From Crocinitomicaceae bacterium (lineage in GTDB: Bacteria; Bacteroidota; Bacteroidia; Flavobacteriales_D; Crocinitomicaceae), in contig JBIIWA010000015.1 in NCBI GenBank assembly GCA_044339115.1, positions 4,818 to 68,817 of the forward strand: a stretch of DNA of 64,000 nt. Direction: 5' to 3'. Of this stretch, positions 1-64,000 are shown one piece after another. The notes under the pieces were generated by a model that worked only from the letters and a program-made list of their open reading frames with translations, did no database searches and was not told the DNA's origin. Both the position numbers and the translations under genes were made by a program. Numbering within the stretch: the first letter of the stretch is position 1; the number at the start of each line of letters is the position of its first letter.

Positions 1-750
1 GTTGTTTCTGGAACAGATTTTCATCGACCAAAAGGTCAAATTAAGCCGAATGATGATGAAGACCCAATCTTTGGTGCTTCACGTCAGGTTGATTTTGAAC
101 TGGAAATGGGATTTATTACGTATGATGGCGTTCCTTTAGGTGACTCTATTTCTGTGGATGAAGCTGAAAATTATATTTTCGGAATGTGCCTCTTTAATGA
201 TTGGTCTGCAAGAGATATTCAGAAATGGGAATATGTTCCTCTTGGTCCGTTTTTAGGCAAAAACTTTGCCTCTTCTATGTCTGCTTGGATTGTCACGATG
301 GAAGCGCTTCAGCCTTTTAAAGTTGATGGTCCCGCTCAAGATCCGAAGGTATTATCATATCTTCAATATCAAGAGTCCTCCTCTTATGATATTCGATTAC
401 AAGTTGCAATAGCAACAGAAAATGGTGCGGAAACGGTTGTTTCTAATTCAAATTTTAAATACATGTATTGGAATATGGCACAGCAATTAGCCCACCATTC
501 GGTAAATGGATGTAATGTAAGAAGAGGAGATTTGATGGGTTCTGGAACTATTTCTGGACCAACTCTAGATTCATATGGTTCTATGCTAGAACTTGCCTGG
601 AAAGGCACAAAACCTCTTGTTATGCACGATGGAACAGAACGAAAATTTATTTTGGATAACGATACAGTAATTATGCGTGGTTATTGTCAAAACGAAAAGT
701 ACCGAATTGGCTTTGGACAAGTTATAGGAAAGGTGCTCCCTGCAAAATAA
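1..750 (+). CDS. fahA: fumarylacetoacetase, C-terminal part (5' end lies outside the window)
   Basis: Frame 1 is open from nt 1 (VVSGTDFHRPKGQIKP...) into the listed ORF 106-750. FGMCLFNDWSARDIQKWEYVPLGPFLGKNF and the C-terminal GFGQVIGKVLPA are typical of fumarylacetoacetase. Confidence 0.85.
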   Translation, partial: VVSGTDFHRPKGQIKPNDDEDPIFGASRQVDFELEMGFITYDGVPLGDSISVDEAENYIFGMCLFNDWSARDIQKWEYVPLGPFLGKNFASSMSAWIVTMEALQPFKVDGPAQDPKVLSYLQYQESSSYDIRLQVAIATENGAETVVSNSNFKYMYWNMAQQLAHHSVNGCNVRRGDLMGSGTISGPTLDSYGSMLELAWKGTKPLVMHDGTERKFILDNDTVIMRGYCQNEKYRIGFGQVIGKVLPAK

Positions 751-2984
751 TGGAAAAAATAATCCCTCTTTACGATGTTGAAAAGGAAAGAAAGGAAATT
801 CTTAATGCTTTCCGTGGATTGTTGCGTGCTGTAAAAGATAGAAGTAAAGAAGATACACGCTTAATAAGAAAGGCTTTTGATCTTGCTTTAGAAGCTCATA
901 AGGATGTTCGTAGAAAATCAGGTGAGCCTTATATTTATCATCCAATTGCGGTAGCTAGAATTTGTGCAGAAGAAATGGGCTTGGATTCTCCTGCAATTTT
1001 ATGTGCTTTGTTACACGATACGGTCGAAGACACCTACATTACCCTTGAAGATATTGAGGATATGTTTGGCGCAAAGTCCCGAAGGATCATTAATGGCTTA
1101 ACAAAAATACCTGAAATATTTGATGAAAACTCTTCGATACAAGCGGAGAATTTTAGAAAGATGATCTTAACCATTTCGGATGATTTTCGTGTTGTATTGA
1201 TAAAATTAGCCGATCGTTTGCATAATATGCGAACACTAGGAAGTATGGCGCCTGAAAAGCAGTTGAAAATTGCTTCAGAAACTAAATTTCTATATGCTCC
1301 ATTAGCGCATCGATTTGGATTGTATTCAGTTAAAACAGAGTTGGAGGATTTATCTCTAAAATATTGTGAGCCTGAAATTTATGCTCAAATTGAAACAAAT
1401 CTAAAAAGCACTCAAGATGTCAGAGCTCGATTTATTCGTCGTTTTATGTCGCCAATTAGAGAAAATCTATTGCATGAAGGATATGTTTTTGAAATTAAAG
1501 CACGTACCAAGTCAATTTCTTCTATCTGGCGTAAAATGCAATCTAAAGAAATTGCATTCGAAGAAGTTTTTGATGTTTTTGCCATTCGAATTATTCTTGA
1601 AACTCCATTGGAATTAGAGAAACAAGATTGTTGGAGAATTTATAGTATCGTAACTGATTATTATCAACCTAGTCCTGAACGCTTGCGCGATTGGATTTCG
1701 ACTCCAAGAGCCAACGGCTATGAATCATTACATACCACTGTTATGTCGCCTCAAGGTCGTTGGGTAGAGGTTCAAATCCGCTCTAAAAGAATGGATGAAA
1801 TTGCCGAAAAAGGTTTGGCAGCGCATTATAAGTATAAGGAATCCAAATCGGATGAAAGTAAATTTGATCGTTGGATTTCTGAGGTGAGAGATTTACTTGA
1901 AAATAATGATTCCAATGCTCTAGATTTTATCAATGAATTTAAATTAAATTTATTTAACGATGAGATTTATATATTCACCCCAAAAGGTGAATTGAGGGTC
2001 CTGCCTTTTGGAGCTACTATTTTAGATTTTGCTTATGATATTCATACAGATATTGGTGATAAATGTATTGGTGCGAAAGTAAATAATCGCTTAATGCCTT
2101 TAAGTTATCAATTAAAAAATGGTGATCAATTGGAGATTATAACTTCAGCAAAACAAAAACCTCATGAAGATTGGTTGAAATTCGTTGTATCTGCTAGAGC
2201 AAAACAAAAAATTAAAGCTTCTCTTAATGAGGAAATAAAAATAATAGCTCAAGATGGTAAGGAAATATTAGATCGGAAATTTAAACAGTTTAATGTTAAA
2301 ATGCTCTCTGAAAATATAACTTTCCTAGAAAAACATTTTGGCCTACCAAGCGCGACTGAATTGTATTTCCGCATCGCAAAAGGAAAAATTGAAGTCTCAA
2401 AATTGAGGGAGTTGGATGTGATTAATGGTCTTTTTGTATCTAAAAAAGAGCAAGGGGTGAAACCAAAAGCTCATGATGCAGCATCAATAAATTCTCATGG
2501 AATTGATATTAAAAAGGATACTATTATCATTGGAGATGACTTTAAAGGTTTCGATTATCAGCTTTCAAAATGTTGCAATCCTATCCCTGGTGATAAGGTT
2601 TTTGGTTTTATAACCATAAGTCAAGGGATAAAGATTCATAGGACAAACTGTCCTAATTCTGTTCAATTGATGTCTAAGTTTGCTTATAGATGTCTAAAAG
2701 CACAATGGAAGTCACAACAGTTAGTAGAGCGTATTGCTGCCATAAAAATTGTTGGAATTGATGGTATTGGTTTGGTAAATAAGTTAACTGATATTATTTC
2801 GAAAGAAAATAATATTAATATGAAAAGTATTTCTTTTGATACGAATGACGGCGTCTTCGAAGGTCATATCAAAGTATTGGTTCTTGATACCAATCATCTG
2901 GAGAAATTGACCCAGAAATTTGAAGAGGTTGAAGGGGTGCAAAAGGTGATTCGTTGGGATACTGAAGATGAGATAGTCCTCTAA
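750..2984 (+). CDS. bifunctional (p)ppGpp synthetase/hydrolase, RelA/SpoT (RSH) family
   Basis: HD hydrolase motif LLHDTVEDT; synthetase region FAIRIIL...GYESLHTTV; TGS-like IYIFTPKGELRVLP; ACT-like C-terminus. The ATG at 750 overlaps the fahA TAA (748-750), so the 684 start in the ORF track is probably an artefact. Confidence 0.9.
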   Translation: MEKIIPLYDVEKERKEILNAFRGLLRAVKDRSKEDTRLIRKAFDLALEAHKDVRRKSGEPYIYHPIAVARICAEEMGLDSPAILCALLHDTVEDTYITLEDIEDMFGAKSRRIINGLTKIPEIFDENSSIQAENFRKMILTISDDFRVVLIKLADRLHNMRTLGSMAPEKQLKIASETKFLYAPLAHRFGLYSVKTELEDLSLKYCEPEIYAQIETNLKSTQDVRARFIRRFMSPIRENLLHEGYVFEIKARTKSISSIWRKMQSKEIAFEEVFDVFAIRIILETPLELEKQDCWRIYSIVTDYYQPSPERLRDWISTPRANGYESLHTTVMSPQGRWVEVQIRSKRMDEIAEKGLAAHYKYKESKSDESKFDRWISEVRDLLENNDSNALDFINEFKLNLFNDEIYIFTPKGELRVLPFGATILDFAYDIHTDIGDKCIGAKVNNRLMPLSYQLKNGDQLEIITSAKQKPHEDWLKFVVSARAKQKIKASLNEEIKIIAQDGKEILDRKFKQFNVKMLSENITFLEKHFGLPSATELYFRIAKGKIEVSKLRELDVINGLFVSKKEQGVKPKAHDAASINSHGIDIKKDTIIIGDDFKGFDYQLSKCCNPIPGDKVFGFITISQGIKIHRTNCPNSVQLMSKFAYRCLKAQWKSQQLVERIAAIKIVGIDGIGLVNKLTDIISKENNINMKSISFDTNDGVFEGHIKVLVLDTNHLEKLTQKFEEVEGVQKVIRWDTEDEIVL

Positions 2985-4529
2985 TTAATTATTTTTTTGG
3001 ATCATCGATTGCGGACTCTTTGGACGTAGGGCATATTTCCACGAAAATCCTTGAATAAATCGTTCTTCTTCTTTGATTTGGTCCATTGGATAGAATATTC
3101 CGTCAGGTTCATCAAAATAAGTTACTCCTACTATTTCTCCACTGTCCAAATAAAGTCTTAAATCTGAAGCATACAAGCGATTTAATCCCATTCGTTTTTT
3201 AATGAACAAACTATCATTCTTTTCTTCTTGGATGGGATAAAAAATAGTCCATGCATTTCCTTGTATATCAGCTCTCTTCATTTCGTTGTTACTGAAATTG
3301 GAAACGATTTTTCTGCCGCTCAATTGGTTGTAGTATTTCCCCGAATCTATCTCCATAAGAGCAGAAGCATTTCCTAATACGAAAGCACTTGTTAAAACAC
3401 TGTCTTTAATGAATGCAAGGATGGTATCTCCTTTTAATTGGGTATTCTTAGCCCAAATCACAGGGTCATAAAACAAACTTAATTTTCCGTTGGGATAATC
3501 ATAATAGGCAGAATCTGATAAACATTGAATATCTTCTGAGAATATTCGAACATGATGATTTCCCTTTAAAGCATTGGTGTTACCAAGGGAATCATCGTAC
3601 AGGGACAAGGTGTCAGCATGCAGGAATAAGCTGTCACCTTTATTCAATTGAATCGCCAGTGCATGTCCTGTAATATAGGTGATTTTTTTTCCTTGATTGC
3701 TGTGAAATACATCACTGCGCAGATAAAGTTCTTTTTCTTTCTCTCTAGCATTTACATGCCCACGGGCGGTAAAAACCTCAGGTTTTGCTTTGTAAAAAGC
3801 GGTGTCGCAAAAAATCTCCCTTTGTTTTTGGAGAATACTTACCCTTTGCATTAATTTTCCTTCTTCGGTTTTTACATTGTACCAACCTCTATCACATTTA
3901 ATGGTAATACTGTCGTTTTTTATGACGGTCGGACCGAAAAATTGAGTGATTTGTTTTTCATAAGCAAATTGCAAAGTATCTGTGGTCATTGTTAAATCAT
4001 TTTTTCTGTATTTAACCTTACCGCTAAAGAAAAAACTTCCAATATTTGGATAAAAATACCCGTATTTACTTGTTATCATCTCGTTAGAAACGATACTTTC
4101 AATTTTCCCATTATTTCTATAAGTCGCTCTTCCAGATTTGGCATCGTAATCTAGAGAATCTGAAGCTAATTTGTACTCATTGTCTCTAATTCGAACATGT
4201 CCCCACAGTTTAGCAAATTTATTATTTCCATTGTAGCGAAGAGAATCGCAGAATAAATTGATATCGTTTTTCTTGATTTGAACATTGCCATAGGCATGCA
4301 CTATTTTCTTCTGTTCTTGGTAATGAGCCGAATCACAATACATGGTGTTACCTTGATAGGTAAAGTTTACGGTGCCAATGAGTCTGTGTATCCCGTCCTT
4401 TTTATTGAAGATAATTTTCTCAGTACCTGGTAATAATTGTAAGGCGTTATTTTGTGCAAAAAGCAAAAGCTTCAAAAAAAATGCGCCCAATAAAAGCGCA
4501 TATTTAAATTTATTTTGAAGCAACATCAT
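2985..4529 (-). CDS. OstA-like (LptA/LptD N-terminal-like) repeat protein with signal peptide
   Basis: Hydrophobic N-terminus. Repeated xDSxxY units (CDSAHYQEQ, CDSLRYNG, SDSLDYDAKSG, CDTAFYKAK, SDSAYYDY) are typical of Bacteroidota OstA-like proteins. Confidence 0.6.
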   Translation of the reverse strand: MMLLQNKFKYALLLGAFFLKLLLFAQNNALQLLPGTEKIIFNKKDGIHRLIGTVNFTYQGNTMYCDSAHYQEQKKIVHAYGNVQIKKNDINLFCDSLRYNGNNKFAKLWGHVRIRDNEYKLASDSLDYDAKSGRATYRNNGKIESIVSNEMITSKYGYFYPNIGSFFFSGKVKYRKNDLTMTTDTLQFAYEKQITQFFGPTVIKNDSITIKCDRGWYNVKTEEGKLMQRVSILQKQREIFCDTAFYKAKPEVFTARGHVNAREKEKELYLRSDVFHSNQGKKITYITGHALAIQLNKGDSLFLHADTLSLYDDSLGNTNALKGNHHVRIFSEDIQCLSDSAYYDYPNGKLSLFYDPVIWAKNTQLKGDTILAFIKDSVLTSAFVLGNASALMEIDSGKYYNQLSGRKIVSNFSNNEMKRADIQGNAWTIFYPIQEEKNDSLFIKKRMGLNRLYASDLRLYLDSGEIVGVTYFDEPDGIFYPMDQIKEEERFIQGFSWKYALRPKSPQSMIQKNN

Positions 4530-5798
4530 TTACTTTAATAAGGTTTGTTCACGATCTGGGCCAACGGAAACCACATTAATTGGAACATTAAGTTCTTTTT
4601 CTAAATAAGTAACATAATCCTTAAGTTCTTTTGGAGCATTTGCATATGATCTCAATTCAGTTAGATCCGTTTTCCATCCTGGTAAAGAGAGATATACAGG
4701 TTCAATTTCTAAATCATTAACATCAAATGGAAAATCAAGTACTTTTTCTCCATTGATAATATAGTGGGTACACACTTTAATTTCATCGAAAATACTCAAA
4801 ATGTCAGCCTTCATCATACTTAATTCAGTTACACCATTAATCATAATAGCATAACGCATCTGCACTAAATCAATCCATCCACATCTTCTCGGGCGTCCTG
4901 TTGTAGCTCCAAACTCACGACCTTCTCTCCGAATCTCTTCCCCAACTTCATCTAATAATTCTGTTGGAAAAGGACCGCTTCCAACACGCGTGCAATAAGC
5001 TTTGAAAATACCAATTACATCTCCAATCTTGTTAGGAGCTATACCTAATCCTGTACAAGTTCCTGCAGTTACAGTATTCGAAGAGGTAACAAATGGGTAA
5101 GTTCCAAAATCAATATCAAGCATAGTGCCTTGAGCACCTTCTGCAAGTATTTTTTTTCCAGCCAATAAAGCTTGGTTTAAAAAATGTTCGCTGTCCACAG
5201 CTTTTAATGTTTTAAGGACTTCCAATCCTTCCATCCAATCTTTCTCAAGCGACTTTAAATCATAAGAAAAATCATCATAATGACGAAGAATTCCTAAGTG
5301 CTTGTCAATTAAAGCATCGTATTTCTCCTTAAAATTTGGAGAGAAAATATCACCAACTCTTAAACCATTTCTGCCAGTTTTGTCCATATAGGTTGGACCA
5401 ATTCCTTTTAAAGTAGATCCGATTTTATTCTTCCCCTTTGATGTTTCAGAGGCAGCGTCTAACAATTTATGGGTTGGTAAAATTAAATGTGCCTTTTTGG
5501 ATATAAAAAGTCTTTCTTGAAAATTAATATTAAAAGGTGCTAATTTGTCCATTTCTCCTTTGAAAATGACAGGGTCAATAACAACTCCATTACCTACTAA
5601 ATTGAGTACTTCAGGTCTGAATATTCCGGATGGAATAGTATGTAATACATGCTTTATCCCCTCAAATTCTAAAGTATGTCCCGCATTGGGGCCACCTTGA
5701 AATCTAGCGATTATATTGTATTTTGGTGTCAATACATCTACTACTTTACCTTTTCCTTCGTCACCCCATTGTAAGCCTAATAATACGTCTACTTTCAT
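4530..5798 (-). CDS. purA: adenylosuccinate synthase
   Basis: N-terminal QWGDEGKGKVVD P-loop, GPNAGHT, and TTGRPRRCGW near the C-terminus; full length of 422 aa. Confidence 0.95.
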   Translation of the reverse strand: MKVDVLLGLQWGDEGKGKVVDVLTPKYNIIARFQGGPNAGHTLEFEGIKHVLHTIPSGIFRPEVLNLVGNGVVIDPVIFKGEMDKLAPFNINFQERLFISKKAHLILPTHKLLDAASETSKGKNKIGSTLKGIGPTYMDKTGRNGLRVGDIFSPNFKEKYDALIDKHLGILRHYDDFSYDLKSLEKDWMEGLEVLKTLKAVDSEHFLNQALLAGKKILAEGAQGTMLDIDFGTYPFVTSSNTVTAGTCTGLGIAPNKIGDVIGIFKAYCTRVGSGPFPTELLDEVGEEIRREGREFGATTGRPRRCGWIDLVQMRYAIMINGVTELSMMKADILSIFDEIKVCTHYIINGEKVLDFPFDVNDLEIEPVYLSLPGWKTDLTELRSYANAPKELKDYVTYLEKELNVPINVVSVGPDREQTLLK

Positions 5799-5803
5799 TG
5801 ATT

Positions 5804-6133
5804 TTAATTAAAATGATTTATTGCGTTTTCTTTTGAAGTATATATGCTAAATACCTCATGCATTTTTGTGATTTCAAATAATTTTGAAAGTCCTGTATTC
5901 GGATTTAGAATTACTAAATCTCCGCCATTGATGCGTGCTCTTGTTAAAATTTTAACCATAAAAGCGATTCCACTTGAATTCGTATGGGTAAGCTCAGTTA
6001 AGTCAAATACTATATTCCAATTCCTGATCGAATCCAAGGCAACCAACATGGGGGAAATATCCTCGTCAGATAGGATTTTACCACTCATAGAAAGATAGGT
6101 CACTTTTTCTGCTTTGAGATTGAATTCAATCAT
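5804..6133 (-). CDS. STAS-domain protein (anti-sigma-factor-antagonist-like)
   Basis: 109 aa. [17 protein letters not shown]...[29 protein letters not shown] matches the SpoIIAA/STAS pattern. Confidence 0.7.
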
Positions 6134-6609
6134 TTTTTTGCTTTTTTTATACCGTAGAAATAGAGAGAGTGATGCTGAATTTCAACATCAAATAGAGATT
6201 CAATTGTTGCTTTAATTTGTTGGATCCTTGGGTCGCAGAATTCCATTACCTCACCAGTATCGGTTATAATGACATGATCATGTTGCTTAGATCCATGTGA
6301 TTTTTCAAACTGAGCAATGTTCTTTCCAAATTGATGTTTGGTGACTAAATTACACGCCAGTAATAAATCTATTGTGTTGTATAAGGTAGCACGAGACACA
6401 CGGTAGTTGTGATTTTTCATCTTAACATACAAGGCCTCAACATCAAAATGTCCGGTGTATTCATAGATTTCAGAAAGTATAGCGAATCTTTCAGGTGTCT
6501 TGCGGTGACCATTTTGCTCTAAATAAGCACTAAAAATTCCCAATACAGTTTCTTGTAAATCCAAAGTAATTCGTTTGAAATCATGACAAATGTAACTATT
6601 TCTTTCCAT
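6130..6609 (-). CDS. fur: Fur-family transcriptional regulator
   Basis: [13 protein letters not shown]...[13 protein letters not shown] winged helix, followed by the metal-site region [23 protein letters not shown]. Confidence 0.8.
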
Positions 6610-6710
6610 CTAATAACTTAAGAAATAATTGATTTATCAAGGTTTAATTAACAAATAAATGAACAATAATTTCATAGAGGAAATTCTATAAAAGATACTT
6701 AAATTTGCAA

Positions 6711-7460
6711 ATGCTTAATGGGAAAAAAATATGCATTGTACTTCCAGCATACAATGCTTCAGAGACGCTCGAAATGACCTACAATGAAATCCCTTTCGAT
6801 ATTGTGGATGAAGTGGTATTGGTTGACGATGCTAGTAAGGACCAAACAACAGAGCTTGGTAGGAAATTAGGAATCAAACACTTAATTCGTCATGAGGAAA
6901 ATCGAGGCTATGGCGGAAATCAGAAGTCTTGTTATCACAAAGCCTTAGAACTCGATGCTGATATAATTGTCATGCTGCATCCAGATTATCAATATACTCC
7001 CAAACTTATTCACTCGATTGTTGGTGTAATTGCATATGATGTATATCCTGTTGTACTCGGTTCAAGAATTCTTGGTAAAGGAGCGTTAAAAGGCGGAATG
7101 CCTTATTATAAGTATGTCGCCAATCGTTTCCTGACTCTAGGTCAAAATATATTAATGAGTCAAAAATTATCTGAATATCATACAGGATACCGAGCTTTTT
7201 CGAAAGACGTTTTTGATTCTATCGATATCGAATTAAATTCTGATGATTTTATTTTTGACAATCAAATGATTGCTCAATTGTTCTATGCTGGATACGAAAT
7301 CGGTGAAGTTACTTGTCCGACTAAATATTTTGAAGAAGCGTCCTCTATCAATTTTAGTCGCTCCGTTAAATATGGATTCGGTGTAATTGGTGTTTCAATC
7401 GCTTACCGCTTAGCGAAATGGGGGATTTTCAAAAATATAATTTTTAAACTAAAAAAATAA
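6711..7460 (+). CDS. family 2 glycosyltransferase
   Basis: ICIVLPAYNASETL...VVLVDDASKDQT...HPDYQY are GT-A/GT2 motifs. ATG at 6711 is preferred over the TTG at 6705 used by the ORF track. Confidence 0.8.
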   Translation: MLNGKKICIVLPAYNASETLEMTYNEIPFDIVDEVVLVDDASKDQTTELGRKLGIKHLIRHEENRGYGGNQKSCYHKALELDADIIVMLHPDYQYTPKLIHSIVGVIAYDVYPVVLGSRILGKGALKGGMPYYKYVANRFLTLGQNILMSQKLSEYHTGYRAFSKDVFDSIDIELNSDDFIFDNQMIAQLFYAGYEIGEVTCPTKYFEEASSINFSRSVKYGFGVIGVSIAYRLAKWGIFKNIIFKLKK

Positions 7461-7469
7461 TTCTAAGCA

Positions 7470-9152
7470 ATGGCTGACGATAAAAAAGTAATATTTTCAA
7501 TGGTAGGAGTCTCTAAGGCAACACCTCAAGGAAAACAAATTATTAAAAACATTTATCTTTCTTTCTTTTACGGTGCTAAAATTGGCATTATTGGTTTGAA
7601 TGGTTCTGGAAAGTCTACGGTAATGAAAATTATTGCAGGATTGGATCAAGCTTATCAAGGTGATGTGGTTTTTTCACCTGGATATTCTGTAGGTTATTTG
7701 CCGCAAGAACCTGAATTGGATTTAAATAAAACTGTGAAGGAAATAGTTTTAGAAGGAGCTAAAGAAATTGTAGATGTTCTTCAAGAATATGAGGAGATTA
7801 ATGCAGGTTTCATGGATGAGGATGTACTCAATGATCCTGATAAAATGGATAAACTCATTGCTCGTCAAGGTGAAGTTCAAGATAAAATTGATGCACTCGA
7901 TGCATGGGAATTAGATAATAAATTGGAGCGAGCCATGGATGCCTTGCGTTGTCCTCCAGATGATCAAATTATTGGAACGCTTTCTGGAGGTGAAAAAAGA
8001 AGGGTGGCCCTTTGTCGTCTTTTACTTCAAAATCCAGATATTTTATTACTTGATGAACCTACCAATCACCTGGATGCTGAATCAATTGATTGGTTAGAGC
8101 AACATTTACAACAATATCAAGGAACTGTCATTGCCGTTACGCACGACCGTTATTTCTTGGATAATGTGGCTGGTTGGATCTTGGAATTAGATAGGGGTGA
8201 AGGTATTCCTTGGAAAGGTAATTATACTTCTTGGTTAGAACAAAAGTCAGCTAGATTAAAAGATGAAGAGAAATCAGAGTCGAAACGTCAAAAAATGTTG
8301 CTTCGCGAGTTAGATTGGGTGCGCATGAATCCAAAAGCTAGACAAGCGAAAAGTAAAGCCAGACTACAGAATTATGAAAAAATGTTGTCCGAGGATTCTA
8401 AAGAAAAAGAAGCTTTATTGGAAATGCCTATTCCTAATGGTCCACGACTCGGGAATAATGTGATCGATGCGGAACATGTTTCAAAATCGTTTGGAGATAA
8501 ATTACTTTATGATGACTTGAATTTTAAGTTACCACCTGCTGGAATAGTTGGTGTTATTGGTCCAAATGGAGCTGGAAAAACTACTATTTTCAAAATGATT
8601 ATGGAAGAACTTCAAGCTGATGCTGGGACTTTTAATGTCGGTGAAACAGTTAAAATTGGTTATGTCGATCAAACGCACAAAGACATTCATGAATCAAAAA
8701 CTGTTTTTGATGTAGTTTCCAATGGAATGGAATATGTTGAAATTGGGAATCAGAAAATTAATGCAAGAGCGTATTTGTCAAAGTTTAATTTTAATGGTTC
8801 TGACCAAAATAAAAAAGTAGGAATTTTGTCTGGAGGTGAACGAAATCGTTTGCATTTAGCCATGACTTTGAAAACTGAAGCCAATGTTTTGTTGCTGGAT
8901 GAACCGACCAATGATATCGATGTCAATACGCTTAGAGCATTAGAAGAGGGTATTCAAAATTTTGCTGGTTGCGCTGTTGTAATTTCTCACGATAGATGGT
9001 TCTTGGATAGAATTTGTACGCATATTCTTGCATTTGAAGGCGATTCTCAAGTATATTGGTTCGAAGGTTCGTATTCGGAATATGAGGAAAATAGAAAGAA
9101 AAGATTAGGTGATGCTGGTCCGAAAAGAATTAAATATCGAAAAATTGTTTAA
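7470..9152 (+). CDS. ettA: ABC-F ATPase, energy-dependent translational throttle protein EttA
   Basis: Two ABC cassettes (GLNGSGKST/LSGGEKRR/LLLDEPTNHLD and GPNGAGKTT/LSGGERNR/LLLDEPTNDID), no TM domain, and the typical EttA N-terminus MADDKKVIFSM. Confidence 0.9.
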   Translation: MADDKKVIFSMVGVSKATPQGKQIIKNIYLSFFYGAKIGIIGLNGSGKSTVMKIIAGLDQAYQGDVVFSPGYSVGYLPQEPELDLNKTVKEIVLEGAKEIVDVLQEYEEINAGFMDEDVLNDPDKMDKLIARQGEVQDKIDALDAWELDNKLERAMDALRCPPDDQIIGTLSGGEKRRVALCRLLLQNPDILLLDEPTNHLDAESIDWLEQHLQQYQGTVIAVTHDRYFLDNVAGWILELDRGEGIPWKGNYTSWLEQKSARLKDEEKSESKRQKMLLRELDWVRMNPKARQAKSKARLQNYEKMLSEDSKEKEALLEMPIPNGPRLGNNVIDAEHVSKSFGDKLLYDDLNFKLPPAGIVGVIGPNGAGKTTIFKMIMEELQADAGTFNVGETVKIGYVDQTHKDIHESKTVFDVVSNGMEYVEIGNQKINARAYLSKFNFNGSDQNKKVGILSGGERNRLHLAMTLKTEANVLLLDEPTNDIDVNTLRALEEGIQNFAGCAVVISHDRWFLDRICTHILAFEGDSQVYWFEGSYSEYEENRKKRLGDAGPKRIKYRKIV

Positions 9153-10193
9153 CTAAACGATTTGCTTTTTCTTTTTGAATTGCTTGATTATAATTTTTAT
9201 CGATAACGGAAGTTGAAGATATAGGTCTAAAAGTAAGGGCCTGTAGCAATAAGCTAAAAATTTTGGTATTATATTTTCTGATTTTAGACCTGAAATTCCT
9301 TGAGTTTCATACCCTAACTTATTCATGATAATATTTTGTTTTTGAGTGAGTTGTATGTTTTTACTTGAACCAGAATTCTTCTTATTTATCTCTGGATCTA
9401 AGGTCTTTTTTAATCCACTGTGAAACTGATTTAATTTTTCTAAATATTTCGAATCTAATCTTGATTTTCTTTGTTGTATCAGTTGATCAAAAACACCCTC
9501 TGTTGCCAACATTTTATCATCATAGGTAAAACCAATAAAGTTGGAAATTTCTTTTAATATTGTTTCTGGATGGGATAAAAGTTCCTCAAAGGATATGATA
9601 ATTCTTTTCGATTCAGAAATCTCAAGTGCTCTTGAATAAGCGCCTTCCCAAATAGCAGCTAGATAACTAGGGTCTTGATTCCAATTTAATTTCCTTTTCT
9701 GCTTTGCTTTAATATTGTCCTGAATATTCCTGCTTAAAATTATGAATTTGGCTTCAGGGAAAATCGAAATGATTTGATCTAAGTGATATACATATTTAAT
9801 CTGTTTGTCAATAATAAATTTAATGGAACTTTTGTCTTTTACCTCTGCATCATAAAAGGATAAATAGCAAAGTTTGATCAGTCGAGAATAGTTTAATTGG
9901 TCTTTATGTTCCTTCAAAAGTTGCTCGAATGCAGTCCGGTCTTCGAAGTATAAATCGAAATTCCGGTCAAATAGTAAATAAAATTCTTTGACAAATTCTT
10001 CCAAATCTTGATCGTTCCATTGGGTCTTATTCTTGTACTTTTTATAAAAATAAAGTGCGAACTGCTCTTCACTAGGGGAGATTACTTCTTGGTTTAAATT
10101 GAGCATCAAGCTCAGCATAGAACTTCCAGTTCGTTCTGTACAGAGCACGAAATGAATTTGTATTGCATCTAGTTGATCACTTGTCCAAGTCAT
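9153..10193 (-). CDS. sulfotransferase-family protein
   Basis: N-terminal PAPS-binding-like loop TERTGSSMLSLML and RNIQDN... region; paralogous architecture to the next gene. Confidence 0.6.
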   Translation of the reverse strand: MTWTSDQLDAIQIHFVLCTERTGSSMLSLMLNLNQEVISPSEEQFALYFYKKYKNKTQWNDQDLEEFVKEFYLLFDRNFDLYFEDRTAFEQLLKEHKDQLNYSRLIKLCYLSFYDAEVKDKSSIKFIIDKQIKYVYHLDQIISIFPEAKFIILSRNIQDNIKAKQKRKLNWNQDPSYLAAIWEGAYSRALEISESKRIIISFEELLSHPETILKEISNFIGFTYDDKMLATEGVFDQLIQQRKSRLDSKYLEKLNQFHSGLKKTLDPEINKKNSGSSKNIQLTQKQNIIMNKLGYETQGISGLKSENIIPKFLAYCYRPLLLDLYLQLPLSIKIIIKQFKKKKQIV

Positions 10194-11218
10194 CTTTTTG
10201 CTTTAATTTGATTTACATATCGCACAAAATATTTGACTTTAAATTTTATGGGCAAAACATGAAAAATTTTATTTTTAAACCTTTCCACAGTGTAAATTAT
10301 TGAATATAAACTGATGCTTAAGGTCGTATTTAATTTTTGAGTGCTTGCAATGGAAAAGGAACTAGTGTAAGCAAATTGCTTTCCAATGGGGTTGCATATA
10401 TAATCAGCAATTTCAATTTCGTTTTGCGTTAAATTGGTCTTCCATTGCTCCAATCTATGCGTAAAAATCCCTTGTGCTAAATCACTGTATTTTTTTTCTA
10501 TTCTTTCCTGTTTGATTTCTGAAACCGCCGCCTTGTATGCATGTTGTTCTTGAGTCATTTCCTTTGCAATTTCGCAATGATCAAGATTTAAAAAACTTAA
10601 TATTTGATTAAAAGTTTCTTGTGGTTGTCGCACCAAATCCTCATACTTGACAATATGAAATTGTTTTGGATTCTTAATTTGCTCTTTTATTATTCTATTT
10701 GTGAAAAAGCACCAGCGAAGAGCATTGTAGTATATATTGCTAGAGTTGAAGTGAACCGATTCTTTACGTGATAAAAAATTAGCCCTGTAATCACGCAACA
10801 TGAAAATAAATTTTGCCGAAGGATTAAAGGAAAGAATCTCTTTTATATAGGTTGAATTAATCGGATTTTTATCTATGATTAATTTAATTTCCTTCTTGTT
10901 TGCTTCAGCATTATTGTATTGCTGGTAATTCTCGCCACAAAAGGAATGAAAATTATTCGCGGACATGCGCTCGAAAGATTTAGTTTCAAATCCAATTGGA
11001 GGTTGTAGTTCATTAAAAGCAAGATTAAATTGATTTATTAATTTGATATCTTGTACATTGAATTCAGTTTTGTTTTTCCAGTTGGGATGAAAGAACCGAA
11101 CGAAATAGTTTTCTGGTCCTGCAAATACATTTGGATGTTGGTTCAGTAGGGACTGTAACAGAGAGGTGCCAGACCGACCAATTCCAACGATATAAGCAAT
11201 TTCTTTAGGAGGAGTCAC
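10190..11218 (-). CDS. sulfotransferase-family protein
   Basis: GIGRSGTSLLQSLLNQHP (5'-PSB-like loop) and FMLRDYRANFLSR (3'-PB-like). Overlaps its neighbours by 4 and 1 nt. Confidence 0.65.
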   Translation of the reverse strand: MTPPKEIAYIVGIGRSGTSLLQSLLNQHPNVFAGPENYFVRFFHPNWKNKTEFNVQDIKLINQFNLAFNELQPPIGFETKSFERMSANNFHSFCGENYQQYNNAEANKKEIKLIIDKNPINSTYIKEILSFNPSAKFIFMLRDYRANFLSRKESVHFNSSNIYYNALRWCFFTNRIIKEQIKNPKQFHIVKYEDLVRQPQETFNQILSFLNLDHCEIAKEMTQEQHAYKAAVSEIKQERIEKKYSDLAQGIFTHRLEQWKTNLTQNEIEIADYICNPIGKQFAYTSSFSIASTQKLNTTLSISLYSIIYTVERFKNKIFHVLPIKFKVKYFVRYVNQIKAKR

Positions 11219-13557
11219 TATTTTTTCTTTACTTTAATTTGACCGATAAATTGATTTAATCTATTGATTTCAATAGTTAAAGAATCTTTTTTATTTTGTA
11301 AATCTCTTCCTTTTAATAGCATCTTTTCTGTTTGTAATAAATCAATGGCCCGCTCAAAATAATATAGAGACTTCTTTGGTTTTTGTAAATTAAAATAAGC
11401 ATTTGCAATTTGAATGGTAGGCTTTACATGACTTTTACTTGGGAATTTTGTAATGTATTGCTCTTGTAATGAAATCAAATCATTGTATTTAGTAGCTGAC
11501 ATGTAATAGTTCTCAGCAAGTGAAAAATATTTTAAATAGTTGATTTTTTTGAGTCGATTGAGACTCTTTACTATTTGAGTTTCATTCGTTTCTCTTTTGT
11601 AATTAGATATTTTACATAGTCTTCTAATCAATGGGTCCAATATATTCTCTCCTGACTTAACCTTTCCAGTGAATAAGTTATTCAGTGAAATATTAATTTG
11701 ATTCGAGAAATCGATTTCATTTAGGGTAGAACTAGGATAATTTAATTGAAGTTGTTCAGCATATTGAACGGTATATTTAATGTTTTCAGGTCTTAATCCA
11801 GCACTAAGAACTTTTTTACCAAAGGATTCGAATTGAATAATTAAGCTTACTATTTGAAGAAATTCTGCTCTAGAAAACTCCTTTTTATCTGAAAGACTGG
11901 ATTCATTATTTTTAACTGTATTGACTCTTTGATAGAGTTTGTTAATGGCAATCTCGTTTAAGATCAGATGTTCTTGACCTTCAATATAATTGGGATCAAT
12001 TTCAATGGCTTTATTAAAAAGTCTTCTAGCTGCAAGTGGATTTAAGAAAACAGTTGCTTGCAAGGATGCTTGATTGTTTAATATTTCGGTATAATTAGGA
12101 TAAACTTGTAAAGCTCTTGAATAATAAAAATTAGCTGATGTTCCAACATTAATTATATCCTTGATTTGCATTGGATTCGATAGGGCAATCTGCATGCTTT
12201 CAAATTGATATTCTTGACCCATTAAGGAATTTGCTTTTGCAGATGATTGTAAATCATCCATGTCGCTTTGATATAAACTTTTTTTACTCTCCCAAGCTGG
12301 ATTTCTTTTTATGACAGCGAAGGAACTTAGGGTTATTAACAGCAAAAGCAAGTAGGGTAATTTATTCTTATTTAATGCTGTAATTTTTGCAGTTAAAGGA
12401 ACTCTGAACAAAAGAAATAGCAGATAAGTAATTGCTATTACAAATCCTAAAGACGCAGTGAATGCTAGTCGTTCTGCATAAATCCCAACCATGGGATAAA
12501 TTAGGTTGGAGGCACCTCCAATGGCCAAGAAAAAGAATAAAATCCCAAAAGAATAGAGTGACTTTTGTTTGAATTTGTACAGTGCAAAGCCCATCCATAT
12601 CAGAAATAAAATTAGAGAAACCATGAATAAAAAACTGGTATAATTAAGGATTGGAATAGCATTGTACCCATAATAAAAATTTAGGTCGTACGGAAGTAAT
12701 AATTGTTGGATATATAAAGAATTTGTATAAAAAAATTGAGGAATTCTTTCTGTAAAATGACTGCCGAAAAGTGGGTTTTCAATAAATAAGAAGGCTCTGT
12801 TTTTGGATTCGTTTAACAGTCCTTTGTTCATTAATGTAAATATTAATCTCCCTATTATGATTAATCCACTTAAAGAAAGCAATGTCTTCCAATGTATTGT
12901 TCTGAAAAAATAGATTGCCATCGGGATGATGATTAAAAATGGCATTGCAGTTTTTTTGCTGAGTATAGCCAGTAAGAATAACAGGGGTAAGGCAATTAAG
13001 TGTTTAAATTTCTTGTAATCTATATAGTTGAATGCTGCAATGAGTGCTAAAACTGAAAAGAGTAAGCTGAGGATTTCATCTCTGTTCTTGAGTGAGTTTA
13101 CAACCTCTGTATGGATCGGATGCGCAAGAAAAAGGGCGGTAACACAGAATGAAAAAAAGTCACTTTCTTTCCCCAACATTTTTTGAAGTAACTCCAATAT
13201 TTTAATTCCTAAAATGGCATATAAAAGCACATTGATAAAGTGTGAAATTGGGGTGCGGTGCTCACTATTTCCAAACAGACTCCATTCTAATGCAAAACTA
13301 TAGGTGCTTATCGGACGGTACTCGTAATTCTGACTGCTGTTTGTTGCGTAGTTAGAAGTAAATATGGCTTGGAGACCTCGGTATCCTTTCTCTACCAATG
13401 GATGATGTTCTCGGTCTGTAGTGGTTACTAAATCATCATCAAGAGAATAATTGTTACTAATTGAATTTCCATAAAGGAAAAAAGTTAATACTAGAATAAA
13501 TACTTTGAAAGTATTTTTGTTGTTTAACCAAGAATTCTTCGTGTTTTTATTTTTCAC
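11218..13557 (-). CDS. polytopic membrane protein with C-terminal TPR-like region (TMTC/PMT-like glycosyltransferase architecture)
   Basis: YRPISTYSFALEWSLFG...HFINVLLYA N-terminal motif, about 10 hydrophobic segments, then a helical-repeat C-terminal half of about 350 aa. Confidence 0.5.
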   Translation of the reverse strand: MKNKNTKNSWLNNKNTFKVFILVLTFFLYGNSISNNYSLDDDLVTTTDREHHPLVEKGYRGLQAIFTSNYATNSSQNYEYRPISTYSFALEWSLFGNSEHRTPISHFINVLLYAILGIKILELLQKMLGKESDFFSFCVTALFLAHPIHTEVVNSLKNRDEILSLLFSVLALIAAFNYIDYKKFKHLIALPLLFLLAILSKKTAMPFLIIIPMAIYFFRTIHWKTLLSLSGLIIIGRLIFTLMNKGLLNESKNRAFLFIENPLFGSHFTERIPQFFYTNSLYIQQLLLPYDLNFYYGYNAIPILNYTSFLFMVSLILFLIWMGFALYKFKQKSLYSFGILFFFLAIGGASNLIYPMVGIYAERLAFTASLGFVIAITYLLFLLFRVPLTAKITALNKNKLPYLLLLLITLSSFAVIKRNPAWESKKSLYQSDMDDLQSSAKANSLMGQEYQFESMQIALSNPMQIKDIINVGTSANFYYSRALQVYPNYTEILNNQASLQATVFLNPLAARRLFNKAIEIDPNYIEGQEHLILNEIAINKLYQRVNTVKNNESSLSDKKEFSRAEFLQIVSLIIQFESFGKKVLSAGLRPENIKYTVQYAEQLQLNYPSSTLNEIDFSNQINISLNNLFTGKVKSGENILDPLIRRLCKISNYKRETNETQIVKSLNRLKKINYLKYFSLAENYYMSATKYNDLISLQEQYITKFPSKSHVKPTIQIANAYFNLQKPKKSLYYFERAIDLLQTEKMLLKGRDLQNKKDSLTIEINRLNQFIGQIKVKKK

Positions 13558-13572
13558 ACCCTAAACATAGTC

Positions 13573-13600
13573 AAAAAAAAAGTCCCGTTAGGGACTTTTT
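13573..13600 (-). terminator. rho-independent terminator downstream of 13603-13989
   Basis: On the minus strand: GTCCC-TAAC-GGGAC hairpin (13582-13595) followed by a run of 9 T (13573-13581). Confidence 0.75.
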
Positions 13601-13602
13601 AA

Positions 13603-13989
13603 TTAATTTTTATCTTGTTTTATCTGATCATTAATTTCAGTTTTGTTGATCACATTTGTTTTCTTTTCTGAAATAGCGTCTTTTTCAAATTTAGCAAATT
13701 GCTCCGCAGTAAGTACTTGTTTGAACATATCAATACGTCTTGAATTATTTTGCTCTATGGCTTCGTTTTTTACCTCTTGAGTGTAAGTAGACTCCAGCAT
13801 AGATTTATTTTTAATAATAATTCCGAAATTGATTTCATAAGCATTAACTTCTTGCGCTGCAGTCAATCCCAATTCAACTTTCATTTTTTGAGTCTGCTCT
13901 TGTGCTTGAACTTCTGGAGCATTAACTTGTCCAAATGCAAAGCCACACATCATGCTGAATCCTAGTGCTGTTAATTTAATTGCTTTCAT
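13603..13989 (-). CDS. hypothetical secreted protein
   Basis: Signal-peptide-like MKAIKLTALGFSMMCGFAFGQ. No recognisable domain. Confidence 0.5.
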   Translation of the reverse strand: MKAIKLTALGFSMMCGFAFGQVNAPEVQAQEQTQKMKVELGLTAAQEVNAYEINFGIIIKNKSMLESTYTQEVKNEAIEQNNSRRIDMFKQVLTAEQFAKFEKDAISEKKTNVINKTEINDQIKQDKN

Positions 13990-14161
13990 AGTTTTATTAA
14001 TTATTTTGTAATTCTATTCGTATAAATTTAACCAATTTAATCTTTACTCCTACAAATATACTAGAGTTTTCTGTTGATTATATTCTTTTAACGCAATAAT
14101 CTTTTAAGGGTTGTCTCTATTTATTTGTAGTTAATTACATTTACACTAAAATTTATTTGTT

Positions 14162-14821
14162 ATGTTAAATTTCATTTTGTTTTTAACTTCATTTTTTTTG
14201 ACAAATTATTTAATGAGTCAAAATTTATTAAATGAAAAAATTAAGGATGTTGATGGTAATGCTTACCAACAGATAGTTATAGGCAATCAGATTTGGTTGG
14301 ATAGGAATTTACAAGTAACTCACTTTAATAACGGAGCTTTAATTCCTTTTGTTGCTGAAAATAAGGAATGGTCTAATTTAACGACTCCTGGATATTGTTT
14401 TTATCAGAATAAAAAAGAAAATACTACCAGCTTTGGAGTCTTGTACAATTGGTATGTAATTGATAAAGGTAATGTCTGTCCAGTAGGTTGGCATGTTCCT
14501 TCTGATGATGAGTGGACGGTCCTAAGTTTTTTTTTAGGAGGGGATTTAGTCGCTGGAAGTCAAATTAAAAGTAATACCGGGTGGAATTTAAATGGGAATG
14601 GTTCAGATACCTCGAAATTTCAAGCACTGCCTTCTGGAGTAAGATTTATTGGTTCAAGTAATTTTAGTAATGAAGGGACGTGTGCGGTTTGGTGGAGTGC
14701 TACCGAAGGCGATGACACTGATGCATGGTTTCGAAAAACAAATTATTACCATCCAAGTTTATTAAGGTACAGTACGAATAAGGCGCACGGATTTTCAATA
14801 AGGTGTTTAAAAGATGAGTAA
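14162..14821 (+). CDS. FISUMP (Fibrobacter succinogenes major paralogous) domain protein
   Basis: GNQIWLDRNL...GVLYNWY...CPVGWHVPSDDEW...ALPSGVR...AVWWSAT...GFSIRCLKD matches the TIGR02145-type pattern. Confidence 0.75.
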   Translation: MLNFILFLTSFFLTNYLMSQNLLNEKIKDVDGNAYQQIVIGNQIWLDRNLQVTHFNNGALIPFVAENKEWSNLTTPGYCFYQNKKENTTSFGVLYNWYVIDKGNVCPVGWHVPSDDEWTVLSFFLGGDLVAGSQIKSNTGWNLNGNGSDTSKFQALPSGVRFIGSSNFSNEGTCAVWWSATEGDDTDAWFRKTNYYHPSLLRYSTNKAHGFSIRCLKDE

Positions 14822-14879
14822 TTCATTCGTTTTTTTAAATTATTATTCCGCAACAATTAACTAACTTTCCCGTTCATCG

Positions 14880-15782
14880 ATGGCCATGCGAAATATTATC
14901 AGGAAGATTACACCGAAATTTATTATTGAAATTTTTAGAGGCTTAAAAAAGTACATAAAAAGAAATAGTCTCCTGAAAGCTGAAAAGGAAGGTACTGGCC
15001 TATCTCAAAGTGAACTCGAAAATCAATTGAGAGCTTGTGGAATTCAAGAAGGAGCTACCTTATTAGTGCACGCAAGTCTTAGTAAAATTGGCCCCGTTCA
15101 AGGTGGTGCGCTTACTGTTGTAAATGCCTTAGTGTCGGTTCTTGGTCCAAAAGGAAATTTATTAATGCCTTCTTCTCCTGTCTCGGGACTTCAATTGGAA
15201 TATGTGTCTCAAAATCCAGTTTTTGATGCAAGGAATACACCTTCGAGGATGGGAGCGATTTCCGAAGTTTTTCGAACCCTGCCTGGTGTATTAAGATCTT
15301 TGCATCCGACAGAACCTGTTTGTGCTGTTGGTCCTGATGCTGATTTTCTGACCAATGGACATTTTAATCAATTAACACCCTATAATGCTGATTCGCCCTT
15401 CAGTCGCTTATATGAATTGAATGGTAAAATTCTATATCTAGGAGTAAGTCTTGACAATGCTGGGACTCATTTACACACGCTTGAAGATGCTGTAGACTTT
15501 CCTTATCCTGTTTATCATGATGAGCTCTTTAAATTGAAAGTTATAGATGTAAATAATCAAGCCCATTGGATGACAACCAAAGTGCATAATCCTGATTTTT
15601 CGAGAAGAAGGAAGTGTGATGCTTTAATTCCCTTATTTTTGCAAGCAAATGTGGCGAAAGAAATAACCATAGGCTTAGCTCCAAGTTTGTTGTTTGAAGG
15701 AGATAAAATGTTTTCGCTTATGCAAGAAGCTTTTATTAATAATCGGGTAACCATGTATACCCCAAATGGAGAGAAACTTTGA
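14880..15782 (+). CDS. AAC(3)-family (aminoglycoside 3-N-acetyltransferase-like) acetyltransferase
   Basis: GATLLVHASLSKIGPVQGGALTVVNAL...GNLLMPS and HTLEDAVDFPY resemble the Antibiotic_NAT family. Confidence 0.7.
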   Translation: MAMRNIIRKITPKFIIEIFRGLKKYIKRNSLLKAEKEGTGLSQSELENQLRACGIQEGATLLVHASLSKIGPVQGGALTVVNALVSVLGPKGNLLMPSSPVSGLQLEYVSQNPVFDARNTPSRMGAISEVFRTLPGVLRSLHPTEPVCAVGPDADFLTNGHFNQLTPYNADSPFSRLYELNGKILYLGVSLDNAGTHLHTLEDAVDFPYPVYHDELFKLKVIDVNNQAHWMTTKVHNPDFSRRRKCDALIPLFLQANVAKEITIGLAPSLLFEGDKMFSLMQEAFINNRVTMYTPNGEKL

Positions 15783-16750
15783 AAATTGCTTTTACCTGGG
15801 ATTATGAGTTGTTTTTCGGAGAGAAATCGGGGACCGTATCCGCATGCATGCTTGATCCTACGAATCGCTTGTTGGAAATCGCTGACAAACATCAAGCTTT
15901 ATTTACATTTTTTCCTGACGCAGGGTATTTGTTACATGCTGCGTCTGAGGCTTCTTGTCTCGAAGAATTAGAAAAGGTGGAGCGCCAAATTAGGTCTTGG
16001 GATGCCGCTGGTCATGAAACGGGTTTGCATATTCATCCGCATTGGGAAGATTCTATTTATAGTAATGGTGCGTGGCAACACGACCTAAAACACTATAAAT
16101 TAAGTGATTTCAAGCAAGCAGTCGCTCGTGAAATAATTCATAAGTACCATAAAAGAATCCAAGGTTTAGTGAATGGAAAAGTCACATCGTATAGAGCAGG
16201 TGGCTGGTGTGTGCAGCCATTTGAACCTCTAAAGGCTGCCTTTGAAGAAGTTGGAATAGTAATCGATTCTTCTGTATTTAAAGGAGGTAAAAACACTACA
16301 TCGCCGTATAATTACGATTTTACTGATGCTCCTATGAAAGATAAATATTCTTTTGTTGACGATGTACTTGTTGAAAATAGTAAAGGAAGTTTCCTTGAGA
16401 TACCTATTGCTTCTTTCAGATATTCGCCTTTGTTTTTCTGGCGCTTGTTTATTCTAGGAAGATTAAATCCAAAAGATCATAAAGGTATTGGCGATGGCGT
16501 TCCAGCAGCCGGTGGAGGAAGTAAGAAAAAATTATTGACGCAATACAATACGCTTTCTGTTAATGCTGATGGCTACTTTATTACTAAAGTAGAAGCTGCA
16601 ATGGATAAAGCCCAACATCTTGGTCATGAACATCTAGTTGTGATTGGTCATCCTAAAGCATGCACTAATTTTTCTCTGAAGTCATTGGATCTGTTTATTG
16701 AAAAATATAAGGGTAAAGTGGAATTTGTAACTTTAAGTTCCTTGAAATGA
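15779..16750 (+). CDS. polysaccharide-deacetylase-like hypothetical protein
   Basis: TTG start overlapping the upstream TGA. N-terminal FTWDYELFFG and HIHPHW histidine cluster are weakly reminiscent of carbohydrate esterase/deacetylase folds. Confidence 0.35.
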   Translation: MKIAFTWDYELFFGEKSGTVSACMLDPTNRLLEIADKHQALFTFFPDAGYLLHAASEASCLEELEKVERQIRSWDAAGHETGLHIHPHWEDSIYSNGAWQHDLKHYKLSDFKQAVAREIIHKYHKRIQGLVNGKVTSYRAGGWCVQPFEPLKAAFEEVGIVIDSSVFKGGKNTTSPYNYDFTDAPMKDKYSFVDDVLVENSKGSFLEIPIASFRYSPLFFWRLFILGRLNPKDHKGIGDGVPAAGGGSKKKLLTQYNTLSVNADGYFITKVEAAMDKAQHLGHEHLVVIGHPKACTNFSLKSLDLFIEKYKGKVEFVTLSSLK

Positions 16751-17667
16751 TTAGAATTATTTCCAATCAAACCTTAGATCGTAAAAGATGGGATGCTTTA
16801 GTCTCTAGTTCCGATGTGCCTGGAATGTTTTTTCATTTTTCTTGGTATTTAGATGCTGTTTTCCCTGCTTGGCAAGGTTTTGTTTATGGAGATTATGAGG
16901 CTATTTTCCCCTTGACTCAAAAGAAAAACATTGGTTTTAAAAGAATGATTCAACCTATTTTCACAAGAGAGTTTAATCTGATAGGAAATCGGAGTAAAAT
17001 CGTCTGCAGGGCCTTAGAAAGTGAATTGAATAAATGTAATTTTCTTCTGTTGGGGGCCAATAAAAATTCAAATTTGCTCTGTTATGATAGTAAGGAGAAA
17101 AATTTTCAGCTGCTACCTTTATTTACTGATGTTCAAGTAATTCAAAAGGAGTATTCAACCAATCTTAAACGTCAATTAAAGAAATTCACTTCAACTAATA
17201 TTGAACTCAAAGAAATTAAAGATCCTCAAGCTCTGATAGATTTGTTTAAGCAAGAAAAAGGGAACGAGTTTAAACATTTAGGCTCTGCGGAATATGCCGT
17301 TATTCTCAATTTAATGAAATTGGGTTTTGAAAATGGAAATGCACATCAATTTGCTGCTTATGATGGAACGAATTTAATTGCATCTGCCTTTTATTTCGTG
17401 CATGGCAATCAAGTTTTGTATCTCAAAGGCGCTGTTAATGTTCATGGAAGATCAATTGGCGCCATGGCCTCAGTTCATGATTTTGCCATTCGGTTTTTTG
17501 CTCAAAATGATACTTTCTTTGATTTTGGAGGTAGTGATGATCCCGGTTTGTCAGAATTTAATAGAAAGTTCGGTGCGCATGATGTGAATTATTTACTTTT
17601 GTTCTCTAACCGTTTGCCTTGGCCACTTAATTCTTGGGCAAAAAGAAAATACAATTTAAATGCATAA
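16747..17667 (+). CDS. FemAB-like/GNAT-fold acetyltransferase-domain protein
   Basis: C-terminal YLKGAVNVHGRSIGAMASVHDFAIRFF...FDFGGS resembles the Acetyltransf_6/FemAB-like family. Confidence 0.45.
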   Translation: MIRIISNQTLDRKRWDALVSSSDVPGMFFHFSWYLDAVFPAWQGFVYGDYEAIFPLTQKKNIGFKRMIQPIFTREFNLIGNRSKIVCRALESELNKCNFLLLGANKNSNLLCYDSKEKNFQLLPLFTDVQVIQKEYSTNLKRQLKKFTSTNIELKEIKDPQALIDLFKQEKGNEFKHLGSAEYAVILNLMKLGFENGNAHQFAAYDGTNLIASAFYFVHGNQVLYLKGAVNVHGRSIGAMASVHDFAIRFFAQNDTFFDFGGSDDPGLSEFNRKFGAHDVNYLLLFSNRLPWPLNSWAKRKYNLNA

Positions 17668-18370
17668 AAGAATCTTACTTACTGGTGCTTCAGGCGGATT
17701 AGGAATGTTGATTGCAAAAAATCTTTTAGATCAAGGTCATTTTCTGGGACTGTTATTTCATTCGCAGGAAGATAAATTAAAGGCCTTAGCAACTCAATAT
17801 CCGGATCAAACGGCTCTTATTAAAGCTGATTTATCTCAAGATGATTCATACGAGACTATTTTTAATGTCTTTCCAAATGCGGATGTATTAATTCATGCTG
17901 CAGGTATTGCAAGCTCAGGTATGTCATGGAAAATCCCTCCAAATGAATTCGATAGGGTTAATAAGATTAATTATTTCGCTCCATTTTACCTTTCTCAATG
18001 TTATATTCCGAATATGAGACTTCAAAAATGGGGGAGGATTATTTTCTTTTCTTCCATTGTTGCGCAAAAAGGTGTCGTGGGTACAAGTGCCTATTCAGCA
18101 AGTAAAAGTGCACTCATTGGCTTAAGTAAAACAATGGCTGTTGAATTGGGTGCAAGTGGAATTACTGTAAATGCAATTGCTCCTGGTTATATGGATAGTG
18201 GTATGATTCGAGAGGTTTCTGATGAGATGATTGCTTCCATAAAGGATCAAGTTCCTTCACATACTCTAGGTGACCCGCAAGGAATTGTTGCTTTAATTGA
18301 TCTACTTCTAAAAGACACTGGTTCTTATATCACCGGACAAACACTTTCAATTAATGGAGGAATGTTATAA
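17660..18370 (+). CDS. short-chain dehydrogenase/reductase (FabG-like)
   Basis: TGASGGLG Rossmann motif, catalytic YSASK, and PGYMDSGM. Confidence 0.85.
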   Translation: MHKRILLTGASGGLGMLIAKNLLDQGHFLGLLFHSQEDKLKALATQYPDQTALIKADLSQDDSYETIFNVFPNADVLIHAAGIASSGMSWKIPPNEFDRVNKINYFAPFYLSQCYIPNMRLQKWGRIIFFSSIVAQKGVVGTSAYSASKSALIGLSKTMAVELGASGITVNAIAPGYMDSGMIREVSDEMIASIKDQVPSHTLGDPQGIVALIDLLLKDTGSYITGQTLSINGGML

Positions 18371-18372
18371 TA

Positions 18373-21189
18373 TTACTCAAGAACCAAGCGCTTCACTTTT
18401 GATCCTATTTTAATTAAATAATTTCCGCTCGACCAAGAAACGCAGACAATGCCCGTTTGATAATTACTGATGATCTGTGCTGAAATTAATCTCCCTTGAG
18501 CATCGTATATTTGAATGGTCTCACCAAATAATTGCTCCGGACATTCAATCGTAACCTTATCACTGGCTGGATTGGGATATAGATTCCATTCTATAGATTC
18601 TTCTTCCAAACCAATTCCACTGTAAACAGTAATCAAAGAGGAATCGCTTTGTGAACATCCATTAGCATCAATAACGGTATAGTAAACGGTATGGGTTCCA
18701 AGTCCTGCTAAAGTCGGATGAAAAGAAGTTCCAATAACTCCAGTCCCGCTATAAACTCCTCCCAGAGGTAATCCTAGGCTTAAATTGAATGGATTGGAAT
18801 TGGAAGGTATATTGTTGTTCGTTTCTGTATAATCCATGGCTATATTTCCGAATAGGTTAACTGCAATTGAATCAATAGCTTGGCAATTGTTTGAATTGAT
18901 TCCTGTTACATGATATACTGCGCTTCCCGTTGGTGTAAAGGCTTGATTGTTTTGTACGTTTCCTTCCCAAATATATTGAGTAGCAGTGCCAGATCCACTC
19001 AAGGTAATTGGAATCCCTGGACAGGTGATGTAATTGTTTCCAGCATCTACATAAGGAAGTGGGTAAAGATTGAGCACGCGCAGAGGAGATCGTGTGACGC
19101 AACCTTGCATATCGGTAATCTTTACCTGGTATATCCCACTTAAAGCCGTATTTAAACTTGGACTTTGAGCTCCATTTGACCACACGATGGAGTTGATCAT
19201 TGCGTTTGTCGTAAATCCAATGGTAGCGGTTGAACCAAGGCAAATTCCTGATGGACCTGTAAAAGTTATAGCTGCATTTTTTGAGAGCAATAGGGCATGA
19301 GCATCAGCTTTACCATATCCGTAACCAAAGTTTGGAAGTGTTCCTGTATAGTTATCGGCTGCTGCCGTTGCCATCAAATCTTGTTTGAAACTTTGCCAAT
19401 TACCCAACTTACATTTTTCTAAATAGAGTCCAGCAATTCCAGAAATAACTGGAGCTGCCATCGATGTTCCTCCATTTCTAACATGAAAAGCACCCTGGTC
19501 AATAGAACTATTATTGGCTGGGTTAGATAAATACCATAAAGGTCCGGCGGTCAAGGATAAATCTCCACTTGCAGCAATGTCTGGTTTTATTACTCCATGT
19601 CTAGTTGGACCTTTACTGCTGTTTTCAGACAATTTCCCAACAGGAGTGGTCGAACTAGAAAGGTAATAGGTATTGTTCTTGTCAATATATCCCTTGCGAT
19701 TTCTGAAATTACCAACTGAAATTACTTGTTCGGAACAATTCCAAGAAGAAACAATAGATTGCAAAGAATCTGGTGCTTGGTAAAACTGAATAGGTGGGTA
19801 CTGAGTTACAGTAGGAACAGCACTTACAAAGTCACTTAATTGTTGCCAAGCACCACCCCAAACATCGTATTTACCTTGACCGTAAGTCATGAATCTATAT
19901 AAATAATTCAAAGAATCAATTTGACTGAAGAAGACTTGCATATGAAAATTTCCTCCAACAATTTCTCTGTATGATTCAATACATGCAAGTCGCTGTCCAT
20001 TAGTGTTGTAAATGGTATCATATAAAGGCGAAGTGTTTATATTTGAAAGCGCATTGTGAAAGTTGGAGTTTCCGCTAAAGTGAAAATTAGGTCCCGGACT
20101 ATCAGCTCCGAAGGCAAAATTATAATTGGCTTGTAAAGTGTCTGACCAAAGGTCGAAAAGTATTTTATTGGGACCTGCCAGACCAACTCCCGGGTTTCTA
20201 ATATTCCAGAAAAAACTAGTGTCAGAACTTACATTACCTGTGACATGGAACTTACCCTGATTTCCTGCGTTACCGGCTGCACATACTACAATGCGACCAT
20301 TTTGAGCGGAAACAAGTGAGGAAATGTAATCTGCCGCTGGGTCTTCTCCATCATGGCTGCCCAGGTAGGAGCCGACAGACAAATTAATTACTGCAGTTTT
20401 TCCGAGGGAATCGGCTAATTTGAAAATATAATCACAAGCATCTGCAATACTTAAAGTCCAATTGGGTAAACTAAAATTTGTTTCTACAATAACGATGTCT
20501 GCGTTTGGCGCTACGCCTTTATTTTTTGAATTTGCAAGTCCATTTCCTACTGCCATTCCAGAGACTGTTGTTCCATGTGCTGTTCCAGTTTCTAAACTAG
20601 TGCAAAGACCTTGATTAATGTCAAGACTGTCCCAAAGTACACCATAACCGTAGGGTTGAGGAGGGGAACTGTTGGAAATAGTGTGATCCCAATAACGCAA
20701 CACACGTGTTTTTCCATTGGCTTTTTTAAAGTCGGGATGGTTAAAATCTATTCCTTGATCAATTATTCCAATAAGTACATTTTTTCCGGTGTAACTGGTA
20801 TCCAACCCTTGTAGACCTTGGTGCACAAGATTTATTTTGTGTTTCAACAAGGCGCTGTCCGCTAAGGCCTGCGGATTAGAAAATTCGAAATATATGTTTT
20901 GAATCGCCTTCGATTGAAGTAAGGAGTCTACTATTTGAACGCTTGATCTGAAAAAAATCCAATTTTTATTCAAATATTTTATGGTTAATCCTTCTGATTC
21001 AATAGCTTTTAAATTGCTTTGTGTAAATGGTAAACTAAAATTACAAATCTGATTTTTATTTTGCTTGGCTAAATCTTGAAAATTCAATGGCTTTACTTGT
21101 GAATAAACGAAGTGCGTAAGGCAACATGTAACCAAAAATATAAAGCGCATTTTCATATTGAAATTTGATGGAAAGTTACAAAAAATCAA
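18373..21189 (-). CDS. S8 (subtilisin-like) peptidase with T9SS C-terminal sorting domain
   Basis: Catalytic triad contexts GIIDQGID, HGTTVSG and GGTSMAAPVISG. C-terminal WNLYPNPASDKVTI...LIKIG is a Por_Secre_tail-type domain. The real start is probably the MKMRFIF methionine at 21156. Confidence 0.85.
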   Translation of the reverse strand: MIFCNFPSNFNMKMRFIFLVTCCLTHFVYSQVKPLNFQDLAKQNKNQICNFSLPFTQSNLKAIESEGLTIKYLNKNWIFFRSSVQIVDSLLQSKAIQNIYFEFSNPQALADSALLKHKINLVHQGLQGLDTSYTGKNVLIGIIDQGIDFNHPDFKKANGKTRVLRYWDHTISNSSPPQPYGYGVLWDSLDINQGLCTSLETGTAHGTTVSGMAVGNGLANSKNKGVAPNADIVIVETNFSLPNWTLSIADACDYIFKLADSLGKTAVINLSVGSYLGSHDGEDPAADYISSLVSAQNGRIVVCAAGNAGNQGKFHVTGNVSSDTSFFWNIRNPGVGLAGPNKILFDLWSDTLQANYNFAFGADSPGPNFHFSGNSNFHNALSNINTSPLYDTIYNTNGQRLACIESYREIVGGNFHMQVFFSQIDSLNYLYRFMTYGQGKYDVWGGAWQQLSDFVSAVPTVTQYPPIQFYQAPDSLQSIVSSWNCSEQVISVGNFRNRKGYIDKNNTYYLSSSTTPVGKLSENSSKGPTRHGVIKPDIAASGDLSLTAGPLWYLSNPANNSSIDQGAFHVRNGGTSMAAPVISGIAGLYLEKCKLGNWQSFKQDLMATAAADNYTGTLPNFGYGYGKADAHALLLSKNAAITFTGPSGICLGSTATIGFTTNAMINSIVWSNGAQSPSLNTALSGIYQVKITDMQGCVTRSPLRVLNLYPLPYVDAGNNYITCPGIPITLSGSGTATQYIWEGNVQNNQAFTPTGSAVYHVTGINSNNCQAIDSIAVNLFGNIAMDYTETNNNIPSNSNPFNLSLGLPLGGVYSGTGVIGTSFHPTLAGLGTHTVYYTVIDANGCSQSDSSLITVYSGIGLEEESIEWNLYPNPASDKVTIECPEQLFGETIQIYDAQGRLISAQIISNYQTGIVCVSWSSGNYLIKIGSKVKRLVLE

Positions 21190-21248
21190 TTATTTTTAAA
21201 TTAATTGTTGGAAAATACTTTTCCTTTTAGTTTACTCATTTATGATAA

Positions 21249-22661
21249 ATGCTATTTTTGATAAAAATTAATTCTATGAAACATCTACGTTTATTTTCTA
21301 TGCTTTTTGTATCGTTATTTTTAACGGTTAATTTTCTTTTTGCACAAGCACTTCCTGGGACATTAAATTGGTACAATGGCGATGGTCAAGGGATGTCCAC
21401 CAATAAAGCTTATGATCTACTTAAAAAGAAAAAATCAAGTCCTGTAATCGTAGCGGTGATTGATTCTGGTTTGGATATTGAACATGAAGATTTGAAAGGT
21501 AAGGTTTGGGTGAATAAAGGGGAGATTCCAAACAATAAAATTGATGATGATAAGAATGGTTTTGTAGATGATGTTCATGGTTGGAATTTCCTTGGAAATG
21601 CATCAGGAGAGAATCAAGGTCCAGCACGCTTAGAAAAAACAAGAATTTTAGCTCAATTAATGCTCAAGTATGATGGAATTGATCCTCAAACGATAGCGTC
21701 TGATCCTGAATTTGATTTGTACCTTAAAGTGAAAGAAGATGTTGAAGCGGCTATAGCTGAATTTGAACCTTATAGAGAGTCTTTAGATCAATTTGATGCG
21801 GACACAAGAAATTACATCTTGGATCAATTGAATTATAATTTGAATGTGAATTATGATGACCGCGCCATTCAAGGAGATAATCCATCTGATTTTACAGATC
21901 TAAACTATGGCAATCCAGATGTAGAAGGAACGGATGCTTTGCATGGAACTCATGTTGCAGGTATTATAGCTGCAATTAGAGGAAATAATTTAGGCGGAGA
22001 TGGCGTAGCTGATAATGTACTTATCATGCCGGTAAGAGCCGTTCCTAATGGCGATGAACACGATAAAGATGTTGCTCTAGCAATTCGTTATGCAGTTGAT
22101 AATGGTGCAAAGGTGATTAATATGTCTTTCGGTAAGGATTATTCTTCTTTCCCAGAAGAAGTGGCAAATGCCATTTATTATGCTGAAAGTCATGATGTTT
22201 TACTCGTGCATGCAGCAGGAAACGATGCGAAAAATATTGATATTGAACCCAATTATCCGGAAACTTATAATTTTGAAGGTACAGGTGTAGTTCATGATAA
22301 TTATCTAACCGTTGGTGCCTCAACCAAAAATAAAGAGGAGCTGGTAGCAAGCTTTTCTAATTACGGGGCAGTAGGTGTAGATGTTTTTGCTCCTGGTTTA
22401 GAGATCTATAATTCTGTACCGAATAATGCCTATCAAAATTTGCAGGGCACCTCTATGGCTGCTCCAATGGTAACGGGCGTGGCAGCATTGTTAAAGTCTT
22501 ATTTCCCGTCTTTAACAATGTCGGAGATTAGAGGCGCAATTTTGTACACTGTTCAAATACCAGCTTCAGGCGCATTAAATGATCTGTGTAATACTGAAGG
22601 TATAGTAAATGTTTATAGTGCAGCAAAGTACTGCATGAAATTAGAAGCAGGTAAAAAATAA
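21249..22661 (+). CDS. S8 (subtilisin-like) serine peptidase, secreted
   Basis: VAVIDSGLD, HGTHVAGII and GTSMAAPMVTGVAA. The start is probably the MKHLRLF methionine at 21276. Confidence 0.85.
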   Translation: MLFLIKINSMKHLRLFSMLFVSLFLTVNFLFAQALPGTLNWYNGDGQGMSTNKAYDLLKKKKSSPVIVAVIDSGLDIEHEDLKGKVWVNKGEIPNNKIDDDKNGFVDDVHGWNFLGNASGENQGPARLEKTRILAQLMLKYDGIDPQTIASDPEFDLYLKVKEDVEAAIAEFEPYRESLDQFDADTRNYILDQLNYNLNVNYDDRAIQGDNPSDFTDLNYGNPDVEGTDALHGTHVAGIIAAIRGNNLGGDGVADNVLIMPVRAVPNGDEHDKDVALAIRYAVDNGAKVINMSFGKDYSSFPEEVANAIYYAESHDVLLVHAAGNDAKNIDIEPNYPETYNFEGTGVVHDNYLTVGASTKNKEELVASFSNYGAVGVDVFAPGLEIYNSVPNNAYQNLQGTSMAAPMVTGVAALLKSYFPSLTMSEIRGAILYTVQIPASGALNDLCNTEGIVNVYSAAKYCMKLEAGKK

Positions 22662-22663
22662 AT

Positions 22664-23125
22664 ATGCGTTTTCTACTTATTGTATTTCTTTTTCTTACTT
22701 TACCCCTTGGTGTTTTTTCACAAAAATCAATTGATAAAGAGTTAAATATTTTAATTGATTCTTGGCATCTGGCGGCAACAAAAGCGGATTTCAATACTTA
22801 TTTTTCAAAGGTAAGTGCTGATTTTGTTTTTTTAGGTACCGCTCCGGGAGAACGCTGGGAGAAGGCTGAATTTGAATCTTTCTGTAAACCTTATTTTGAT
22901 AAAGGTAAAGCGTGGGATTTTGTTCCTTCTAATCGAAATTGGAAATTTGCTGATAAAGGCAAGTTCGCCTTTTTTGATGAGGATTTAGCTACTTGGATGG
23001 AAGGTTGTAGAGGAAGTGGCATCTGTACTAAAGTTAATGGGGAATGGAAGATCATTTATTACAACCTTACTGTTCTTATTGAAAATGAAAAAATAAAGTC
23101 CTTTATTTCTTTAAGAAAAGAATAA
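22664..23125 (+). CDS. NTF2-like (SnoaL/DUF4440-like) secreted protein
   Basis: Signal peptide, 153 aa, and a W/F-rich pattern (SWHLAATKADFNTYF...) suggestive of an NTF2-like fold. Weak call. Confidence 0.35.
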   Translation: MRFLLIVFLFLTLPLGVFSQKSIDKELNILIDSWHLAATKADFNTYFSKVSADFVFLGTAPGERWEKAEFESFCKPYFDKGKAWDFVPSNRNWKFADKGKFAFFDEDLATWMEGCRGSGICTKVNGEWKIIYYNLTVLIENEKIKSFISLRKE

Positions 23126-24009
23126 TGTTTGTTCCAGACAATTCCTTGAGTGCAACTCAAATTTATTTCTCTAATCAACTGCAGGGTCTTTTTTCTGAAA
23201 GGGAAGTCAAAACGATGTTTGAAGCATTAATTAAACAGCGTTTAAATTGGACTTCTGCTGATTTTTTACTCCACCATGAAGCGCGATTATCTGAATCTGA
23301 CTTACTATTCATTCGATCAGCCGTAAAGCGCTTATTGCTTCATGAACCGTTTCAATATGTCATTGGAAATACTGAGTTTTATGGTTTATCAATAACTTGT
23401 GCTCCAGGTGCTTTGATTCCTCGACCAGAAACTGAAGAATTGGTGGATTGGATCTTAGAGGAATTAAAAGGAAAGGAATCGAAAATATTAGATATTGGAA
23501 CGGGATCAGGTTGTATTGCTCTCGCATTGAAGAAAAATACAATCAATTCCAATGTTTGGGGACTTGATGTAAGTGAAACTGCCTTAACCATTGCAAAAGA
23601 GAATGCTCTTGCACTCGAATTAGAAGTAGGATTTTTATCTCAAGATATCTTAAGTGATTATCCACTTGATTTTGAAAATGATTTTTTCGATGTAATTGTT
23701 TCCAATCCGCCGTATATCCCAGTGAATGAACAAGTAAAAATGGATCAAAATGTACTTCAATTTGAACCACATGAAGCGTTGTTCGTTCCTGATCACGATC
23801 CTTTATTGTTTTATCGAGTAATTGCCACGAAAAGCTTAAGCTTACTAAAAAATAATGGGGTTTTGTTTTTTGAGATTCATGAAGATTTTGCTTCCCAAGT
23901 TAAAGATCTTTTGGCTGAACTTGGGTTTATAAACATTGAATTGAGGAAAGATTTACAAGGAAAGTTCCGCATGATAAAGGCACAAAGAGTATTTTTGAAT
24001 CATGAATAG
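23125..24009 (+). CDS. prmC: release-factor glutamine N5-methyltransferase
   Basis: PRPETE, SAM motif LDIGTGSGCIA and catalytic VSNPPYIP. Confidence 0.85.
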   Translation: MFVPDNSLSATQIYFSNQLQGLFSEREVKTMFEALIKQRLNWTSADFLLHHEARLSESDLLFIRSAVKRLLLHEPFQYVIGNTEFYGLSITCAPGALIPRPETEELVDWILEELKGKESKILDIGTGSGCIALALKKNTINSNVWGLDVSETALTIAKENALALELEVGFLSQDILSDYPLDFENDFFDVIVSNPPYIPVNEQVKMDQNVLQFEPHEALFVPDHDPLLFYRVIATKSLSLLKNNGVLFFEIHEDFASQVKDLLAELGFINIELRKDLQGKFRMIKAQRVFLNHE

Positions 24010-26014
24010 TGAAGCGGCTCAAGAACGCATAATTTCCTTATCAAATGACATACATAACTACAATCAATTGTACTATGTAGAGAATAAATCTGTGATTTCA
24101 GATTATGAATTCGATTTGTTGTTAAAGGAATTACAAGATCTTGAAAAACGCTTTCCTGAATTGCAACAAGTCAATAGTCCAACACAAAGAGTAGGTGGTG
24201 ACATTTCCAAAAAATTCAATACGGTTACACACCAATATCCGATGCTTTCTTTGGGAAATACTTATGCCGAAGAAGAAATTGTTGAATGGGTAAATCGCAT
24301 TCAAAAGTCAATATCAGATCCAATTGAATTCGTATGTGAACTTAAATATGACGGTGTTGCTATTGGTATTCGATATGAACAAGGCATTTTAACCAGGGCA
24401 CTCACAAGAGGAGATGGTCAAGCTGGGGAGGAAGTAACTCAAAATGTTAAGACTATTCGTTCGATTCCTTTAAAACTACAAGGCGATTTCCCTCCTGATT
24501 TTGAAATTCGAGGTGAAGTATTCATGCCTTTAACTCAATTTGAAAAGTTGAATAAAGAGCGTGACGAATTGGGTGAGCAAAGATTTGCTAATCCAAGAAA
24601 CACCGCTTCAGGCACCCTTAAGATGTTGGATTCTAAAGTTGTAGCATCTCGTAATTTAGATTCATATCTATATGGACTTTACGGAACTGATACTTCAGAT
24701 ACAGGTCATTATGAAACGGTGTTACACGCTGCGCAATGGGGATTTAAAACGCCTCTTCCTGAAGAACGTTTTATCGCTAAGGTGAATGCTGTTAGTGAAA
24801 TAATGGATTTTATTGATTTTTGGGATAAAAAAAGAGAGGATTTGCCTTTTGAAATAGATGGTATTGTCATTAAAGTCAATGATTATCAACAACAAAAAGC
24901 ACTTGGATTTACAGCTAAATCTCCAAGATGGGCTATTTCATTTAAGTTTAAAACAAAAAGAGTTGAGACGGAATTGCTTTCCTTGTCTTATCAGGTAGGA
25001 AGAACCGGTGCGATTACTCCGGTAGCTAATTTAAATGCTGTTCAACTCGGAGGTACTACGGTTCGTCGTGCTTCTTTATACAATGCAGATCAAATTGAAA
25101 AATTGGATTTACACCTTGGGGATTTTGTTTATGTCGAGAAAGGCGGGGAGATCATCCCAAAGATTGTCGGTGTAAACTTCGAAAAGCGCAAAAATGATTC
25201 AGAAGCAATTGTATTTATTACGCATTGTCCAGAATGTAATTCAGAGTTAAAAAGAAGAGAAGGGGAAGTACACCACTATTGCTTAAATGAAAGCTCTTGT
25301 CCTACACAAGTGATGGGCAAAATGCAGCATTTTATCAGTCGTAAAGCGCTTAATATTGATGGATTAGGAGAAGAGACTATTTCTTTGCTTTTTGAAAATA
25401 AATTAGTTTCAAATTGCGCTGATATTTATACGCTTTCAAGAGAAAAGTTACTTCTATTGGATCGAATGGCGGAGAAATCAGTCGATAATTTATTGTTTAG
25501 TATAGAGCAATCTAAAGCCATTAGTTTTGATCGTGTATTGTTTGGATTGGGGATTAGATTTGTTGGAGAGACTGTCGCTAAAAAACTCGCTAAGCATTTT
25601 AAATCAATGGAAAAGATTAGTATTGCTACCTTTGATGAATTGATAGAAGTAGATGAAATTGGAGAAAAAATAGCCATTTCGGTGCAGCAATATTTTCAAG
25701 ATTCTTCTAATTTATTATTGATAGATCGCTTAATGGAATATGGTTTGCAATTTACAATGCCTGATGAATTACTTTTATCTAGTATCTTTATCGGAAAAAC
25801 TTTAGTAGTGTCAGGTACATTTTTAGCTTTTTCTCGTGAAGAATTGAAACAATTGATTGAAAAAAATGGTGGGAAATTGGGGTCTTCTGTCTCAAGTAAA
25901 ACGGATTACTTAGTCGCAGGCGCCAATATGGGGCCAGCTAAATTGAAAACAGCAAATGACAATGGTGTAGTCATTCTTTCTGAGGATGATTTTATAAAAA
26001 TGATTTCGTTATGA
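24002..26014 (+). CDS. ligA: NAD-dependent DNA ligase
   Basis: Adenylation motif CELKYDG, Zn-finger HCPECNSEL...HYC, HhH region, and BRCT-like C-terminus (GKTLVVSGTF...). Confidence 0.95.
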   Translation: MNSEAAQERIISLSNDIHNYNQLYYVENKSVISDYEFDLLLKELQDLEKRFPELQQVNSPTQRVGGDISKKFNTVTHQYPMLSLGNTYAEEEIVEWVNRIQKSISDPIEFVCELKYDGVAIGIRYEQGILTRALTRGDGQAGEEVTQNVKTIRSIPLKLQGDFPPDFEIRGEVFMPLTQFEKLNKERDELGEQRFANPRNTASGTLKMLDSKVVASRNLDSYLYGLYGTDTSDTGHYETVLHAAQWGFKTPLPEERFIAKVNAVSEIMDFIDFWDKKREDLPFEIDGIVIKVNDYQQQKALGFTAKSPRWAISFKFKTKRVETELLSLSYQVGRTGAITPVANLNAVQLGGTTVRRASLYNADQIEKLDLHLGDFVYVEKGGEIIPKIVGVNFEKRKNDSEAIVFITHCPECNSELKRREGEVHHYCLNESSCPTQVMGKMQHFISRKALNIDGLGEETISLLFENKLVSNCADIYTLSREKLLLLDRMAEKSVDNLLFSIEQSKAISFDRVLFGLGIRFVGETVAKKLAKHFKSMEKISIATFDELIEVDEIGEKIAISVQQYFQDSSNLLLIDRLMEYGLQFTMPDELLLSSIFIGKTLVVSGTFLAFSREELKQLIEKNGGKLGSSVSSKTDYLVAGANMGPAKLKTANDNGVVILSEDDFIKMISL

Positions 26015-26481
26015 CAAAAAAAAATATTTGGAGTTCATCGCAATCTCTTATGGTAGTATTTGATTATAAAGATGATGATCAACTTAAGGAATTTAGAAAA
26101 GCATTGGATAAAATGTTGAATAATAGTCAAATTGGTCGGCTCATTATTATTGTAAATATCCCAAAGGATCTAGATAAAACAACATTACCGCCACATTTCT
26201 TGATTTATTATACTTCTCCTAATGATTATTCCTTCTTTGGTAAACTTAAGGATGTTCAGTTGGAAGCGGAATTGAGAAAAACTTATGATCTGTTAATCTG
26301 GTTTGATGAGCCTCAAGAAAAGCTTTTAAATGAAGCCAAGAATGCTCATTTTAATCGTAAGGTAATCGTTAATTCAGAACACAGTTATTTTGACTTAAGC
26401 CTAACTTCTAGTCATGAAAACCCTGATGAAATGCTTAACTTTGTTACTTCAACTTTAGAAAAAATCAATCTTTATGACTAA
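26011..26481 (+). CDS. hypothetical protein
   Basis: ATGA start/stop overlap with ligA and an 8-nt overlap with dapA indicate it is expressed within the operon. No motif recognised. Confidence 0.5.
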   Translation: MTKKNIWSSSQSLMVVFDYKDDDQLKEFRKALDKMLNNSQIGRLIIIVNIPKDLDKTTLPPHFLIYYTSPNDYSFFGKLKDVQLEAELRKTYDLLIWFDEPQEKLLNEAKNAHFNRKVIVNSEHSYFDLSLTSSHENPDEMLNFVTSTLEKINLYD

Positions 26482-27352
26482 TCCTTTTACAGGTGTAGGT
26501 GTTGCCTTGGTTACGCCTTTTGATGCTCAAGGTGCAATCGACTTTAATGCATTAAAGTCTTTAGTGCAATTGCAAATAGTTGGTGGAACTGATTTTTTGG
26601 TGGTCCAAGGAACTACTGGAGAATCACCAACGCTGAGTCAAGAAGAGAAGTTGATGGTTTTGAACACAGTGATTCAAGAGAATAATGGTCGGTTAAAGAT
26701 TGTTTATGGAGTAGGCGGTAATAATACCATAGCGGTAGGAGAAAATCTGAAACAAGTTCCTGAGGGTGTAGATGGTATCTTGTCCGTTTCTCCTTACTAT
26801 AATAAACCTACGCAAGCTGGAATTGTTAAGCATTTTGAATATTTAGCCACTTGTACAGATTTGCCTATCATTCTTTATAATGTTCCCGGTCGAACGGGAT
26901 CAAATATGTCTCCAGAAACTTCATTGGAATTGTCAAAAATTGAAAATATTGTCGCGGTAAAGGAAGCTTCTGGAAATATGGAGCAAATCATGGAGGTAAT
27001 TCGTCAAAGATCGGGTGAATTTGGAGTGTTGTCTGGAGATGATAATCTAACGATGCCCTTGATTGCCGCTGGTGCTGATGGAGTAATTTCTGTTGTTGCA
27101 AATGCTTTTCCAGAATTGTTTTCCACTATGGTTCACGCTGCCATGGAAGACGATTTAATTACTGCAAGAAAAGCACATTATGAATTGTTTTCGATTACAA
27201 AAATGTTCTTTGAGGAAGGTAATCCTGGTGGAGTTAAAATAGCTTTGGCTCAACGTGGAATAATGGAACCGTTTATGCGTATGCCTTTACATCCTGTTTC
27301 TGATAACCTTGCTGCTAGAATCCAAAAGGAGACGAAGAGAATTCTTAAATGA
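26474..27352 (+). CDS. dapA: 4-hydroxy-tetrahydrodipicolinate synthase
   Basis: GTTGESPTLS, YYNKPTQ, and Schiff-base lysine context AVKEASGN. Confidence 0.92.
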   Translation: MTNPFTGVGVALVTPFDAQGAIDFNALKSLVQLQIVGGTDFLVVQGTTGESPTLSQEEKLMVLNTVIQENNGRLKIVYGVGGNNTIAVGENLKQVPEGVDGILSVSPYYNKPTQAGIVKHFEYLATCTDLPIILYNVPGRTGSNMSPETSLELSKIENIVAVKEASGNMEQIMEVIRQRSGEFGVLSGDDNLTMPLIAAGADGVISVVANAFPELFSTMVHAAMEDDLITARKAHYELFSITKMFFEEGNPGGVKIALAQRGIMEPFMRMPLHPVSDNLAARIQKETKRILK

Positions 27353-28098
27353 AGTATTTTTATTTTCTTTTATTCTCAATGTTTCTTGTAGCTTGCGCTG
27401 CTAATGAAGAAAAAGAAGGCCCCAAATTACTTGACACCACAAGCAAGGATAAGCGGGTTACCCCCACAGATACTATTAAGAAAGTCAAAAGTGACTATAA
27501 AATCTCAGCTGATTTATGTGATGTCCAAAGTATTAATTCTTTAATTAAAGTAGAATTAAAGTATGCGACCAATGATAATTTTGTTAAAAAAGTTCTTTAT
27601 AAGAAAATAGATAAAGCTTATCTGCAAAAGGATGTAGCCATTAGATTGTCAAAATGTCAAGACTACTTAAGCGCTTTACATCCTGATTTGTATTTATTGA
27701 TTTATGATGCTGTTAGACCTGTAAGCGTTCAACAAATTATGTGGGATGCTCTAGATTCCATTCCTGTAAAACGAAGGATTAAGTTTGTGTCAAATCCAAA
27801 GAATAGAAGTATTCACAATTATGGTGCAGCGGTTGATTTGACTATATGCAATGCAGCCGGAAATCCATTGGATATGGGAGCAAAATATGATGAAATTGAT
27901 TCTATAGCTTATCCTTCTTTGGAAGCCTTATTTTTAAAAAGAGGTTTATTAACGAAAGAACAAATCGCAAACAGAGTTATTTTAAGAAAGGTAATGGCAT
28001 CTCAGCAATTTACCGGAATTGGCTCAGAGTGGTGGCATTTTAACGCGTGTTCTAGACAGACAGCAGCTTTAAACTATCAATTGATGTTGGAGGAATAA
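27349..28098 (+). CDS. M15-family D-alanyl-D-alanine dipeptidase (VanX/DdpX-like), lipoprotein
   Basis: YATNDNF, SIHNYGAAVDLT (H..D zinc ligands) and EWWHF. Lipobox-like LVAC. Confidence 0.75.
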   Translation: MKYFYFLLFSMFLVACAANEEKEGPKLLDTTSKDKRVTPTDTIKKVKSDYKISADLCDVQSINSLIKVELKYATNDNFVKKVLYKKIDKAYLQKDVAIRLSKCQDYLSALHPDLYLLIYDAVRPVSVQQIMWDALDSIPVKRRIKFVSNPKNRSIHNYGAAVDLTICNAAGNPLDMGAKYDEIDSIAYPSLEALFLKRGLLTKEQIANRVILRKVMASQQFTGIGSEWWHFNACSRQTAALNYQLMLEE

Positions 28099-28100
28099 AC

Positions 28101-28721
28101 TTAATAGTTAAGTAAAATTTCAGTCGTGTCAAAGGGCACACAATTCGCAGAAAGTTGACCTTGATTACTGGTTCCAAGAATGTAATAATATAAGGAATAC
28201 ATTTCATTGCCATTGTTAATACAATAGATGGTCGTATCCAAAGCTCCGTAATAATCTTGCTGCGAATTAGGACAGCATTCTGAACATCCTTGCAATCCTT
28301 CCTGTTTAATATATTGCAAGTGATCTGAAAATAAAGGGTTACTGTTGATGAATCGCAAGGCTACCCATGCTTTTGCTTTGGTACTGTAATTTCGCTCGTT
28401 GTCTTGTTTTAAATTTAAGCTGGAGTAATAAATAGTTTCTTCCAGAGGGAAATAATTATCTTTTGTGATGCTAAGAATGTATTTTTCCATTCTTTCACGC
28501 GGAAAGGTAAATCTAAAAGCACCGTCTTGTGTTAAGGTATAGGAAGAAACTAATATCTTCTGATTGCTACCAACTGGAACTTTATATAATTTTAATTCAG
28601 CTCCTTGCATGGGAATGTGAAAAGTATCGTCAGTAATAACTCCGTAAATAGTAAAGTTACCCGTTCCTTTTGTGCAGGAAGCTAATAATAAAAGCCCAAT
28701 AAATAAAAAGAAAAATCTCAT
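28101..28721 (-). CDS. hypothetical lipoprotein
   Basis: MRFFFLFIGLLLLASC lipobox. The internal ATG at 28721 is preferred over the 28748 start, which would overlap the upstream gene by 26 nt. Confidence 0.5.
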   Translation of the reverse strand: MRFFFLFIGLLLLASCTKGTGNFTIYGVITDDTFHIPMQGAELKLYKVPVGSNQKILVSSYTLTQDGAFRFTFPRERMEKYILSITKDNYFPLEETIYYSSLNLKQDNERNYSTKAKAWVALRFINSNPLFSDHLQYIKQEGLQGCSECCPNSQQDYYGALDTTIYCINNGNEMYSLYYYILGTSNQGQLSANCVPFDTTEILLNY

Positions 28722-28722
28722 A

Positions 28723-29517
28723 TTACTTAATTGAAAATCGTGATTCAAAGTCTTTTTGTTGCTCTAAAGGTAGGAATAAAAAATCTCCAATCTCCTCTTG
28801 TTTACCGTTTTCTAGAACAAGTTTGAAATCTTTAATTCCGTATTGTAGGTAATTCAATTCAGTGAAATAAGCGACAAATAAAGGAATGCTTTCTTCTGCA
28901 ATTTCAACTTGTACGATTGGTCGATGTTGGATGATTAAATCCTTAATCTCTTGAAATACAATCCATTCGTAACCCTCAATATCACATTTGATATAATCAA
29001 TGCGACTCAAGTTTTTGAATAATTCCGATCCCTTTTTTAAAGAAACATGAGCGGTTTTTTGATTTCCGATTTGTTCTCCATCTCCAATAATATGGGGCAA
29101 TCCTGTTCTCATTACGCCGTTAGATTCCGGTAAAACCATTTCAATAGTCTGCTCCTCATTTCCAAGGGCAACATTGTGTATTTCTACTTGATGAAAGGAT
29201 TTTAAGAAATTTTTCAAGGTGCTGTAAAAGAAAGGAATGGGTTCGATGCAGACTAATTTTCCTTGTGTAGTTTTTCTGGCAAATATTTTAGAGAAATAAC
29301 CGAGATTAGCTCCAATGTCAATTACAGTATAGTCTTCTTTAATTAAAGATTGAACTGCATAGTGAAATTTAAAGCGCTTATCATTTTTTAATATTCCTAA
29401 ATCATATAGAATGAAAAATCCTACATGCATCGCTTTCAAGTAGAGTGCTTGCGGAAGTATGCGGAACAATAACTTTTTAATAGTAAGTATCACTTGCACG
29501 AAAGTACTATTTTTCAT
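28723..29517 (-). CDS. FkbM-family methyltransferase
   Basis: VIDIGANLGYFS SAM-binding motif and IKCDIEGYEW. Confidence 0.75.
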   Translation of the reverse strand: MKNSTFVQVILTIKKLLFRILPQALYLKAMHVGFFILYDLGILKNDKRFKFHYAVQSLIKEDYTVIDIGANLGYFSKIFARKTTQGKLVCIEPIPFFYSTLKNFLKSFHQVEIHNVALGNEEQTIEMVLPESNGVMRTGLPHIIGDGEQIGNQKTAHVSLKKGSELFKNLSRIDYIKCDIEGYEWIVFQEIKDLIIQHRPIVQVEIAEESIPLFVAYFTELNYLQYGIKDFKLVLENGKQEEIGDFLFLPLEQQKDFESRFSIK

Positions 29518-29618
29518 TATAATTTATTCTCTTTTTAAGAAATATGATCTTGAAGAAGACGCAACAATTTGTTACTTGTAATTAATTACAAAGATGTATT
29601 TTTATAAAAAATATTTAA

Positions 29619-31961
29619 ATGAAATTTATTCTAATTTGTTTCTTTGGACTTGCATCTATTTTTGTAGCCTCAGCCCAAGTAAATAAGCCTTCTTTGGAAT
29701 TAAAAAAAATAATGACTGGTCAAGATTTTATTGGTCATTGGCCTGAAAGCTTTTCTTGGTCGGAAAATGGAAAAGAAATTCTTTTTAACTGGAATCATGA
29801 AAATGAAGTAATCAGTCCTATTTATGCTTTCAACTTGCAAAATAAGTCACTTGCTAAGCAAGTTAATAGGAATCAAAAACAACTTTACTTTGATCCTACT
29901 CAGGCAAAATTCATTAATCAAATTGATGTTGCAGACCATAGAGTCTATGTTTATAATAAGCAAACTGCAACTAGAAGTGAACATTTGAATTTTTACGAAG
30001 ACCTGTACAATATTCAGAGGTTGAATAGTGAAGATGAATTTGTTTATGAATGGAATAGCAATTTGTATAAATATAATTTTAAAGTTCCTGGAGGATCCAT
30101 TACGCAATTAACTAGATTGACTAAAGGGTCAAAAAAAGACGAAGCCAAAGACACCAGTTTCTTGGGTCAACAACAGCTGGTTTTATTCAATTATTTAAAA
30201 GAAAAATCAGTAAAAGATAGTTTGATTAAGGCCTATGACGAAAAGTCAAGGTCAAATGAAGTTCCGGTTATAGCTTATGGTGATGGGGAATTATATACCT
30301 TAAAAGTTGATCCCTCATGTAATTTTGTAGTACTTAAAACACATTTCGGAACAGAAACGCCCGCAACGAATGTAGAACAATTCGTAACGGATGATGGATA
30401 CACACAATCTTCAAAAGCTAGAGAAAAGGTAAGTGACAAAGAACCGAATGAAAAAATGGGTATTTTAAATTTACAGAAAGACTCTCTGAAATGGATTGAT
30501 TTTTCAGGTTTGAGTGATATCCGAAGAAAACCATTGTACTTAGATTCAACGGGAAAAGGCTTGTATGCAAATGATCGTTCCCTCTTTATTCATGATCCGG
30601 TATTTTCTTCTTCCAAAAGAACTGCGCTTTTAGATATTCGTTCGGCTGACAATAAAGATCGTTGGATTGCAATACTAGATTGTTCTAATGCTACCATAAA
30701 AGAGCTTGATCACCAGCATGATGAAGCATGGATTGGAGGTCCTGGAATTTCATCTTGGAATGAAAGTGGTGGTACTTTAGCTTGGATAGAAGACGGAGTG
30801 AGTTTTATTTTTCAATCAGAAAAAACGGGTTATTCTCACTTGTATCTATACGAATCGGGTACTACAACACCTTTGACTGAGGGACAATTTGAAGTTTCAG
30901 AGGTGCAAATATCGAGGAATAAAGCTCATTTATATATTACAGCCAACAAAACGCATCCTGGAAATAGAGATTTCTATTCTTTTGAAATAAAGACAAAAAA
31001 ATGGACGTCAATTTTAACGAACGAAGGGTTTCATGAGGTTTCACTTTCTCCGGATGAAAAATATTTAGCCATTCGCTATTCAGATGCCAACCATCCTTGG
31101 GAAATGTATTGGGCGAAAAATATGGAGGATACCAAAATGCAACGCATTACTACTTCAACGACCAAAGAATTTGATGCTTATCCTTGGCGTAATCCAGAGG
31201 TGTTACAATTTAAAGCATCAGATGGAGTAGGGGTTTACGCTCGAATCTATGCGCCAGAGGTTTCGAAAAATAATCATGCGGCGGTTTTGTTTGTTCATGG
31301 TGCAGGATATTTGCAAAATGCACATCATTATTGGAGTAATTATTATCGCGAATATATGTTCCATAATCTATTGGTGGATCAAGGCTATACGGTTCTAGAT
31401 GTTGATTATAGAGCAAGTGAAGGATATGGAAGAGATTATCGAACAGCCATTTATCGTTTTATGGGTGGACGCGATCTACAAGATTTTGTTGATGCTAAAA
31501 AGTTTTTAGTAAGCTCCAAAGGAATTGATTCTAATCGCGTTGGTATTTATGGGGGTTCATACGGTGGTTTCATCACTTTAATGGGATTGTTTACCAGTCC
31601 AAAAACTTTCGCTTGTGGTGCTGCTCTACGTTCAGTAACCGATTGGGCGCATTATAATCATGAATACACCAGTAATATTTTGAACAATCCAGAAACGGAT
31701 CCTGAGGCTTTTATAAAAAGCTCGCCGATTTATTATGCGCAGAATTTAGAAAAACCACTTTTGATTCTTCATGGAATGGTAGATGATAATGTGCAATTTC
31801 AGGATGTGGTGCGATTGAATCAACGTCTAATCGAATTGGGTAAAAAGGATTGGAATATGGCACTTTATCCGGTTGAATCTCATGGTTTTAAAGAGAGTGC
31901 TTCATGGCAGGACGAATACCGAAGAATTTATGAATTGTTCGAATTGAATTTATTAAAATAA
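29619..31961 (+). CDS. S9-family serine peptidase (prolyl oligopeptidase/DPP-like) with N-terminal beta-propeller
   Basis: Signal peptide, nucleophile elbow GGSYGGF, LILHGMVDDNV and ESHGF triad contexts. Confidence 0.85.
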   Translation: MKFILICFFGLASIFVASAQVNKPSLELKKIMTGQDFIGHWPESFSWSENGKEILFNWNHENEVISPIYAFNLQNKSLAKQVNRNQKQLYFDPTQAKFINQIDVADHRVYVYNKQTATRSEHLNFYEDLYNIQRLNSEDEFVYEWNSNLYKYNFKVPGGSITQLTRLTKGSKKDEAKDTSFLGQQQLVLFNYLKEKSVKDSLIKAYDEKSRSNEVPVIAYGDGELYTLKVDPSCNFVVLKTHFGTETPATNVEQFVTDDGYTQSSKAREKVSDKEPNEKMGILNLQKDSLKWIDFSGLSDIRRKPLYLDSTGKGLYANDRSLFIHDPVFSSSKRTALLDIRSADNKDRWIAILDCSNATIKELDHQHDEAWIGGPGISSWNESGGTLAWIEDGVSFIFQSEKTGYSHLYLYESGTTTPLTEGQFEVSEVQISRNKAHLYITANKTHPGNRDFYSFEIKTKKWTSILTNEGFHEVSLSPDEKYLAIRYSDANHPWEMYWAKNMEDTKMQRITTSTTKEFDAYPWRNPEVLQFKASDGVGVYARIYAPEVSKNNHAAVLFVHGAGYLQNAHHYWSNYYREYMFHNLLVDQGYTVLDVDYRASEGYGRDYRTAIYRFMGGRDLQDFVDAKKFLVSSKGIDSNRVGIYGGSYGGFITLMGLFTSPKTFACGAALRSVTDWAHYNHEYTSNILNNPETDPEAFIKSSPIYYAQNLEKPLLILHGMVDDNVQFQDVVRLNQRLIELGKKDWNMALYPVESHGFKESASWQDEYRRIYELFELNLLK

Positions 31962-31967
31962 CACTTT

Positions 31968-32408
31968 ATGCATACCGTTAGGGAATTAAATGATAAACAA
32001 GAAATGTTGGATCAGATTTCAGTCATTCAAGAGTTGTATCCTTCTTTAACACTGGAGGAATATGGAAATGAATTAGATTTCATGTTGCCCCTTAATTACG
32101 GTCAAGTCGCTGTATTTGAGGATGCGAAATGTGTTGGAATCAGTGGTTATTGGATAGGAAGTAAATTGTGGTGCGGTAAATATCTAGAGTTGGATAATAT
32201 TATTGTGGTAGAAAAAGCAAGAAGTTCAGGGGTAGGGCAACTTATTTTTGATTTTCTTCAAAAGAAAGCAAGTGAAGCGAACTGTAATTTTATGTCCTTA
32301 GATTCTTACACACAAAATTTCAAAGCGCATAAATTCTTTTATAATAATGAATTTAGTCCCAAAGGATTTCATTTTATAAAATTTCTAAATCCTGAAAAAG
32401 TACGTTGA
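31968..32408 (+). CDS. GNAT-family N-acetyltransferase
   Basis: 146 aa. IVVEKARSSGVGQLIFDFL matches the acetyl-CoA-binding motif A pattern. Confidence 0.7.
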   Translation: MHTVRELNDKQEMLDQISVIQELYPSLTLEEYGNELDFMLPLNYGQVAVFEDAKCVGISGYWIGSKLWCGKYLELDNIIVVEKARSSGVGQLIFDFLQKKASEANCNFMSLDSYTQNFKAHKFFYNNEFSPKGFHFIKFLNPEKVR

Positions 32409-32431
32409 ATAGATTTGAATTCAAGCAAGGA

Positions 32432-33718
32432 TTATCCTTCTACGGTCTCCTTTTTTTCTTCGAGAAGTAATTTTTCTTTTCTCTCTTTTGCTTCTTTATC
32501 TTCTTTATCCTTTTGCTTCTTATTATGAGCATCAAGATGCTTGTTTTTCTTTTCAAGTTCTTTTACGGGAACAAATCCAATTCCTGTTAACGGAAATAAG
32601 TCTTGAAGTTCACCACTATAATAGAACTCATAACACAATCCTCCAAAAGTATAAGGTTTTCCTCCAACCTTAAAGTTCGATCCACCAACCTCTGGATTTT
32701 TCTTCGGTTTACTTTTTTGATACCCTAGGTTATAAAGTGTTCCTAAGATTTCTGGTCTATTGGCGAGTGTGAAACCATTTCTTTCCCAATGTGCTTGAAA
32801 TTGTCTTAAGAAAAATGCAGTATATAGGTAAGAATAATAGTGATCTCCACCTTTAATAAGTCTTTGGATGGTTTTGTATTTGTGGGCAGCAATAGTATCA
32901 TTAACCAATTCAGGAAAGGAATCGTTGACATTTACACATTTTTGAAAATAATCACCTGCATAAAACGAACTTGATTTATCAAATAAATTACTTTCGATTT
33001 TTAATGCAGTATGTTGTAAGATACCAGTTACCCCGTAGCCTCTGTTCGTAGGTAAAATAATATGGTTAAAAGGAACAACATATTTTTTAAATTGCTCACG
33101 ACCTGAATTAAACATGCGCATTTGTTCACCAACCAAACACATTACAATGAGTCTGGATTCAACACCGGTTAAACGAGAAACAGAATCTATGGCTTTCTTA
33201 TCTGCTTTTATGATAGCACTAAATTCTTTCCATTCTTTGTAATTCGCCCAAGGATATAATGAAATTGTTTTTATGTTCGATTTTGCTTTAATGTTAGCAA
33301 TCTCGCTTTGATAGGCTTTGTTTTTTCGCATGCGTAAATCAACCGCATCAATCATACGCAAAGCAACCGTAATGTCTGAAGAAATGTGATACGCCTCTGT
33401 GATTATTTTGGCATTAATTGGATAGTATTTGGCCAAAACGCCTAATTTTCTGAACATTATATATTCATTTTTGGCAATAGAAAGACTATCAGTTTTAAAT
33501 CCCTGATTGTACTTATCTGCCATTTGGGCAAAATAACGACTGTTAAGATCGACAGACCCATTGTCATTGGTCCATTTAAACTTTACAGCAATAGCGGTAA
33601 AAATAAGAAAAGCAGCAACTGCTGCCAGCAAATGAATTATAAAAAAGTATGAAAAACGTAAGGCACGCTTAACACCTGATTTCTTTACTGACTTGTTATT
33701 TCCGTCAACTGTTTGCAT
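32432..33718 (-). CDS. hypothetical membrane-anchored protein with K/E-rich C-terminal tail
   Basis: Single N-terminal TM (FFIIHLLAAVAAFLIFTAIAV). No confident domain; GVTGILQH is only vaguely transglycosylase-like. Confidence 0.45.
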   Translation of the reverse strand: MQTVDGNNKSVKKSGVKRALRFSYFFIIHLLAAVAAFLIFTAIAVKFKWTNDNGSVDLNSRYFAQMADKYNQGFKTDSLSIAKNEYIMFRKLGVLAKYYPINAKIITEAYHISSDITVALRMIDAVDLRMRKNKAYQSEIANIKAKSNIKTISLYPWANYKEWKEFSAIIKADKKAIDSVSRLTGVESRLIVMCLVGEQMRMFNSGREQFKKYVVPFNHIILPTNRGYGVTGILQHTALKIESNLFDKSSSFYAGDYFQKCVNVNDSFPELVNDTIAAHKYKTIQRLIKGGDHYYSYLYTAFFLRQFQAHWERNGFTLANRPEILGTLYNLGYQKSKPKKNPEVGGSNFKVGGKPYTFGGLCYEFYYSGELQDLFPLTGIGFVPVKELEKKNKHLDAHNKKQKDKEDKEAKERKEKLLLEEKKETVEG

Positions 33719-33799
33719 TTAATTCAATATTTAATAGCAAAAGTAGCGTATTAATAACCATTTTTTGAAAAAATATAAATAAATGAAATAAGATGAAAT

Positions 33800-33826
33800 A
33801 AAAAAGGCGGCAAAAGCCGCCTTTAA
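33800..33826 (-). terminator. rho-independent terminator downstream of 33842-34546
   Basis: GGCGGC-loop-GCCGCC hairpin (33806-33821), followed on the minus strand by a T run (33800-33805 region). Confidence 0.75.
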
Positions 33827-33841
33827 ATAATACTTCTATAC

Positions 33842-34546
33842 TTAGAATCTCCATCCTAATCTAAGGGCAGCATTTGCTTGACCAAGTGTAGTGTACGTTT
33901 GAGTGTAAGATGCTGTTGTTGCATCATAAACTGACACACCATTCATTAATACACTTGTAGTTCCATCATCATAAGACATTTTAGACCATCCGAATCCGAG
34001 CTCCATTCCTACGTAGATATTTTCAGCTACATAGTAATCTAAACCAGCGCCTAAATTAAATCCAAAAGTTGAATAAGAACCATCTACCGCAGCTGTTAAA
34101 CCTGCAGAATAAACAGGAGCAGATCCACTTCCGTCGAAATTAGTCCATGTTTCGCTGTAAGAACCATTTCCAAATCCAACACCTCCAGAAAAATAAGGAG
34201 ACATTCTGTCTGTTCCAGTTAAATGGTATTCTCCACCAATCCCAACATTAATAGAACTTCTTTTAATGTCTTGAGTACCCATCTCTGCTGTAGTAGTACC
34301 ATAAACATTATTACTTTCAGTACTAGGCGCTGGTGCACCACTTCCGAAGTCAACAGTCAATCGAGCAGCAATATTGTCCTTAACAAAATACCTCATCCTT
34401 AATGATGGAGCACTCCAGTTTAGACCGTCATTACCATTGTAATTCACAATTCCTTCCAATGAGAATGGATTGTCAGCCGTAGCTTTTTGCGCGAACATTG
34501 TACCTGACAATGTAAGAGCACTTACTAAAATCATTAATCTTTTCAT
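33842..34546 (-). CDS. outer-membrane beta-barrel (OmpA-N/porin-like) protein
   Basis: Signal peptide, alternating aromatic/glycine beta-strand pattern, and C-terminal LRLGWRF. Confidence 0.7.
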   Translation of the reverse strand: MKRLMILVSALTLSGTMFAQKATADNPFSLEGIVNYNGNDGLNWSAPSLRMRYFVKDNIAARLTVDFGSGAPAPSTESNNVYGTTTAEMGTQDIKRSSINVGIGGEYHLTGTDRMSPYFSGGVGFGNGSYSETWTNFDGSGSAPVYSAGLTAAVDGSYSTFGFNLGAGLDYYVAENIYVGMELGFGWSKMSYDDGTTSVLMNGVSVYDATTASYTQTYTTLGQANAALRLGWRF

Positions 34547-34717
34547 AGTAAAAAATTTAATTTGTTTAACTAAATGTATTTGATATTCAGCAGTTGTAAA
34601 ACACGAACGACATTCTCTATTAACATCAAAATGTTAACAATGAAGAAAAACGCTAAATAGTTTAGTGTTATAAATGTTAAATTTTGTAATTTCACCTCCA
34701 AATTAAAACTAAATCAA

Positions 34718-35974
34718 ATGTCTAAAATCTCCATTTTTCTTTTTCTTAGCGTCTTTACTGTATCATTAAATGCTCAAAACATCAAATCAGAGGATCTAAC
34801 CTATAGTTTTGTTAAACTTCCATCCAAACCGGTAATGCCAAAAGTTGAAAATTATCTTTCTACCATTACCTCGGCTTATGAGGCAGAAAATAACAAATTA
34901 ACAGCTCAATTTGAAGCTGATAAAGCTAGAGCAGAGGCAGATTATCAAAGAGAAATGGCTGACTATCCAGTTAAAGTTAAAGCTGCGGACGACAAGTATG
35001 CTAAAGAAATGGAAGCTTGGAATGAAAAATCTACTGCTTCAAAAATACTTGAAAAACAATTATTAAATGAGAATAATCGTCCTGTAAAAGATTATGTTGC
35101 TAATCCATATAGAAGAACAATTACTCCGCCTGTATTAAAAACAAGTTATGATTACCCAGCTTTAGCATCTACTTATCTAAGAATAGATGGTTACAAAAAA
35201 GCAGATATGAATGCTTTAAGTTATTTAGTTACTTTACAAGGATTTGAGCATTCTCAACCTACTATGAAATCAGAAGTTAAAAAAGAAGTTTCTCGTGTTA
35301 ATAATGTTTCAACAGAAACTTCAGTTACCTATTATTATGTCGAATATACTTACCGTCATCCTATGTCGGTTCGTGTAGCCAATGCTAACAATCAAGAAAT
35401 TATATATTTGGCTCCAATGGAGTTAACAACTTATAAAACTTATAAATCTACTGCTTCTAAAGTTGCACCTTCTAGTGATTTCTCTGGTCTATTAAGATTA
35501 AGTGAGGAAGCCATCTTAAAGGAAAATTTAACTTTTATCAATCATTTAGTAAATGATCAAATTGGATTTGAAGTTACACCAAGAACTACCTCTTTGGATT
35601 ATGTGAAATCTAAAAATGATGCACACGCAGATGTAATGGAGGCATATAACAATCAAATGACTGGATTAAAGTCATTGACAGTTAATGAAACCCTTGCAAC
35701 TCAAAAATTAACTGCTGCTATTGATGCTTACACTAAAATATTATTAGAGTCTGATTTGCTTGACAAAAAAGCTAGAATTGATAAAGATGTGACTGTTTCA
35801 ATTTATTTTAACATGTTAGAAGCTTATTTTGCGATGAGAAAAACTACAGAAGCTGAAGCCATTATGGCAACTTTATCTCAATTAGATCTTTCTAACAAAG
35901 AGAAGAAGTTTAAAGAGAAATATGCAGAAGCGTTTTTAGATTTAACCAATCGCAAAGCAGTAAACGGTTTATAA
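34718..35974 (+). CDS. hypothetical secreted protein
   Basis: Signal peptide MSKISIFLFLSVFTVSLNAQ. No motif recognised. Confidence 0.5.
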   Translation: MSKISIFLFLSVFTVSLNAQNIKSEDLTYSFVKLPSKPVMPKVENYLSTITSAYEAENNKLTAQFEADKARAEADYQREMADYPVKVKAADDKYAKEMEAWNEKSTASKILEKQLLNENNRPVKDYVANPYRRTITPPVLKTSYDYPALASTYLRIDGYKKADMNALSYLVTLQGFEHSQPTMKSEVKKEVSRVNNVSTETSVTYYYVEYTYRHPMSVRVANANNQEIIYLAPMELTTYKTYKSTASKVAPSSDFSGLLRLSEEAILKENLTFINHLVNDQIGFEVTPRTTSLDYVKSKNDAHADVMEAYNNQMTGLKSLTVNETLATQKLTAAIDAYTKILLESDLLDKKARIDKDVTVSIYFNMLEAYFAMRKTTEAEAIMATLSQLDLSNKEKKFKEKYAEAFLDLTNRKAVNGL

Positions 35975-36001
35975 TTAATTGCTTCGTCTTAATTCAAAGT
36001 T

Positions 36002-36394
36002 ATGTTGAAATTGAGTTCTTTACTGTTATTTCTGGGGATATTTCTATCATTTAATTCCTTTAGTCAAAACTATTTAAATAAAGATTACAGCAATCCTTAT
36101 TTTCAAATCATTGACAGGTCTGACTCCAGTATTACCATTCATATGGATATTGAATCAGATGAAATTCATGCATGCTACTCTCCAGATTTTATATGTACAC
36201 TAAGTTCAGATGGTAATTACTATTGTTTTACCGCAGAAGAGGGAGATATGGAAAATGTTATTATCATGTATGGAAAAGAAATGATTGAAGGAACTGACGA
36301 TCCAAAGAAGTTGGTTTATAAATCTACCGGCTACATAGGACATGCTTGTGATGTTCCTGTTGCAACTTATCTATGGGATGCAATGGGTGACTAA
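36002..36394 (+). CDS. hypothetical secreted protein
   Basis: Signal-peptide-like N-terminus, 130 aa. Confidence 0.45.
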   Translation: MLKLSSLLLFLGIFLSFNSFSQNYLNKDYSNPYFQIIDRSDSSITIHMDIESDEIHACYSPDFICTLSSDGNYYCFTAEEGDMENVIIMYGKEMIEGTDDPKKLVYKSTGYIGHACDVPVATYLWDAMGD

Positions 36395-36405
36395 TTCATT
36401 TAATT

Positions 36406-37296
36406 TCATCGTGACTTTGGCTTGCGGGAAGTATTTTTCTTAGCGCCTGATCTGCTGTCATTTTTTTTAGGAGGTCTCCCGAATTTAGAATTCGTTGAAT
36501 GTGGTGTGAATGCCTTTGTGGTTCGATTGTTTCCCGCAGATGGAGTGACTTTTTTGACGCTAGGTTTTTTAGCAGTTTTCTTCACCTCTTCATTGCTGGA
36601 GTCTTCCAATAAACCATAAATAATTTCCAATTCACTATCGCTTAAGTCTCTCCATTCTCCAAGTGGAATGCCTTTTAAATCGATATTCATTATGCGCACA
36701 CGTTCCAACTTAATGACATCATAGTCGAAATGCTCGCACATACGTCGTATTTGCCTATTCAAACCTTGTATTAAGGTAATTCTAAAAATATTTGGACCTT
36801 CTTGTGTGATTTTACACTTCTTAGTATTTACTCCTAAAATAGGGACTCCATTGGCCATGGAGGTAATCATGGCAGGGGTTAATGGTTTGTTTACGGTGAC
36901 TAAATATTCTTTTTCATGTTTATTTCCAGCCCTTAATATCTTATTGATCACATCACCGTCATTCGTCAAAAAGATAAGACCTTGAGAATCTTTATCCAAT
37001 CGTCCAATAGGAAAAATTCTTTTGCTATGATTAACGAATTGCACAATATTATCGTGGACATTCTCCTCAGTAGTGGAGGTAACCCCAACTGGTTTGTTTA
37101 AAGCAATAAAAACAATGTCATCACCTTCTCTGGGCTCTAGATGTTGACCATTAACACAAACTTTGTCGCCAATTTTTACTTGGTCACCAATCACAGCTTT
37201 GCGCTTATTAATCAATACCAATCCACGCTCAATAAATCGATCTGCCTCGCGTCTAGAACAGAGACCACTTTCACTAATAAATTTATTGAGGCGCAT
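36406..37296 (-). CDS. RsuA/RluF-type rRNA pseudouridine synthase with basic C-terminal tail
   Basis: S4 domain [22 protein letters not shown], catalytic [17 protein letters not shown], and a K/R-rich tail. Confidence 0.85.
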
Positions 37297-37551
37297 TTAT
37301 TTGGTTATTCTTTAATTATTACAACAGTGTAAAATTACTATTTTTCAAATCTATTGGATAGTTTATAAAATTCCTATTTAGAGTTCGAAACTAAGAAATT
37401 CTAATGTAATTGTCTAGTTCAATAGTATGAAGTTCTTCACAATAAACAGAGAATATAAGTTATATTATTTTTCAAGAGAAACTAAATGGTTGAATTAATA
37501 TGAATTATTACATTTTATTGATAATTTTGAAAATATTAAATTATCTTGTTT

Positions 37552-38166
37552 ATGAAAAAATTAAGCGTAATACTTTCGATCTTTAGTTTGTTTCTTTTAA
37601 TTACTGAGAATCTTTATGCTCAATCAATCGGACAAACAAAAAGAATGTCTGTTAATTTTGTTCGACTCGATAATGAATCTCAAATTGGAGGGTATATATT
37701 TACAGATCTTTCAAATAATAGAGAATTAAATCTGACAAGTAATCAAACGGTCAGTTTACCCGGTTTTTATGAGGGGATTTCTCTAGAATCAATCGAGGAT
37801 TACGCGAACAAAAATTTAGTTATAGACATGATTTATATGCATCACTTATGCAATGAAGGTTCATATAATTACAGCTGTTTAGATTGGGTTATCACCGGCA
37901 TACATCCAGAGGGAACACCAAAATCTACTAAAAAAATTATTTTACCTAAAATTGGAAAAATTATTGATCCTGATGGATATGTTAATGTGCGTTCTCAAAT
38001 GAATGTAAAGTCCTCTATTGTCGGAAAATTAGAGCCGATGACTACAGAAGAGTGTTTTTATTTCTATCGATCTCCAGATATAAATTGGTTCAAAGTTGAT
38101 TTTGATTACGATGGAGTTAGCTTTAAGGGGTATATTCATGCTTCACGCGTAAAAATTGTTCATTAG
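37552..38166 (+). CDS. hypothetical secreted protein with C-terminal SH3b-like domain
   Basis: Signal peptide MKKLSVILSIFSLFLL. GYVNVRSQMNVKSSIVGKL...WFKVDF...GYIHASRV resembles bacterial SH3. ATG at 37552 is preferred to the TTG at 37546. Confidence 0.5.
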   Translation: MKKLSVILSIFSLFLLITENLYAQSIGQTKRMSVNFVRLDNESQIGGYIFTDLSNNRELNLTSNQTVSLPGFYEGISLESIEDYANKNLVIDMIYMHHLCNEGSYNYSCLDWVITGIHPEGTPKSTKKIILPKIGKIIDPDGYVNVRSQMNVKSSIVGKLEPMTTEECFYFYRSPDINWFKVDFDYDGVSFKGYIHASRVKIVH

Positions 38167-38253
38167 AATAATTTTAATAATAAAAAAAAAGAAAAGCACC
38201 AGGGGTTGGGATAGATATAAAGATTTAAAGTAGCGTGTTAACATTCATACAAA

Positions 38254-39171
38254 ATGAAGAAGAGGAGTTTAGACAAGTTAATTTTATTTTATTTAAGTTC
38301 CAGCTTATATACTTTTCGTATAAAATTAATAATCGTGCCTGCCTTCTTGTTTATATCATACCTTAACTTTTCCCAGTCGGAGTCGATAGTAATTAACCCT
38401 TCCTTAATCTACATGAATGTCTATGATATAGTGGACACTACAGTTTCTTCCTATACCCCTTTTGGGTGTGCCACAAAATCCTATAAACTCGATGTTGATC
38501 AAAATAATGTTACTGACTTTACGCTAAGCACTTCATGTTATATGGGGGGGTCCGGAGGGGATAGGAAAATTTCTTTAAGTTCATCAGACAGCAGTTACTT
38601 TGCTATAGATACCAATGTTATAGATACGATAGGTTCTGTTTTTTCAGGTCAAATTGTATATTATCCTGCAATATTTTCATTGGTAAAAGAACTTGAAGAT
38701 AATGACACCGTTTGGATGGTGCAATGCAATCAGCAGGCGCTGACAAACATAGCCTATTATTCCTATGGTAATTACCCCAGTTTTATCAGTTATCATTCCA
38801 TGGATTCATGGATATCTGGTGACCATTACATCGGGTTTCGAAAGAAAATTCATGGGCTTAATCACCTGGGTTGGATTAAGTTAAATGTATCAAATTACCA
38901 TCAATTTACAGTGAAGGAATATGCCCTGAGTTTTTTGGATTCCCCAATTAAAATATATCCTAATCCTGTAGTTGACAATTTAACAATACAATGTGGTTAT
39001 TTGGAAAACTCAGATGTTAAGGTATACAATGTTTTAGGGGAAATTGTCCTTCAAAGCAAATTAGTAAAAGGTTTGAATCAGGTTGATTTAAGTGAATTGC
39101 GTCATGGTGTGTATTCTCTTCAAGTTTCAGGTTTGGATTATTTGATTCAAAAACAAATTGTTAAGTTGTGA
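38254..39171 (+). CDS. T9SS C-terminal-sorting-domain protein
   Basis: C-terminal IKIYPNPVVDNLTIQ...VKVYNVLGEIV...GVYSLQV is a Por_Secre_tail-type domain. Confidence 0.7.
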   Translation: MKKRSLDKLILFYLSSSLYTFRIKLIIVPAFLFISYLNFSQSESIVINPSLIYMNVYDIVDTTVSSYTPFGCATKSYKLDVDQNNVTDFTLSTSCYMGGSGGDRKISLSSSDSSYFAIDTNVIDTIGSVFSGQIVYYPAIFSLVKELEDNDTVWMVQCNQQALTNIAYYSYGNYPSFISYHSMDSWISGDHYIGFRKKIHGLNHLGWIKLNVSNYHQFTVKEYALSFLDSPIKIYPNPVVDNLTIQCGYLENSDVKVYNVLGEIVLQSKLVKGLNQVDLSELRHGVYSLQVSGLDYLIQKQIVKL

Positions 39172-39181
39172 TTTTTAAGTT

Positions 39182-39364
39182 TTACAAGTAGGCTCTTGCA
39201 AGTTCTGAGCAAATTGTTGCACATTCTTTACATGCCTCAGCACATTCTTTGCAGGAACCCCCGAAATCAATATGGAGCCATAAAGAAGCAAAATCGAGCG
39301 ATAGAATTTTCTGTATTAATTTACTATTTACCGTGAAAAAATGTATATTTGAATGTATTTTCAC
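39182..39364 (-). pseudogene. possible remnant of a Cys-rich four-helix-bundle (DUF326-like) protein
   Basis: Only the last ~25 aa (CKECAEACKECATICSELARAY) resemble the CxxCAxxCxxCAxxC repeats. The upstream part is unrelated, and the ORF is squeezed against the Fic start. Confidence 0.25.
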
Positions 39365-39384
39365 GACAAATATAGCGTCAAGTA

Positions 39385-40272
39385 ATGATCAATCAGACCA
39401 CAAAAGATAAAATTGAGATTTTGCACCGTCAATATCTAAACTTGGCAAAGGGAAATGAATCAATATTAAAAGAAATAGCCCTAGCCGAAATTCCTGAGTT
39501 GGTTTATAACTCAAACGCTATTGAAAATTCAACCCTTTCATTGGAAGATACAGAAAAAATCCTTGCAGGGGGAAGTATCGATCGAAAAGTAAATGTCCGG
39601 GAAGTTTATGAAGCCAAAAATTTGGCCAATCTTACCGAATCCTTATTAGAAAAAAACAAATCCTTACTTCACATTAAACACATTTTAAGCTTTCATAAAA
39701 CTTTGCTTACTAACATTGATGATAATATTTCCGGTCGTTTTAGAGTTGGCAAAGAATGGGTGCGTGTTGGTAATCACTTAGGTGCAAATCCACAGTTTGT
39801 CCCTACACTTATGCAAGAACTTGTTGATAATTACAATCAGAATAAAATCAGTTATTTTTTAGATGCTGTCGCCCATTTCCACGCAGAGTTTGAAACCATT
39901 CACCCCTTTGTTGATGGAAATGGGCGAATGGGTAGAGTGCTTATTAATCTGCAGTTAATGAATTTAGGTTTCCCTCCAATTATCATTCAAAATAAAAGCA
40001 AACATACTGACTACTATACGCTGTTTACACAGTACCAGTCAACACTTAAGTTTGGTGGTTTTACCGAGTTGTTTGCCTTACTATTGCAAGAATCTATGCA
40101 CAAAAGAATAAGCATACTTGCATCAAAAAAAATAATTCCACTTGCACTATGGGCATCGCAAAAAAAAGTAAAACCAAATGTTGCAGCCAATAAAGCCAAA
40201 AGACAAACAATTCCTGCCTTCCGAATGCGAGAAAAATGGATGATTGCAGAAGAATTTGCATCAAGCAAATAA
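39385..40272 (+). CDS. Fic-family protein (class II: N-terminal inhibitory helix present)
   Basis: Fic motif HPFVDGNGRMGR at 39901-39936. Inhibitory-motif-like SNAIEN ([ST]xxxE[GN]) at 39511-39528. Confidence 0.85.
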   Translation: MINQTTKDKIEILHRQYLNLAKGNESILKEIALAEIPELVYNSNAIENSTLSLEDTEKILAGGSIDRKVNVREVYEAKNLANLTESLLEKNKSLLHIKHILSFHKTLLTNIDDNISGRFRVGKEWVRVGNHLGANPQFVPTLMQELVDNYNQNKISYFLDAVAHFHAEFETIHPFVDGNGRMGRVLINLQLMNLGFPPIIIQNKSKHTDYYTLFTQYQSTLKFGGFTELFALLLQESMHKRISILASKKIIPLALWASQKKVKPNVAANKAKRQTIPAFRMREKWMIAEEFASSK

Positions 40273-40310
40273 TTATTGAATGGGGTAAAAAAATAGTAAT
40301 ACGGAGAAAA

Positions 40311-40353
40311 GAGTGAGTATATCGCTCTATCTCTATAAACTCACTCTGTTTTG
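40311..40353 (+). terminator. possible terminator hairpin after fic
   Basis: GAGTGAGT (40311-40318) pairs with ACTCACTC (40339-40346) around a 20-nt loop, followed by TGTTTTG. The large loop makes it weak. Confidence 0.3.
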
Positions 40354-40368
40354 TGGAGCCGAATAGGT

Positions 40369-40641
40369 CTATTTATTTTCTTTTTTAGCCTTTCTCATAT
40401 TATGTAAATAGGTCGAAAGCAAGACTGATTCGTAAAAAATTAGATTGTCAATTTTACATTCGGTTGGACCACATAAACAGGAGTCATTTTCACATTGATC
40501 TGCGAGACATTCCGGTTTACCAAACTTGTTGAGCGGTAATTCTGAATCCTGCAAAGGTTTAGCTTGAATCAATAGAGGATTCGTTCCTTCTTTTTTCGTC
40601 TTAAAAAAGTTGAACAAGTGTTTAATGATATTTTTTTTCAT
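40369..40641 (-). CDS. hypothetical small Cys-containing protein
   Basis: 90-aa ORF in otherwise empty space. No motif recognised. Confidence 0.35.
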   Translation of the reverse strand: MKKNIIKHLFNFFKTKKEGTNPLLIQAKPLQDSELPLNKFGKPECLADQCENDSCLCGPTECKIDNLIFYESVLLSTYLHNMRKAKKENK

Positions 40642-40884
40642 GATGTGTGTTTTAATAGGTTAAACAAAAACATCACTAAGAGAGAAAATTGGATTGCGTA
40701 ATATTTTTAGGTCGCGCCTCACATTATTTTTCCACCGCGCCACGTCTGGTCGGTTGGCATTTCGAAATTAAATTCGAAAACTCTTAATGACTTATTTTCC
40801 TATAGAACGCTTTCAATTCTAAAAGTAACAGTTCAAGCTTTTTTTTTCTTTTTATCACTTGAGCGCGCTCAGATTCGATAAGAC

Positions 40885-40971
40885 AAAAAAAAGCACCAAC
40901 CAAAGGAAGGCGCTTGCATCAGAGTTGTCTCCACTAACTTGTTCTCGATCCAATTTTTGGAAGATTTGGAG
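40885..40971. repeat. ~87-bp repeat, copy 1 (abuts the HepT stop codon)
   Basis: Aligns by eye at roughly 80% identity with 41657-41743. Shared blocks are GCGCTTGCATCAG, ACTTGTTCTCGA and TTTTTGGA(A/G)GATTTGGAG. On the minus strand it contains a terminator-like hairpin followed by a T run. Confidence 0.8.
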
Positions 40972-40974
40972 TAC

Positions 40975-41314
40975 TTATTTATGCTTGAGAATGAAAATCT
41001 CGTTAGATAATTTTGGAATGTCTTTTTGAATTATTGCCCATATCATCTCAGGTTCGACGGAGTCGTATGCGTGCGCAATAATATTTCTCAAGCCAATGAT
41101 ATTTTTGATTGAAGATATTTCAATTATTGGACTTATTTCAGTTATTTTTTTGATGGCTTCACCAAGAATTTCTAAATCTCGCTCGATTGCTCTTTGCAAA
41201 ATTATGTCAGACTTAAATAGGTTGAAATTATTGTCTGTTTTTTGTTTTTATAGCTTCAATTTCTAAAATGATACTCTCGATATCGAGAAAATATTTTAAT
41301 AGTTTATGCTGCAT
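40975..41314 (-). pseudogene. hepT: HepT-like (DUF86/HEPN) toxin, interrupted by a frameshift
   Basis: C-terminal part (40975-41199) carries RNIIAH-x-Y (41071-41088). The N-terminal part MQHKLLKYFLDIESIILEIEAIKTKNRQ* (41314-41228) starts at an ATG overlapping the mntA stop. The two parts are offset by +1 around the A5-C-A6 tract (T6 at 41238-41243 on the + strand). Confidence 0.75.
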
Positions 41315-41612
41315 ATAATTCGACTTTTGATTGCTCAATTTCTTCAATTAACACCCTATTTCGCAAAGATTTTTTAGTGACTAAATCAATTTTTCTTCCC
41401 ATCAATGCTTCTAATTTCTCTAAATATGAAAAGTAATTATCAGCATAGTCCAATAAGTGTAGGTCATCTGAAAACTGAACCAAAAGATCAATGTCACTTT
41501 CTTCGTTCATTGTTTCTTTTGCAGCCGAACCAAATAAGGCTATTGAAGAAACGCGATGCATTTTACTCAATGCAATTATTTGATCAATTTTATCTTCTAT
41601 TATTTTTATCAT
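41304..41612 (-). CDS. mntA: MNT-type nucleotidyltransferase antitoxin
   Basis: LFGSAAKETMNEESDIDLLV (GS...DxD pol-beta NTase motif), 102 aa, directly upstream of HepT. Confidence 0.85.
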   Translation of the reverse strand: MIKIIEDKIDQIIALSKMHRVSSIALFGSAAKETMNEESDIDLLVQFSDDLHLLDYADNYFSYLEKLEALMGRKIDLVTKKSLRNRVLIEEIEQSKVELYAA

Positions 41613-41656
41613 TTCAAGTCAAATATACAAAATATGATTATTATATCGAATAAAAT

Positions 41657-41743
41657 GAAAAAAGCGCCAACCTAAGGCAGGCGCTTGCATCAGTGTGGAG
41701 TCCACCGACTTGTTCTCGAACCCCTTTTTGGAGGATTTGGAGA
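41657..41743. repeat. ~87-bp repeat, copy 2 (upstream of mntA)
   Basis: See copy 1. Contains GCGCC-N11-GGCGC with a flanking A/T run and the palindrome GTGGAGTCCAC. Confidence 0.8.
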
Positions 41744-42085
41744 GGTTGGGGCATGTGTTGAAATAGTTTATTGGTTAGCTCAAAAGATATACTATAAGAG
41801 CGCTCGCCATGATGATGATTTGGAAAGGATTTAGGGAGGATATTAATTAAGATAAATTGAAATATCCAATAAACAAAATTCTAAATTGAATAAAAAAAAA
41901 AAGTAAAATTTTAATAGTAGAATATTAAGATTATTAATTGAACCAATAATTAGGAATTTGAATTTTTTTATAATATATTTAAAAAAAACTGTAAGAATTG
42001 GAAAGTGCTTTTAATTTTAACAAAATGATTTTGTTGATGTAGAAGTTGAATGTGCACATTTTATTAAATTATATAGAAAAATTAC

Positions 42086-42778
42086 ATGGAAAAAGCTATT
42101 AAAGAATTTGAAAGGATTTTCACAGAAAGGATTTTACATTATAAAAATTTTAATTCTTTTGGTGAGGATAGTATCCGGTATGACTTTTTTAATGCACTAA
42201 TTAACATTTACAACTTAAAACCGTATCAATTTCAGTTAGAATTTCCTATTCCTATCGAACAGTTTGAAAACAAAATAAAAAAAGAAAATAGTGGGCGAGG
42301 TCGACATGAATATAAGCCAGAAGTAGACTTGTTAATTGATCCAATTAATTCATTTGATGTTGGTATAGTGGCAGAATTTGCATATTTCCGAAAGCCTGAA
42401 AAAGCCAAAAATCAAGATAAAACAGGAAAGCATGGTAAGATTTTTAATGAAATTTTTAGACTTGCCCTTATGAAAAATCATCAACAATTTAATAATTACA
42501 AGTGTTATTTAATTTGTGTTACTGATGATGAAATGATTAATTATGCCAAAGAAGGAACAAGGGGTTCTACACCAATTGGTATTCAAGATGAATATCTTCT
42601 AAATCATGATTTTTTAAGAAAAATTAAATCAACAGCAATAGGTAAAATAGATGATAAATTTAAATTAAAAGTGGCTGAGTTATCAATTACTCCATCTGCA
42701 AAAAGAATTTTCAATATTAAATCTAAAAGTAATCTAAATTGGGAGATATGGGTTTGGGAAATAGATTATGTGAATTAA
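42086..42778 (+). CDS. hypothetical protein, possibly PD-(D/E)xK nuclease-like
   Basis: 230-aa ORF isolated between 340-bp and 430-bp AT-rich non-coding stretches. EDSIRYDFF...PEVDLLID...VAEFAYFRK is loosely compatible with a restriction-endonuclease-like core. Confidence 0.3.
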   Translation: MEKAIKEFERIFTERILHYKNFNSFGEDSIRYDFFNALINIYNLKPYQFQLEFPIPIEQFENKIKKENSGRGRHEYKPEVDLLIDPINSFDVGIVAEFAYFRKPEKAKNQDKTGKHGKIFNEIFRLALMKNHQQFNNYKCYLICVTDDEMINYAKEGTRGSTPIGIQDEYLLNHDFLRKIKSTAIGKIDDKFKLKVAELSITPSAKRIFNIKSKSNLNWEIWVWEIDYVN

Positions 42779-43207
42779 AAAAGTCGAACTTCAACCATTA
42801 AAACTCTTTCTTTTTTTGATATTGAAACTCAAAATTATATCCAACTATTTCCGAATAATCTCACCTAAAAAATCCAATTTACATACTTTATTTTAACTCA
42901 TTCCAAATATGATGACTTAATTAAAGATTCAAAGACTTATATTCGATTGAAATCTATGCATGATTATATGATTGATTATTCAACATCTTTTATGATAATG
43001 ATTAATACCCTTTTTTCAATAGAGAATGAATTTCCACTAGCAAATAAATACCTGAAAATTTAAAAGGAATAATCCAAAGATGTCTTTTTATATTTTTTAT
43101 CATAAAAACTGTTTATAATTTCGATATGCTCTGTTCGGTTAACAGAAGATTGAAACTTAAACCCAATTTAACTAAACTAAATTTATATATTCGTATTCAA
43201 CAACATA

Positions 43208-43708
43208 ATGCTTAAACATCTTTCATTTAATGGAAACAAAACTGCTTACCTAATTCAAGGGCAAAAATTTGTACTGAATTTTCATTTCACTAGATGTCTA
43301 TTTGTATTGGTTTATTACAATAATGGAAAATACCCTGATGGCCGTTTTCATTTTAATAAATGTTGGAATAAAATTTCTTTAAGGTCCACTAAAGGAGCTT
43401 TTGAATCAATTACCAATGTTTATCATCCGGAGATTAAATTCATTACTTTTGGTTACGGGATAAAAATTCATCGTGTTGTCTTAAAGATTAATTTTTTCAA
43501 CACCATTGAACCAAATATTTCCATAAAAGATAGAAGTTTTACGAAAGTACCTGAAGTTAAAATCAGGGATCAAAAAGTGGTGCTGCATCCCATTGAATTT
43601 TCCAAAATGGACCAGAACCCTAAATTTCATGTTTTGGATGTTGAGTTGAACAATAAGTCTGAATTAAATTATAAGAATATTAAATTAATGAATTATGAGT
43701 CAAATTGA
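43208..43708 (+). CDS. hypothetical protein (first gene of the 43.2-49.5 kb operon)
   Basis: 166-aa ORF overlapping the next gene by 14 nt. No motif recognised. Confidence 0.5.
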   Translation: MLKHLSFNGNKTAYLIQGQKFVLNFHFTRCLFVLVYYNNGKYPDGRFHFNKCWNKISLRSTKGAFESITNVYHPEIKFITFGYGIKIHRVVLKINFFNTIEPNISIKDRSFTKVPEVKIRDQKVVLHPIEFSKMDQNPKFHVLDVELNNKSELNYKNIKLMNYESN

Positions 43709-44981
43709 TTATTTAGCAAAAGAACCTAGTAAAATTTCTAAATTTTTATGGTGGTGTGCAGGTGCAGACGAACACTTCTTAAAGATTTCGCCTATGCAGG
43801 ATAGAGTCAAATATGCTGGAATAGGCGGAATTGTACTATGTACTGGCTTATTAGCAGCATTTTCGGGTGGATATGCTTTTAATACAATATTTGGACCTAA
43901 AGGAGATGCCATTGATGATTTAGTGTTAAGCATTGGAACCATAATTGGCTCCATACTATTTGGATGTGTTTGGGGTTTAATCATTTTTAATCTGGATCGG
44001 TTTATCGTTTCTTCAACAGGTAAGGGTGATGGAACAGATAAAATAACTTGGAAAGAGGTTGGACAAGCATTACCTAGAATAGTGATTGCACTCATTTTAG
44101 GATTTGCTATCTCAGCCCCACTTGAGATTAAGATTTTAGAGTCGGAAATCAACTCTGAATTGAGTAAATATCAAAAAGAATATACTGAAAAATTGAATGT
44201 TGCAACAGATGTAGTCTTTAAACAAAAATTAGCCAAACTTGAAGTGGATAAGCAACAATATGAGACCAAATTATTAGGCTATGAAAAAGAGTTAATGGCT
44301 TTTGATACTAAAATAGATGAACTAGTTGAACAGCAAAGGCTTGAAATGCAGGATAAAAGGGCGTATGGTGACGGTCCCGTATCAAGAGCATTGGGGAAAA
44401 ACATCGCTGACAAAAAACTGGAGAAAGAGAAATATATTAATCTAAAATCTTCTGAAGTTGGCACTTGGAGAAAACAATTAAATTTCAATGACGACCAAAT
44501 CAATAAGATGTCTGATGATTTAAGAAAATCATATAAAGACAATGAGAAAAAAGCGCATGGTTATGATGGATTATTAAAGCGTATACAAATCAGTCATGAA
44601 ATAGGAGGGGTAATACCTTGGATGATTTTATGTGTATTTCTATGTATTGAAATGGGACCAATTTTCTTTAAAATGATGATGAATAAGGGGGTTTATGATT
44701 ACATGGTAGAAAATTATAACTTCAAACGACAAGTTGAAAATGGTATTTATAAGGAAGATCATCTATATGAAGGGAAAAATGGATTGATTCATATGGAGAA
44801 ATATCGTTATCTTGAAGTTGAATTGTCTAAAGAAGAAAAACTAAATAAGATTGAGAAACAAAAACAAATCAATGAGTCCATTATTGATGAGTGGTCTACT
44901 AAAACTTTAAAGGATGTGAAGGATAATCCTTCTACCTATTACACTGAAGGAAAGGACAGTGAGACGAACAATCCTGCTTAA
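43695..44981 (+). CDS. DUF4407-like membrane protein (3 TM, long coiled coil, 1 TM)
   Basis: N-terminal FLWWCAGADEHFL and IIFNLDRFIV, as I recall them for DUF4407. Hydrophobic segments lie at about aa 40-62, 77-100, 126-147 and 304-327, with a K/E/Q-rich heptad region between. Confidence 0.6.
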   Translation: MSQIDYLAKEPSKISKFLWWCAGADEHFLKISPMQDRVKYAGIGGIVLCTGLLAAFSGGYAFNTIFGPKGDAIDDLVLSIGTIIGSILFGCVWGLIIFNLDRFIVSSTGKGDGTDKITWKEVGQALPRIVIALILGFAISAPLEIKILESEINSELSKYQKEYTEKLNVATDVVFKQKLAKLEVDKQQYETKLLGYEKELMAFDTKIDELVEQQRLEMQDKRAYGDGPVSRALGKNIADKKLEKEKYINLKSSEVGTWRKQLNFNDDQINKMSDDLRKSYKDNEKKAHGYDGLLKRIQISHEIGGVIPWMILCVFLCIEMGPIFFKMMMNKGVYDYMVENYNFKRQVENGIYKEDHLYEGKNGLIHMEKYRYLEVELSKEEKLNKIEKQKQINESIIDEWSTKTLKDVKDNPSTYYTEGKDSETNNPA

Positions 44982-44992
44982 TTTTCTAGACT

Positions 44993-46117
44993 TTGAAAAG
45001 ATTGATAATTGAATTATTAGGCTTGGAGGATCATATTTTCTCCTCTGTTTCAGCTAGTGAAAAATCTTTGTTTTCACTAGTTGTTATTTGTTTTATGGGG
45101 TTTTTCCTCCTTTCAATTTTCTCTAGTTTTTTCCTTGCTTTTCTTATCACAGGATCTTATTTGTTTTCTTTTACACTTGGCTTGTTTTTAATTTTTGTGG
45201 TCAATTTTGTTATTCGTTTTTCATTATTAATTATAAAAAGACCAGTTTCCAAGGTGATTGAAGAAAATGTGGTGCTTACTGAGACAACACCAATTGCAAT
45301 CCCCATTGCAACGCCTAATGGTTCTTCTAAACTTTCCAACTTGCTCAAAAAGCTTGATGTTAGATCCATATTTACATCTGGACAAGTTCCATGGTTTAAT
45401 TTTACATTGCGGATCTTTTTCTCAACTGTTTTTGCATTAATATTAATTTTTCCGCTAACTGCTTTATTCAATAAATCAAGAGTCAATACTTTATTAGGTG
45501 AGAAAAGAATAGAATTGTATAAAGAAAATTATAAGAGTATTCACGCTGACTTTAAACTTAAAGTCAGCCGTCAGGAGCACCAAATCAGTAAGGCAACTAT
45601 CAAATTGAAAATGATATCTAAATCTGCTCAAAAAAATAGTATTAGTTTTAAAAATCAACTAGTTGAAATAGCCAATCTAAAGCAACAATTGTTAGCAATT
45701 AAAAATGAATTTTATAGTGGTATTTCAAATCAAATGGAGCTGTATAGAAGTAATTTGAATGCTGCTTATTTTCCGATTTTTATATTTAGAAATTGCCTGC
45801 ATTTAAATGGATTTTGGCTAATAGCATTCGTTATTTTTACACTTGTTTTTTTGCCACAAATTCTATTGGTAAGATTGAAGAACCACCCTGACTTTAATTA
45901 TGCTAAACTTTCTAATGAATACTATCATGGAATAATACATGGTCAATATCAAAAATCAAAAACGTGGGCGGAAGGTTATTTATCATCTATGAATAATCAA
46001 TCAAAAGTTGTTCTCAATTCAAAATATGACGATCCTCCATACAACACAAAGAAAATAAAACAAATACGCAAAGGGATATCTGATCTTGAATTTTACAATC
46101 AATTAAAAATAAATTGA
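44993..46117 (+). CDS. membrane protein with the same TM/coiled-coil/TM layout (divergent DUF4407-like?)
   Basis: TTG start. N-terminal TM cluster ending VVNFVIRFSLLI (compare IFNLDRFIV upstream), a further TM, a coiled-coil-like region, and a late TM (FWLIAFVIFTLVFLPQILLV). Confidence 0.45.
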   Translation: MKRLIIELLGLEDHIFSSVSASEKSLFSLVVICFMGFFLLSIFSSFFLAFLITGSYLFSFTLGLFLIFVVNFVIRFSLLIIKRPVSKVIEENVVLTETTPIAIPIATPNGSSKLSNLLKKLDVRSIFTSGQVPWFNFTLRIFFSTVFALILIFPLTALFNKSRVNTLLGEKRIELYKENYKSIHADFKLKVSRQEHQISKATIKLKMISKSAQKNSISFKNQLVEIANLKQQLLAIKNEFYSGISNQMELYRSNLNAAYFPIFIFRNCLHLNGFWLIAFVIFTLVFLPQILLVRLKNHPDFNYAKLSNEYYHGIIHGQYQKSKTWAEGYLSSMNNQSKVVLNSKYDDPPYNTKKIKQIRKGISDLEFYNQLKIN

Positions 46118-47376
46118 GTAGTATAACCAACTATTATAAAGGGTATTTAAAAGCCCAATTTACAACTGTTTCCAAACAGAAAATTGGATCAGTCAATGAT
46201 TCGCAATCTAAAATTATTTTGGAGCCTCGATTTTATTGCATGAATTTTATACAGGTAAAAGAAAATGAAATACCTACTTCTGCTTTGTTATCCAATACGC
46301 CTCATCTTTATCAAACTGGCCGCTTTGATATTGAATGTTATCCAGGTGAGGACCAGAAAAATGGGATTCGTAGAACTGCTACTAATATCATCTTACTGTT
46401 AAATAAAAAAAATCCCGATAATTCAGAACTTTCGAATGAATTAAGCTCCTGGCATGAATATGACTTTAAAGAGTCGAGAGAGAAACATTACGATAGCTTT
46501 CTTTCTAATAGTCAGGTAATGCCTCATGGAAGAATTGAGGGTGACGCCTACTTTTTAGTTGAAGAATTAATTGATTTAGAGGGTAAAGTAATTGTAAATT
46601 CTACTTCAGTTACGGCAAGTGGAAGCATGTCACCTGGATGTCTCGGTTTTCTAAGTGGGATTACGCAAGCAATTTATGGATTTAATCTACGACTGAAGAA
46701 TTGGTTAAATAGCTTATTTGGGAAAGCTTTTGGATCCAGTTTAATTGGACAAGAACCAAATGGTTGTATGCCATCTATGTTACCAAGTGGATGCTCCGGG
46801 CCTGGCTGCTCTCGTTTTGGTTGTGGTTTTTTAAGTTTATTACTCGGATTACTTCTGTTGCTTTGGTTGTTAAAAAACTTATTATATGGGGATTACAAAA
46901 CATCTTCTTCCAACAAAGAACGGATCATTCATGATACTATTTATGTTAATAAAGAAAAGCAGGACACATTAACTTATATAGATGAAACAACGAATACCAC
47001 AGTAAAAATGTTGAGTCTTCCCAATGTTCAATTTGAAAAGAATAAAACGAAATTACTATCGAGTTCATTGAGTGACTTAAATTCATTGGCTGATTATTTA
47101 TTGCAGAATAAAGAAATTAATGCGGAAATTATTGGTCATACCGATAGTGATGGCGATGCAACAGCAAATAAAGAATTGTCTCAATCTAGAGCTGAAGAAG
47201 TAAAAAGGTATATAGTGAGTTTAGGAGTTCAAGAATCTAGGATTAAAGCAACTGGAAAAGGGGAGTCCGAACCTAGAACAGAGAACGAAACTGCAGAAGG
47301 TCGTGCAATGAATAGAAGGGTAGAGGTGAAGTTAACACAGTATAATTCAACTAAAACCACCAGAACTAAAAAGTAA
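46114..47376 (+). CDS. OmpA/MotB-type peptidoglycan-binding-domain protein with unknown N-terminal domain and one TM
   Basis: C-terminal VQFEKNKTKLL...IIGHTDSDGDATANKELSQSRAEEVKRYIV...GKGESEP...NRRVEVKL is a clear OmpA_C-like domain. TTGA start/stop overlap with the upstream gene. Confidence 0.75.
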   Translation: MSSITNYYKGYLKAQFTTVSKQKIGSVNDSQSKIILEPRFYCMNFIQVKENEIPTSALLSNTPHLYQTGRFDIECYPGEDQKNGIRRTATNIILLLNKKNPDNSELSNELSSWHEYDFKESREKHYDSFLSNSQVMPHGRIEGDAYFLVEELIDLEGKVIVNSTSVTASGSMSPGCLGFLSGITQAIYGFNLRLKNWLNSLFGKAFGSSLIGQEPNGCMPSMLPSGCSGPGCSRFGCGFLSLLLGLLLLLWLLKNLLYGDYKTSSSNKERIIHDTIYVNKEKQDTLTYIDETTNTTVKMLSLPNVQFEKNKTKLLSSSLSDLNSLADYLLQNKEINAEIIGHTDSDGDATANKELSQSRAEEVKRYIVSLGVQESRIKATGKGESEPRTENETAEGRAMNRRVEVKLTQYNSTKTTRTKK

Positions 47377-47381
47377 CTTTA

Positions 47382-49004
47382 ATGAGCAGCGAAACCAATG
47401 TTTTATCGGATGTGATTTATTGTAAAGGCAAGCTCTTAGGTTATTCTGAGCCTGGAAAGAGTTCGCAAACCAATGGTAAAATTACCTTTTCTGATTTTTC
47501 TTGGAATTACATGCATATTGATGAAGTTCAGGTGATTGATTATTACCATTCAGAAGCATTAAAAGTGGGTGATTTTTGGTATAGAAAAGTTTTAAAAGGA
47601 AAGAAAAATTGGTGGATGTCACGTCAGTTAATTTGGAAATTTCCTACCTTAAGTTGGCCTAAGCGACCAGAAATATTTATTCCGAGAGGTGATGCCGAAT
47701 TTTATAGTGGAACTTTATACGAAGTCATTATTTCAGATTTTGCAATTATTGATAAAAGGAGTTTTGCAAGTCCGTTAATTCATTTGTCGGCTGATATTTA
47801 TTTTCAAATAAAGAAACCCCAAGTCCCACTAATTCCGGAGAAAAAAGTTACTGTAATTCAAAATAATACTTCTATCATTAATCAAGCAGTAACTGTTGGT
47901 GATGGTCTAAATGTATTGCCCGGTGACATAAGTGCAACGGCAATCGCAAGTGAACCAGTGATTGATAGTGGCCAAAATAAGCTGGCAGTTCCTAATAAAT
48001 CGAGGTCGAAAATAATGAGTTTCCTCCTATGGATTGCTGCATTATTTATCGCTTGGAAGTTCTTCCCTTTATTGGTTTTACCTATATTTTTAATAGGTCT
48101 TTCAACCATTTTATTTAGGTTTTTTAGAAAATCATGCCTTCTTATATTATTTTCTCTTATGGTATTTATTGTGGGAGGCTTATTACTGCTCTATTTTTTA
48201 TCAAATAACTATAAAACACATATTCCTCAGGACAATCGAAAGGGAACAATTAAAACCAGCCCTCCTAAATCCCAAAAAAATAAAGATGGAACTACTGATT
48301 TCACTTCAGAAAAAGAAATTCATTGGTGGGATTTTTTCAATGCAGATTATTGGGCAAGATACAATACAAGTAACACTATATTTTATGAGAGCCAACAACG
48401 ACATCAAAATATAGTATCCAATGAAACTACCAATAATAGTATTCAATTTTTTACAGATGTATACGGCCAAATGAACAAAATGGACAATTACCATATTGAT
48501 TCGTTGACAGAAATTTTTATCGCACATGCCGCTAAGGCTAATTTAAGTCCAATTAGAACTGCTGAAATGGTATCGACATTCATTCAGGAAATTCCATATT
48601 ACCTTGTTCATGATTTGAGCTGTCAGGAAGCATGTAAGCAAGGGGGTTTTACAGCACAATACCATAGCGAAAATAAACCATGTTTACCAAACATTCCTGC
48701 CGGCGTTCAATCCCCGTATGAGTTTATTCATAATTTAAAAGGTGATTGTGATACGCGTAGTTTATTAGCCTATTCGATTCTTAAAAAAATGGGTATTTCT
48801 TGTTCAGTTTGGGTGAGTGAAGCCTATGGACATAGTATTTTAGGTGTCGGATTACCCATTGGAACAGGAACATTTAAGCAAATTAATGGCGTGAAGCATT
48901 ATGCCGTTGAATTAACAGCCAAAGGATTTAAAATTGGTATGATTTCCCCAGACCATACCAATACTGATAATTGGGATATTACACTTTTTTATAATAAATA
49001 CTAA
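47382..49004 (+). CDS. membrane protein with C-terminal transglutaminase-like (papain-fold Cys-His) domain
   Basis: GDCDTRSLLAYSILKKMGISCSVWV...YGHSILGV. The Cys codon at 48747-48749 and His codon at 48831-48833 follow the G.C...a.l...lr..GI....v....H spacing of transglutaminase-core proteins. 2-3 TM segments in the middle. Confidence 0.5.
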   Translation: MSSETNVLSDVIYCKGKLLGYSEPGKSSQTNGKITFSDFSWNYMHIDEVQVIDYYHSEALKVGDFWYRKVLKGKKNWWMSRQLIWKFPTLSWPKRPEIFIPRGDAEFYSGTLYEVIISDFAIIDKRSFASPLIHLSADIYFQIKKPQVPLIPEKKVTVIQNNTSIINQAVTVGDGLNVLPGDISATAIASEPVIDSGQNKLAVPNKSRSKIMSFLLWIAALFIAWKFFPLLVLPIFLIGLSTILFRFFRKSCLLILFSLMVFIVGGLLLLYFLSNNYKTHIPQDNRKGTIKTSPPKSQKNKDGTTDFTSEKEIHWWDFFNADYWARYNTSNTIFYESQQRHQNIVSNETTNNSIQFFTDVYGQMNKMDNYHIDSLTEIFIAHAAKANLSPIRTAEMVSTFIQEIPYYLVHDLSCQEACKQGGFTAQYHSENKPCLPNIPAGVQSPYEFIHNLKGDCDTRSLLAYSILKKMGISCSVWVSEAYGHSILGVGLPIGTGTFKQINGVKHYAVELTAKGFKIGMISPDHTNTDNWDITLFYNKY

Positions 49005-49016
49005 ACTTTAAACATT

Positions 49017-49526
49017 ATGAACGCAATCATTATTATCCAGTTACTCGTTGCTTTTGTTATCGGGATCTCATCATTATTTATCATTTACAGAGCAGTTAAC
49101 TTCGCCATGTCAAAGTACTTTGGCTTGGACGACAAGGACAATACCTCTTTCACGGTGTTTCAAATGGGAATCATTATCTCTGGTGCACTCATCTTGTCAA
49201 CCATTATTGATCCTGCTATTAATGCTATTCGTATATTAAATCCTCAAGGCAGCATTAATATTTCACAAGTACTTACCTCTTTAGCATATGTAGGTCTCTT
49301 TGCACTCATAGGGATCGTTTGCACACTTGTCGTTATTGCAGCTGCCTTGGTTACCATCTTCCAACTTACAAAAATCAATGAAATTGAGGAGATGAAAAAT
49401 AATAAAATCAATGCCTCTTTAATTATCGTTGCCTTAATTATTGGTTTGTCCTTGATTATCGATAATTACTGTGGACAAATGTGTGAAACCTTAATTCCTT
49501 ATCCGGAAGTATTACAAATTCGTTAA
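49017..49526 (+). CDS. small polytopic membrane protein (about 4 TM)
   Basis: Four hydrophobic stretches in 169 aa; possibly DUF350-like, not confirmed. Confidence 0.45.
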   Translation: MNAIIIIQLLVAFVIGISSLFIIYRAVNFAMSKYFGLDDKDNTSFTVFQMGIIISGALILSTIIDPAINAIRILNPQGSINISQVLTSLAYVGLFALIGIVCTLVVIAAALVTIFQLTKINEIEEMKNNKINASLIIVALIIGLSLIIDNYCGQMCETLIPYPEVLQIR

Positions 49527-49527
49527 G

Positions 49528-50076
49528 ATGATTTTTAAGAAAATTACTGACTCCGAAACAATTTTAACGGAACTGATGATTCCAAGTTATGCCAATTTTG
49601 GAGGAAAGGTACATGGTGGCATTATTTTGTCCTTAATGGATAAAGTCGCTTACGTTACTGCAGCTAAACACGCTAGTGCATATGTAGTTACCGTTTCAGT
49701 GGAAGGAGTTGAGTTTCTGAGCCCCATTGAAGTTGGAGACTTGGTTAGTTTAAAAGCTAGGGTAAATTACGTGGGTAAAACTTCCATGATTGTTGGAATT
49801 CGTGTGGAAGCTTTAAATCCTAAAACAGGAATTATAAAGCATACAAACTCCTGTTATTTCACAATGGTTGCAAAAGATGAGAATGGCCAAGTAACAGAAG
49901 TGCCAGGTCTGTACATCTCAGATGAAGAAAGTATTCGCCGTTTTGCCGAAGGGAAAGCACTTAAGTTACTCGTTAAGCAAAAACATCAGTTACTAAAGGA
50001 AAAATTCCATAAAATGAGCATTTCAGAGATTTTGAAAAGCGTAGAAGGGGAGAAGCTCACTTTCTCACCGGATTAA
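49528..50076 (+). CDS. hotdog-fold acyl-CoA thioesterase (YciA-like)
   Basis: ANFGGKVHGGIILSLMDKVAY...VTVSVEGVEFLSPIEVGDLV...GKTSMIVGIRVEA. Confidence 0.8.
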   Translation: MIFKKITDSETILTELMIPSYANFGGKVHGGIILSLMDKVAYVTAAKHASAYVVTVSVEGVEFLSPIEVGDLVSLKARVNYVGKTSMIVGIRVEALNPKTGIIKHTNSCYFTMVAKDENGQVTEVPGLYISDEESIRRFAEGKALKLLVKQKHQLLKEKFHKMSISEILKSVEGEKLTFSPD

Positions 50077-50139
50077 TTCCATTTAGGCAATATGTTTTGG
50101 GCGCTTAAGTAACAATGCAATCTTATCCTTTTTGCTTGA

Positions 50140-50484
50140 TTATTCTTTGGAGTTAAAAATATCCTTTAATTCATCTTGTAATGAAGATGGAATCGTGCTA
50201 TGATCTTTAAAGGTCATTTCAATTAAAGCCATGGTAAGTTTGGTAACATGAAGTTTGTGTTTGAGCTTTTTAAATACGATTACTAATCCTACACCAGTCA
50301 TAAGGAAAAGGACTATGCACCAAGCAATACCTATCCAAACGTAGGAAGCGATAACTAGACAAATCGACCCAAGAACTAGGCTAATCATCCAAATACGTAT
50401 GCGCAGAATGTCCATAACGTACTGATGGTATTCCTGATATTCTTCCGGTCTTTCTGCTTTGAATTGTTTGAGCGCTTCATTCAT
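50140..50484 (-). CDS. small membrane protein, hypothetical
   Basis: 114 aa with two central TM segments. Divergent from the 50551 operon. Confidence 0.45.
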   Translation of the reverse strand: MNEALKQFKAERPEEYQEYHQYVMDILRIRIWMISLVLGSICLVIASYVWIGIAWCIVLFLMTGVGLVIVFKKLKHKLHVTKLTMALIEMTFKDHSTIPSSLQDELKDIFNSKE

Positions 50485-50550
50485 TTACCAAAGGTTATTA
50501 TTTTTATATGAATTCGCATCATTACCGAGAAATAATTAATATATTTAAAC

Positions 50551-53500
50551 ATGTCCCACCTCGAACCCACCTACCTTCGTTACATCTACGATGGTCTTCT
50601 CAAAGGAATCATCCATCCAGAAAATGCCGCAGAATTACCTGATGGCTTAATTGGTCTTTACGATGAAGCTTTCGATGAAAGAACTTCAGTCGTTGAACGC
50701 CAAAAACTGCTGCAGCGCTTTGCTATTTGGGCACTTTTGAAAAAAGAAGTAAGTGCAGCGTTTGTTGCTGAAGTATTGGGTGACACAGAAGATAAAATAC
50801 AAGATTTTATTTCTACATATAGTTCTTGGTTCAATAGCCCCGAAAGCGGCAAGTACCAGTTGTACCATGAGCGATTAAAAGTGTATTTATTGCAGAAGTT
50901 GAGTGATGGGGAAATTTATGGGCTTCACGAAAAACTTATTTCGCGATTAGAACAAGCCATCGAAGAGCAAAAAGCAGATGAATTTGAGTGGTATGGGTTG
51001 GAGTTTTTGGGTGAACTATATTTTTCCAATTTTGATGATAAACTATTTGAAATTTCCTTTAACAAAATATTCCAAGATAGACAAGTTTTTATTCTAGGTG
51101 ATTTTCGCATTGCATTTAAAAATCTTGAGTTATCAATACTGCTTGCAAAAAGCAGAAATGACAGAAAATCTATTGTTAAAGCAAGCACGGAAAAATTGAA
51201 AATTCGAAAACGATTTCATGAAAATTTCGACCTTCTTTATGGAAGTATCAACAACAATCACGCCATTACATCTAACTTACTTGGACACTATAATAATAAA
51301 ACAAAGGGATTAGTTTCAGTTTTACTTTTTCATGAGTTTTTTGAAGGGGACCTTCAGCTACACCCCTTAAAATCGTTGTTCATACATTTAATAATGGAGG
51401 ATTTATCATCCATAGAAGATGATCCAGTTAAACGTGGATGGTTATTATCTGTCCCTGAAATTGCTCAGGATCTTTATTTACATGAGTTAAATGAATTAGA
51501 TATTGATGACTTTCATTTCAGAAAGTTGATTCAGTTTATTACAAACGATGATGATTTAGAATACGAATTTAATTTTAATGAATCTATTTCTTTATTTAAC
51601 GATGACATAGAAACTTTAGAGGATAAAACAGAAGATTTCAATTTCGCGAATTATCTTGATGATTCAGATCAAGAGGTTCCTTCATTTCTCTCATTAGATA
51701 CGTCGGAGAACCCCTTTGAATCATTGAGTATGGATGATGAAAATGAATTTAAAGCATTTTTGGCAAGTATGGGTGATAACAATATCGATTTCGACTCTAA
51801 TAAAGTGGATATAGAAAGTAATTTAAGACCCATACATACTTTTGAAGAAAGAAAGTTGCAACTAATAAATGAATTAAATAACTCAAGTAATAAATTGCAA
51901 GATTTAATTCAATTTTCTAATGAGTTAATTCGACTAAAAGAAAATTTATTTTTAGCAGAAATAGGGCTTCAATTGCTACTATCGATTTCAGATTTTGTTA
52001 AATCAAGAGAATTTAATCATTTGTACCAGACAATTATTCAAGAGCTTACAGAACGAAAACAAGAAAGTAATCCTGTTGTTTTTTCTCATGAGGTAAAAGC
52101 ATGCTGCGAAGTATTATTAGAACAACATTTCTATACTGAAGCTTTGGAGTTAATTCCATTTATCTCACAGTCGGAAATGCGTGATGATTTATATTCTTCT
52201 GCATTGAATTCATCTTATGATTTTGATAAAGAAATTTATGCAAATGTTTTGAAGAATGCATGTCAAATACATAAATTAGACACATCTATTTACATCAATA
52301 AAGGCGAATTAATTCGTGAGTTTATTTTGCAATGCAAAACGAATGAATTAGATGATATTTTTTCAAGCTCAGATAGCTTCTTTCTAACTATGCTATGTGG
52401 AAGTATTATTGAAGACGATAGACTTTTCATCAGAATTACTGACGATTATAATCTACTAAAAGTATTGATTCCGGCATTTAAGAAGACTATGAATCATTCA
52501 TTACAGAGTTTTTCAGAAATTTTCGAGATTCATTGTAATTTACAGAATGGTGAAATACCACTTTCCGAAAAAGATTTCCAATCACTGTGTAAACAAATTA
52601 GTAAAGTTGACAATAAGGAAGAACTTAAAAAGCTCTATTCCTGCTTATATCTTTTCTCCCAAAATGAGCAAATAACAGCTTTCATCCTGAGTCAATTCAA
52701 TTCGATGGTAAAAGAAAATAAAAAGATCATTTCAGAAATATTACATGATAAAAATGAACATCTTTATTTATTCAAAAGCACACTCATTATTTGGAGGAGA
52801 TTAAATGCCGCACAAAAAGAAAAGTATAAAAGTATATTCAATGAAATATATAATCAAACCAAAAATAATGAATTGAATGAAAGAAGTGCCTGTATTTTTC
52901 TGATAAATAAAGAACTTGGGTTCGAAGATCATATTTTTAGTAAGCAAAAACTCGAGTTGTCGGTTTCAATATTACTTTTAAAAAATGGATATGTAGAGGA
53001 GGCAATTGAAATAGCTACACTTTGCAAAGATTCTAATCCTGCAATTATTCAGCTTGAATTTTGGATTGAACTACTTGAACATAAAGATGATTCCGAAAAT
53101 CTAGTTAATAATTTTATTAACTTCGTAAATGATAAATTTGAGGTCTTTTCTGAGGAAATATCAATAGAAGATCAATCTTTTGTCTATGTCCCCCTTTTTG
53201 CGAGAGCGTTGAACAAACTTTATGAATTCGATAAAGTGGTTGAATTTAAATCTTTATTTCAGATATTATTGAATCATATCGAATCACTTTCTGTTTCGCT
53301 AAATGAAAAGCGCAAACTTCTTTATGTTTTTTCATTTAGCATTAATTTCAATGTTTTTAAATATATACTTTGCCTGGCAAACAAAAACCAACAACTTTTG
53401 TTAGCGAGTTCTCTTTCTTTTTTAAAAGGATATCATAAGAATATTCAGGATAAGATTCTCGAGGAATTATGTGTTATTAGAGATGATGCCGATTTGGTTG

Positions 53501-53622
53501 AAAATGCATTACTCCACCTTTCTAAATGCGATCATTTTTATTCTGATTTATTTGATACTATGAATGAAACTAGTGAAATTTTTAATTTTGAGTATTGGCT
53601 GACTTTAAAATCTCCCAAATAA
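50551..53622 (+). CDS. large helical protein A: conserved 154-aa STAND-helical/winged-helix-like N-module plus a unique arm of about 870 aa
   Basis: The N-module is ~92% identical to that of the next gene (13 differences in 154 aa, hand count). ELPDGLIGLYDEAFDER and GKYQLYHERLKVYLLQKL resemble the post-P-loop helical/WH region of NACHT/STAND ATPases. The rest is helical and AT-rich-encoded, with an acidic segment at aa 331-422. Confidence 0.6.
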   Translation: MSHLEPTYLRYIYDGLLKGIIHPENAAELPDGLIGLYDEAFDERTSVVERQKLLQRFAIWALLKKEVSAAFVAEVLGDTEDKIQDFISTYSSWFNSPESGKYQLYHERLKVYLLQKLSDGEIYGLHEKLISRLEQAIEEQKADEFEWYGLEFLGELYFSNFDDKLFEISFNKIFQDRQVFILGDFRIAFKNLELSILLAKSRNDRKSIVKASTEKLKIRKRFHENFDLLYGSINNNHAITSNLLGHYNNKTKGLVSVLLFHEFFEGDLQLHPLKSLFIHLIMEDLSSIEDDPVKRGWLLSVPEIAQDLYLHELNELDIDDFHFRKLIQFITNDDDLEYEFNFNESISLFNDDIETLEDKTEDFNFANYLDDSDQEVPSFLSLDTSENPFESLSMDDENEFKAFLASMGDNNIDFDSNKVDIESNLRPIHTFEERKLQLINELNNSSNKLQDLIQFSNELIRLKENLFLAEIGLQLLLSISDFVKSREFNHLYQTIIQELTERKQESNPVVFSHEVKACCEVLLEQHFYTEALELIPFISQSEMRDDLYSSALNSSYDFDKEIYANVLKNACQIHKLDTSIYINKGELIREFILQCKTNELDDIFSSSDSFFLTMLCGSIIEDDRLFIRITDDYNLLKVLIPAFKKTMNHSLQSFSEIFEIHCNLQNGEIPLSEKDFQSLCKQISKVDNKEELKKLYSCLYLFSQNEQITAFILSQFNSMVKENKKIISEILHDKNEHLYLFKSTLIIWRRLNAAQKEKYKSIFNEIYNQTKNNELNERSACIFLINKELGFEDHIFSKQKLELSVSILLLKNGYVEEAIEIATLCKDSNPAIIQLEFWIELLEHKDDSENLVNNFINFVNDKFEVFSEEISIEDQSFVYVPLFARALNKLYEFDKVVEFKSLFQILLNHIESLSVSLNEKRKLLYVFSFSINFNVFKYILCLANKNQQLLLASSLSFLKGYHKNIQDKILEELCVIRDDADLVENALLHLSKCDHFYSDLFDTMNETSEIFNFEYWLTLKSPK

Positions 53623-53624
53623 CC

Positions 53625-56600
53625 ATGCCTCACCTCGAACCCACCTACCTCCGTTACATCTACGATGGTCTTCTGAAAGGAAGCATCCATCCGGAGAATG
53701 CTGCTGAATTGCCCGATGGCTTGATTGGTCTTTATGAAGAAGCCTTCGATGAGCGTACTTCGGTAGTGGAACGCCAAAAACTATTACAACGCTTTGCTAT
53801 TTGGGCTTTATTGAAAAAAGAAGTAAGTGCAGCGTTTGTAGCCGAGGTTTTGGGCGAAACCGAAGATGATATTCAGGATTTTATATCTACTTACAGCGCC
53901 TGGTTCAACAGCCCAGAAAGTGGTAAGTACCAATTGTACCATGAGCGCTTGAAGGTGTATTTGTTGCAGAAGTTGAGTGAGGGGGAGGTGCATGCGTTAC
54001 ACGAGAAACTAATTTTTCGATTAGAGCAAGCCATTGCAGAACAAAAAACGGATGAGTTTGAGTGGTATGGCTTGGAGTTTTTGGGAGGACATCTAACTTT
54101 AAGTTGTTTTCAGAAAAACACAAAAGAAAAGTACAACAGATTAATGAATTTCGCCTTGAATGATAATTATCATAATAGACAATTTGAATTTAGTTTTCAA
54201 TACCAATGGACATTTAACCTATTGCATTCTGTTCAGTATTTAACTATCGTTTTACGGAAAAGGGATGTTGAGTTAATTAATTTAAAATTTATAGAAGTCA
54301 ATGAGCGATTACAAGCCTCAATTCATGAGTTAATATATTTGGTTAGGGATGGGAATATTGAGATTACACTAGTTAGAATTAATTGTCTAATGTCTCAAAG
54401 TGAAAATGAAGTAAAAACTAAGCTAAGATTGATTTTATTGATTTTAACTGATATCTGTGTCAACAATAAAAGTATTAATTCAAATGAGCATTATCTAATT
54501 AGCGAACTGCTTCAAATCCTAGAGTTTGAATTTAAAAAATATAAAATTGATATTTTCGATTTAATCCCTCCCAATATATTTTTTCAAATCGTTTTGTTTT
54601 TGAAAGATTCAACTTTAGATTATAAATGCCTTCTTAATTTGGTTATATATGATTGGGGTTTTTCAGGAATTTCAAAAATTCTGACTCCAGATTTCATTAA
54701 GTTTTTCATTTCTTCAAATAAATATAGGTCTTTTGAAATCGAAGGGCTTTTTGTTGAAATAAGACAGATTGCATATATGAACCAAGTTGGGCTTGCCCAA
54801 ACAGGAATAGACTGTGCAATAATGGCTTTGTTAAACGAATATGCGCCTGAGAGATTAGCCGATTACTTGAGAACATCATTTAGAGATTTTTTAAATGCTG
54901 TTTCTTATGATTGGATTAAAACTTGGTTGAATAAGGTGATGTGCCATCTTCATGTTGATTTCATTGTTAAATATCTAGGAGGAGATTTATTATCGGATCA
55001 TATTCCAACTAATTTAGCTAATGAGATTGTTAGAATTGAAAAAAAATTAGAAATAATGGATTCAATTCTTTTAAAGGTTTATGAGTCTAACAGTAAATCA
55101 AACGAAATTAAAGAACTTATTGAGTATTCAGAAAATTTATTAGCGTATTACTTAGAAACAGAAACCTCGAAAATTCGTTCTGAAAAAGTAATGCATTTTT
55201 TTCAATTAAAATTGCTAATTGATACATTATCTAGAAAGGAAATTAGCAGCTTAATTAATCAAACAATTGACATCATAAAAGACGAATCGGATGACATATA
55301 CTTAAAACAAATAATAAGTACGCTTTACTTTTTTAAATTGTCGGAATATGCTCCGAGGTTTATTGCGTTATATGTTGATATAAAGTATGCCAAAAGCAGT
55401 GCGTTCTTAAATGGGCTATTAATGAATAATCAAATAATTGCGATTAATCAAATTGAAAATGTAGATGAGAATTATCTAGATGGTTTGATTTATAAGTTAA
55501 ATTATGATATTTGGAGAAATCAGTTATCTAATACTTCAATTTTATTTTTAGAAAATTTAAAATGGTTTATTTCACAAATCAAATCGGATAATTCAGTCAC
55601 CAATATAAACGATGACTATTGGCAAATTATTCTGGGAATCATTTTTAATTCTGATATTCTTGAATGTTACATTGACACCTATTTAAGTGAAGCTTTACGA
55701 TTTTCTCCTGATTTAATTAAAAAGAGATTTTATCATTTTGTAGCTAAGCCAAAACTAATGAAAAGGCATTCAGGTGTCGAATTGGATGTCATTAGAATGA
55801 TTGATTTGGAGATTGAATTATTTAAAAAGACTCAAACAGGACAAATTGAAAAGTTATATGATTCACTTCTTAGCACTTTTTGTGAGGCCCTTATTGAAGT
55901 AAATTGGTCCATGAAAAATAAAGATGTTTATCGCTTTGCTAAATTAAAATTGGAGAAAAGTGAGATTCAAGTTGCAATTAATTGTTTATCCGAAATTGAT
56001 GTTTCTTCTCAATGTTTTGTGGAATTAGTTTTTGATATTTCTTTAAAACTTTTCCAAGGTAATGAAGAAATAGATTTTGCATTGGAAATCTTACAATATG
56101 TAAAACATCATTTTGAATATAAAGAGTATGATAACGGAGAATCCTACAGCTACTATCATATTGATCATGGTAAACAATATGTGGATTTAGTTGATAATTT
56201 ATTGTTTAAAATTCTTTCTTTTCATCAATTAAACATAAAGCAATTTCAAGAATTATTGTTCAATGTTGGAGTAATAGATGACAATTACAACTTAACAACT
56301 AAGAATTTCCATTCTCCATCATTTATTAGAAACATCATCGATAAAGAGGTAAAAACATTCATTTGTGATTTATTAAATCCATCAAATACAAGTGGCCATA
56401 ATAATCTATTTTCTGTTAAACTTGGAATTAAAAGTCTTCTTGAATATGAATTAAACGAGATTGAAATTCAAAATATATTAAATGAATTAATTGAATATCT
56501 TAACCAATCATACGAACAAGTTGAAATTAATCTCGATTTCAGTAAATTTTTTAATAATATGGGTTTGTCAAATATTAGTTTCTTTAATGTTATTCATAAG

Positions 56601-57200
56601 CACAACATTATTAATCTAAAAGTGGCATTAAAATCTTTAGGGATTGCAAAACGCCTACCTATTTATTCATTCTGTGAAATCCTCATTACTAAATCAATTA
56701 TTGATAAAACAGAATCTTCACTAATAACTATTTTTCCCGAATTTGAAAACAAGTCTGAACTTACCGAATATTTACATGAAATATGTTTAAAGATAAAGCA
56801 AAGTAGAAATGTTTATTTGAAAGATTTTTATCATTTCACTTTCCTTACAGAAAATACGAATAGGGATGATTTAATTAAAGAATTATTTCAAAAACGAAAA
56901 TTTAAACCTAAAAAACATTTGGTTCAACTATTCTATTTGGATGATTTTACAAGAAGAAAATTTCTTGTAAGTTTTTACAATAACATTTCAAATTTTTATA
57001 ATTCCGAAATTAATTGGTATTTAGTATATCATCTTTGTAGGTCTGATTATAATTTATTGAAGCACTTTAATTCAGAACGGATAAAAATACTTCTAATGCA
57101 GGGAAAAATACCAAAAAAACTAAGTAATTTGGTGACAGATAAAAAGGAATATCTTTCAGAGATAAACAAGTTAAACAATTTAAGTGTAGACTTAATATGA
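53625..57200 (+). CDS. large helical protein B: the same 154-aa N-module plus a different arm of about 1040 aa
   Basis: ATG at 53625 (MPHLEPTYLRYIYDG) is chosen by homology with MSHLEPTYLRYIYDG of gene A; it lies 2 nt after A's stop. The ORF-track start at 53595 would overlap A. Confidence 0.6.
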   Translation: MPHLEPTYLRYIYDGLLKGSIHPENAAELPDGLIGLYEEAFDERTSVVERQKLLQRFAIWALLKKEVSAAFVAEVLGETEDDIQDFISTYSAWFNSPESGKYQLYHERLKVYLLQKLSEGEVHALHEKLIFRLEQAIAEQKTDEFEWYGLEFLGGHLTLSCFQKNTKEKYNRLMNFALNDNYHNRQFEFSFQYQWTFNLLHSVQYLTIVLRKRDVELINLKFIEVNERLQASIHELIYLVRDGNIEITLVRINCLMSQSENEVKTKLRLILLILTDICVNNKSINSNEHYLISELLQILEFEFKKYKIDIFDLIPPNIFFQIVLFLKDSTLDYKCLLNLVIYDWGFSGISKILTPDFIKFFISSNKYRSFEIEGLFVEIRQIAYMNQVGLAQTGIDCAIMALLNEYAPERLADYLRTSFRDFLNAVSYDWIKTWLNKVMCHLHVDFIVKYLGGDLLSDHIPTNLANEIVRIEKKLEIMDSILLKVYESNSKSNEIKELIEYSENLLAYYLETETSKIRSEKVMHFFQLKLLIDTLSRKEISSLINQTIDIIKDESDDIYLKQIISTLYFFKLSEYAPRFIALYVDIKYAKSSAFLNGLLMNNQIIAINQIENVDENYLDGLIYKLNYDIWRNQLSNTSILFLENLKWFISQIKSDNSVTNINDDYWQIILGIIFNSDILECYIDTYLSEALRFSPDLIKKRFYHFVAKPKLMKRHSGVELDVIRMIDLEIELFKKTQTGQIEKLYDSLLSTFCEALIEVNWSMKNKDVYRFAKLKLEKSEIQVAINCLSEIDVSSQCFVELVFDISLKLFQGNEEIDFALEILQYVKHHFEYKEYDNGESYSYYHIDHGKQYVDLVDNLLFKILSFHQLNIKQFQELLFNVGVIDDNYNLTTKNFHSPSFIRNIIDKEVKTFICDLLNPSNTSGHNNLFSVKLGIKSLLEYELNEIEIQNILNELIEYLNQSYEQVEINLDFSKFFNNMGLSNISFFNVIHKHNIINLKVALKSLGIAKRLPIYSFCEILITKSIIDKTESSLITIFPEFENKSELTEYLHEICLKIKQSRNVYLKDFYHFTFLTENTNRDDLIKELFQKRKFKPKKHLVQLFYLDDFTRRKFLVSFYNNISNFYNSEINWYLVYHLCRSDYNLLKHFNSERIKILLMQGKIPKKLSNLVTDKKEYLSEINKLNNLSVDLI

Positions 57201-57907
57201 ATAAAGAAACCCACCCATTTTTAGAACTAGGAAAAGTGCCAAATGCTACCAAACTAATACTCGGTTCATTTCCAGTATATTCCATAACGCTTCCCGATAG
57301 TGAAGAAAAAAATAGAATTCGTAAAAGTGACGGATCCGTTCAATTCTTTTATGGCAGTTGTAGAAGTAGTTTTTGGGGACTTTATCATTTGTACATAGAC
57401 AATGGTTTGGAAATTCCAATTACTCCAAAAGAGGCATTGTCAAGCCTTGTCAAAAATCAAATTGCAATTTCAGATGTAATTTCGGAGTGTGAAAGGAATG
57501 GAAAAAGTGCTTTGGATAAAGATCTGAAAAAGCGTATTTATAACATTCAAATGATGAATGAGTATTTGGATTCAGGTATCACCAAAATTCTGTGTACATC
57601 AAAAGGTGTAATGGATATGATTCATGATCAGATTGCAAAAAAGTCCAAAGAATTTATTTTTCAGGAAGATGAATCTTATAAATGGCAAACTGAGGTAATG
57701 TCAAAACTGAAAGGAAGTGAGATTCAAATAAAAAAGTTGATTTGCAGACAATATGTTTATAAGGGTAAAACAATTCGATTAATTTCAATTCCTTCGCCTG
57801 GCTCACCACAAAGACAATTAAAACAATTTGGATTTACAGGTGATGATTGGAGAGAGTATGCAGATAAGTATTTTGAATTTTCATTTAAATGGCTAAAAAT
57901 AGATTAA
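57197..57907 (+). CDS. uracil-DNA-glycosylase-superfamily protein, family-6 (hypoxanthine/deoxyinosine DNA glycosylase)-like
   Basis: THPF...KLILGSFPVYS...FFYGSCRSSFWGL...IAISDVISECER.G.SALDKDL...ILCTSKGV parallels the remembered HDG pattern (HPF, LILGsFPs, YYghp.NrFW, iaLwDVi.sC...gS.D). ATGA overlap with gene B. Confidence 0.5.
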   Translation: MNKETHPFLELGKVPNATKLILGSFPVYSITLPDSEEKNRIRKSDGSVQFFYGSCRSSFWGLYHLYIDNGLEIPITPKEALSSLVKNQIAISDVISECERNGKSALDKDLKKRIYNIQMMNEYLDSGITKILCTSKGVMDMIHDQIAKKSKEFIFQEDESYKWQTEVMSKLKGSEIQIKKLICRQYVYKGKTIRLISIPSPGSPQRQLKQFGFTGDDWREYADKYFEFSFKWLKID

Positions 57908-57910
57908 GTT

Positions 57911-58207
57911 ATGGATCATAAAACAAAATGTAATTGTTGCGACTGTGTTTGGCAACGTGTTGTTAAAAATCAAGGTGCAGTTCTTAGGTTGAAATTTCAA
58001 AAGCAAATTTCATATAAAATTGAAAAGAATATGATCGTTTGGTTATCAATGGAACCCACCCAGCGAGTACTTTTTAGGCAAAGACGAATTAGTATTTGTA
58101 ATTCAATTCCATCTCGTCAAAACAATTTTGGACCCTCTAGCTATCCTGGTACAGCAACATCTTACAAATGGGCATTATTAAATGATGATCGAATTTGGCT
58201 ATTATGA
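57911..58207 (+). CDS. small hypothetical protein with N-terminal Cys cluster
   Basis: The 98-aa ORF exactly fills the gap between flanking genes (3-nt gap upstream, ATGA-type overlap downstream). Carries CNCCDC at aa 7-12. Confidence 0.4.
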   Translation: MDHKTKCNCCDCVWQRVVKNQGAVLRLKFQKQISYKIEKNMIVWLSMEPTQRVLFRQRRISICNSIPSRQNNFGPSSYPGTATSYKWALLNDDRIWLL

Positions 58208-59736
58208 AATTCAAAGAAATTTCTAACCTCCCAACACGCCTCACCGAAAAAATCAAGGCAGTCCAATCCGAAGAAGACGCCTACGCAGCGGATGAACTCG
58301 TTGAATTAGGCGAAGAAATTCTTTCGCAGTTGGCTGCAATGGGAATTGCCGTTTACTTGCAACAGGCGAAACAAAAAGATGTGTTTAATGACTTTTTGAT
58401 TTCTTTGTTTTTGTCGAATGGACATGCCTATAATGCGGGTCCCTTGTATCGCTGGGCGGCAAATATGATCAAAGATGCGGAGGGAGATCAAGCATTAGAA
58501 TTACGTCCATTTTTCTGGCAAACGAAGGAAGGAAAAGAAGTGTTAAATGAGGAAATTCATCATTTGGCAAGTTTGCGGAATGCGGTAATGCATGGTTTCT
58601 TTGTCCTGCCGCCTGAACGTAACCGTGAAGAGGCTCAAAAGATGGAAGTGATACTCGAGTCTATGGTAAAGGCAAACTTATTTCAAAGTTCCTTTGGAAG
58701 TTTCCATTTCATCGACCAACAAGGATTCAATGGACATTGGAACATACAGAATATACAAACTTGGAACCTGTTCAATCAAGAATTTCCATTTGGAAAGTTA
58801 GCGATTCGAGTGGCACATGAATATGCCGATGATTTCCGAAAAGAAGAAGATCAATTTGCCTCGGAGAAAGGCAAGTCCTTGTCAGATGTGGAAGTAGAAG
58901 TAAATAACTTACTCGATAAAGGGAAAGGTGCTTTAGTCTGCTGGTATCAAGCAGAAAGTAATCAAGGTTTGGCTTCCTACCGAACCGCTATTCAATCTTT
59001 GGACAAAGACAAGTACTTACCGATTTACTATGCCTTACATGCGAATGGAGCAACATTTACAGCTTCTTTTCTGGAACAGGAGATCGGTAAAGCATTGTAT
59101 CAACTAACTTCAGATGAAAAAGCGCTAAAAGAACCTTTCAAATACCTAAAAGCACAAAAAGGAAAATTATCAAAGAAACCAATTATCGTCTTGCATGATA
59201 TTCATATTGCGTTGTTTAGCCCGAATCATTTAACCAATTTATTTAATACGCTATATGATTTAGATGTTCCGATTGTAGCTACATCCTTGCATTATCCTTA
59301 CCTCAAACGTTTCTTTAATATGCAATTGACTTTGTCAGAGAAACATACAAATTCATTGGAACAAGTGAATCTTTCTTTAGTCAATTATGTACGTTTTAAA
59401 GGTCCAAGTCCGGACCAAGAAACGGAAAAAGAGAATTTTGAGATCCTGAAAAAAATAGTGCACGAGATACATGAGCAATTGGAGAAAAACCAACGTGTAG
59501 TTGCTCGTCGTTTTGCAGATGATAATAACTATCCCATTGAATTTGTTCATGAGGCATTTGGAATATTAAGTCCATTTTACCAAGCAGAAAAAGAGGCCTT
59601 TAAAGAAGACGAGGTGGATGAATTGTATGGTTTTCCTAAATCCATTGAAGAGAGCTCACGAATATTCTTAACTTTAGGTAGACGTGATGTGAAACTAGAG
59701 TACCAGCATAAAGTATTGTCAAATGCCAAACAATAA
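58195..59736 (+). CDS. Rx4H (HEPN-like) N-domain plus degenerate P-loop NTPase-like domain (probably an inactive paralogue of the next gene)
   Basis: LRNAVMH at 58576-58593 (aa 128-133). LLDKGKGALVCWYQAESNQGLAS occupies the place of Walker A, PIIVLHDIHIAL the place of Walker B, and VPIVATSLHYP is sensor-1-like. An alternative ATG at 58204 gives an ATGA overlap. Confidence 0.5.
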   Translation: MAIMKFKEISNLPTRLTEKIKAVQSEEDAYAADELVELGEEILSQLAAMGIAVYLQQAKQKDVFNDFLISLFLSNGHAYNAGPLYRWAANMIKDAEGDQALELRPFFWQTKEGKEVLNEEIHHLASLRNAVMHGFFVLPPERNREEAQKMEVILESMVKANLFQSSFGSFHFIDQQGFNGHWNIQNIQTWNLFNQEFPFGKLAIRVAHEYADDFRKEEDQFASEKGKSLSDVEVEVNNLLDKGKGALVCWYQAESNQGLASYRTAIQSLDKDKYLPIYYALHANGATFTASFLEQEIGKALYQLTSDEKALKEPFKYLKAQKGKLSKKPIIVLHDIHIALFSPNHLTNLFNTLYDLDVPIVATSLHYPYLKRFFNMQLTLSEKHTNSLEQVNLSLVNYVRFKGPSPDQETEKENFEILKKIVHEIHEQLEKNQRVVARRFADDNNYPIEFVHEAFGILSPFYQAEKEAFKEDEVDELYGFPKSIEESSRIFLTLGRRDVKLEYQHKVLSNAKQ

Positions 59737-59739
59737 TCT

Positions 59740-61227
59740 ATGAATCCAATCGATAAATACCACGAGCGTTTTCTTCAACTTAAAAAGGAGAAAGAAATTA
59801 AACCAGATTCAGAGGTTATTTTGAAATTGATTGAATCAGATCCAGCAGGTTTGAACAATTATTACATGGCTGCTTTGGGCATGAGCACACTGCTTCTTCG
59901 TTTCGGAGCTGTCATTCAATTGTGTCAAAAGTTTGAGAACTTGGATGAACATGGAGATGCACTTTTCCTCAAACAAATTCTTGATAATTTGAGAGAGAGT
60001 TTGCCTTCCGATACCAGTTGGAAAAATTTATGGGCAATGTCCACCGAGGATGAAGTGTGGCTGAAGCCAGTCCTGAAGCCCAAAAATGGTGAGGCCTTAT
60101 TAAATCGTTTTATCACATTTCGTAATCGGTATGTTCATCAATTAATTAGAATTGAAGAAGCTTTTTTACCGCAATTGATTACCAGTATTACCTTATTTGA
60201 TGAAATGGCGGAATTAACTTCGCTGTTTAAAGATGGTGACTTAGTTTGTTTAGATGGAAAATATGTTTGGAACCAAAACGATAAGATTATTTCCTTACAT
60301 CCATATGTTCAAGCAGGTAAACAAGGTGATGATCCCTATATTTTTCAAGGCTTGTATGACAATAAATCACAGGCACATCTACTCAATTTACATCTGGGAG
60401 ACGAAGATAAGCAACCCGCAAATGATCACCTAGAACCGAATTTCACTCCAATTAGAGAGGCGATTAGGGGAGGAGCGGGGCAAGTCTTCGACCATAGCGA
60501 GCGAATTGCGTACTACCAATCTTGTTTTGTTGGAAGAGATCGTGAAAAAGCAGCCATCCTTGATTTTTGTAACGGTTCAGGGGAACAAAATCTACTCTGT
60601 GTGAAATCACCTGCTGGAATGGGTAAGGGAGCACTTATCGCTGATGTCATCGAACAGCTAAAAAAAGATAAAACACAGGTTCTGTATCACTTTTGTGGTG
60701 CTGGAATCCAAAATAGCCTTCATGCTACACTGTATCATTTAATAATTCAGGGGAAAGAGTATTGGAATCGTTCCGATGAATCCTTAGACCGTAAACTGAA
60801 TCGCTTGCCCTCAAAATTCATAGATGTGATTCATTTGTTTCAGTCTTTATTGAGTAAAGAAAACCTGAAATTAAATGCTAAAAACGAATCTGGCAATCTG
60901 GTCATCATCATTGACGGCCTAGACGAGGCACAAGTCGCTTATTCGCAACTTAAAATTTCAGATTGGTTTTATTCCTATAACGAGAAGGAGGAACCTGAAG
61001 AAGATTGGAGAAGTGCATCTAATATCCGATGGATTTTCACCTACCGGTGCGATGACGATGGAACTGAATCGTTTTTTCAATTTCCAAAAATGAAGGAATT
61101 AGCAGAAATTCAAATCCTTCAACCCTTAACTGGTCTTTCTCCTGAAGCGGTGGATGAAGCGTTCAAAGATTTTGTGGTTTCTAAGGAATTTAAAGAAATG
61201 GTGATTGAAAAAGCAGAAATAATATAA
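59740..61227 (+). CDS. Rx4H (HEPN-like) N-domain plus STAND-type P-loop NTPase core, lacking winged-helix and repeat regions
   Basis: FRNRYVH at 60121-60138 (aa 128-133). Walker A-like SPAGMGKGA at 60607-60633. Walker B LVIIIDGLDEA at 60898-60930. IRWIFTYRCDD is sensor-1-like. ILQPLTGLSPEAVDEAF follows, and the protein stops 25 aa later. Confidence 0.65.
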   Translation: MNPIDKYHERFLQLKKEKEIKPDSEVILKLIESDPAGLNNYYMAALGMSTLLLRFGAVIQLCQKFENLDEHGDALFLKQILDNLRESLPSDTSWKNLWAMSTEDEVWLKPVLKPKNGEALLNRFITFRNRYVHQLIRIEEAFLPQLITSITLFDEMAELTSLFKDGDLVCLDGKYVWNQNDKIISLHPYVQAGKQGDDPYIFQGLYDNKSQAHLLNLHLGDEDKQPANDHLEPNFTPIREAIRGGAGQVFDHSERIAYYQSCFVGRDREKAAILDFCNGSGEQNLLCVKSPAGMGKGALIADVIEQLKKDKTQVLYHFCGAGIQNSLHATLYHLIIQGKEYWNRSDESLDRKLNRLPSKFIDVIHLFQSLLSKENLKLNAKNESGNLVIIIDGLDEAQVAYSQLKISDWFYSYNEKEEPEEDWRSASNIRWIFTYRCDDDGTESFFQFPKMKELAEIQILQPLTGLSPEAVDEAFKDFVVSKEFKEMVIEKAEII

Positions 61228-61229
61228 CT

Positions 61230-61943
61230 ATGGGATTTTTTAATACAATAAAAGAGGGTGATACCTTCACAGCAGTTTCCGATGGAAGTGGAGGCTTTAA
61301 TTTTAAACCCAAAGGTGGTGCTGATGGAGGTGGGGGAGGATTAATACTTCTGGCGTTTATCTTATTGGCTTTGTTGATTGCAATAATTTGTCTCCCTTTG
61401 GTTTTAGCGCTTTATGCATTAATGTTAGATGATTATTCTGCCAGAAGAACTAGAATAATCGCTCTTGTTATTACAGTGGTTCTCATACTTGCGTATTTTT
61501 TTGGTCAACATGTTGAAAGTGCAAAGCCTGTGTTTGAATTAATATTAAATTACAAAAGATTATTTAAAATGGCGCTAATACTTAATGCTTTTGGTGTTAC
61601 AAGCGCTGTATTGGGCTTATTAAAAGGAGTCCCGAATAAATACAATTCGATTTTTACCATAGTAGGTGTGATTACTTTCCTTGGAGGTTCGATCTACAAA
61701 TTTGGTGGCGATCTTTTTGAAACGACAGAAACAAAAGTTTTTACCGAAGAACAACTAAATCAAGCTTGTGAATGCAACGAAAATAGCTACAGTAATAAAC
61801 CAATAGCTTATGATAACATGACTTCAAGTGATCAACAAAAGCGAACAAACTGTTTTGAACTTTTTAAACCTGAGGATTATATGATAGGTTATAATGTTGA
61901 TTCATTAATGAAGGTCGCTTGTGATCAGAAAAGTTCGAAATAA
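61230..61943 (+). CDS. polytopic membrane protein with Gly-rich N-terminus (candidate membrane effector)
   Basis: Starts 2 nt after the NTPase stop. GGADGGGGG is followed by about 5 hydrophobic segments and a Cys-containing soluble C-terminus. Confidence 0.5.
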   Translation: MGFFNTIKEGDTFTAVSDGSGGFNFKPKGGADGGGGGLILLAFILLALLIAIICLPLVLALYALMLDDYSARRTRIIALVITVVLILAYFFGQHVESAKPVFELILNYKRLFKMALILNAFGVTSAVLGLLKGVPNKYNSIFTIVGVITFLGGSIYKFGGDLFETTETKVFTEEQLNQACECNENSYSNKPIAYDNMTSSDQQKRTNCFELFKPEDYMIGYNVDSLMKVACDQKSSK

Positions 61944-61972
61944 AAGTAATTTTATAGTTTAGAATACAATCG

Positions 61973-62464
61973 ATGATAAGACAGATCAACATACTGGCAT
62001 TCGCAATTTATGGAATTACAATTTTTTCTTCATGTGATTCAAATACGCTTGAAAATAAACCAGGTGTTTTGAAGAAAAAGGAGATTCCTCAAGTAACACA
62101 AATTGATGCGAAAGATTCATTAAATAAACCAATGTCCAATCCTGTCATGATGAAATCTGTTGATATTGGGCGAATGTATAATGCCTACTATAGAACTGGT
62201 CAAACAACTAGAATGTTGGAGCTCTTAGATGCGAAAACCAAACAAAAATTTACTTTTTCTGAATTGGAAGCATTATTGAAAAACCTTGATTATGGATATG
62301 ACATGAAGTTGTCTGGAATGAAAGAAGAGGGTGAATTCAAAATCTTAAATTACACCTGTCTCATTCAACAAACAAAGGTCATAAAACAATTAAAGGTTAA
62401 AATAGAGAACGACACCGCTCGAATTTGCCCCAAAAACATTTCAAAAGGGCTTATTTTTCAATAA
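61973..62464 (+). CDS. hypothetical lipoprotein
   Basis: Lipobox-like ITIFSSC. Confidence 0.45.
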   Translation: MIRQINILAFAIYGITIFSSCDSNTLENKPGVLKKKEIPQVTQIDAKDSLNKPMSNPVMMKSVDIGRMYNAYYRTGQTTRMLELLDAKTKQKFTFSELEALLKNLDYGYDMKLSGMKEEGEFKILNYTCLIQQTKVIKQLKVKIENDTARICPKNISKGLIFQ

Positions 62465-62536
62465 TTAGCCAATCTAAGTTCCCTTAGAATTACTTTTTTC
62501 ATAACTTTAAGTATAATTCTTAATTCATATACTACT

Positions 62537-62971
62537 ATGAGCGATTCTCTTGATACATTAATGGATGCTTGGTCTGATGATTTACAGGTGCTGGCTCTTG
62601 ATGCTATGTTCCCATATATCTATTCTAAAGCAGCTAATTATCTAGAAATTGGGCCAGACCTTTATAGAGAATCCGATGCGTTTAAGCAACCAAAAAGTCA
62701 AGACACAATAATACTAGAGGATTTGAAAAAAGGATGTATGCAAATTATGGAAGGGAAAGGGTTTAGTAATGAAGCGCCATTTGAAGAAATTAGTGTTGCC
62801 GCTTCTTATGCATTAATGGATATGTTCCACTTTCGTTTTATGTCCAGAAAATCTAGCTATATGGTATTTTTAGCGGATCAAAAAGGAGTTATTGACCATA
62901 TGACCTTCAGTCACATAATTCAAAAACAGATGGTTACTTGGCATTTCTTTACGCCAAAAAAGAATGATTGA
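62537..62971 (+). CDS. hypothetical protein
   Basis: 144-aa ORF. No motif recognised. Confidence 0.4.
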   Translation: MSDSLDTLMDAWSDDLQVLALDAMFPYIYSKAANYLEIGPDLYRESDAFKQPKSQDTIILEDLKKGCMQIMEGKGFSNEAPFEEISVAASYALMDMFHFRFMSRKSSYMVFLADQKGVIDHMTFSHIIQKQMVTWHFFTPKKND

Positions 62972-63016
62972 AGTAAAATAAAGACTTGATTTTTTGTAAA
63001 ACAATAGAAATTTCTG

Positions 63017-64000
63017 TCACTTTCGTTTTTTCCATTTATTCAAAAATTTTCTTTTTTTGTCAGGAAATAAATAAGCAACAAGGGGAACAGCCAAAGAGAG
63101 AAGTAGGGTGGAGACTAAGAAATAAAATCCAAACTTGCCCCATTTCAAGGATTTCCGTGTGTTTTCCATAAAACCAAAAACGGGTTCTATGCTACTTATT
63201 GAAGTCATGGCGCCAACTACAGCAAGTAACATGTTTGATCGTTTTTGCTGTTCTTCTTGGATCGCTTGAGAAATGCGATTAATACGTTCTTGAAATTGTT
63301 TTAATTCAGTGTCAATTTGAAGGCTTTTCCTTAAACCATGATAAATTAGATTTGGCAAGAAATTATAGGAAATATGACTGATATTATAGGTATTTAAATA
63401 AGATTCAAATTCATCTCGCGTTTTCACAGAATCGGCTATCATATTAGAATTATAGCGGAACAAATTGTATTTCAAGAATAGGTTGTATAGGTAAATTCTA
63501 AAATACATATTAGAAATCGTATTGTATTTCCCTTTCTGTTGTTCCTCATTTCCATTTAGTAAATTATATCCAACTGTAGTAAAGGAATCAAACAATGGCA
63601 ACATAGCATAATTTTGAAACACCTCTATTTTATCCGTCATTATCTCTTCAAAGTAAGAATTACTTGGTGTTAATGCGTGGCTCCCATTGGCAGCATTTAT
63701 AGGAGAAACTGTTCCGATATCATAAAGTAGTTCACTGATAACTTCGGGAGCTTTAATTTCATCACATTCTACCAAATCAACTACTGTAAATAATTTAAAT
63801 TTCGAACCTGAAAATTCATCCACATTTACGGGAGCATCTTTTGGGCTAGAACTTATTTTTATGTTATTTAAACAGTTCTTTTCAATCCAATTCACCCATT
63901 CTGTAGTTTCTCCGTCAAAAATCACTTCTTTATTAAAGTCCCTTGCGCAATTTGTTAGCTCTGAAATTTCTGATAATCGCTGTTCAGGAGAATAGAGTTC
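63017..64000 (-). CDS. hypothetical protein with coiled coil and two C-terminal TM helices (CorA-like topology); 5' end outside the window
   Basis: The reading frame stays open from 63925 to nt 64000 (ELYSPEQRLSEISELTNCARDFNKE-VIFDG...), so the GTG at 63925 is probably not the start. C-terminus: MLLAVVGAMTSISSIEPVFGFMEN...FGFYFLVSTLLLSLAVPLVAYLF, then a KKRK tail. Confidence 0.5.
   Translation of the reverse strand, partial: ELYSPEQRLSEISELTNCARDFNKEVIFDGETTEWVNWIEKNCLNNIKISSSPKDAPVNVDEFSGSKFKLFTVVDLVECDEIKAPEVISELLYDIGTVSPINAANGSHALTPSNSYFEEIMTDKIEVFQNYAMLPLFDSFTTVGYNLLNGNEEQQKGKYNTISNMYFRIYLYNLFLKYNLFRYNSNMIADSVKTRDEFESYLNTYNISHISYNFLPNLIYHGLRKSLQIDTELKQFQERINRISQAIQEEQQKRSNMLLAVVGAMTSISSIEPVFGFMENTRKSLKWGKFGFYFLVSTLLLSLAVPLVAYLFPDKKRKFLNKWKKRK

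Follow-up and report, generated by a model that had tools for sequence, protein, structure and literature searches.

Among the closest described counterparts of the system reported here are single-chain HEPN-STAND(-TPR) proteins, which have been assigned to defence (Anantharaman et al., PMC3710099); in HEPN domains the RNxxxH motif lies at a helix end, that of helix 3 (PMC3710099). HEPN domains are also found among the effectors of bNACHT proteins, the sensor end of which diversifies (Kibby et al., 10.1101/2022.07.19.500537; PMC13581612), and an inactive STAND domain, iSTAND, is a component of vWA-MoxR ternary systems (Kaur et al. 2020, PMC7159879).

The window analysed here, a stretch of 64,000 nucleotides from a Crocinitomicaceae bacterium, contains the tandem genes P1 and P2 and, upstream of them, two large genes, big1 and big2 (Table 1). 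With moderate confidence we read these genes as a three-component NLR-like (STAND NTPase) defence receptor that is split into separate genes and supplied with plug-in sensors. A preliminary description had presented P1 and P2 as tandem paralogues with HEPN-like heads. Both of its open reading frames were recovered, at 58195-59736 (513 aa from TTG) and 59740-61227 (495 aa), as was the layout that they share, in which a linker joins a helical Rx4H head to a nucleotide-binding domain of STAND type. P1 homologues are about 510 aa long and start at an ATG equivalent to 58204 rather than at the TTG; both Rx4H motifs are present, but their placement at the same residue numbers depends on the TTG start, and with the ATG the P1 motif falls at residues 125-130.

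Table 1. Positions in the window of the genes and motifs discussed in the text
Feature	Position	Strand	Remarks
HepT motif RNIIAH	41071-41088	-	
Membrane-protein gene block	43208..49526	+	166 aa, DUF4407, 374 aa, OmpA-domain, 540 aa, DUF350; Pfam
big1, putative sensor subunit 1	50551..53622	+	1023 aa; ORF list; constant N-terminal module, then unique variable region
big1 constant docking module (putative)	50551..51015	+	aa 1-155; rest of lid and winged-helix-like part
big2, putative sensor subunit 2	53625..57200	+	1191 aa from ATG 53625; mechanical ORF from TTG 53595
big2 constant module	53625-54089	+	same as big1 module; unrelated variable region after it
Accessory UDG-superfamily-like gene	57197..57907	+	236 aa; motifs GSFP ... 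FW
Small ORF	57911..58207	+	98 aa; 4-nt overlap with P1 start
P1	58204..59736	+	510 aa; head, degenerate STAND domain, lid, winged-helix-like part, C-terminal tail
P1 RNAVMH (R125-H130)	58576..58593	+	candidate HEPN catalytic motif; conservation, AF2, Pfam
P1 degenerate P-loop WYQAESNQGLAS	58942..58977	+	without GK[ST]; after strand 243-248 in AF2 model
P1 degenerate Walker B PIIVLHDIHIAL	59179..59214	+	strand 325-331 in AF2 model
P2	59740..61227	+	495 aa; Rx4H helical head, NACHT-type P-loop core, first lid helices
P2 RNRYVH (R128-H133)	60121..60138	+	candidate HEPN catalytic motif; conservation, AF2, Pfam
P2 Walker A SPAGMGKGAL	60607..60636	+	K296 present; Gly at Ser/Thr position
P2 Walker B LVIIIDGLDEA	60898..60930	+	D392, D395, A397 invariant; E396 nearly so
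P2 C-terminal lid fragment LQPLTGLSPEAV ... EKAEII	61117..61224	+	corresponds to residues 425-457 of unsplit L030 protein
CorA-like membrane protein	63017..63925	-	302 aa; PADLOC CorA-like, E 3e-7

P2 and the large upstream genes

P2 has a P-loop core of NACHT type: residues 263-416 match the Pfam families NPHP3_N (49.3 bits, cut-off 24.8) and AAA_16 (33.5 bits, cut-off 32.6), and NACHT was also matched over this region. The Walker A and B motifs lie where they had been reported. AGMGKG is invariant or nearly so in the P2 family, in which Walker A reads GKG in 29 of 30 sequences and GKS in one; the unsplit orthologues have GFGKS or GYGKS. The Walker A lysine is invariant, as is a sensor-1-like arginine, R436 of FTYR. 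The earlier view of P2 as apparently active is thus supported by the lysine, Walker B and the sensor-1 arginine, but weakened by a Walker A of GKG and not GK[ST]. Judged by these residues P2 probably binds nucleotide; ATP hydrolysis is doubtful because glycine replaces the Mg2+-coordinating Ser/Thr.

The two-protein switch that had been proposed does not hold as such, since P2 is cut inside the lid and the missing lid, winged-helix and sensor part is found in the two large upstream genes. P2 stops ahead of the GNPLYL-type motif, and the residues of the unsplit STAND protein L030:546-5159 that match its C-terminus immediately precede SEGNPLYL. In that same protein a sub-threshold Pfam match to AAA_lid_TANC1 (residues 442-492) spans the P2/sensor junction. 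The constant module of big1 contains the GNPLYL-type lid motif as EPTYLRYIYDGL and the winged-helix-like part as YQLYHERLKVYL. P2 aligns to residues 111-307 of the L030 protein, the big1 N-terminus to residues 461-572 and big2 to residues 461-754 (E 1e-6). In the unsplit orthologues both halves are present in one chain adjoining a P1-like gene: P2 aligns to residues 46-508 of L052:1858-7215 (35% identity, E 1e-63) and the big N-terminus to residues 521-734 (E 3e-25), and L054 (8886 onwards) has the same arrangement. The P2 stop and the start of the sensor gene lie within 0-9 nt of each other in 10 distant loci, where the junction reads ...EKGxI(stop) / M..IDPxYLR. A homologue search with P2 gave 522 matches, and among the 120 cluster representatives listed nearly all are 494-506 aa long (three are shorter and partial).

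Over their first ~155 aa, big1 and big2 share about 90% identity, which falls to 80% when the whole 186-residue alignment is counted. Similarity is absent beyond the constant module, and at the DNA level the repeat 50546-50845 / 53620-53919 is 84% identical. The GC content of big1 is 41% in the constant module versus 29% in the variable part; that of the big2 variable part is 26.5%. A Pfam search of big1 gave no match, its variable region being Pfam-silent. The variable regions of the two large genes measure 850-1050 aa. All 17 well-flanked loci contain at least one sensor gene, the number of sensor copies ranges from one to three, and the variable regions lack detectable similarity between genomes with flanks 94% identical in DNA.

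The Rx4H heads and the neighbouring genes

A bare Rx4H pattern is within chance expectation, at least one occurring in 43% of P1 shuffles and 36% of P2 shuffles; the motif gains meaning because neither shallow nor deep alignments of the two families show any change at R, N or H of RNxxxH. More specifically, F124, R128, N129, V132 and H133 are invariant in 30 P2 sequences down to 45% identity, and R125, N126, H130, G131, F133 and P136 in the P1 family down to 23% identity. In the AF2 models each motif ends a helix (116-129 in P1, 120-133 in P2) and a loop leads from it into a long helix. The P1 N-domain has a single Pfam match, to HEPN_LA2681, which at E 0.0013 falls short of the threshold, and the top three matches of the P2 family consensus are HepT-like, HEPN_RiboL-PSP and HepT-like_2 (E 0.027-0.07, sub-threshold); one P2 homologue is named DUF86 in JGI annotation. 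No HEPN profile exceeded the curated Pfam threshold for either head, comparison of each head with a narrow HepT alignment by hhalign gave E of about 0.5, no better than the control, and Foldseek searches with both models, of which the AF2 model of P2 is poor, returned no HEPN structure among the best 50 listed. The motif of the nearby HepT was confirmed, on the minus strand. Thus the HEPN assignment made earlier is plausible at the sequence level, in that the invariant RNxxxH at a helix end and the leading Pfam families agree with it, but every match is sub-threshold and the HepT and structural comparisons were null. The output would then be an RNase of the abortive-infection type.

Several neighbouring genes recur with the system. 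A CorA-like homologue comes directly after P2 in L001, and 9 of the 17 well-flanked loci have one; the DUF4407/OmpA/DUF350 block borders the system in 9 of the 17 as well, its order and orientation differing between loci. Each is possibly a member of the system. These frequent membrane neighbours could be the real output, which counts against the RNase reading. The start of the UDG-like accessory gene overlaps the big2 stop, and the gene is found in 6 of the 17 loci; its product matches NCBIfam TIGR04274, DNA-deoxyinosine glycosylase, far below cut-off (E 2.1e-5) and had no match in a PDB sequence search. The 98-aa ORF, without a match in family searches, is kept in close relatives only (L002 96%, L027 97%, L003 69%, L008 68%).

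The same split STAND protein and dead paralogue might instead use the heads as non-catalytic helical adaptors or for oligomerisation, with a neighbouring membrane protein as the effector and membrane damage as the outcome. We consider this unlikely. The failure of the formal profile and structure tests to bring any HEPN match to threshold would be accounted for, as would the recurrence of both membrane elements across different orders, and PADLOC lists CorA-like proteins as CRISPR type III-associated. However, the arginine, the next asparagine and the histidine stay invariant in both families down to 23-45% identity and sit where a HEPN fold would have them, the only Pfam matches of the isolated heads are HEPN families, each membrane element is absent from 8 of the 17 loci, and the unsplit two-gene relatives L052 and L054 are without such neighbours.

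P1 and its relationship to P2

In a profile-profile alignment WYQAESNQGLAS of P1 pairs with SPAGMGKGAL of P2 and PIIVLHDIHIAL with LVIIIDGLDEA, and the AF2 model places them at strand 1/P-loop and strand 3; the reported loss of the Walker motifs at equivalent places was thus reproduced. P1 is without the lysine of Walker A, the acidic residues of Walker B and the arginine of sensor 1, and the Walker B position is non-acidic throughout its family. Because the distant P1-like proteins P0265 and P0305 keep GxxxxGK[ST] (GGGLGSGKS and GGSGVGKT) and hhhhDD (LLDDIH and LIDDIH, respectively), P1 is best described as a degenerate STAND NTPase. Its model (pLDDT 77) has Orc4, DnaA, Sr35, Dark, Apaf-1, CED-4 and Avs3 as best Foldseek matches (E 1e-4 to 7e-3). 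P1 has its own lid and winged helix, no sensor, and a conserved C-terminal tail, GRRDVKLEY. The contrast of an active and an inactive partner stands insofar as P2 keeps the lysine, DGLDE and the sensor-1 arginine and P1 has lost all of them, with the reservation that the GKG of P2 is atypical.

Kinship of the two proteins, claimed from the outset, emerged from deep profiles but not from BLASTP, which was not significant, or from shallow hhalign (1% probability). Deeper alignments gave E 2.9e-5 to 4.8e-5 and 68-74% probability over 166-221 columns, colinear from Rx4H through the P-loop to Walker B; the heads alone aligned with E 0.058. On the strength of this colinear alignment, with E about 5e-5, paralogy is likely and moderately supported, though unproven. 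P1 precedes P2 in every one of the 35 loci, its stop codon usually overlapping the P2 start by 4 nt, and a hetero-oligomer of these obligate neighbours is therefore a reasonable inference.

In such an oligomer P1 could act as a brake, an NTPase-dead paralogue that, like an antitoxin or decoy, keeps the P2 head in an inactive heterodimer until activation by way of the sensor subunit frees P2 for active P2-P2 HEPN dimers, an idea that we judge slightly more doubtful than a membrane effector. Every nucleotide-binding motif is gone from P1, the coupled stop and start codons are those expected of stoichiometric partners, and inactive STAND or enzyme paralogues are known as regulators or decoys in other conflict systems (PMC7159879). 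The invariant R125, N126 and H130, however, are hard to square with a pure inhibitor and suggest that P1 gives half of an active site. The distant P1-like proteins with intact Walker motifs also speak against a brake, and imply that the partner role of P1 predates the loss of its NTPase motifs.

Proposed mechanism and relation to known systems

In the split-receptor reading that we prefer, one of the alternative sensor subunits would supply the missing part of P2 in trans and, with its variable region, recognise a molecule of the invader. The module so restored would bind nucleotide, which may drive its co-assembly with the NTPase-dead P1, by analogy to a sensor NLR that recruits its partner NLR. 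The two Rx4H heads, one from each protein, would pair as a HEPN-type dimer, and its composite site could cleave RNA and arrest the infected cell.

All loci found are from Bacteroidota metagenome-assembled genomes. The conservation of P1 and P2 is unusually high for immunity genes, which counts against a defence reading. A non-immune role, in which freshwater and marine Bacteroidota would use a STAND scaffold for a lineage-specific module of signalling or RNA processing, perhaps one linked to the envelope, is nevertheless quite improbable in our estimation. It would suit the 45-95% identity of P1 and P2 across Bacteroidota families, the recurrence of envelope genes as neighbours, and two negative searches, in which no PADLOC defence model matched P1, P2 or the sensors and the system genes were not found in the plasmids, phages and viral contigs searched. 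Against it stand the 50 loci in 185,579 species genomes, a count that is pattern-limited, the sensor regions swapped between near-identical genomes, the P1 mosaicism observed in genome comparison and the one to three sensor copies, which are hallmarks of conflict systems, together with an architecture that matches HEPN-STAND-TPR proteins assigned to defence (PMC3710099). That P2 and the large genes are decaying pieces of a broken STAND gene and P1 a dead pseudo-paralogue, as the mid-domain end of P2 and the missing catalytic motifs of P1 might suggest, is effectively refuted by break point, lengths and junctions conserved over at least 120 listed representatives (of about 500) and at least 35 loci, by coupled stop and start codons and by strongly conserved residues throughout.

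The module order of an Rx4H head, a NACHT-type P-loop, a lid and winged helix, and helical repeats is common to this system and HEPN-STAND(-TPR) proteins, for which L030:546-5159 is a local single-chain example (NACHT 33.6 bits, TPR_12) and L052:1858-7215 and L054:8886 onwards are true unsplit orthologues. Here, by contrast, the chain is cut in the lid into P2 and a separate sensor with one to three alternative genes, Walker A is GKG and not GKS, and an NTPase-dead second paralogue is always present. Avs and bNACHT proteins follow the same three-part plan, with an effector, a STAND NTPase and a C-terminal sensor that varies; however, an obligate multi-gene set is found here, and PADLOC Avs/NACHT models had no significant match to P1, P2 or the sensors. 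Like iSTAND, P1 is a STAND domain without catalytic motifs that forms a conserved part of a putative conflict system. Unlike iSTAND, it bears an Rx4H head, is paired with a paralogue in which Walker A keeps its lysine and Walker B its acids, has distant relatives that are intact, and lies where domain searches of the neighbouring genes revealed no vWA or MoxR genes.

Two HEPN or HEPN-like heads form one active site in several RNases, namely the KEN domains of RNase L and Ire1, Csm6/Csx1, Cas13 (HEPN1 and HEPN2) and HepT. RNxxxH at a helix end is common to these and to P1 and P2, which have two non-identical heads with intact motifs, as has Cas13; the P1 and P2 heads differ in being carried by two different STAND proteins and are candidate HEPN members, all matches being sub-threshold. 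In eukaryotes, adjacent NLR paralogues cooperate as pairs of which one member tolerates a non-functional P-loop, such as the sensor/executor pairs RGA5/RGA4 and RRS1/RPS4 in plants, and in the animal NAIP-NLRC4 system the ligand-sensing member recruits a sensorless partner. The likeness of P1 and P2 to these paired and helper NLRs is one of analogy, not orthology; here the sensor has a polypeptide of its own, and a HEPN RNase is proposed as the output.

A putative receptor divided within the lid domain

The tandem genes P1 and P2 had been proposed, in a preliminary description based on the DNA alone, to form a two-protein switch of one active and one degenerate P-loop paralogue, each with a HEPN-like head. 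Both reading frames and every peptide cited from them were recovered at the positions listed in the table. What that picture missed is that P2 is half of a receptor, the rear half of which is encoded in two upstream ORFs.

Coordinates of the P1/P2 genes, their motifs and neighbouring genes in the window
Feature	Position	Strand	Remarks
P1 ORF	58195-59736	+	513 aa from TTG
P2 ORF	59740-61227	+	495 aa
P1 RNAVMH	58576-58593	+	R125-H130, numbered from ATG 58204
P2 RNRYVH	60121-60138	+	R128-H133
P2 Walker A SPAGMGKGAL	60607-60636	+	lysine is K296
P2 Walker B LVIIIDGLDEA	60898-60930	+	
P1 WYQAESNQGLAS	58942-58977	+	
P1 PIIVLHDIHIAL	59179-59214	+	
Membrane-protein block: 166 aa, DUF4407, 374 aa, OmpA-domain, 540 aa, DUF350	43208-49526	+	
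CorA-like membrane protein	63017-63925	-	PADLOC CorA-like, E 3e-7 to 2e-10 across copies
UDG-superfamily-like protein, 236 aa	57197-57907	+	hypoxanthine-DNA glycosylase match weak, E 2e-5
Three small genes close 3' of P2: 237, 163, 144 aa	61230-62971	+	no family matches
MNT-HepT toxin-antitoxin pair	40975-41612	-	RNIIAH at 41071-41088
Fic/DOC family protein	39385-40272	+	Pfam E 6e-21; near toxin-antitoxin pair
230-aa protein	42086-42778		no family match; near Fic/DOC gene and toxin-antitoxin pair

Residues 263-416 of P2 match NPHP3_N (49.3 bits, cut-off 24.8) and AAA_16 (33.5 bits, cut-off 32.6), both above threshold, and P2 scores 20 bits against the NACHT profile, under its cut-off. NPHP3_N is matched by all 30 of 30 diverse members of the P2 family. 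The Walker A lysine and the Walker B DGLDE are invariant (D392 and D395 of IIIDGLDEA), as is R436 of the FTYR motif, which by its position may act as sensor 1. These residues agree with the description of P2 as active, but the Ser/Thr position of its Walker A, which departs from GxxxxGK[ST], is glycine in 29 of the 30 members (AGMGKGA); the Walker A of unsplit P2 orthologues, in which the receptor halves are joined in one chain, reads GKS. With glycine after the lysine, nucleotide binding by P2 is likely and ATP hydrolysis uncertain.

P2 stops 35 residues past LQPLxGL, the motif that opens the lid domain, and before the GNPLYL-type motif; it does not carry on the same polypeptide the lid (HD1), winged helix and sensor region by which STAND proteins are recognized. 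The rest of the receptor is encoded at 50551-53622 (big1) and 53625-57200 (big2), the two sensor genes, both of which begin HLEPTYLRYIYDGL...YQLYHERLKVYL. Unsplit orthologues place the fission point inside the lid domain. One such protein of 1785 aa in another genome (L052:1858-7215) matches P2 at 35% identity (E 1e-63), followed by a 12-residue linker and then a match to the N-terminus of the large ORFs (E 3e-25); locus L054 has the same arrangement, and in both loci the neighbouring gene encodes a P1-like protein with intact Walker motifs. In a third locus, L030, an unsplit protein of 1537 aa has an FRNGYAH head, a NACHT match above threshold and TPRs; P2 aligns to its residues 111-307 and the large ORFs from residue 461, within SEGNPLYL. 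Locus L030 also carries a split system (sensor, P1, P2, sensor) beside this unsplit paralogue (L030:546-5159), which has the head type of the split system and a GKS Walker A, and the rear part of which shares 25% identity with the split sensor proteins (E 1.6e-90).

The separated halves adjoin in 10 distant Bacteroidota loci, where the sensor gene lies directly 3' of P2 with overlapping or nearly overlapping stop and start codons and a conserved junction (...EKGxI* / M..IDPxYLR). In the window's clade the sensor genes have been shifted upstream of P1 and duplicated. The products of big1 and big2 are about 90% identical over their first ~155 residues (80% over a 186-residue BLASTP alignment) and unrelated beyond this constant module. 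The constant modules have a GC content of 41-45%, P1 and P2 of 38% and the variable parts of 29% (51016-53619) and 26.5% (54090-57197), the window average being 33.7%. Gene decay was rejected as an account of the split. Recoding that would fuse P2 to a sensor was also rejected; in the window's clade such a frameshift fusion is impossible because the sensor genes lie upstream of P1.

P1, a degenerate STAND protein and likely paralogue of P2

P1 homologues, of about 510 aa, start at the equivalent of the ATG at 58204, from which P1 itself has 510 aa. Because the preliminary description numbered P1 from the TTG, the residue number that it found shared by the two Rx4H motifs is an accident.

The nucleotide-binding region of P1 has no family match. 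In its AF2 model (pLDDT 77) a strand-loop-helix alpha/beta domain begins at residue 243 and is followed by helical and winged-helix-like parts, and a Foldseek search with this model returned Orc4, DnaA, Sr35, Dark, Apaf-1, CED-4 and Avs3 (E 1e-4 to 7e-3). P1 is thus predicted to have an AAA+/STAND nucleotide-binding fold followed by a lid and winged helix. The P1 nucleotide-binding motifs are lost: QAESNQG stands in place of GxxxxGK[ST] and VLHDIH in place of hhhhDD, and these positions vary across the P1 family. Two distant P1-like proteins retain intact motifs (P0265, GGGLGSGKS and LLDDIH; P0305, GGSGVGKT and LIDDIH), and P1 is therefore a STAND NTPase stripped of its catalytic motifs, as the preliminary description had it. 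Foldseek with the P2 model was uninformative because that model is poor (pLDDT 57).

The paralogy of P1 and P2 emerges in deep alignments but not in shallow ones. BLASTP of P1 against P2 gave no significant match, and hhalign of shallow alignments gave a probability of only 1%, a value superseded when more diverse alignments produced a single colinear match of 166 columns (E 2.9e-5, 74%). Addition of the most distant relatives widened this match to 221 columns (E 4.8e-5, 68%). It spans the Rx4H helix, linker, P-loop, strand 2 and Walker B, and recovers the places in P1 previously picked out as equivalent to the P2 motifs. Controls against an unrelated helical module gave E 0.16-0.58 and the isolated P1 and P2 heads E 0.058; P1 against the sensor N-terminal module, where the winged-helix regions align, was not significant (E 0.58). 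Judged from these profiles, P1 and P2 are likely paralogues, though this is short of proof.

The P1 family has 468 cluster representatives and the P2 family 522, drawn from metagenome-assembled genomes (MAGs) of Flavobacteriales, Crocinitomicaceae and other Bacteroidota. Within each family the R, the next N and the H of the head motif are invariant, in alignments that reach down to 23% (P1) and 45% (P2) identity. The bare Rx4H motif occurs in 43% (P1) and 36% (P2) of shuffled sequences, so its meaning rests on this conservation. HEPN proteins are recognized by a conserved Rx4-6H with a polar residue (N, D or H) right after the R (PMC3710099), and both heads have this pattern, with N after R (RNAVMH in P1, RNRYVH in P2). 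In the AF2 models the motif ends a helix (116-129 in P1, 120-133 in P2), with helices and a hairpin before it and a loop and long helix after it, and a motif at a helix end followed by a loop and long helix is compatible, at the level of secondary structure, with the HEPN description (PMC3710099).

Profile matches to HEPN families were all sub-threshold, and no head matched a HEPN profile above its curated threshold. The isolated P1 head has one Pfam match, HEPN_LA2681 (E 0.0013); the P0265 head has one, HEPN_RiboL-PSP, which spans the whole domain (residues 22-160, matched to positions 45-182 of the 191 in the profile; E 0.0026); and the head of an unsplit P2 orthologue likewise has one, RiboL-PSP. 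The P2 consensus matches HepT-like, RiboL-PSP and HepT-like_2 best (E 0.027-0.07), HepT-like is touched by 7 of 30 P2 members, and one P2 homologue is named DUF86 by JGI. In hhalign both heads aligned to HepT at E ~0.5, no better than the control, and only over the motif; this is a weak test because the HepT alignment is narrow (104 close homologues of the window's HepT). Profile searches of PDB sequences with full-length and head alignments gave spurious matches only (rhodanese, RavO, a zinc finger), and the Foldseek top-50 lists for the P1 and P2 models contain no HEPN structure. The motif, its position at a helix end and the sub-threshold matches speak for a HEPN reading of the heads, the failure to find an above-threshold profile or a structure against it; HEPN-like heads are plausible and indeed probable, and P1 and P2 are candidate members of the superfamily.

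Conservation, turnover and neighbourhood of the locus

Relatives were found at 50 loci in species-representative genomes, all of them MAGs and nearly all Bacteroidota by record title; the exception, L051 (partial, 33% identity), is labelled Actinomyces. The three gene types, P1, P2 and sensor, co-occur strictly. Wherever a locus leaves room for it, P2 follows P1 (35 of 35 loci), within 700 nt in 32 of these and mostly with a 4-nt overlap, and every one of the 17 loci flanked by 5 kb or more has 1-3 sensor genes.

The sensor regions are hypervariable. Between genomes with flanks 90-94% identical in DNA (94% to the window in one case), P1-P2 falls to 79% identity, and no nucleotide similarity is left in the sensor variable region and accessory gene (L020:4498-10001 against window 51008-58225). 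In L027 there is a mosaic break inside P1, where the nucleotide-binding segment (window 58652-59478) lacks nucleotide similarity between sides that are 84-92% identical. These two patterns suggest recombination within the locus. Fast sensor turnover at a locus is typical of conflict systems.

No relatives were found in plasmid, phage and viral-contig searches, and P1, P2 and the sensors have no significant match in PADLOC 2.0 (Avs, bNACHT and others) and no usable match in NCBIfam. The best PADLOC matches of P2 are PDC-S20, Nhi, AbiO and STAND_TPR (E 0.002-0.007), P1 and the sensors have none, and the best for the unsplit L030 protein is only STAND_TPR (E 1.6e-5). A promoter and terminator scan, with a consensus unsuited to Bacteroidota, found sites no commoner than in shuffles, and a tRNA scan found none.

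Several neighbouring genes recur. The membrane-protein block accompanies P1, P2 and sensor genes in 9 of the 17 well-flanked loci; copies lie at L001:13660-19879 and in L025, L034 and L045. Its place and orientation vary: in the window it comes upstream and in L001 downstream, and L034 and L045 have it on the other strand. A literature search on DUF4407 returned nothing relevant. The CorA-like gene is directly 3' of P2 in L001 (L001:11502-13635), the window copy being N-terminally 135 residues shorter, and other loci pair a CorA-like gene with a 266-aa gene. The UDG-like gene, with overlapping stop and start codons, comes after the sensor genes and before P1, and has relatives in 6 of the 17 loci; the close relative L020 has an unrelated gene of 331 aa at this position. 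The small genes after P2 are limited to the closest relatives (L020, 89-93%), save that the 163-aa gene also occurs in L007 and L010; the 237-aa protein has a Gly-rich N-terminus and several hydrophobic segments, and the 163-aa protein a signal-peptide-like start. Some relatives carry extra genes between or beside P1 and P2 (L001:7607-10004; L007), namely a classical AAA+ ATPase of 345 aa with weak PADLOC DolB/IetA-like matches, proteins of 77 and 215 aa, and one of 153 aa that weakly matches the FtsK-gamma winged helix.

The HepT reading frame in the window is interrupted: its homologues are 112-123 aa long, and the part equivalent to their first 30-41 residues is encoded in another frame than the C-terminal ORF of 74 aa, which holds RNIIAH. 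The gene is a frameshifted pseudogene, or else the assembly is in error here. The Fic/DOC gene, the toxin-antitoxin pair, the 230-aa gene and the STAND system may together make up a small conflict-gene island.

A possible split receptor and its known counterparts

In most descriptions a STAND/NLR receptor is one chain that unites sensor, switch and effector. For the present genes we propose, tentatively and at somewhat under an even chance, a naturally split NLR-type receptor, in which plug-in sensors complete P2 in trans and firing involves the HEPN half-site of the NTPase-dead P1. P2 would be an effector-NTPase incomplete alone, and the hypervariable sensors would donate the second half of the lid and the winged helix, so rebuilding a complete STAND module. 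The sensor variable region would bind an invader component, nucleotide-dependent assembly would then bring in P1, and the P1 and P2 heads would form a HEPN-type composite RNase site leading to cell arrest. Firing would need this hetero-assembly, with P1 giving the second half-site, and sensor-gene swaps would change or multiply specificity while one conserved signalling core is kept.

There are two main alternatives. P1 may be a brake rather than a co-enzyme. Alternatively the heads may be non-catalytic and a neighbouring membrane protein the real output, a reading favoured by two frequent neighbours, the DUF4407/OmpA/DUF350 block and the CorA-like gene, which adjoin the system in 9 of the 17 loci each. 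If the split receptor is instead correct, it would present a conserved natural switch cut inside the lid, with the sensor half as a separate, exchangeable gene; it would show that an NTPase module can be rebuilt in trans, and offer a simple genetic path to combinatorial specificity. It would also outline an evolutionary series, from an intact pair with an unsplit receptor to a degenerate partner with a split one, and provide a tractable case for the part of a dead NTPase paralogue in activating a HEPN-type effector. As a candidate defence system the gene set is uncatalogued, and it is widespread among uncultured Bacteroidota of fresh and marine waters.

Elements of this arrangement have precedents. 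Single-chain HEPN-STAND-TPR proteins (PMC3710099) and HEPN-bearing bacterial NACHT proteins are already known, and inactive STAND proteins are known as components of other conflict systems (PMC7159879). In the iSTAND ternary systems (Kaur et al. 2020, PMC7159879) an inactive STAND is encoded with a vWA-MoxR pair; unlike these, the neighbours in the window and in L001 contain no vWA or MoxR domains. In the literature on split STAND receptors no description was found of a STAND module with a conserved split inside the lid, nor, in the literature, of several exchangeable sensor genes for one STAND module or of an obligate pair of a Walker-motif-retaining protein and an NTPase-dead paralogue. Among prokaryotes, the proposed system would parallel the sensor/helper pairs of NLRs. 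Such paired NLRs occur in plants, and NAIP-NLRC4 is a comparable pair; the likeness to both is one of function, not ancestry.
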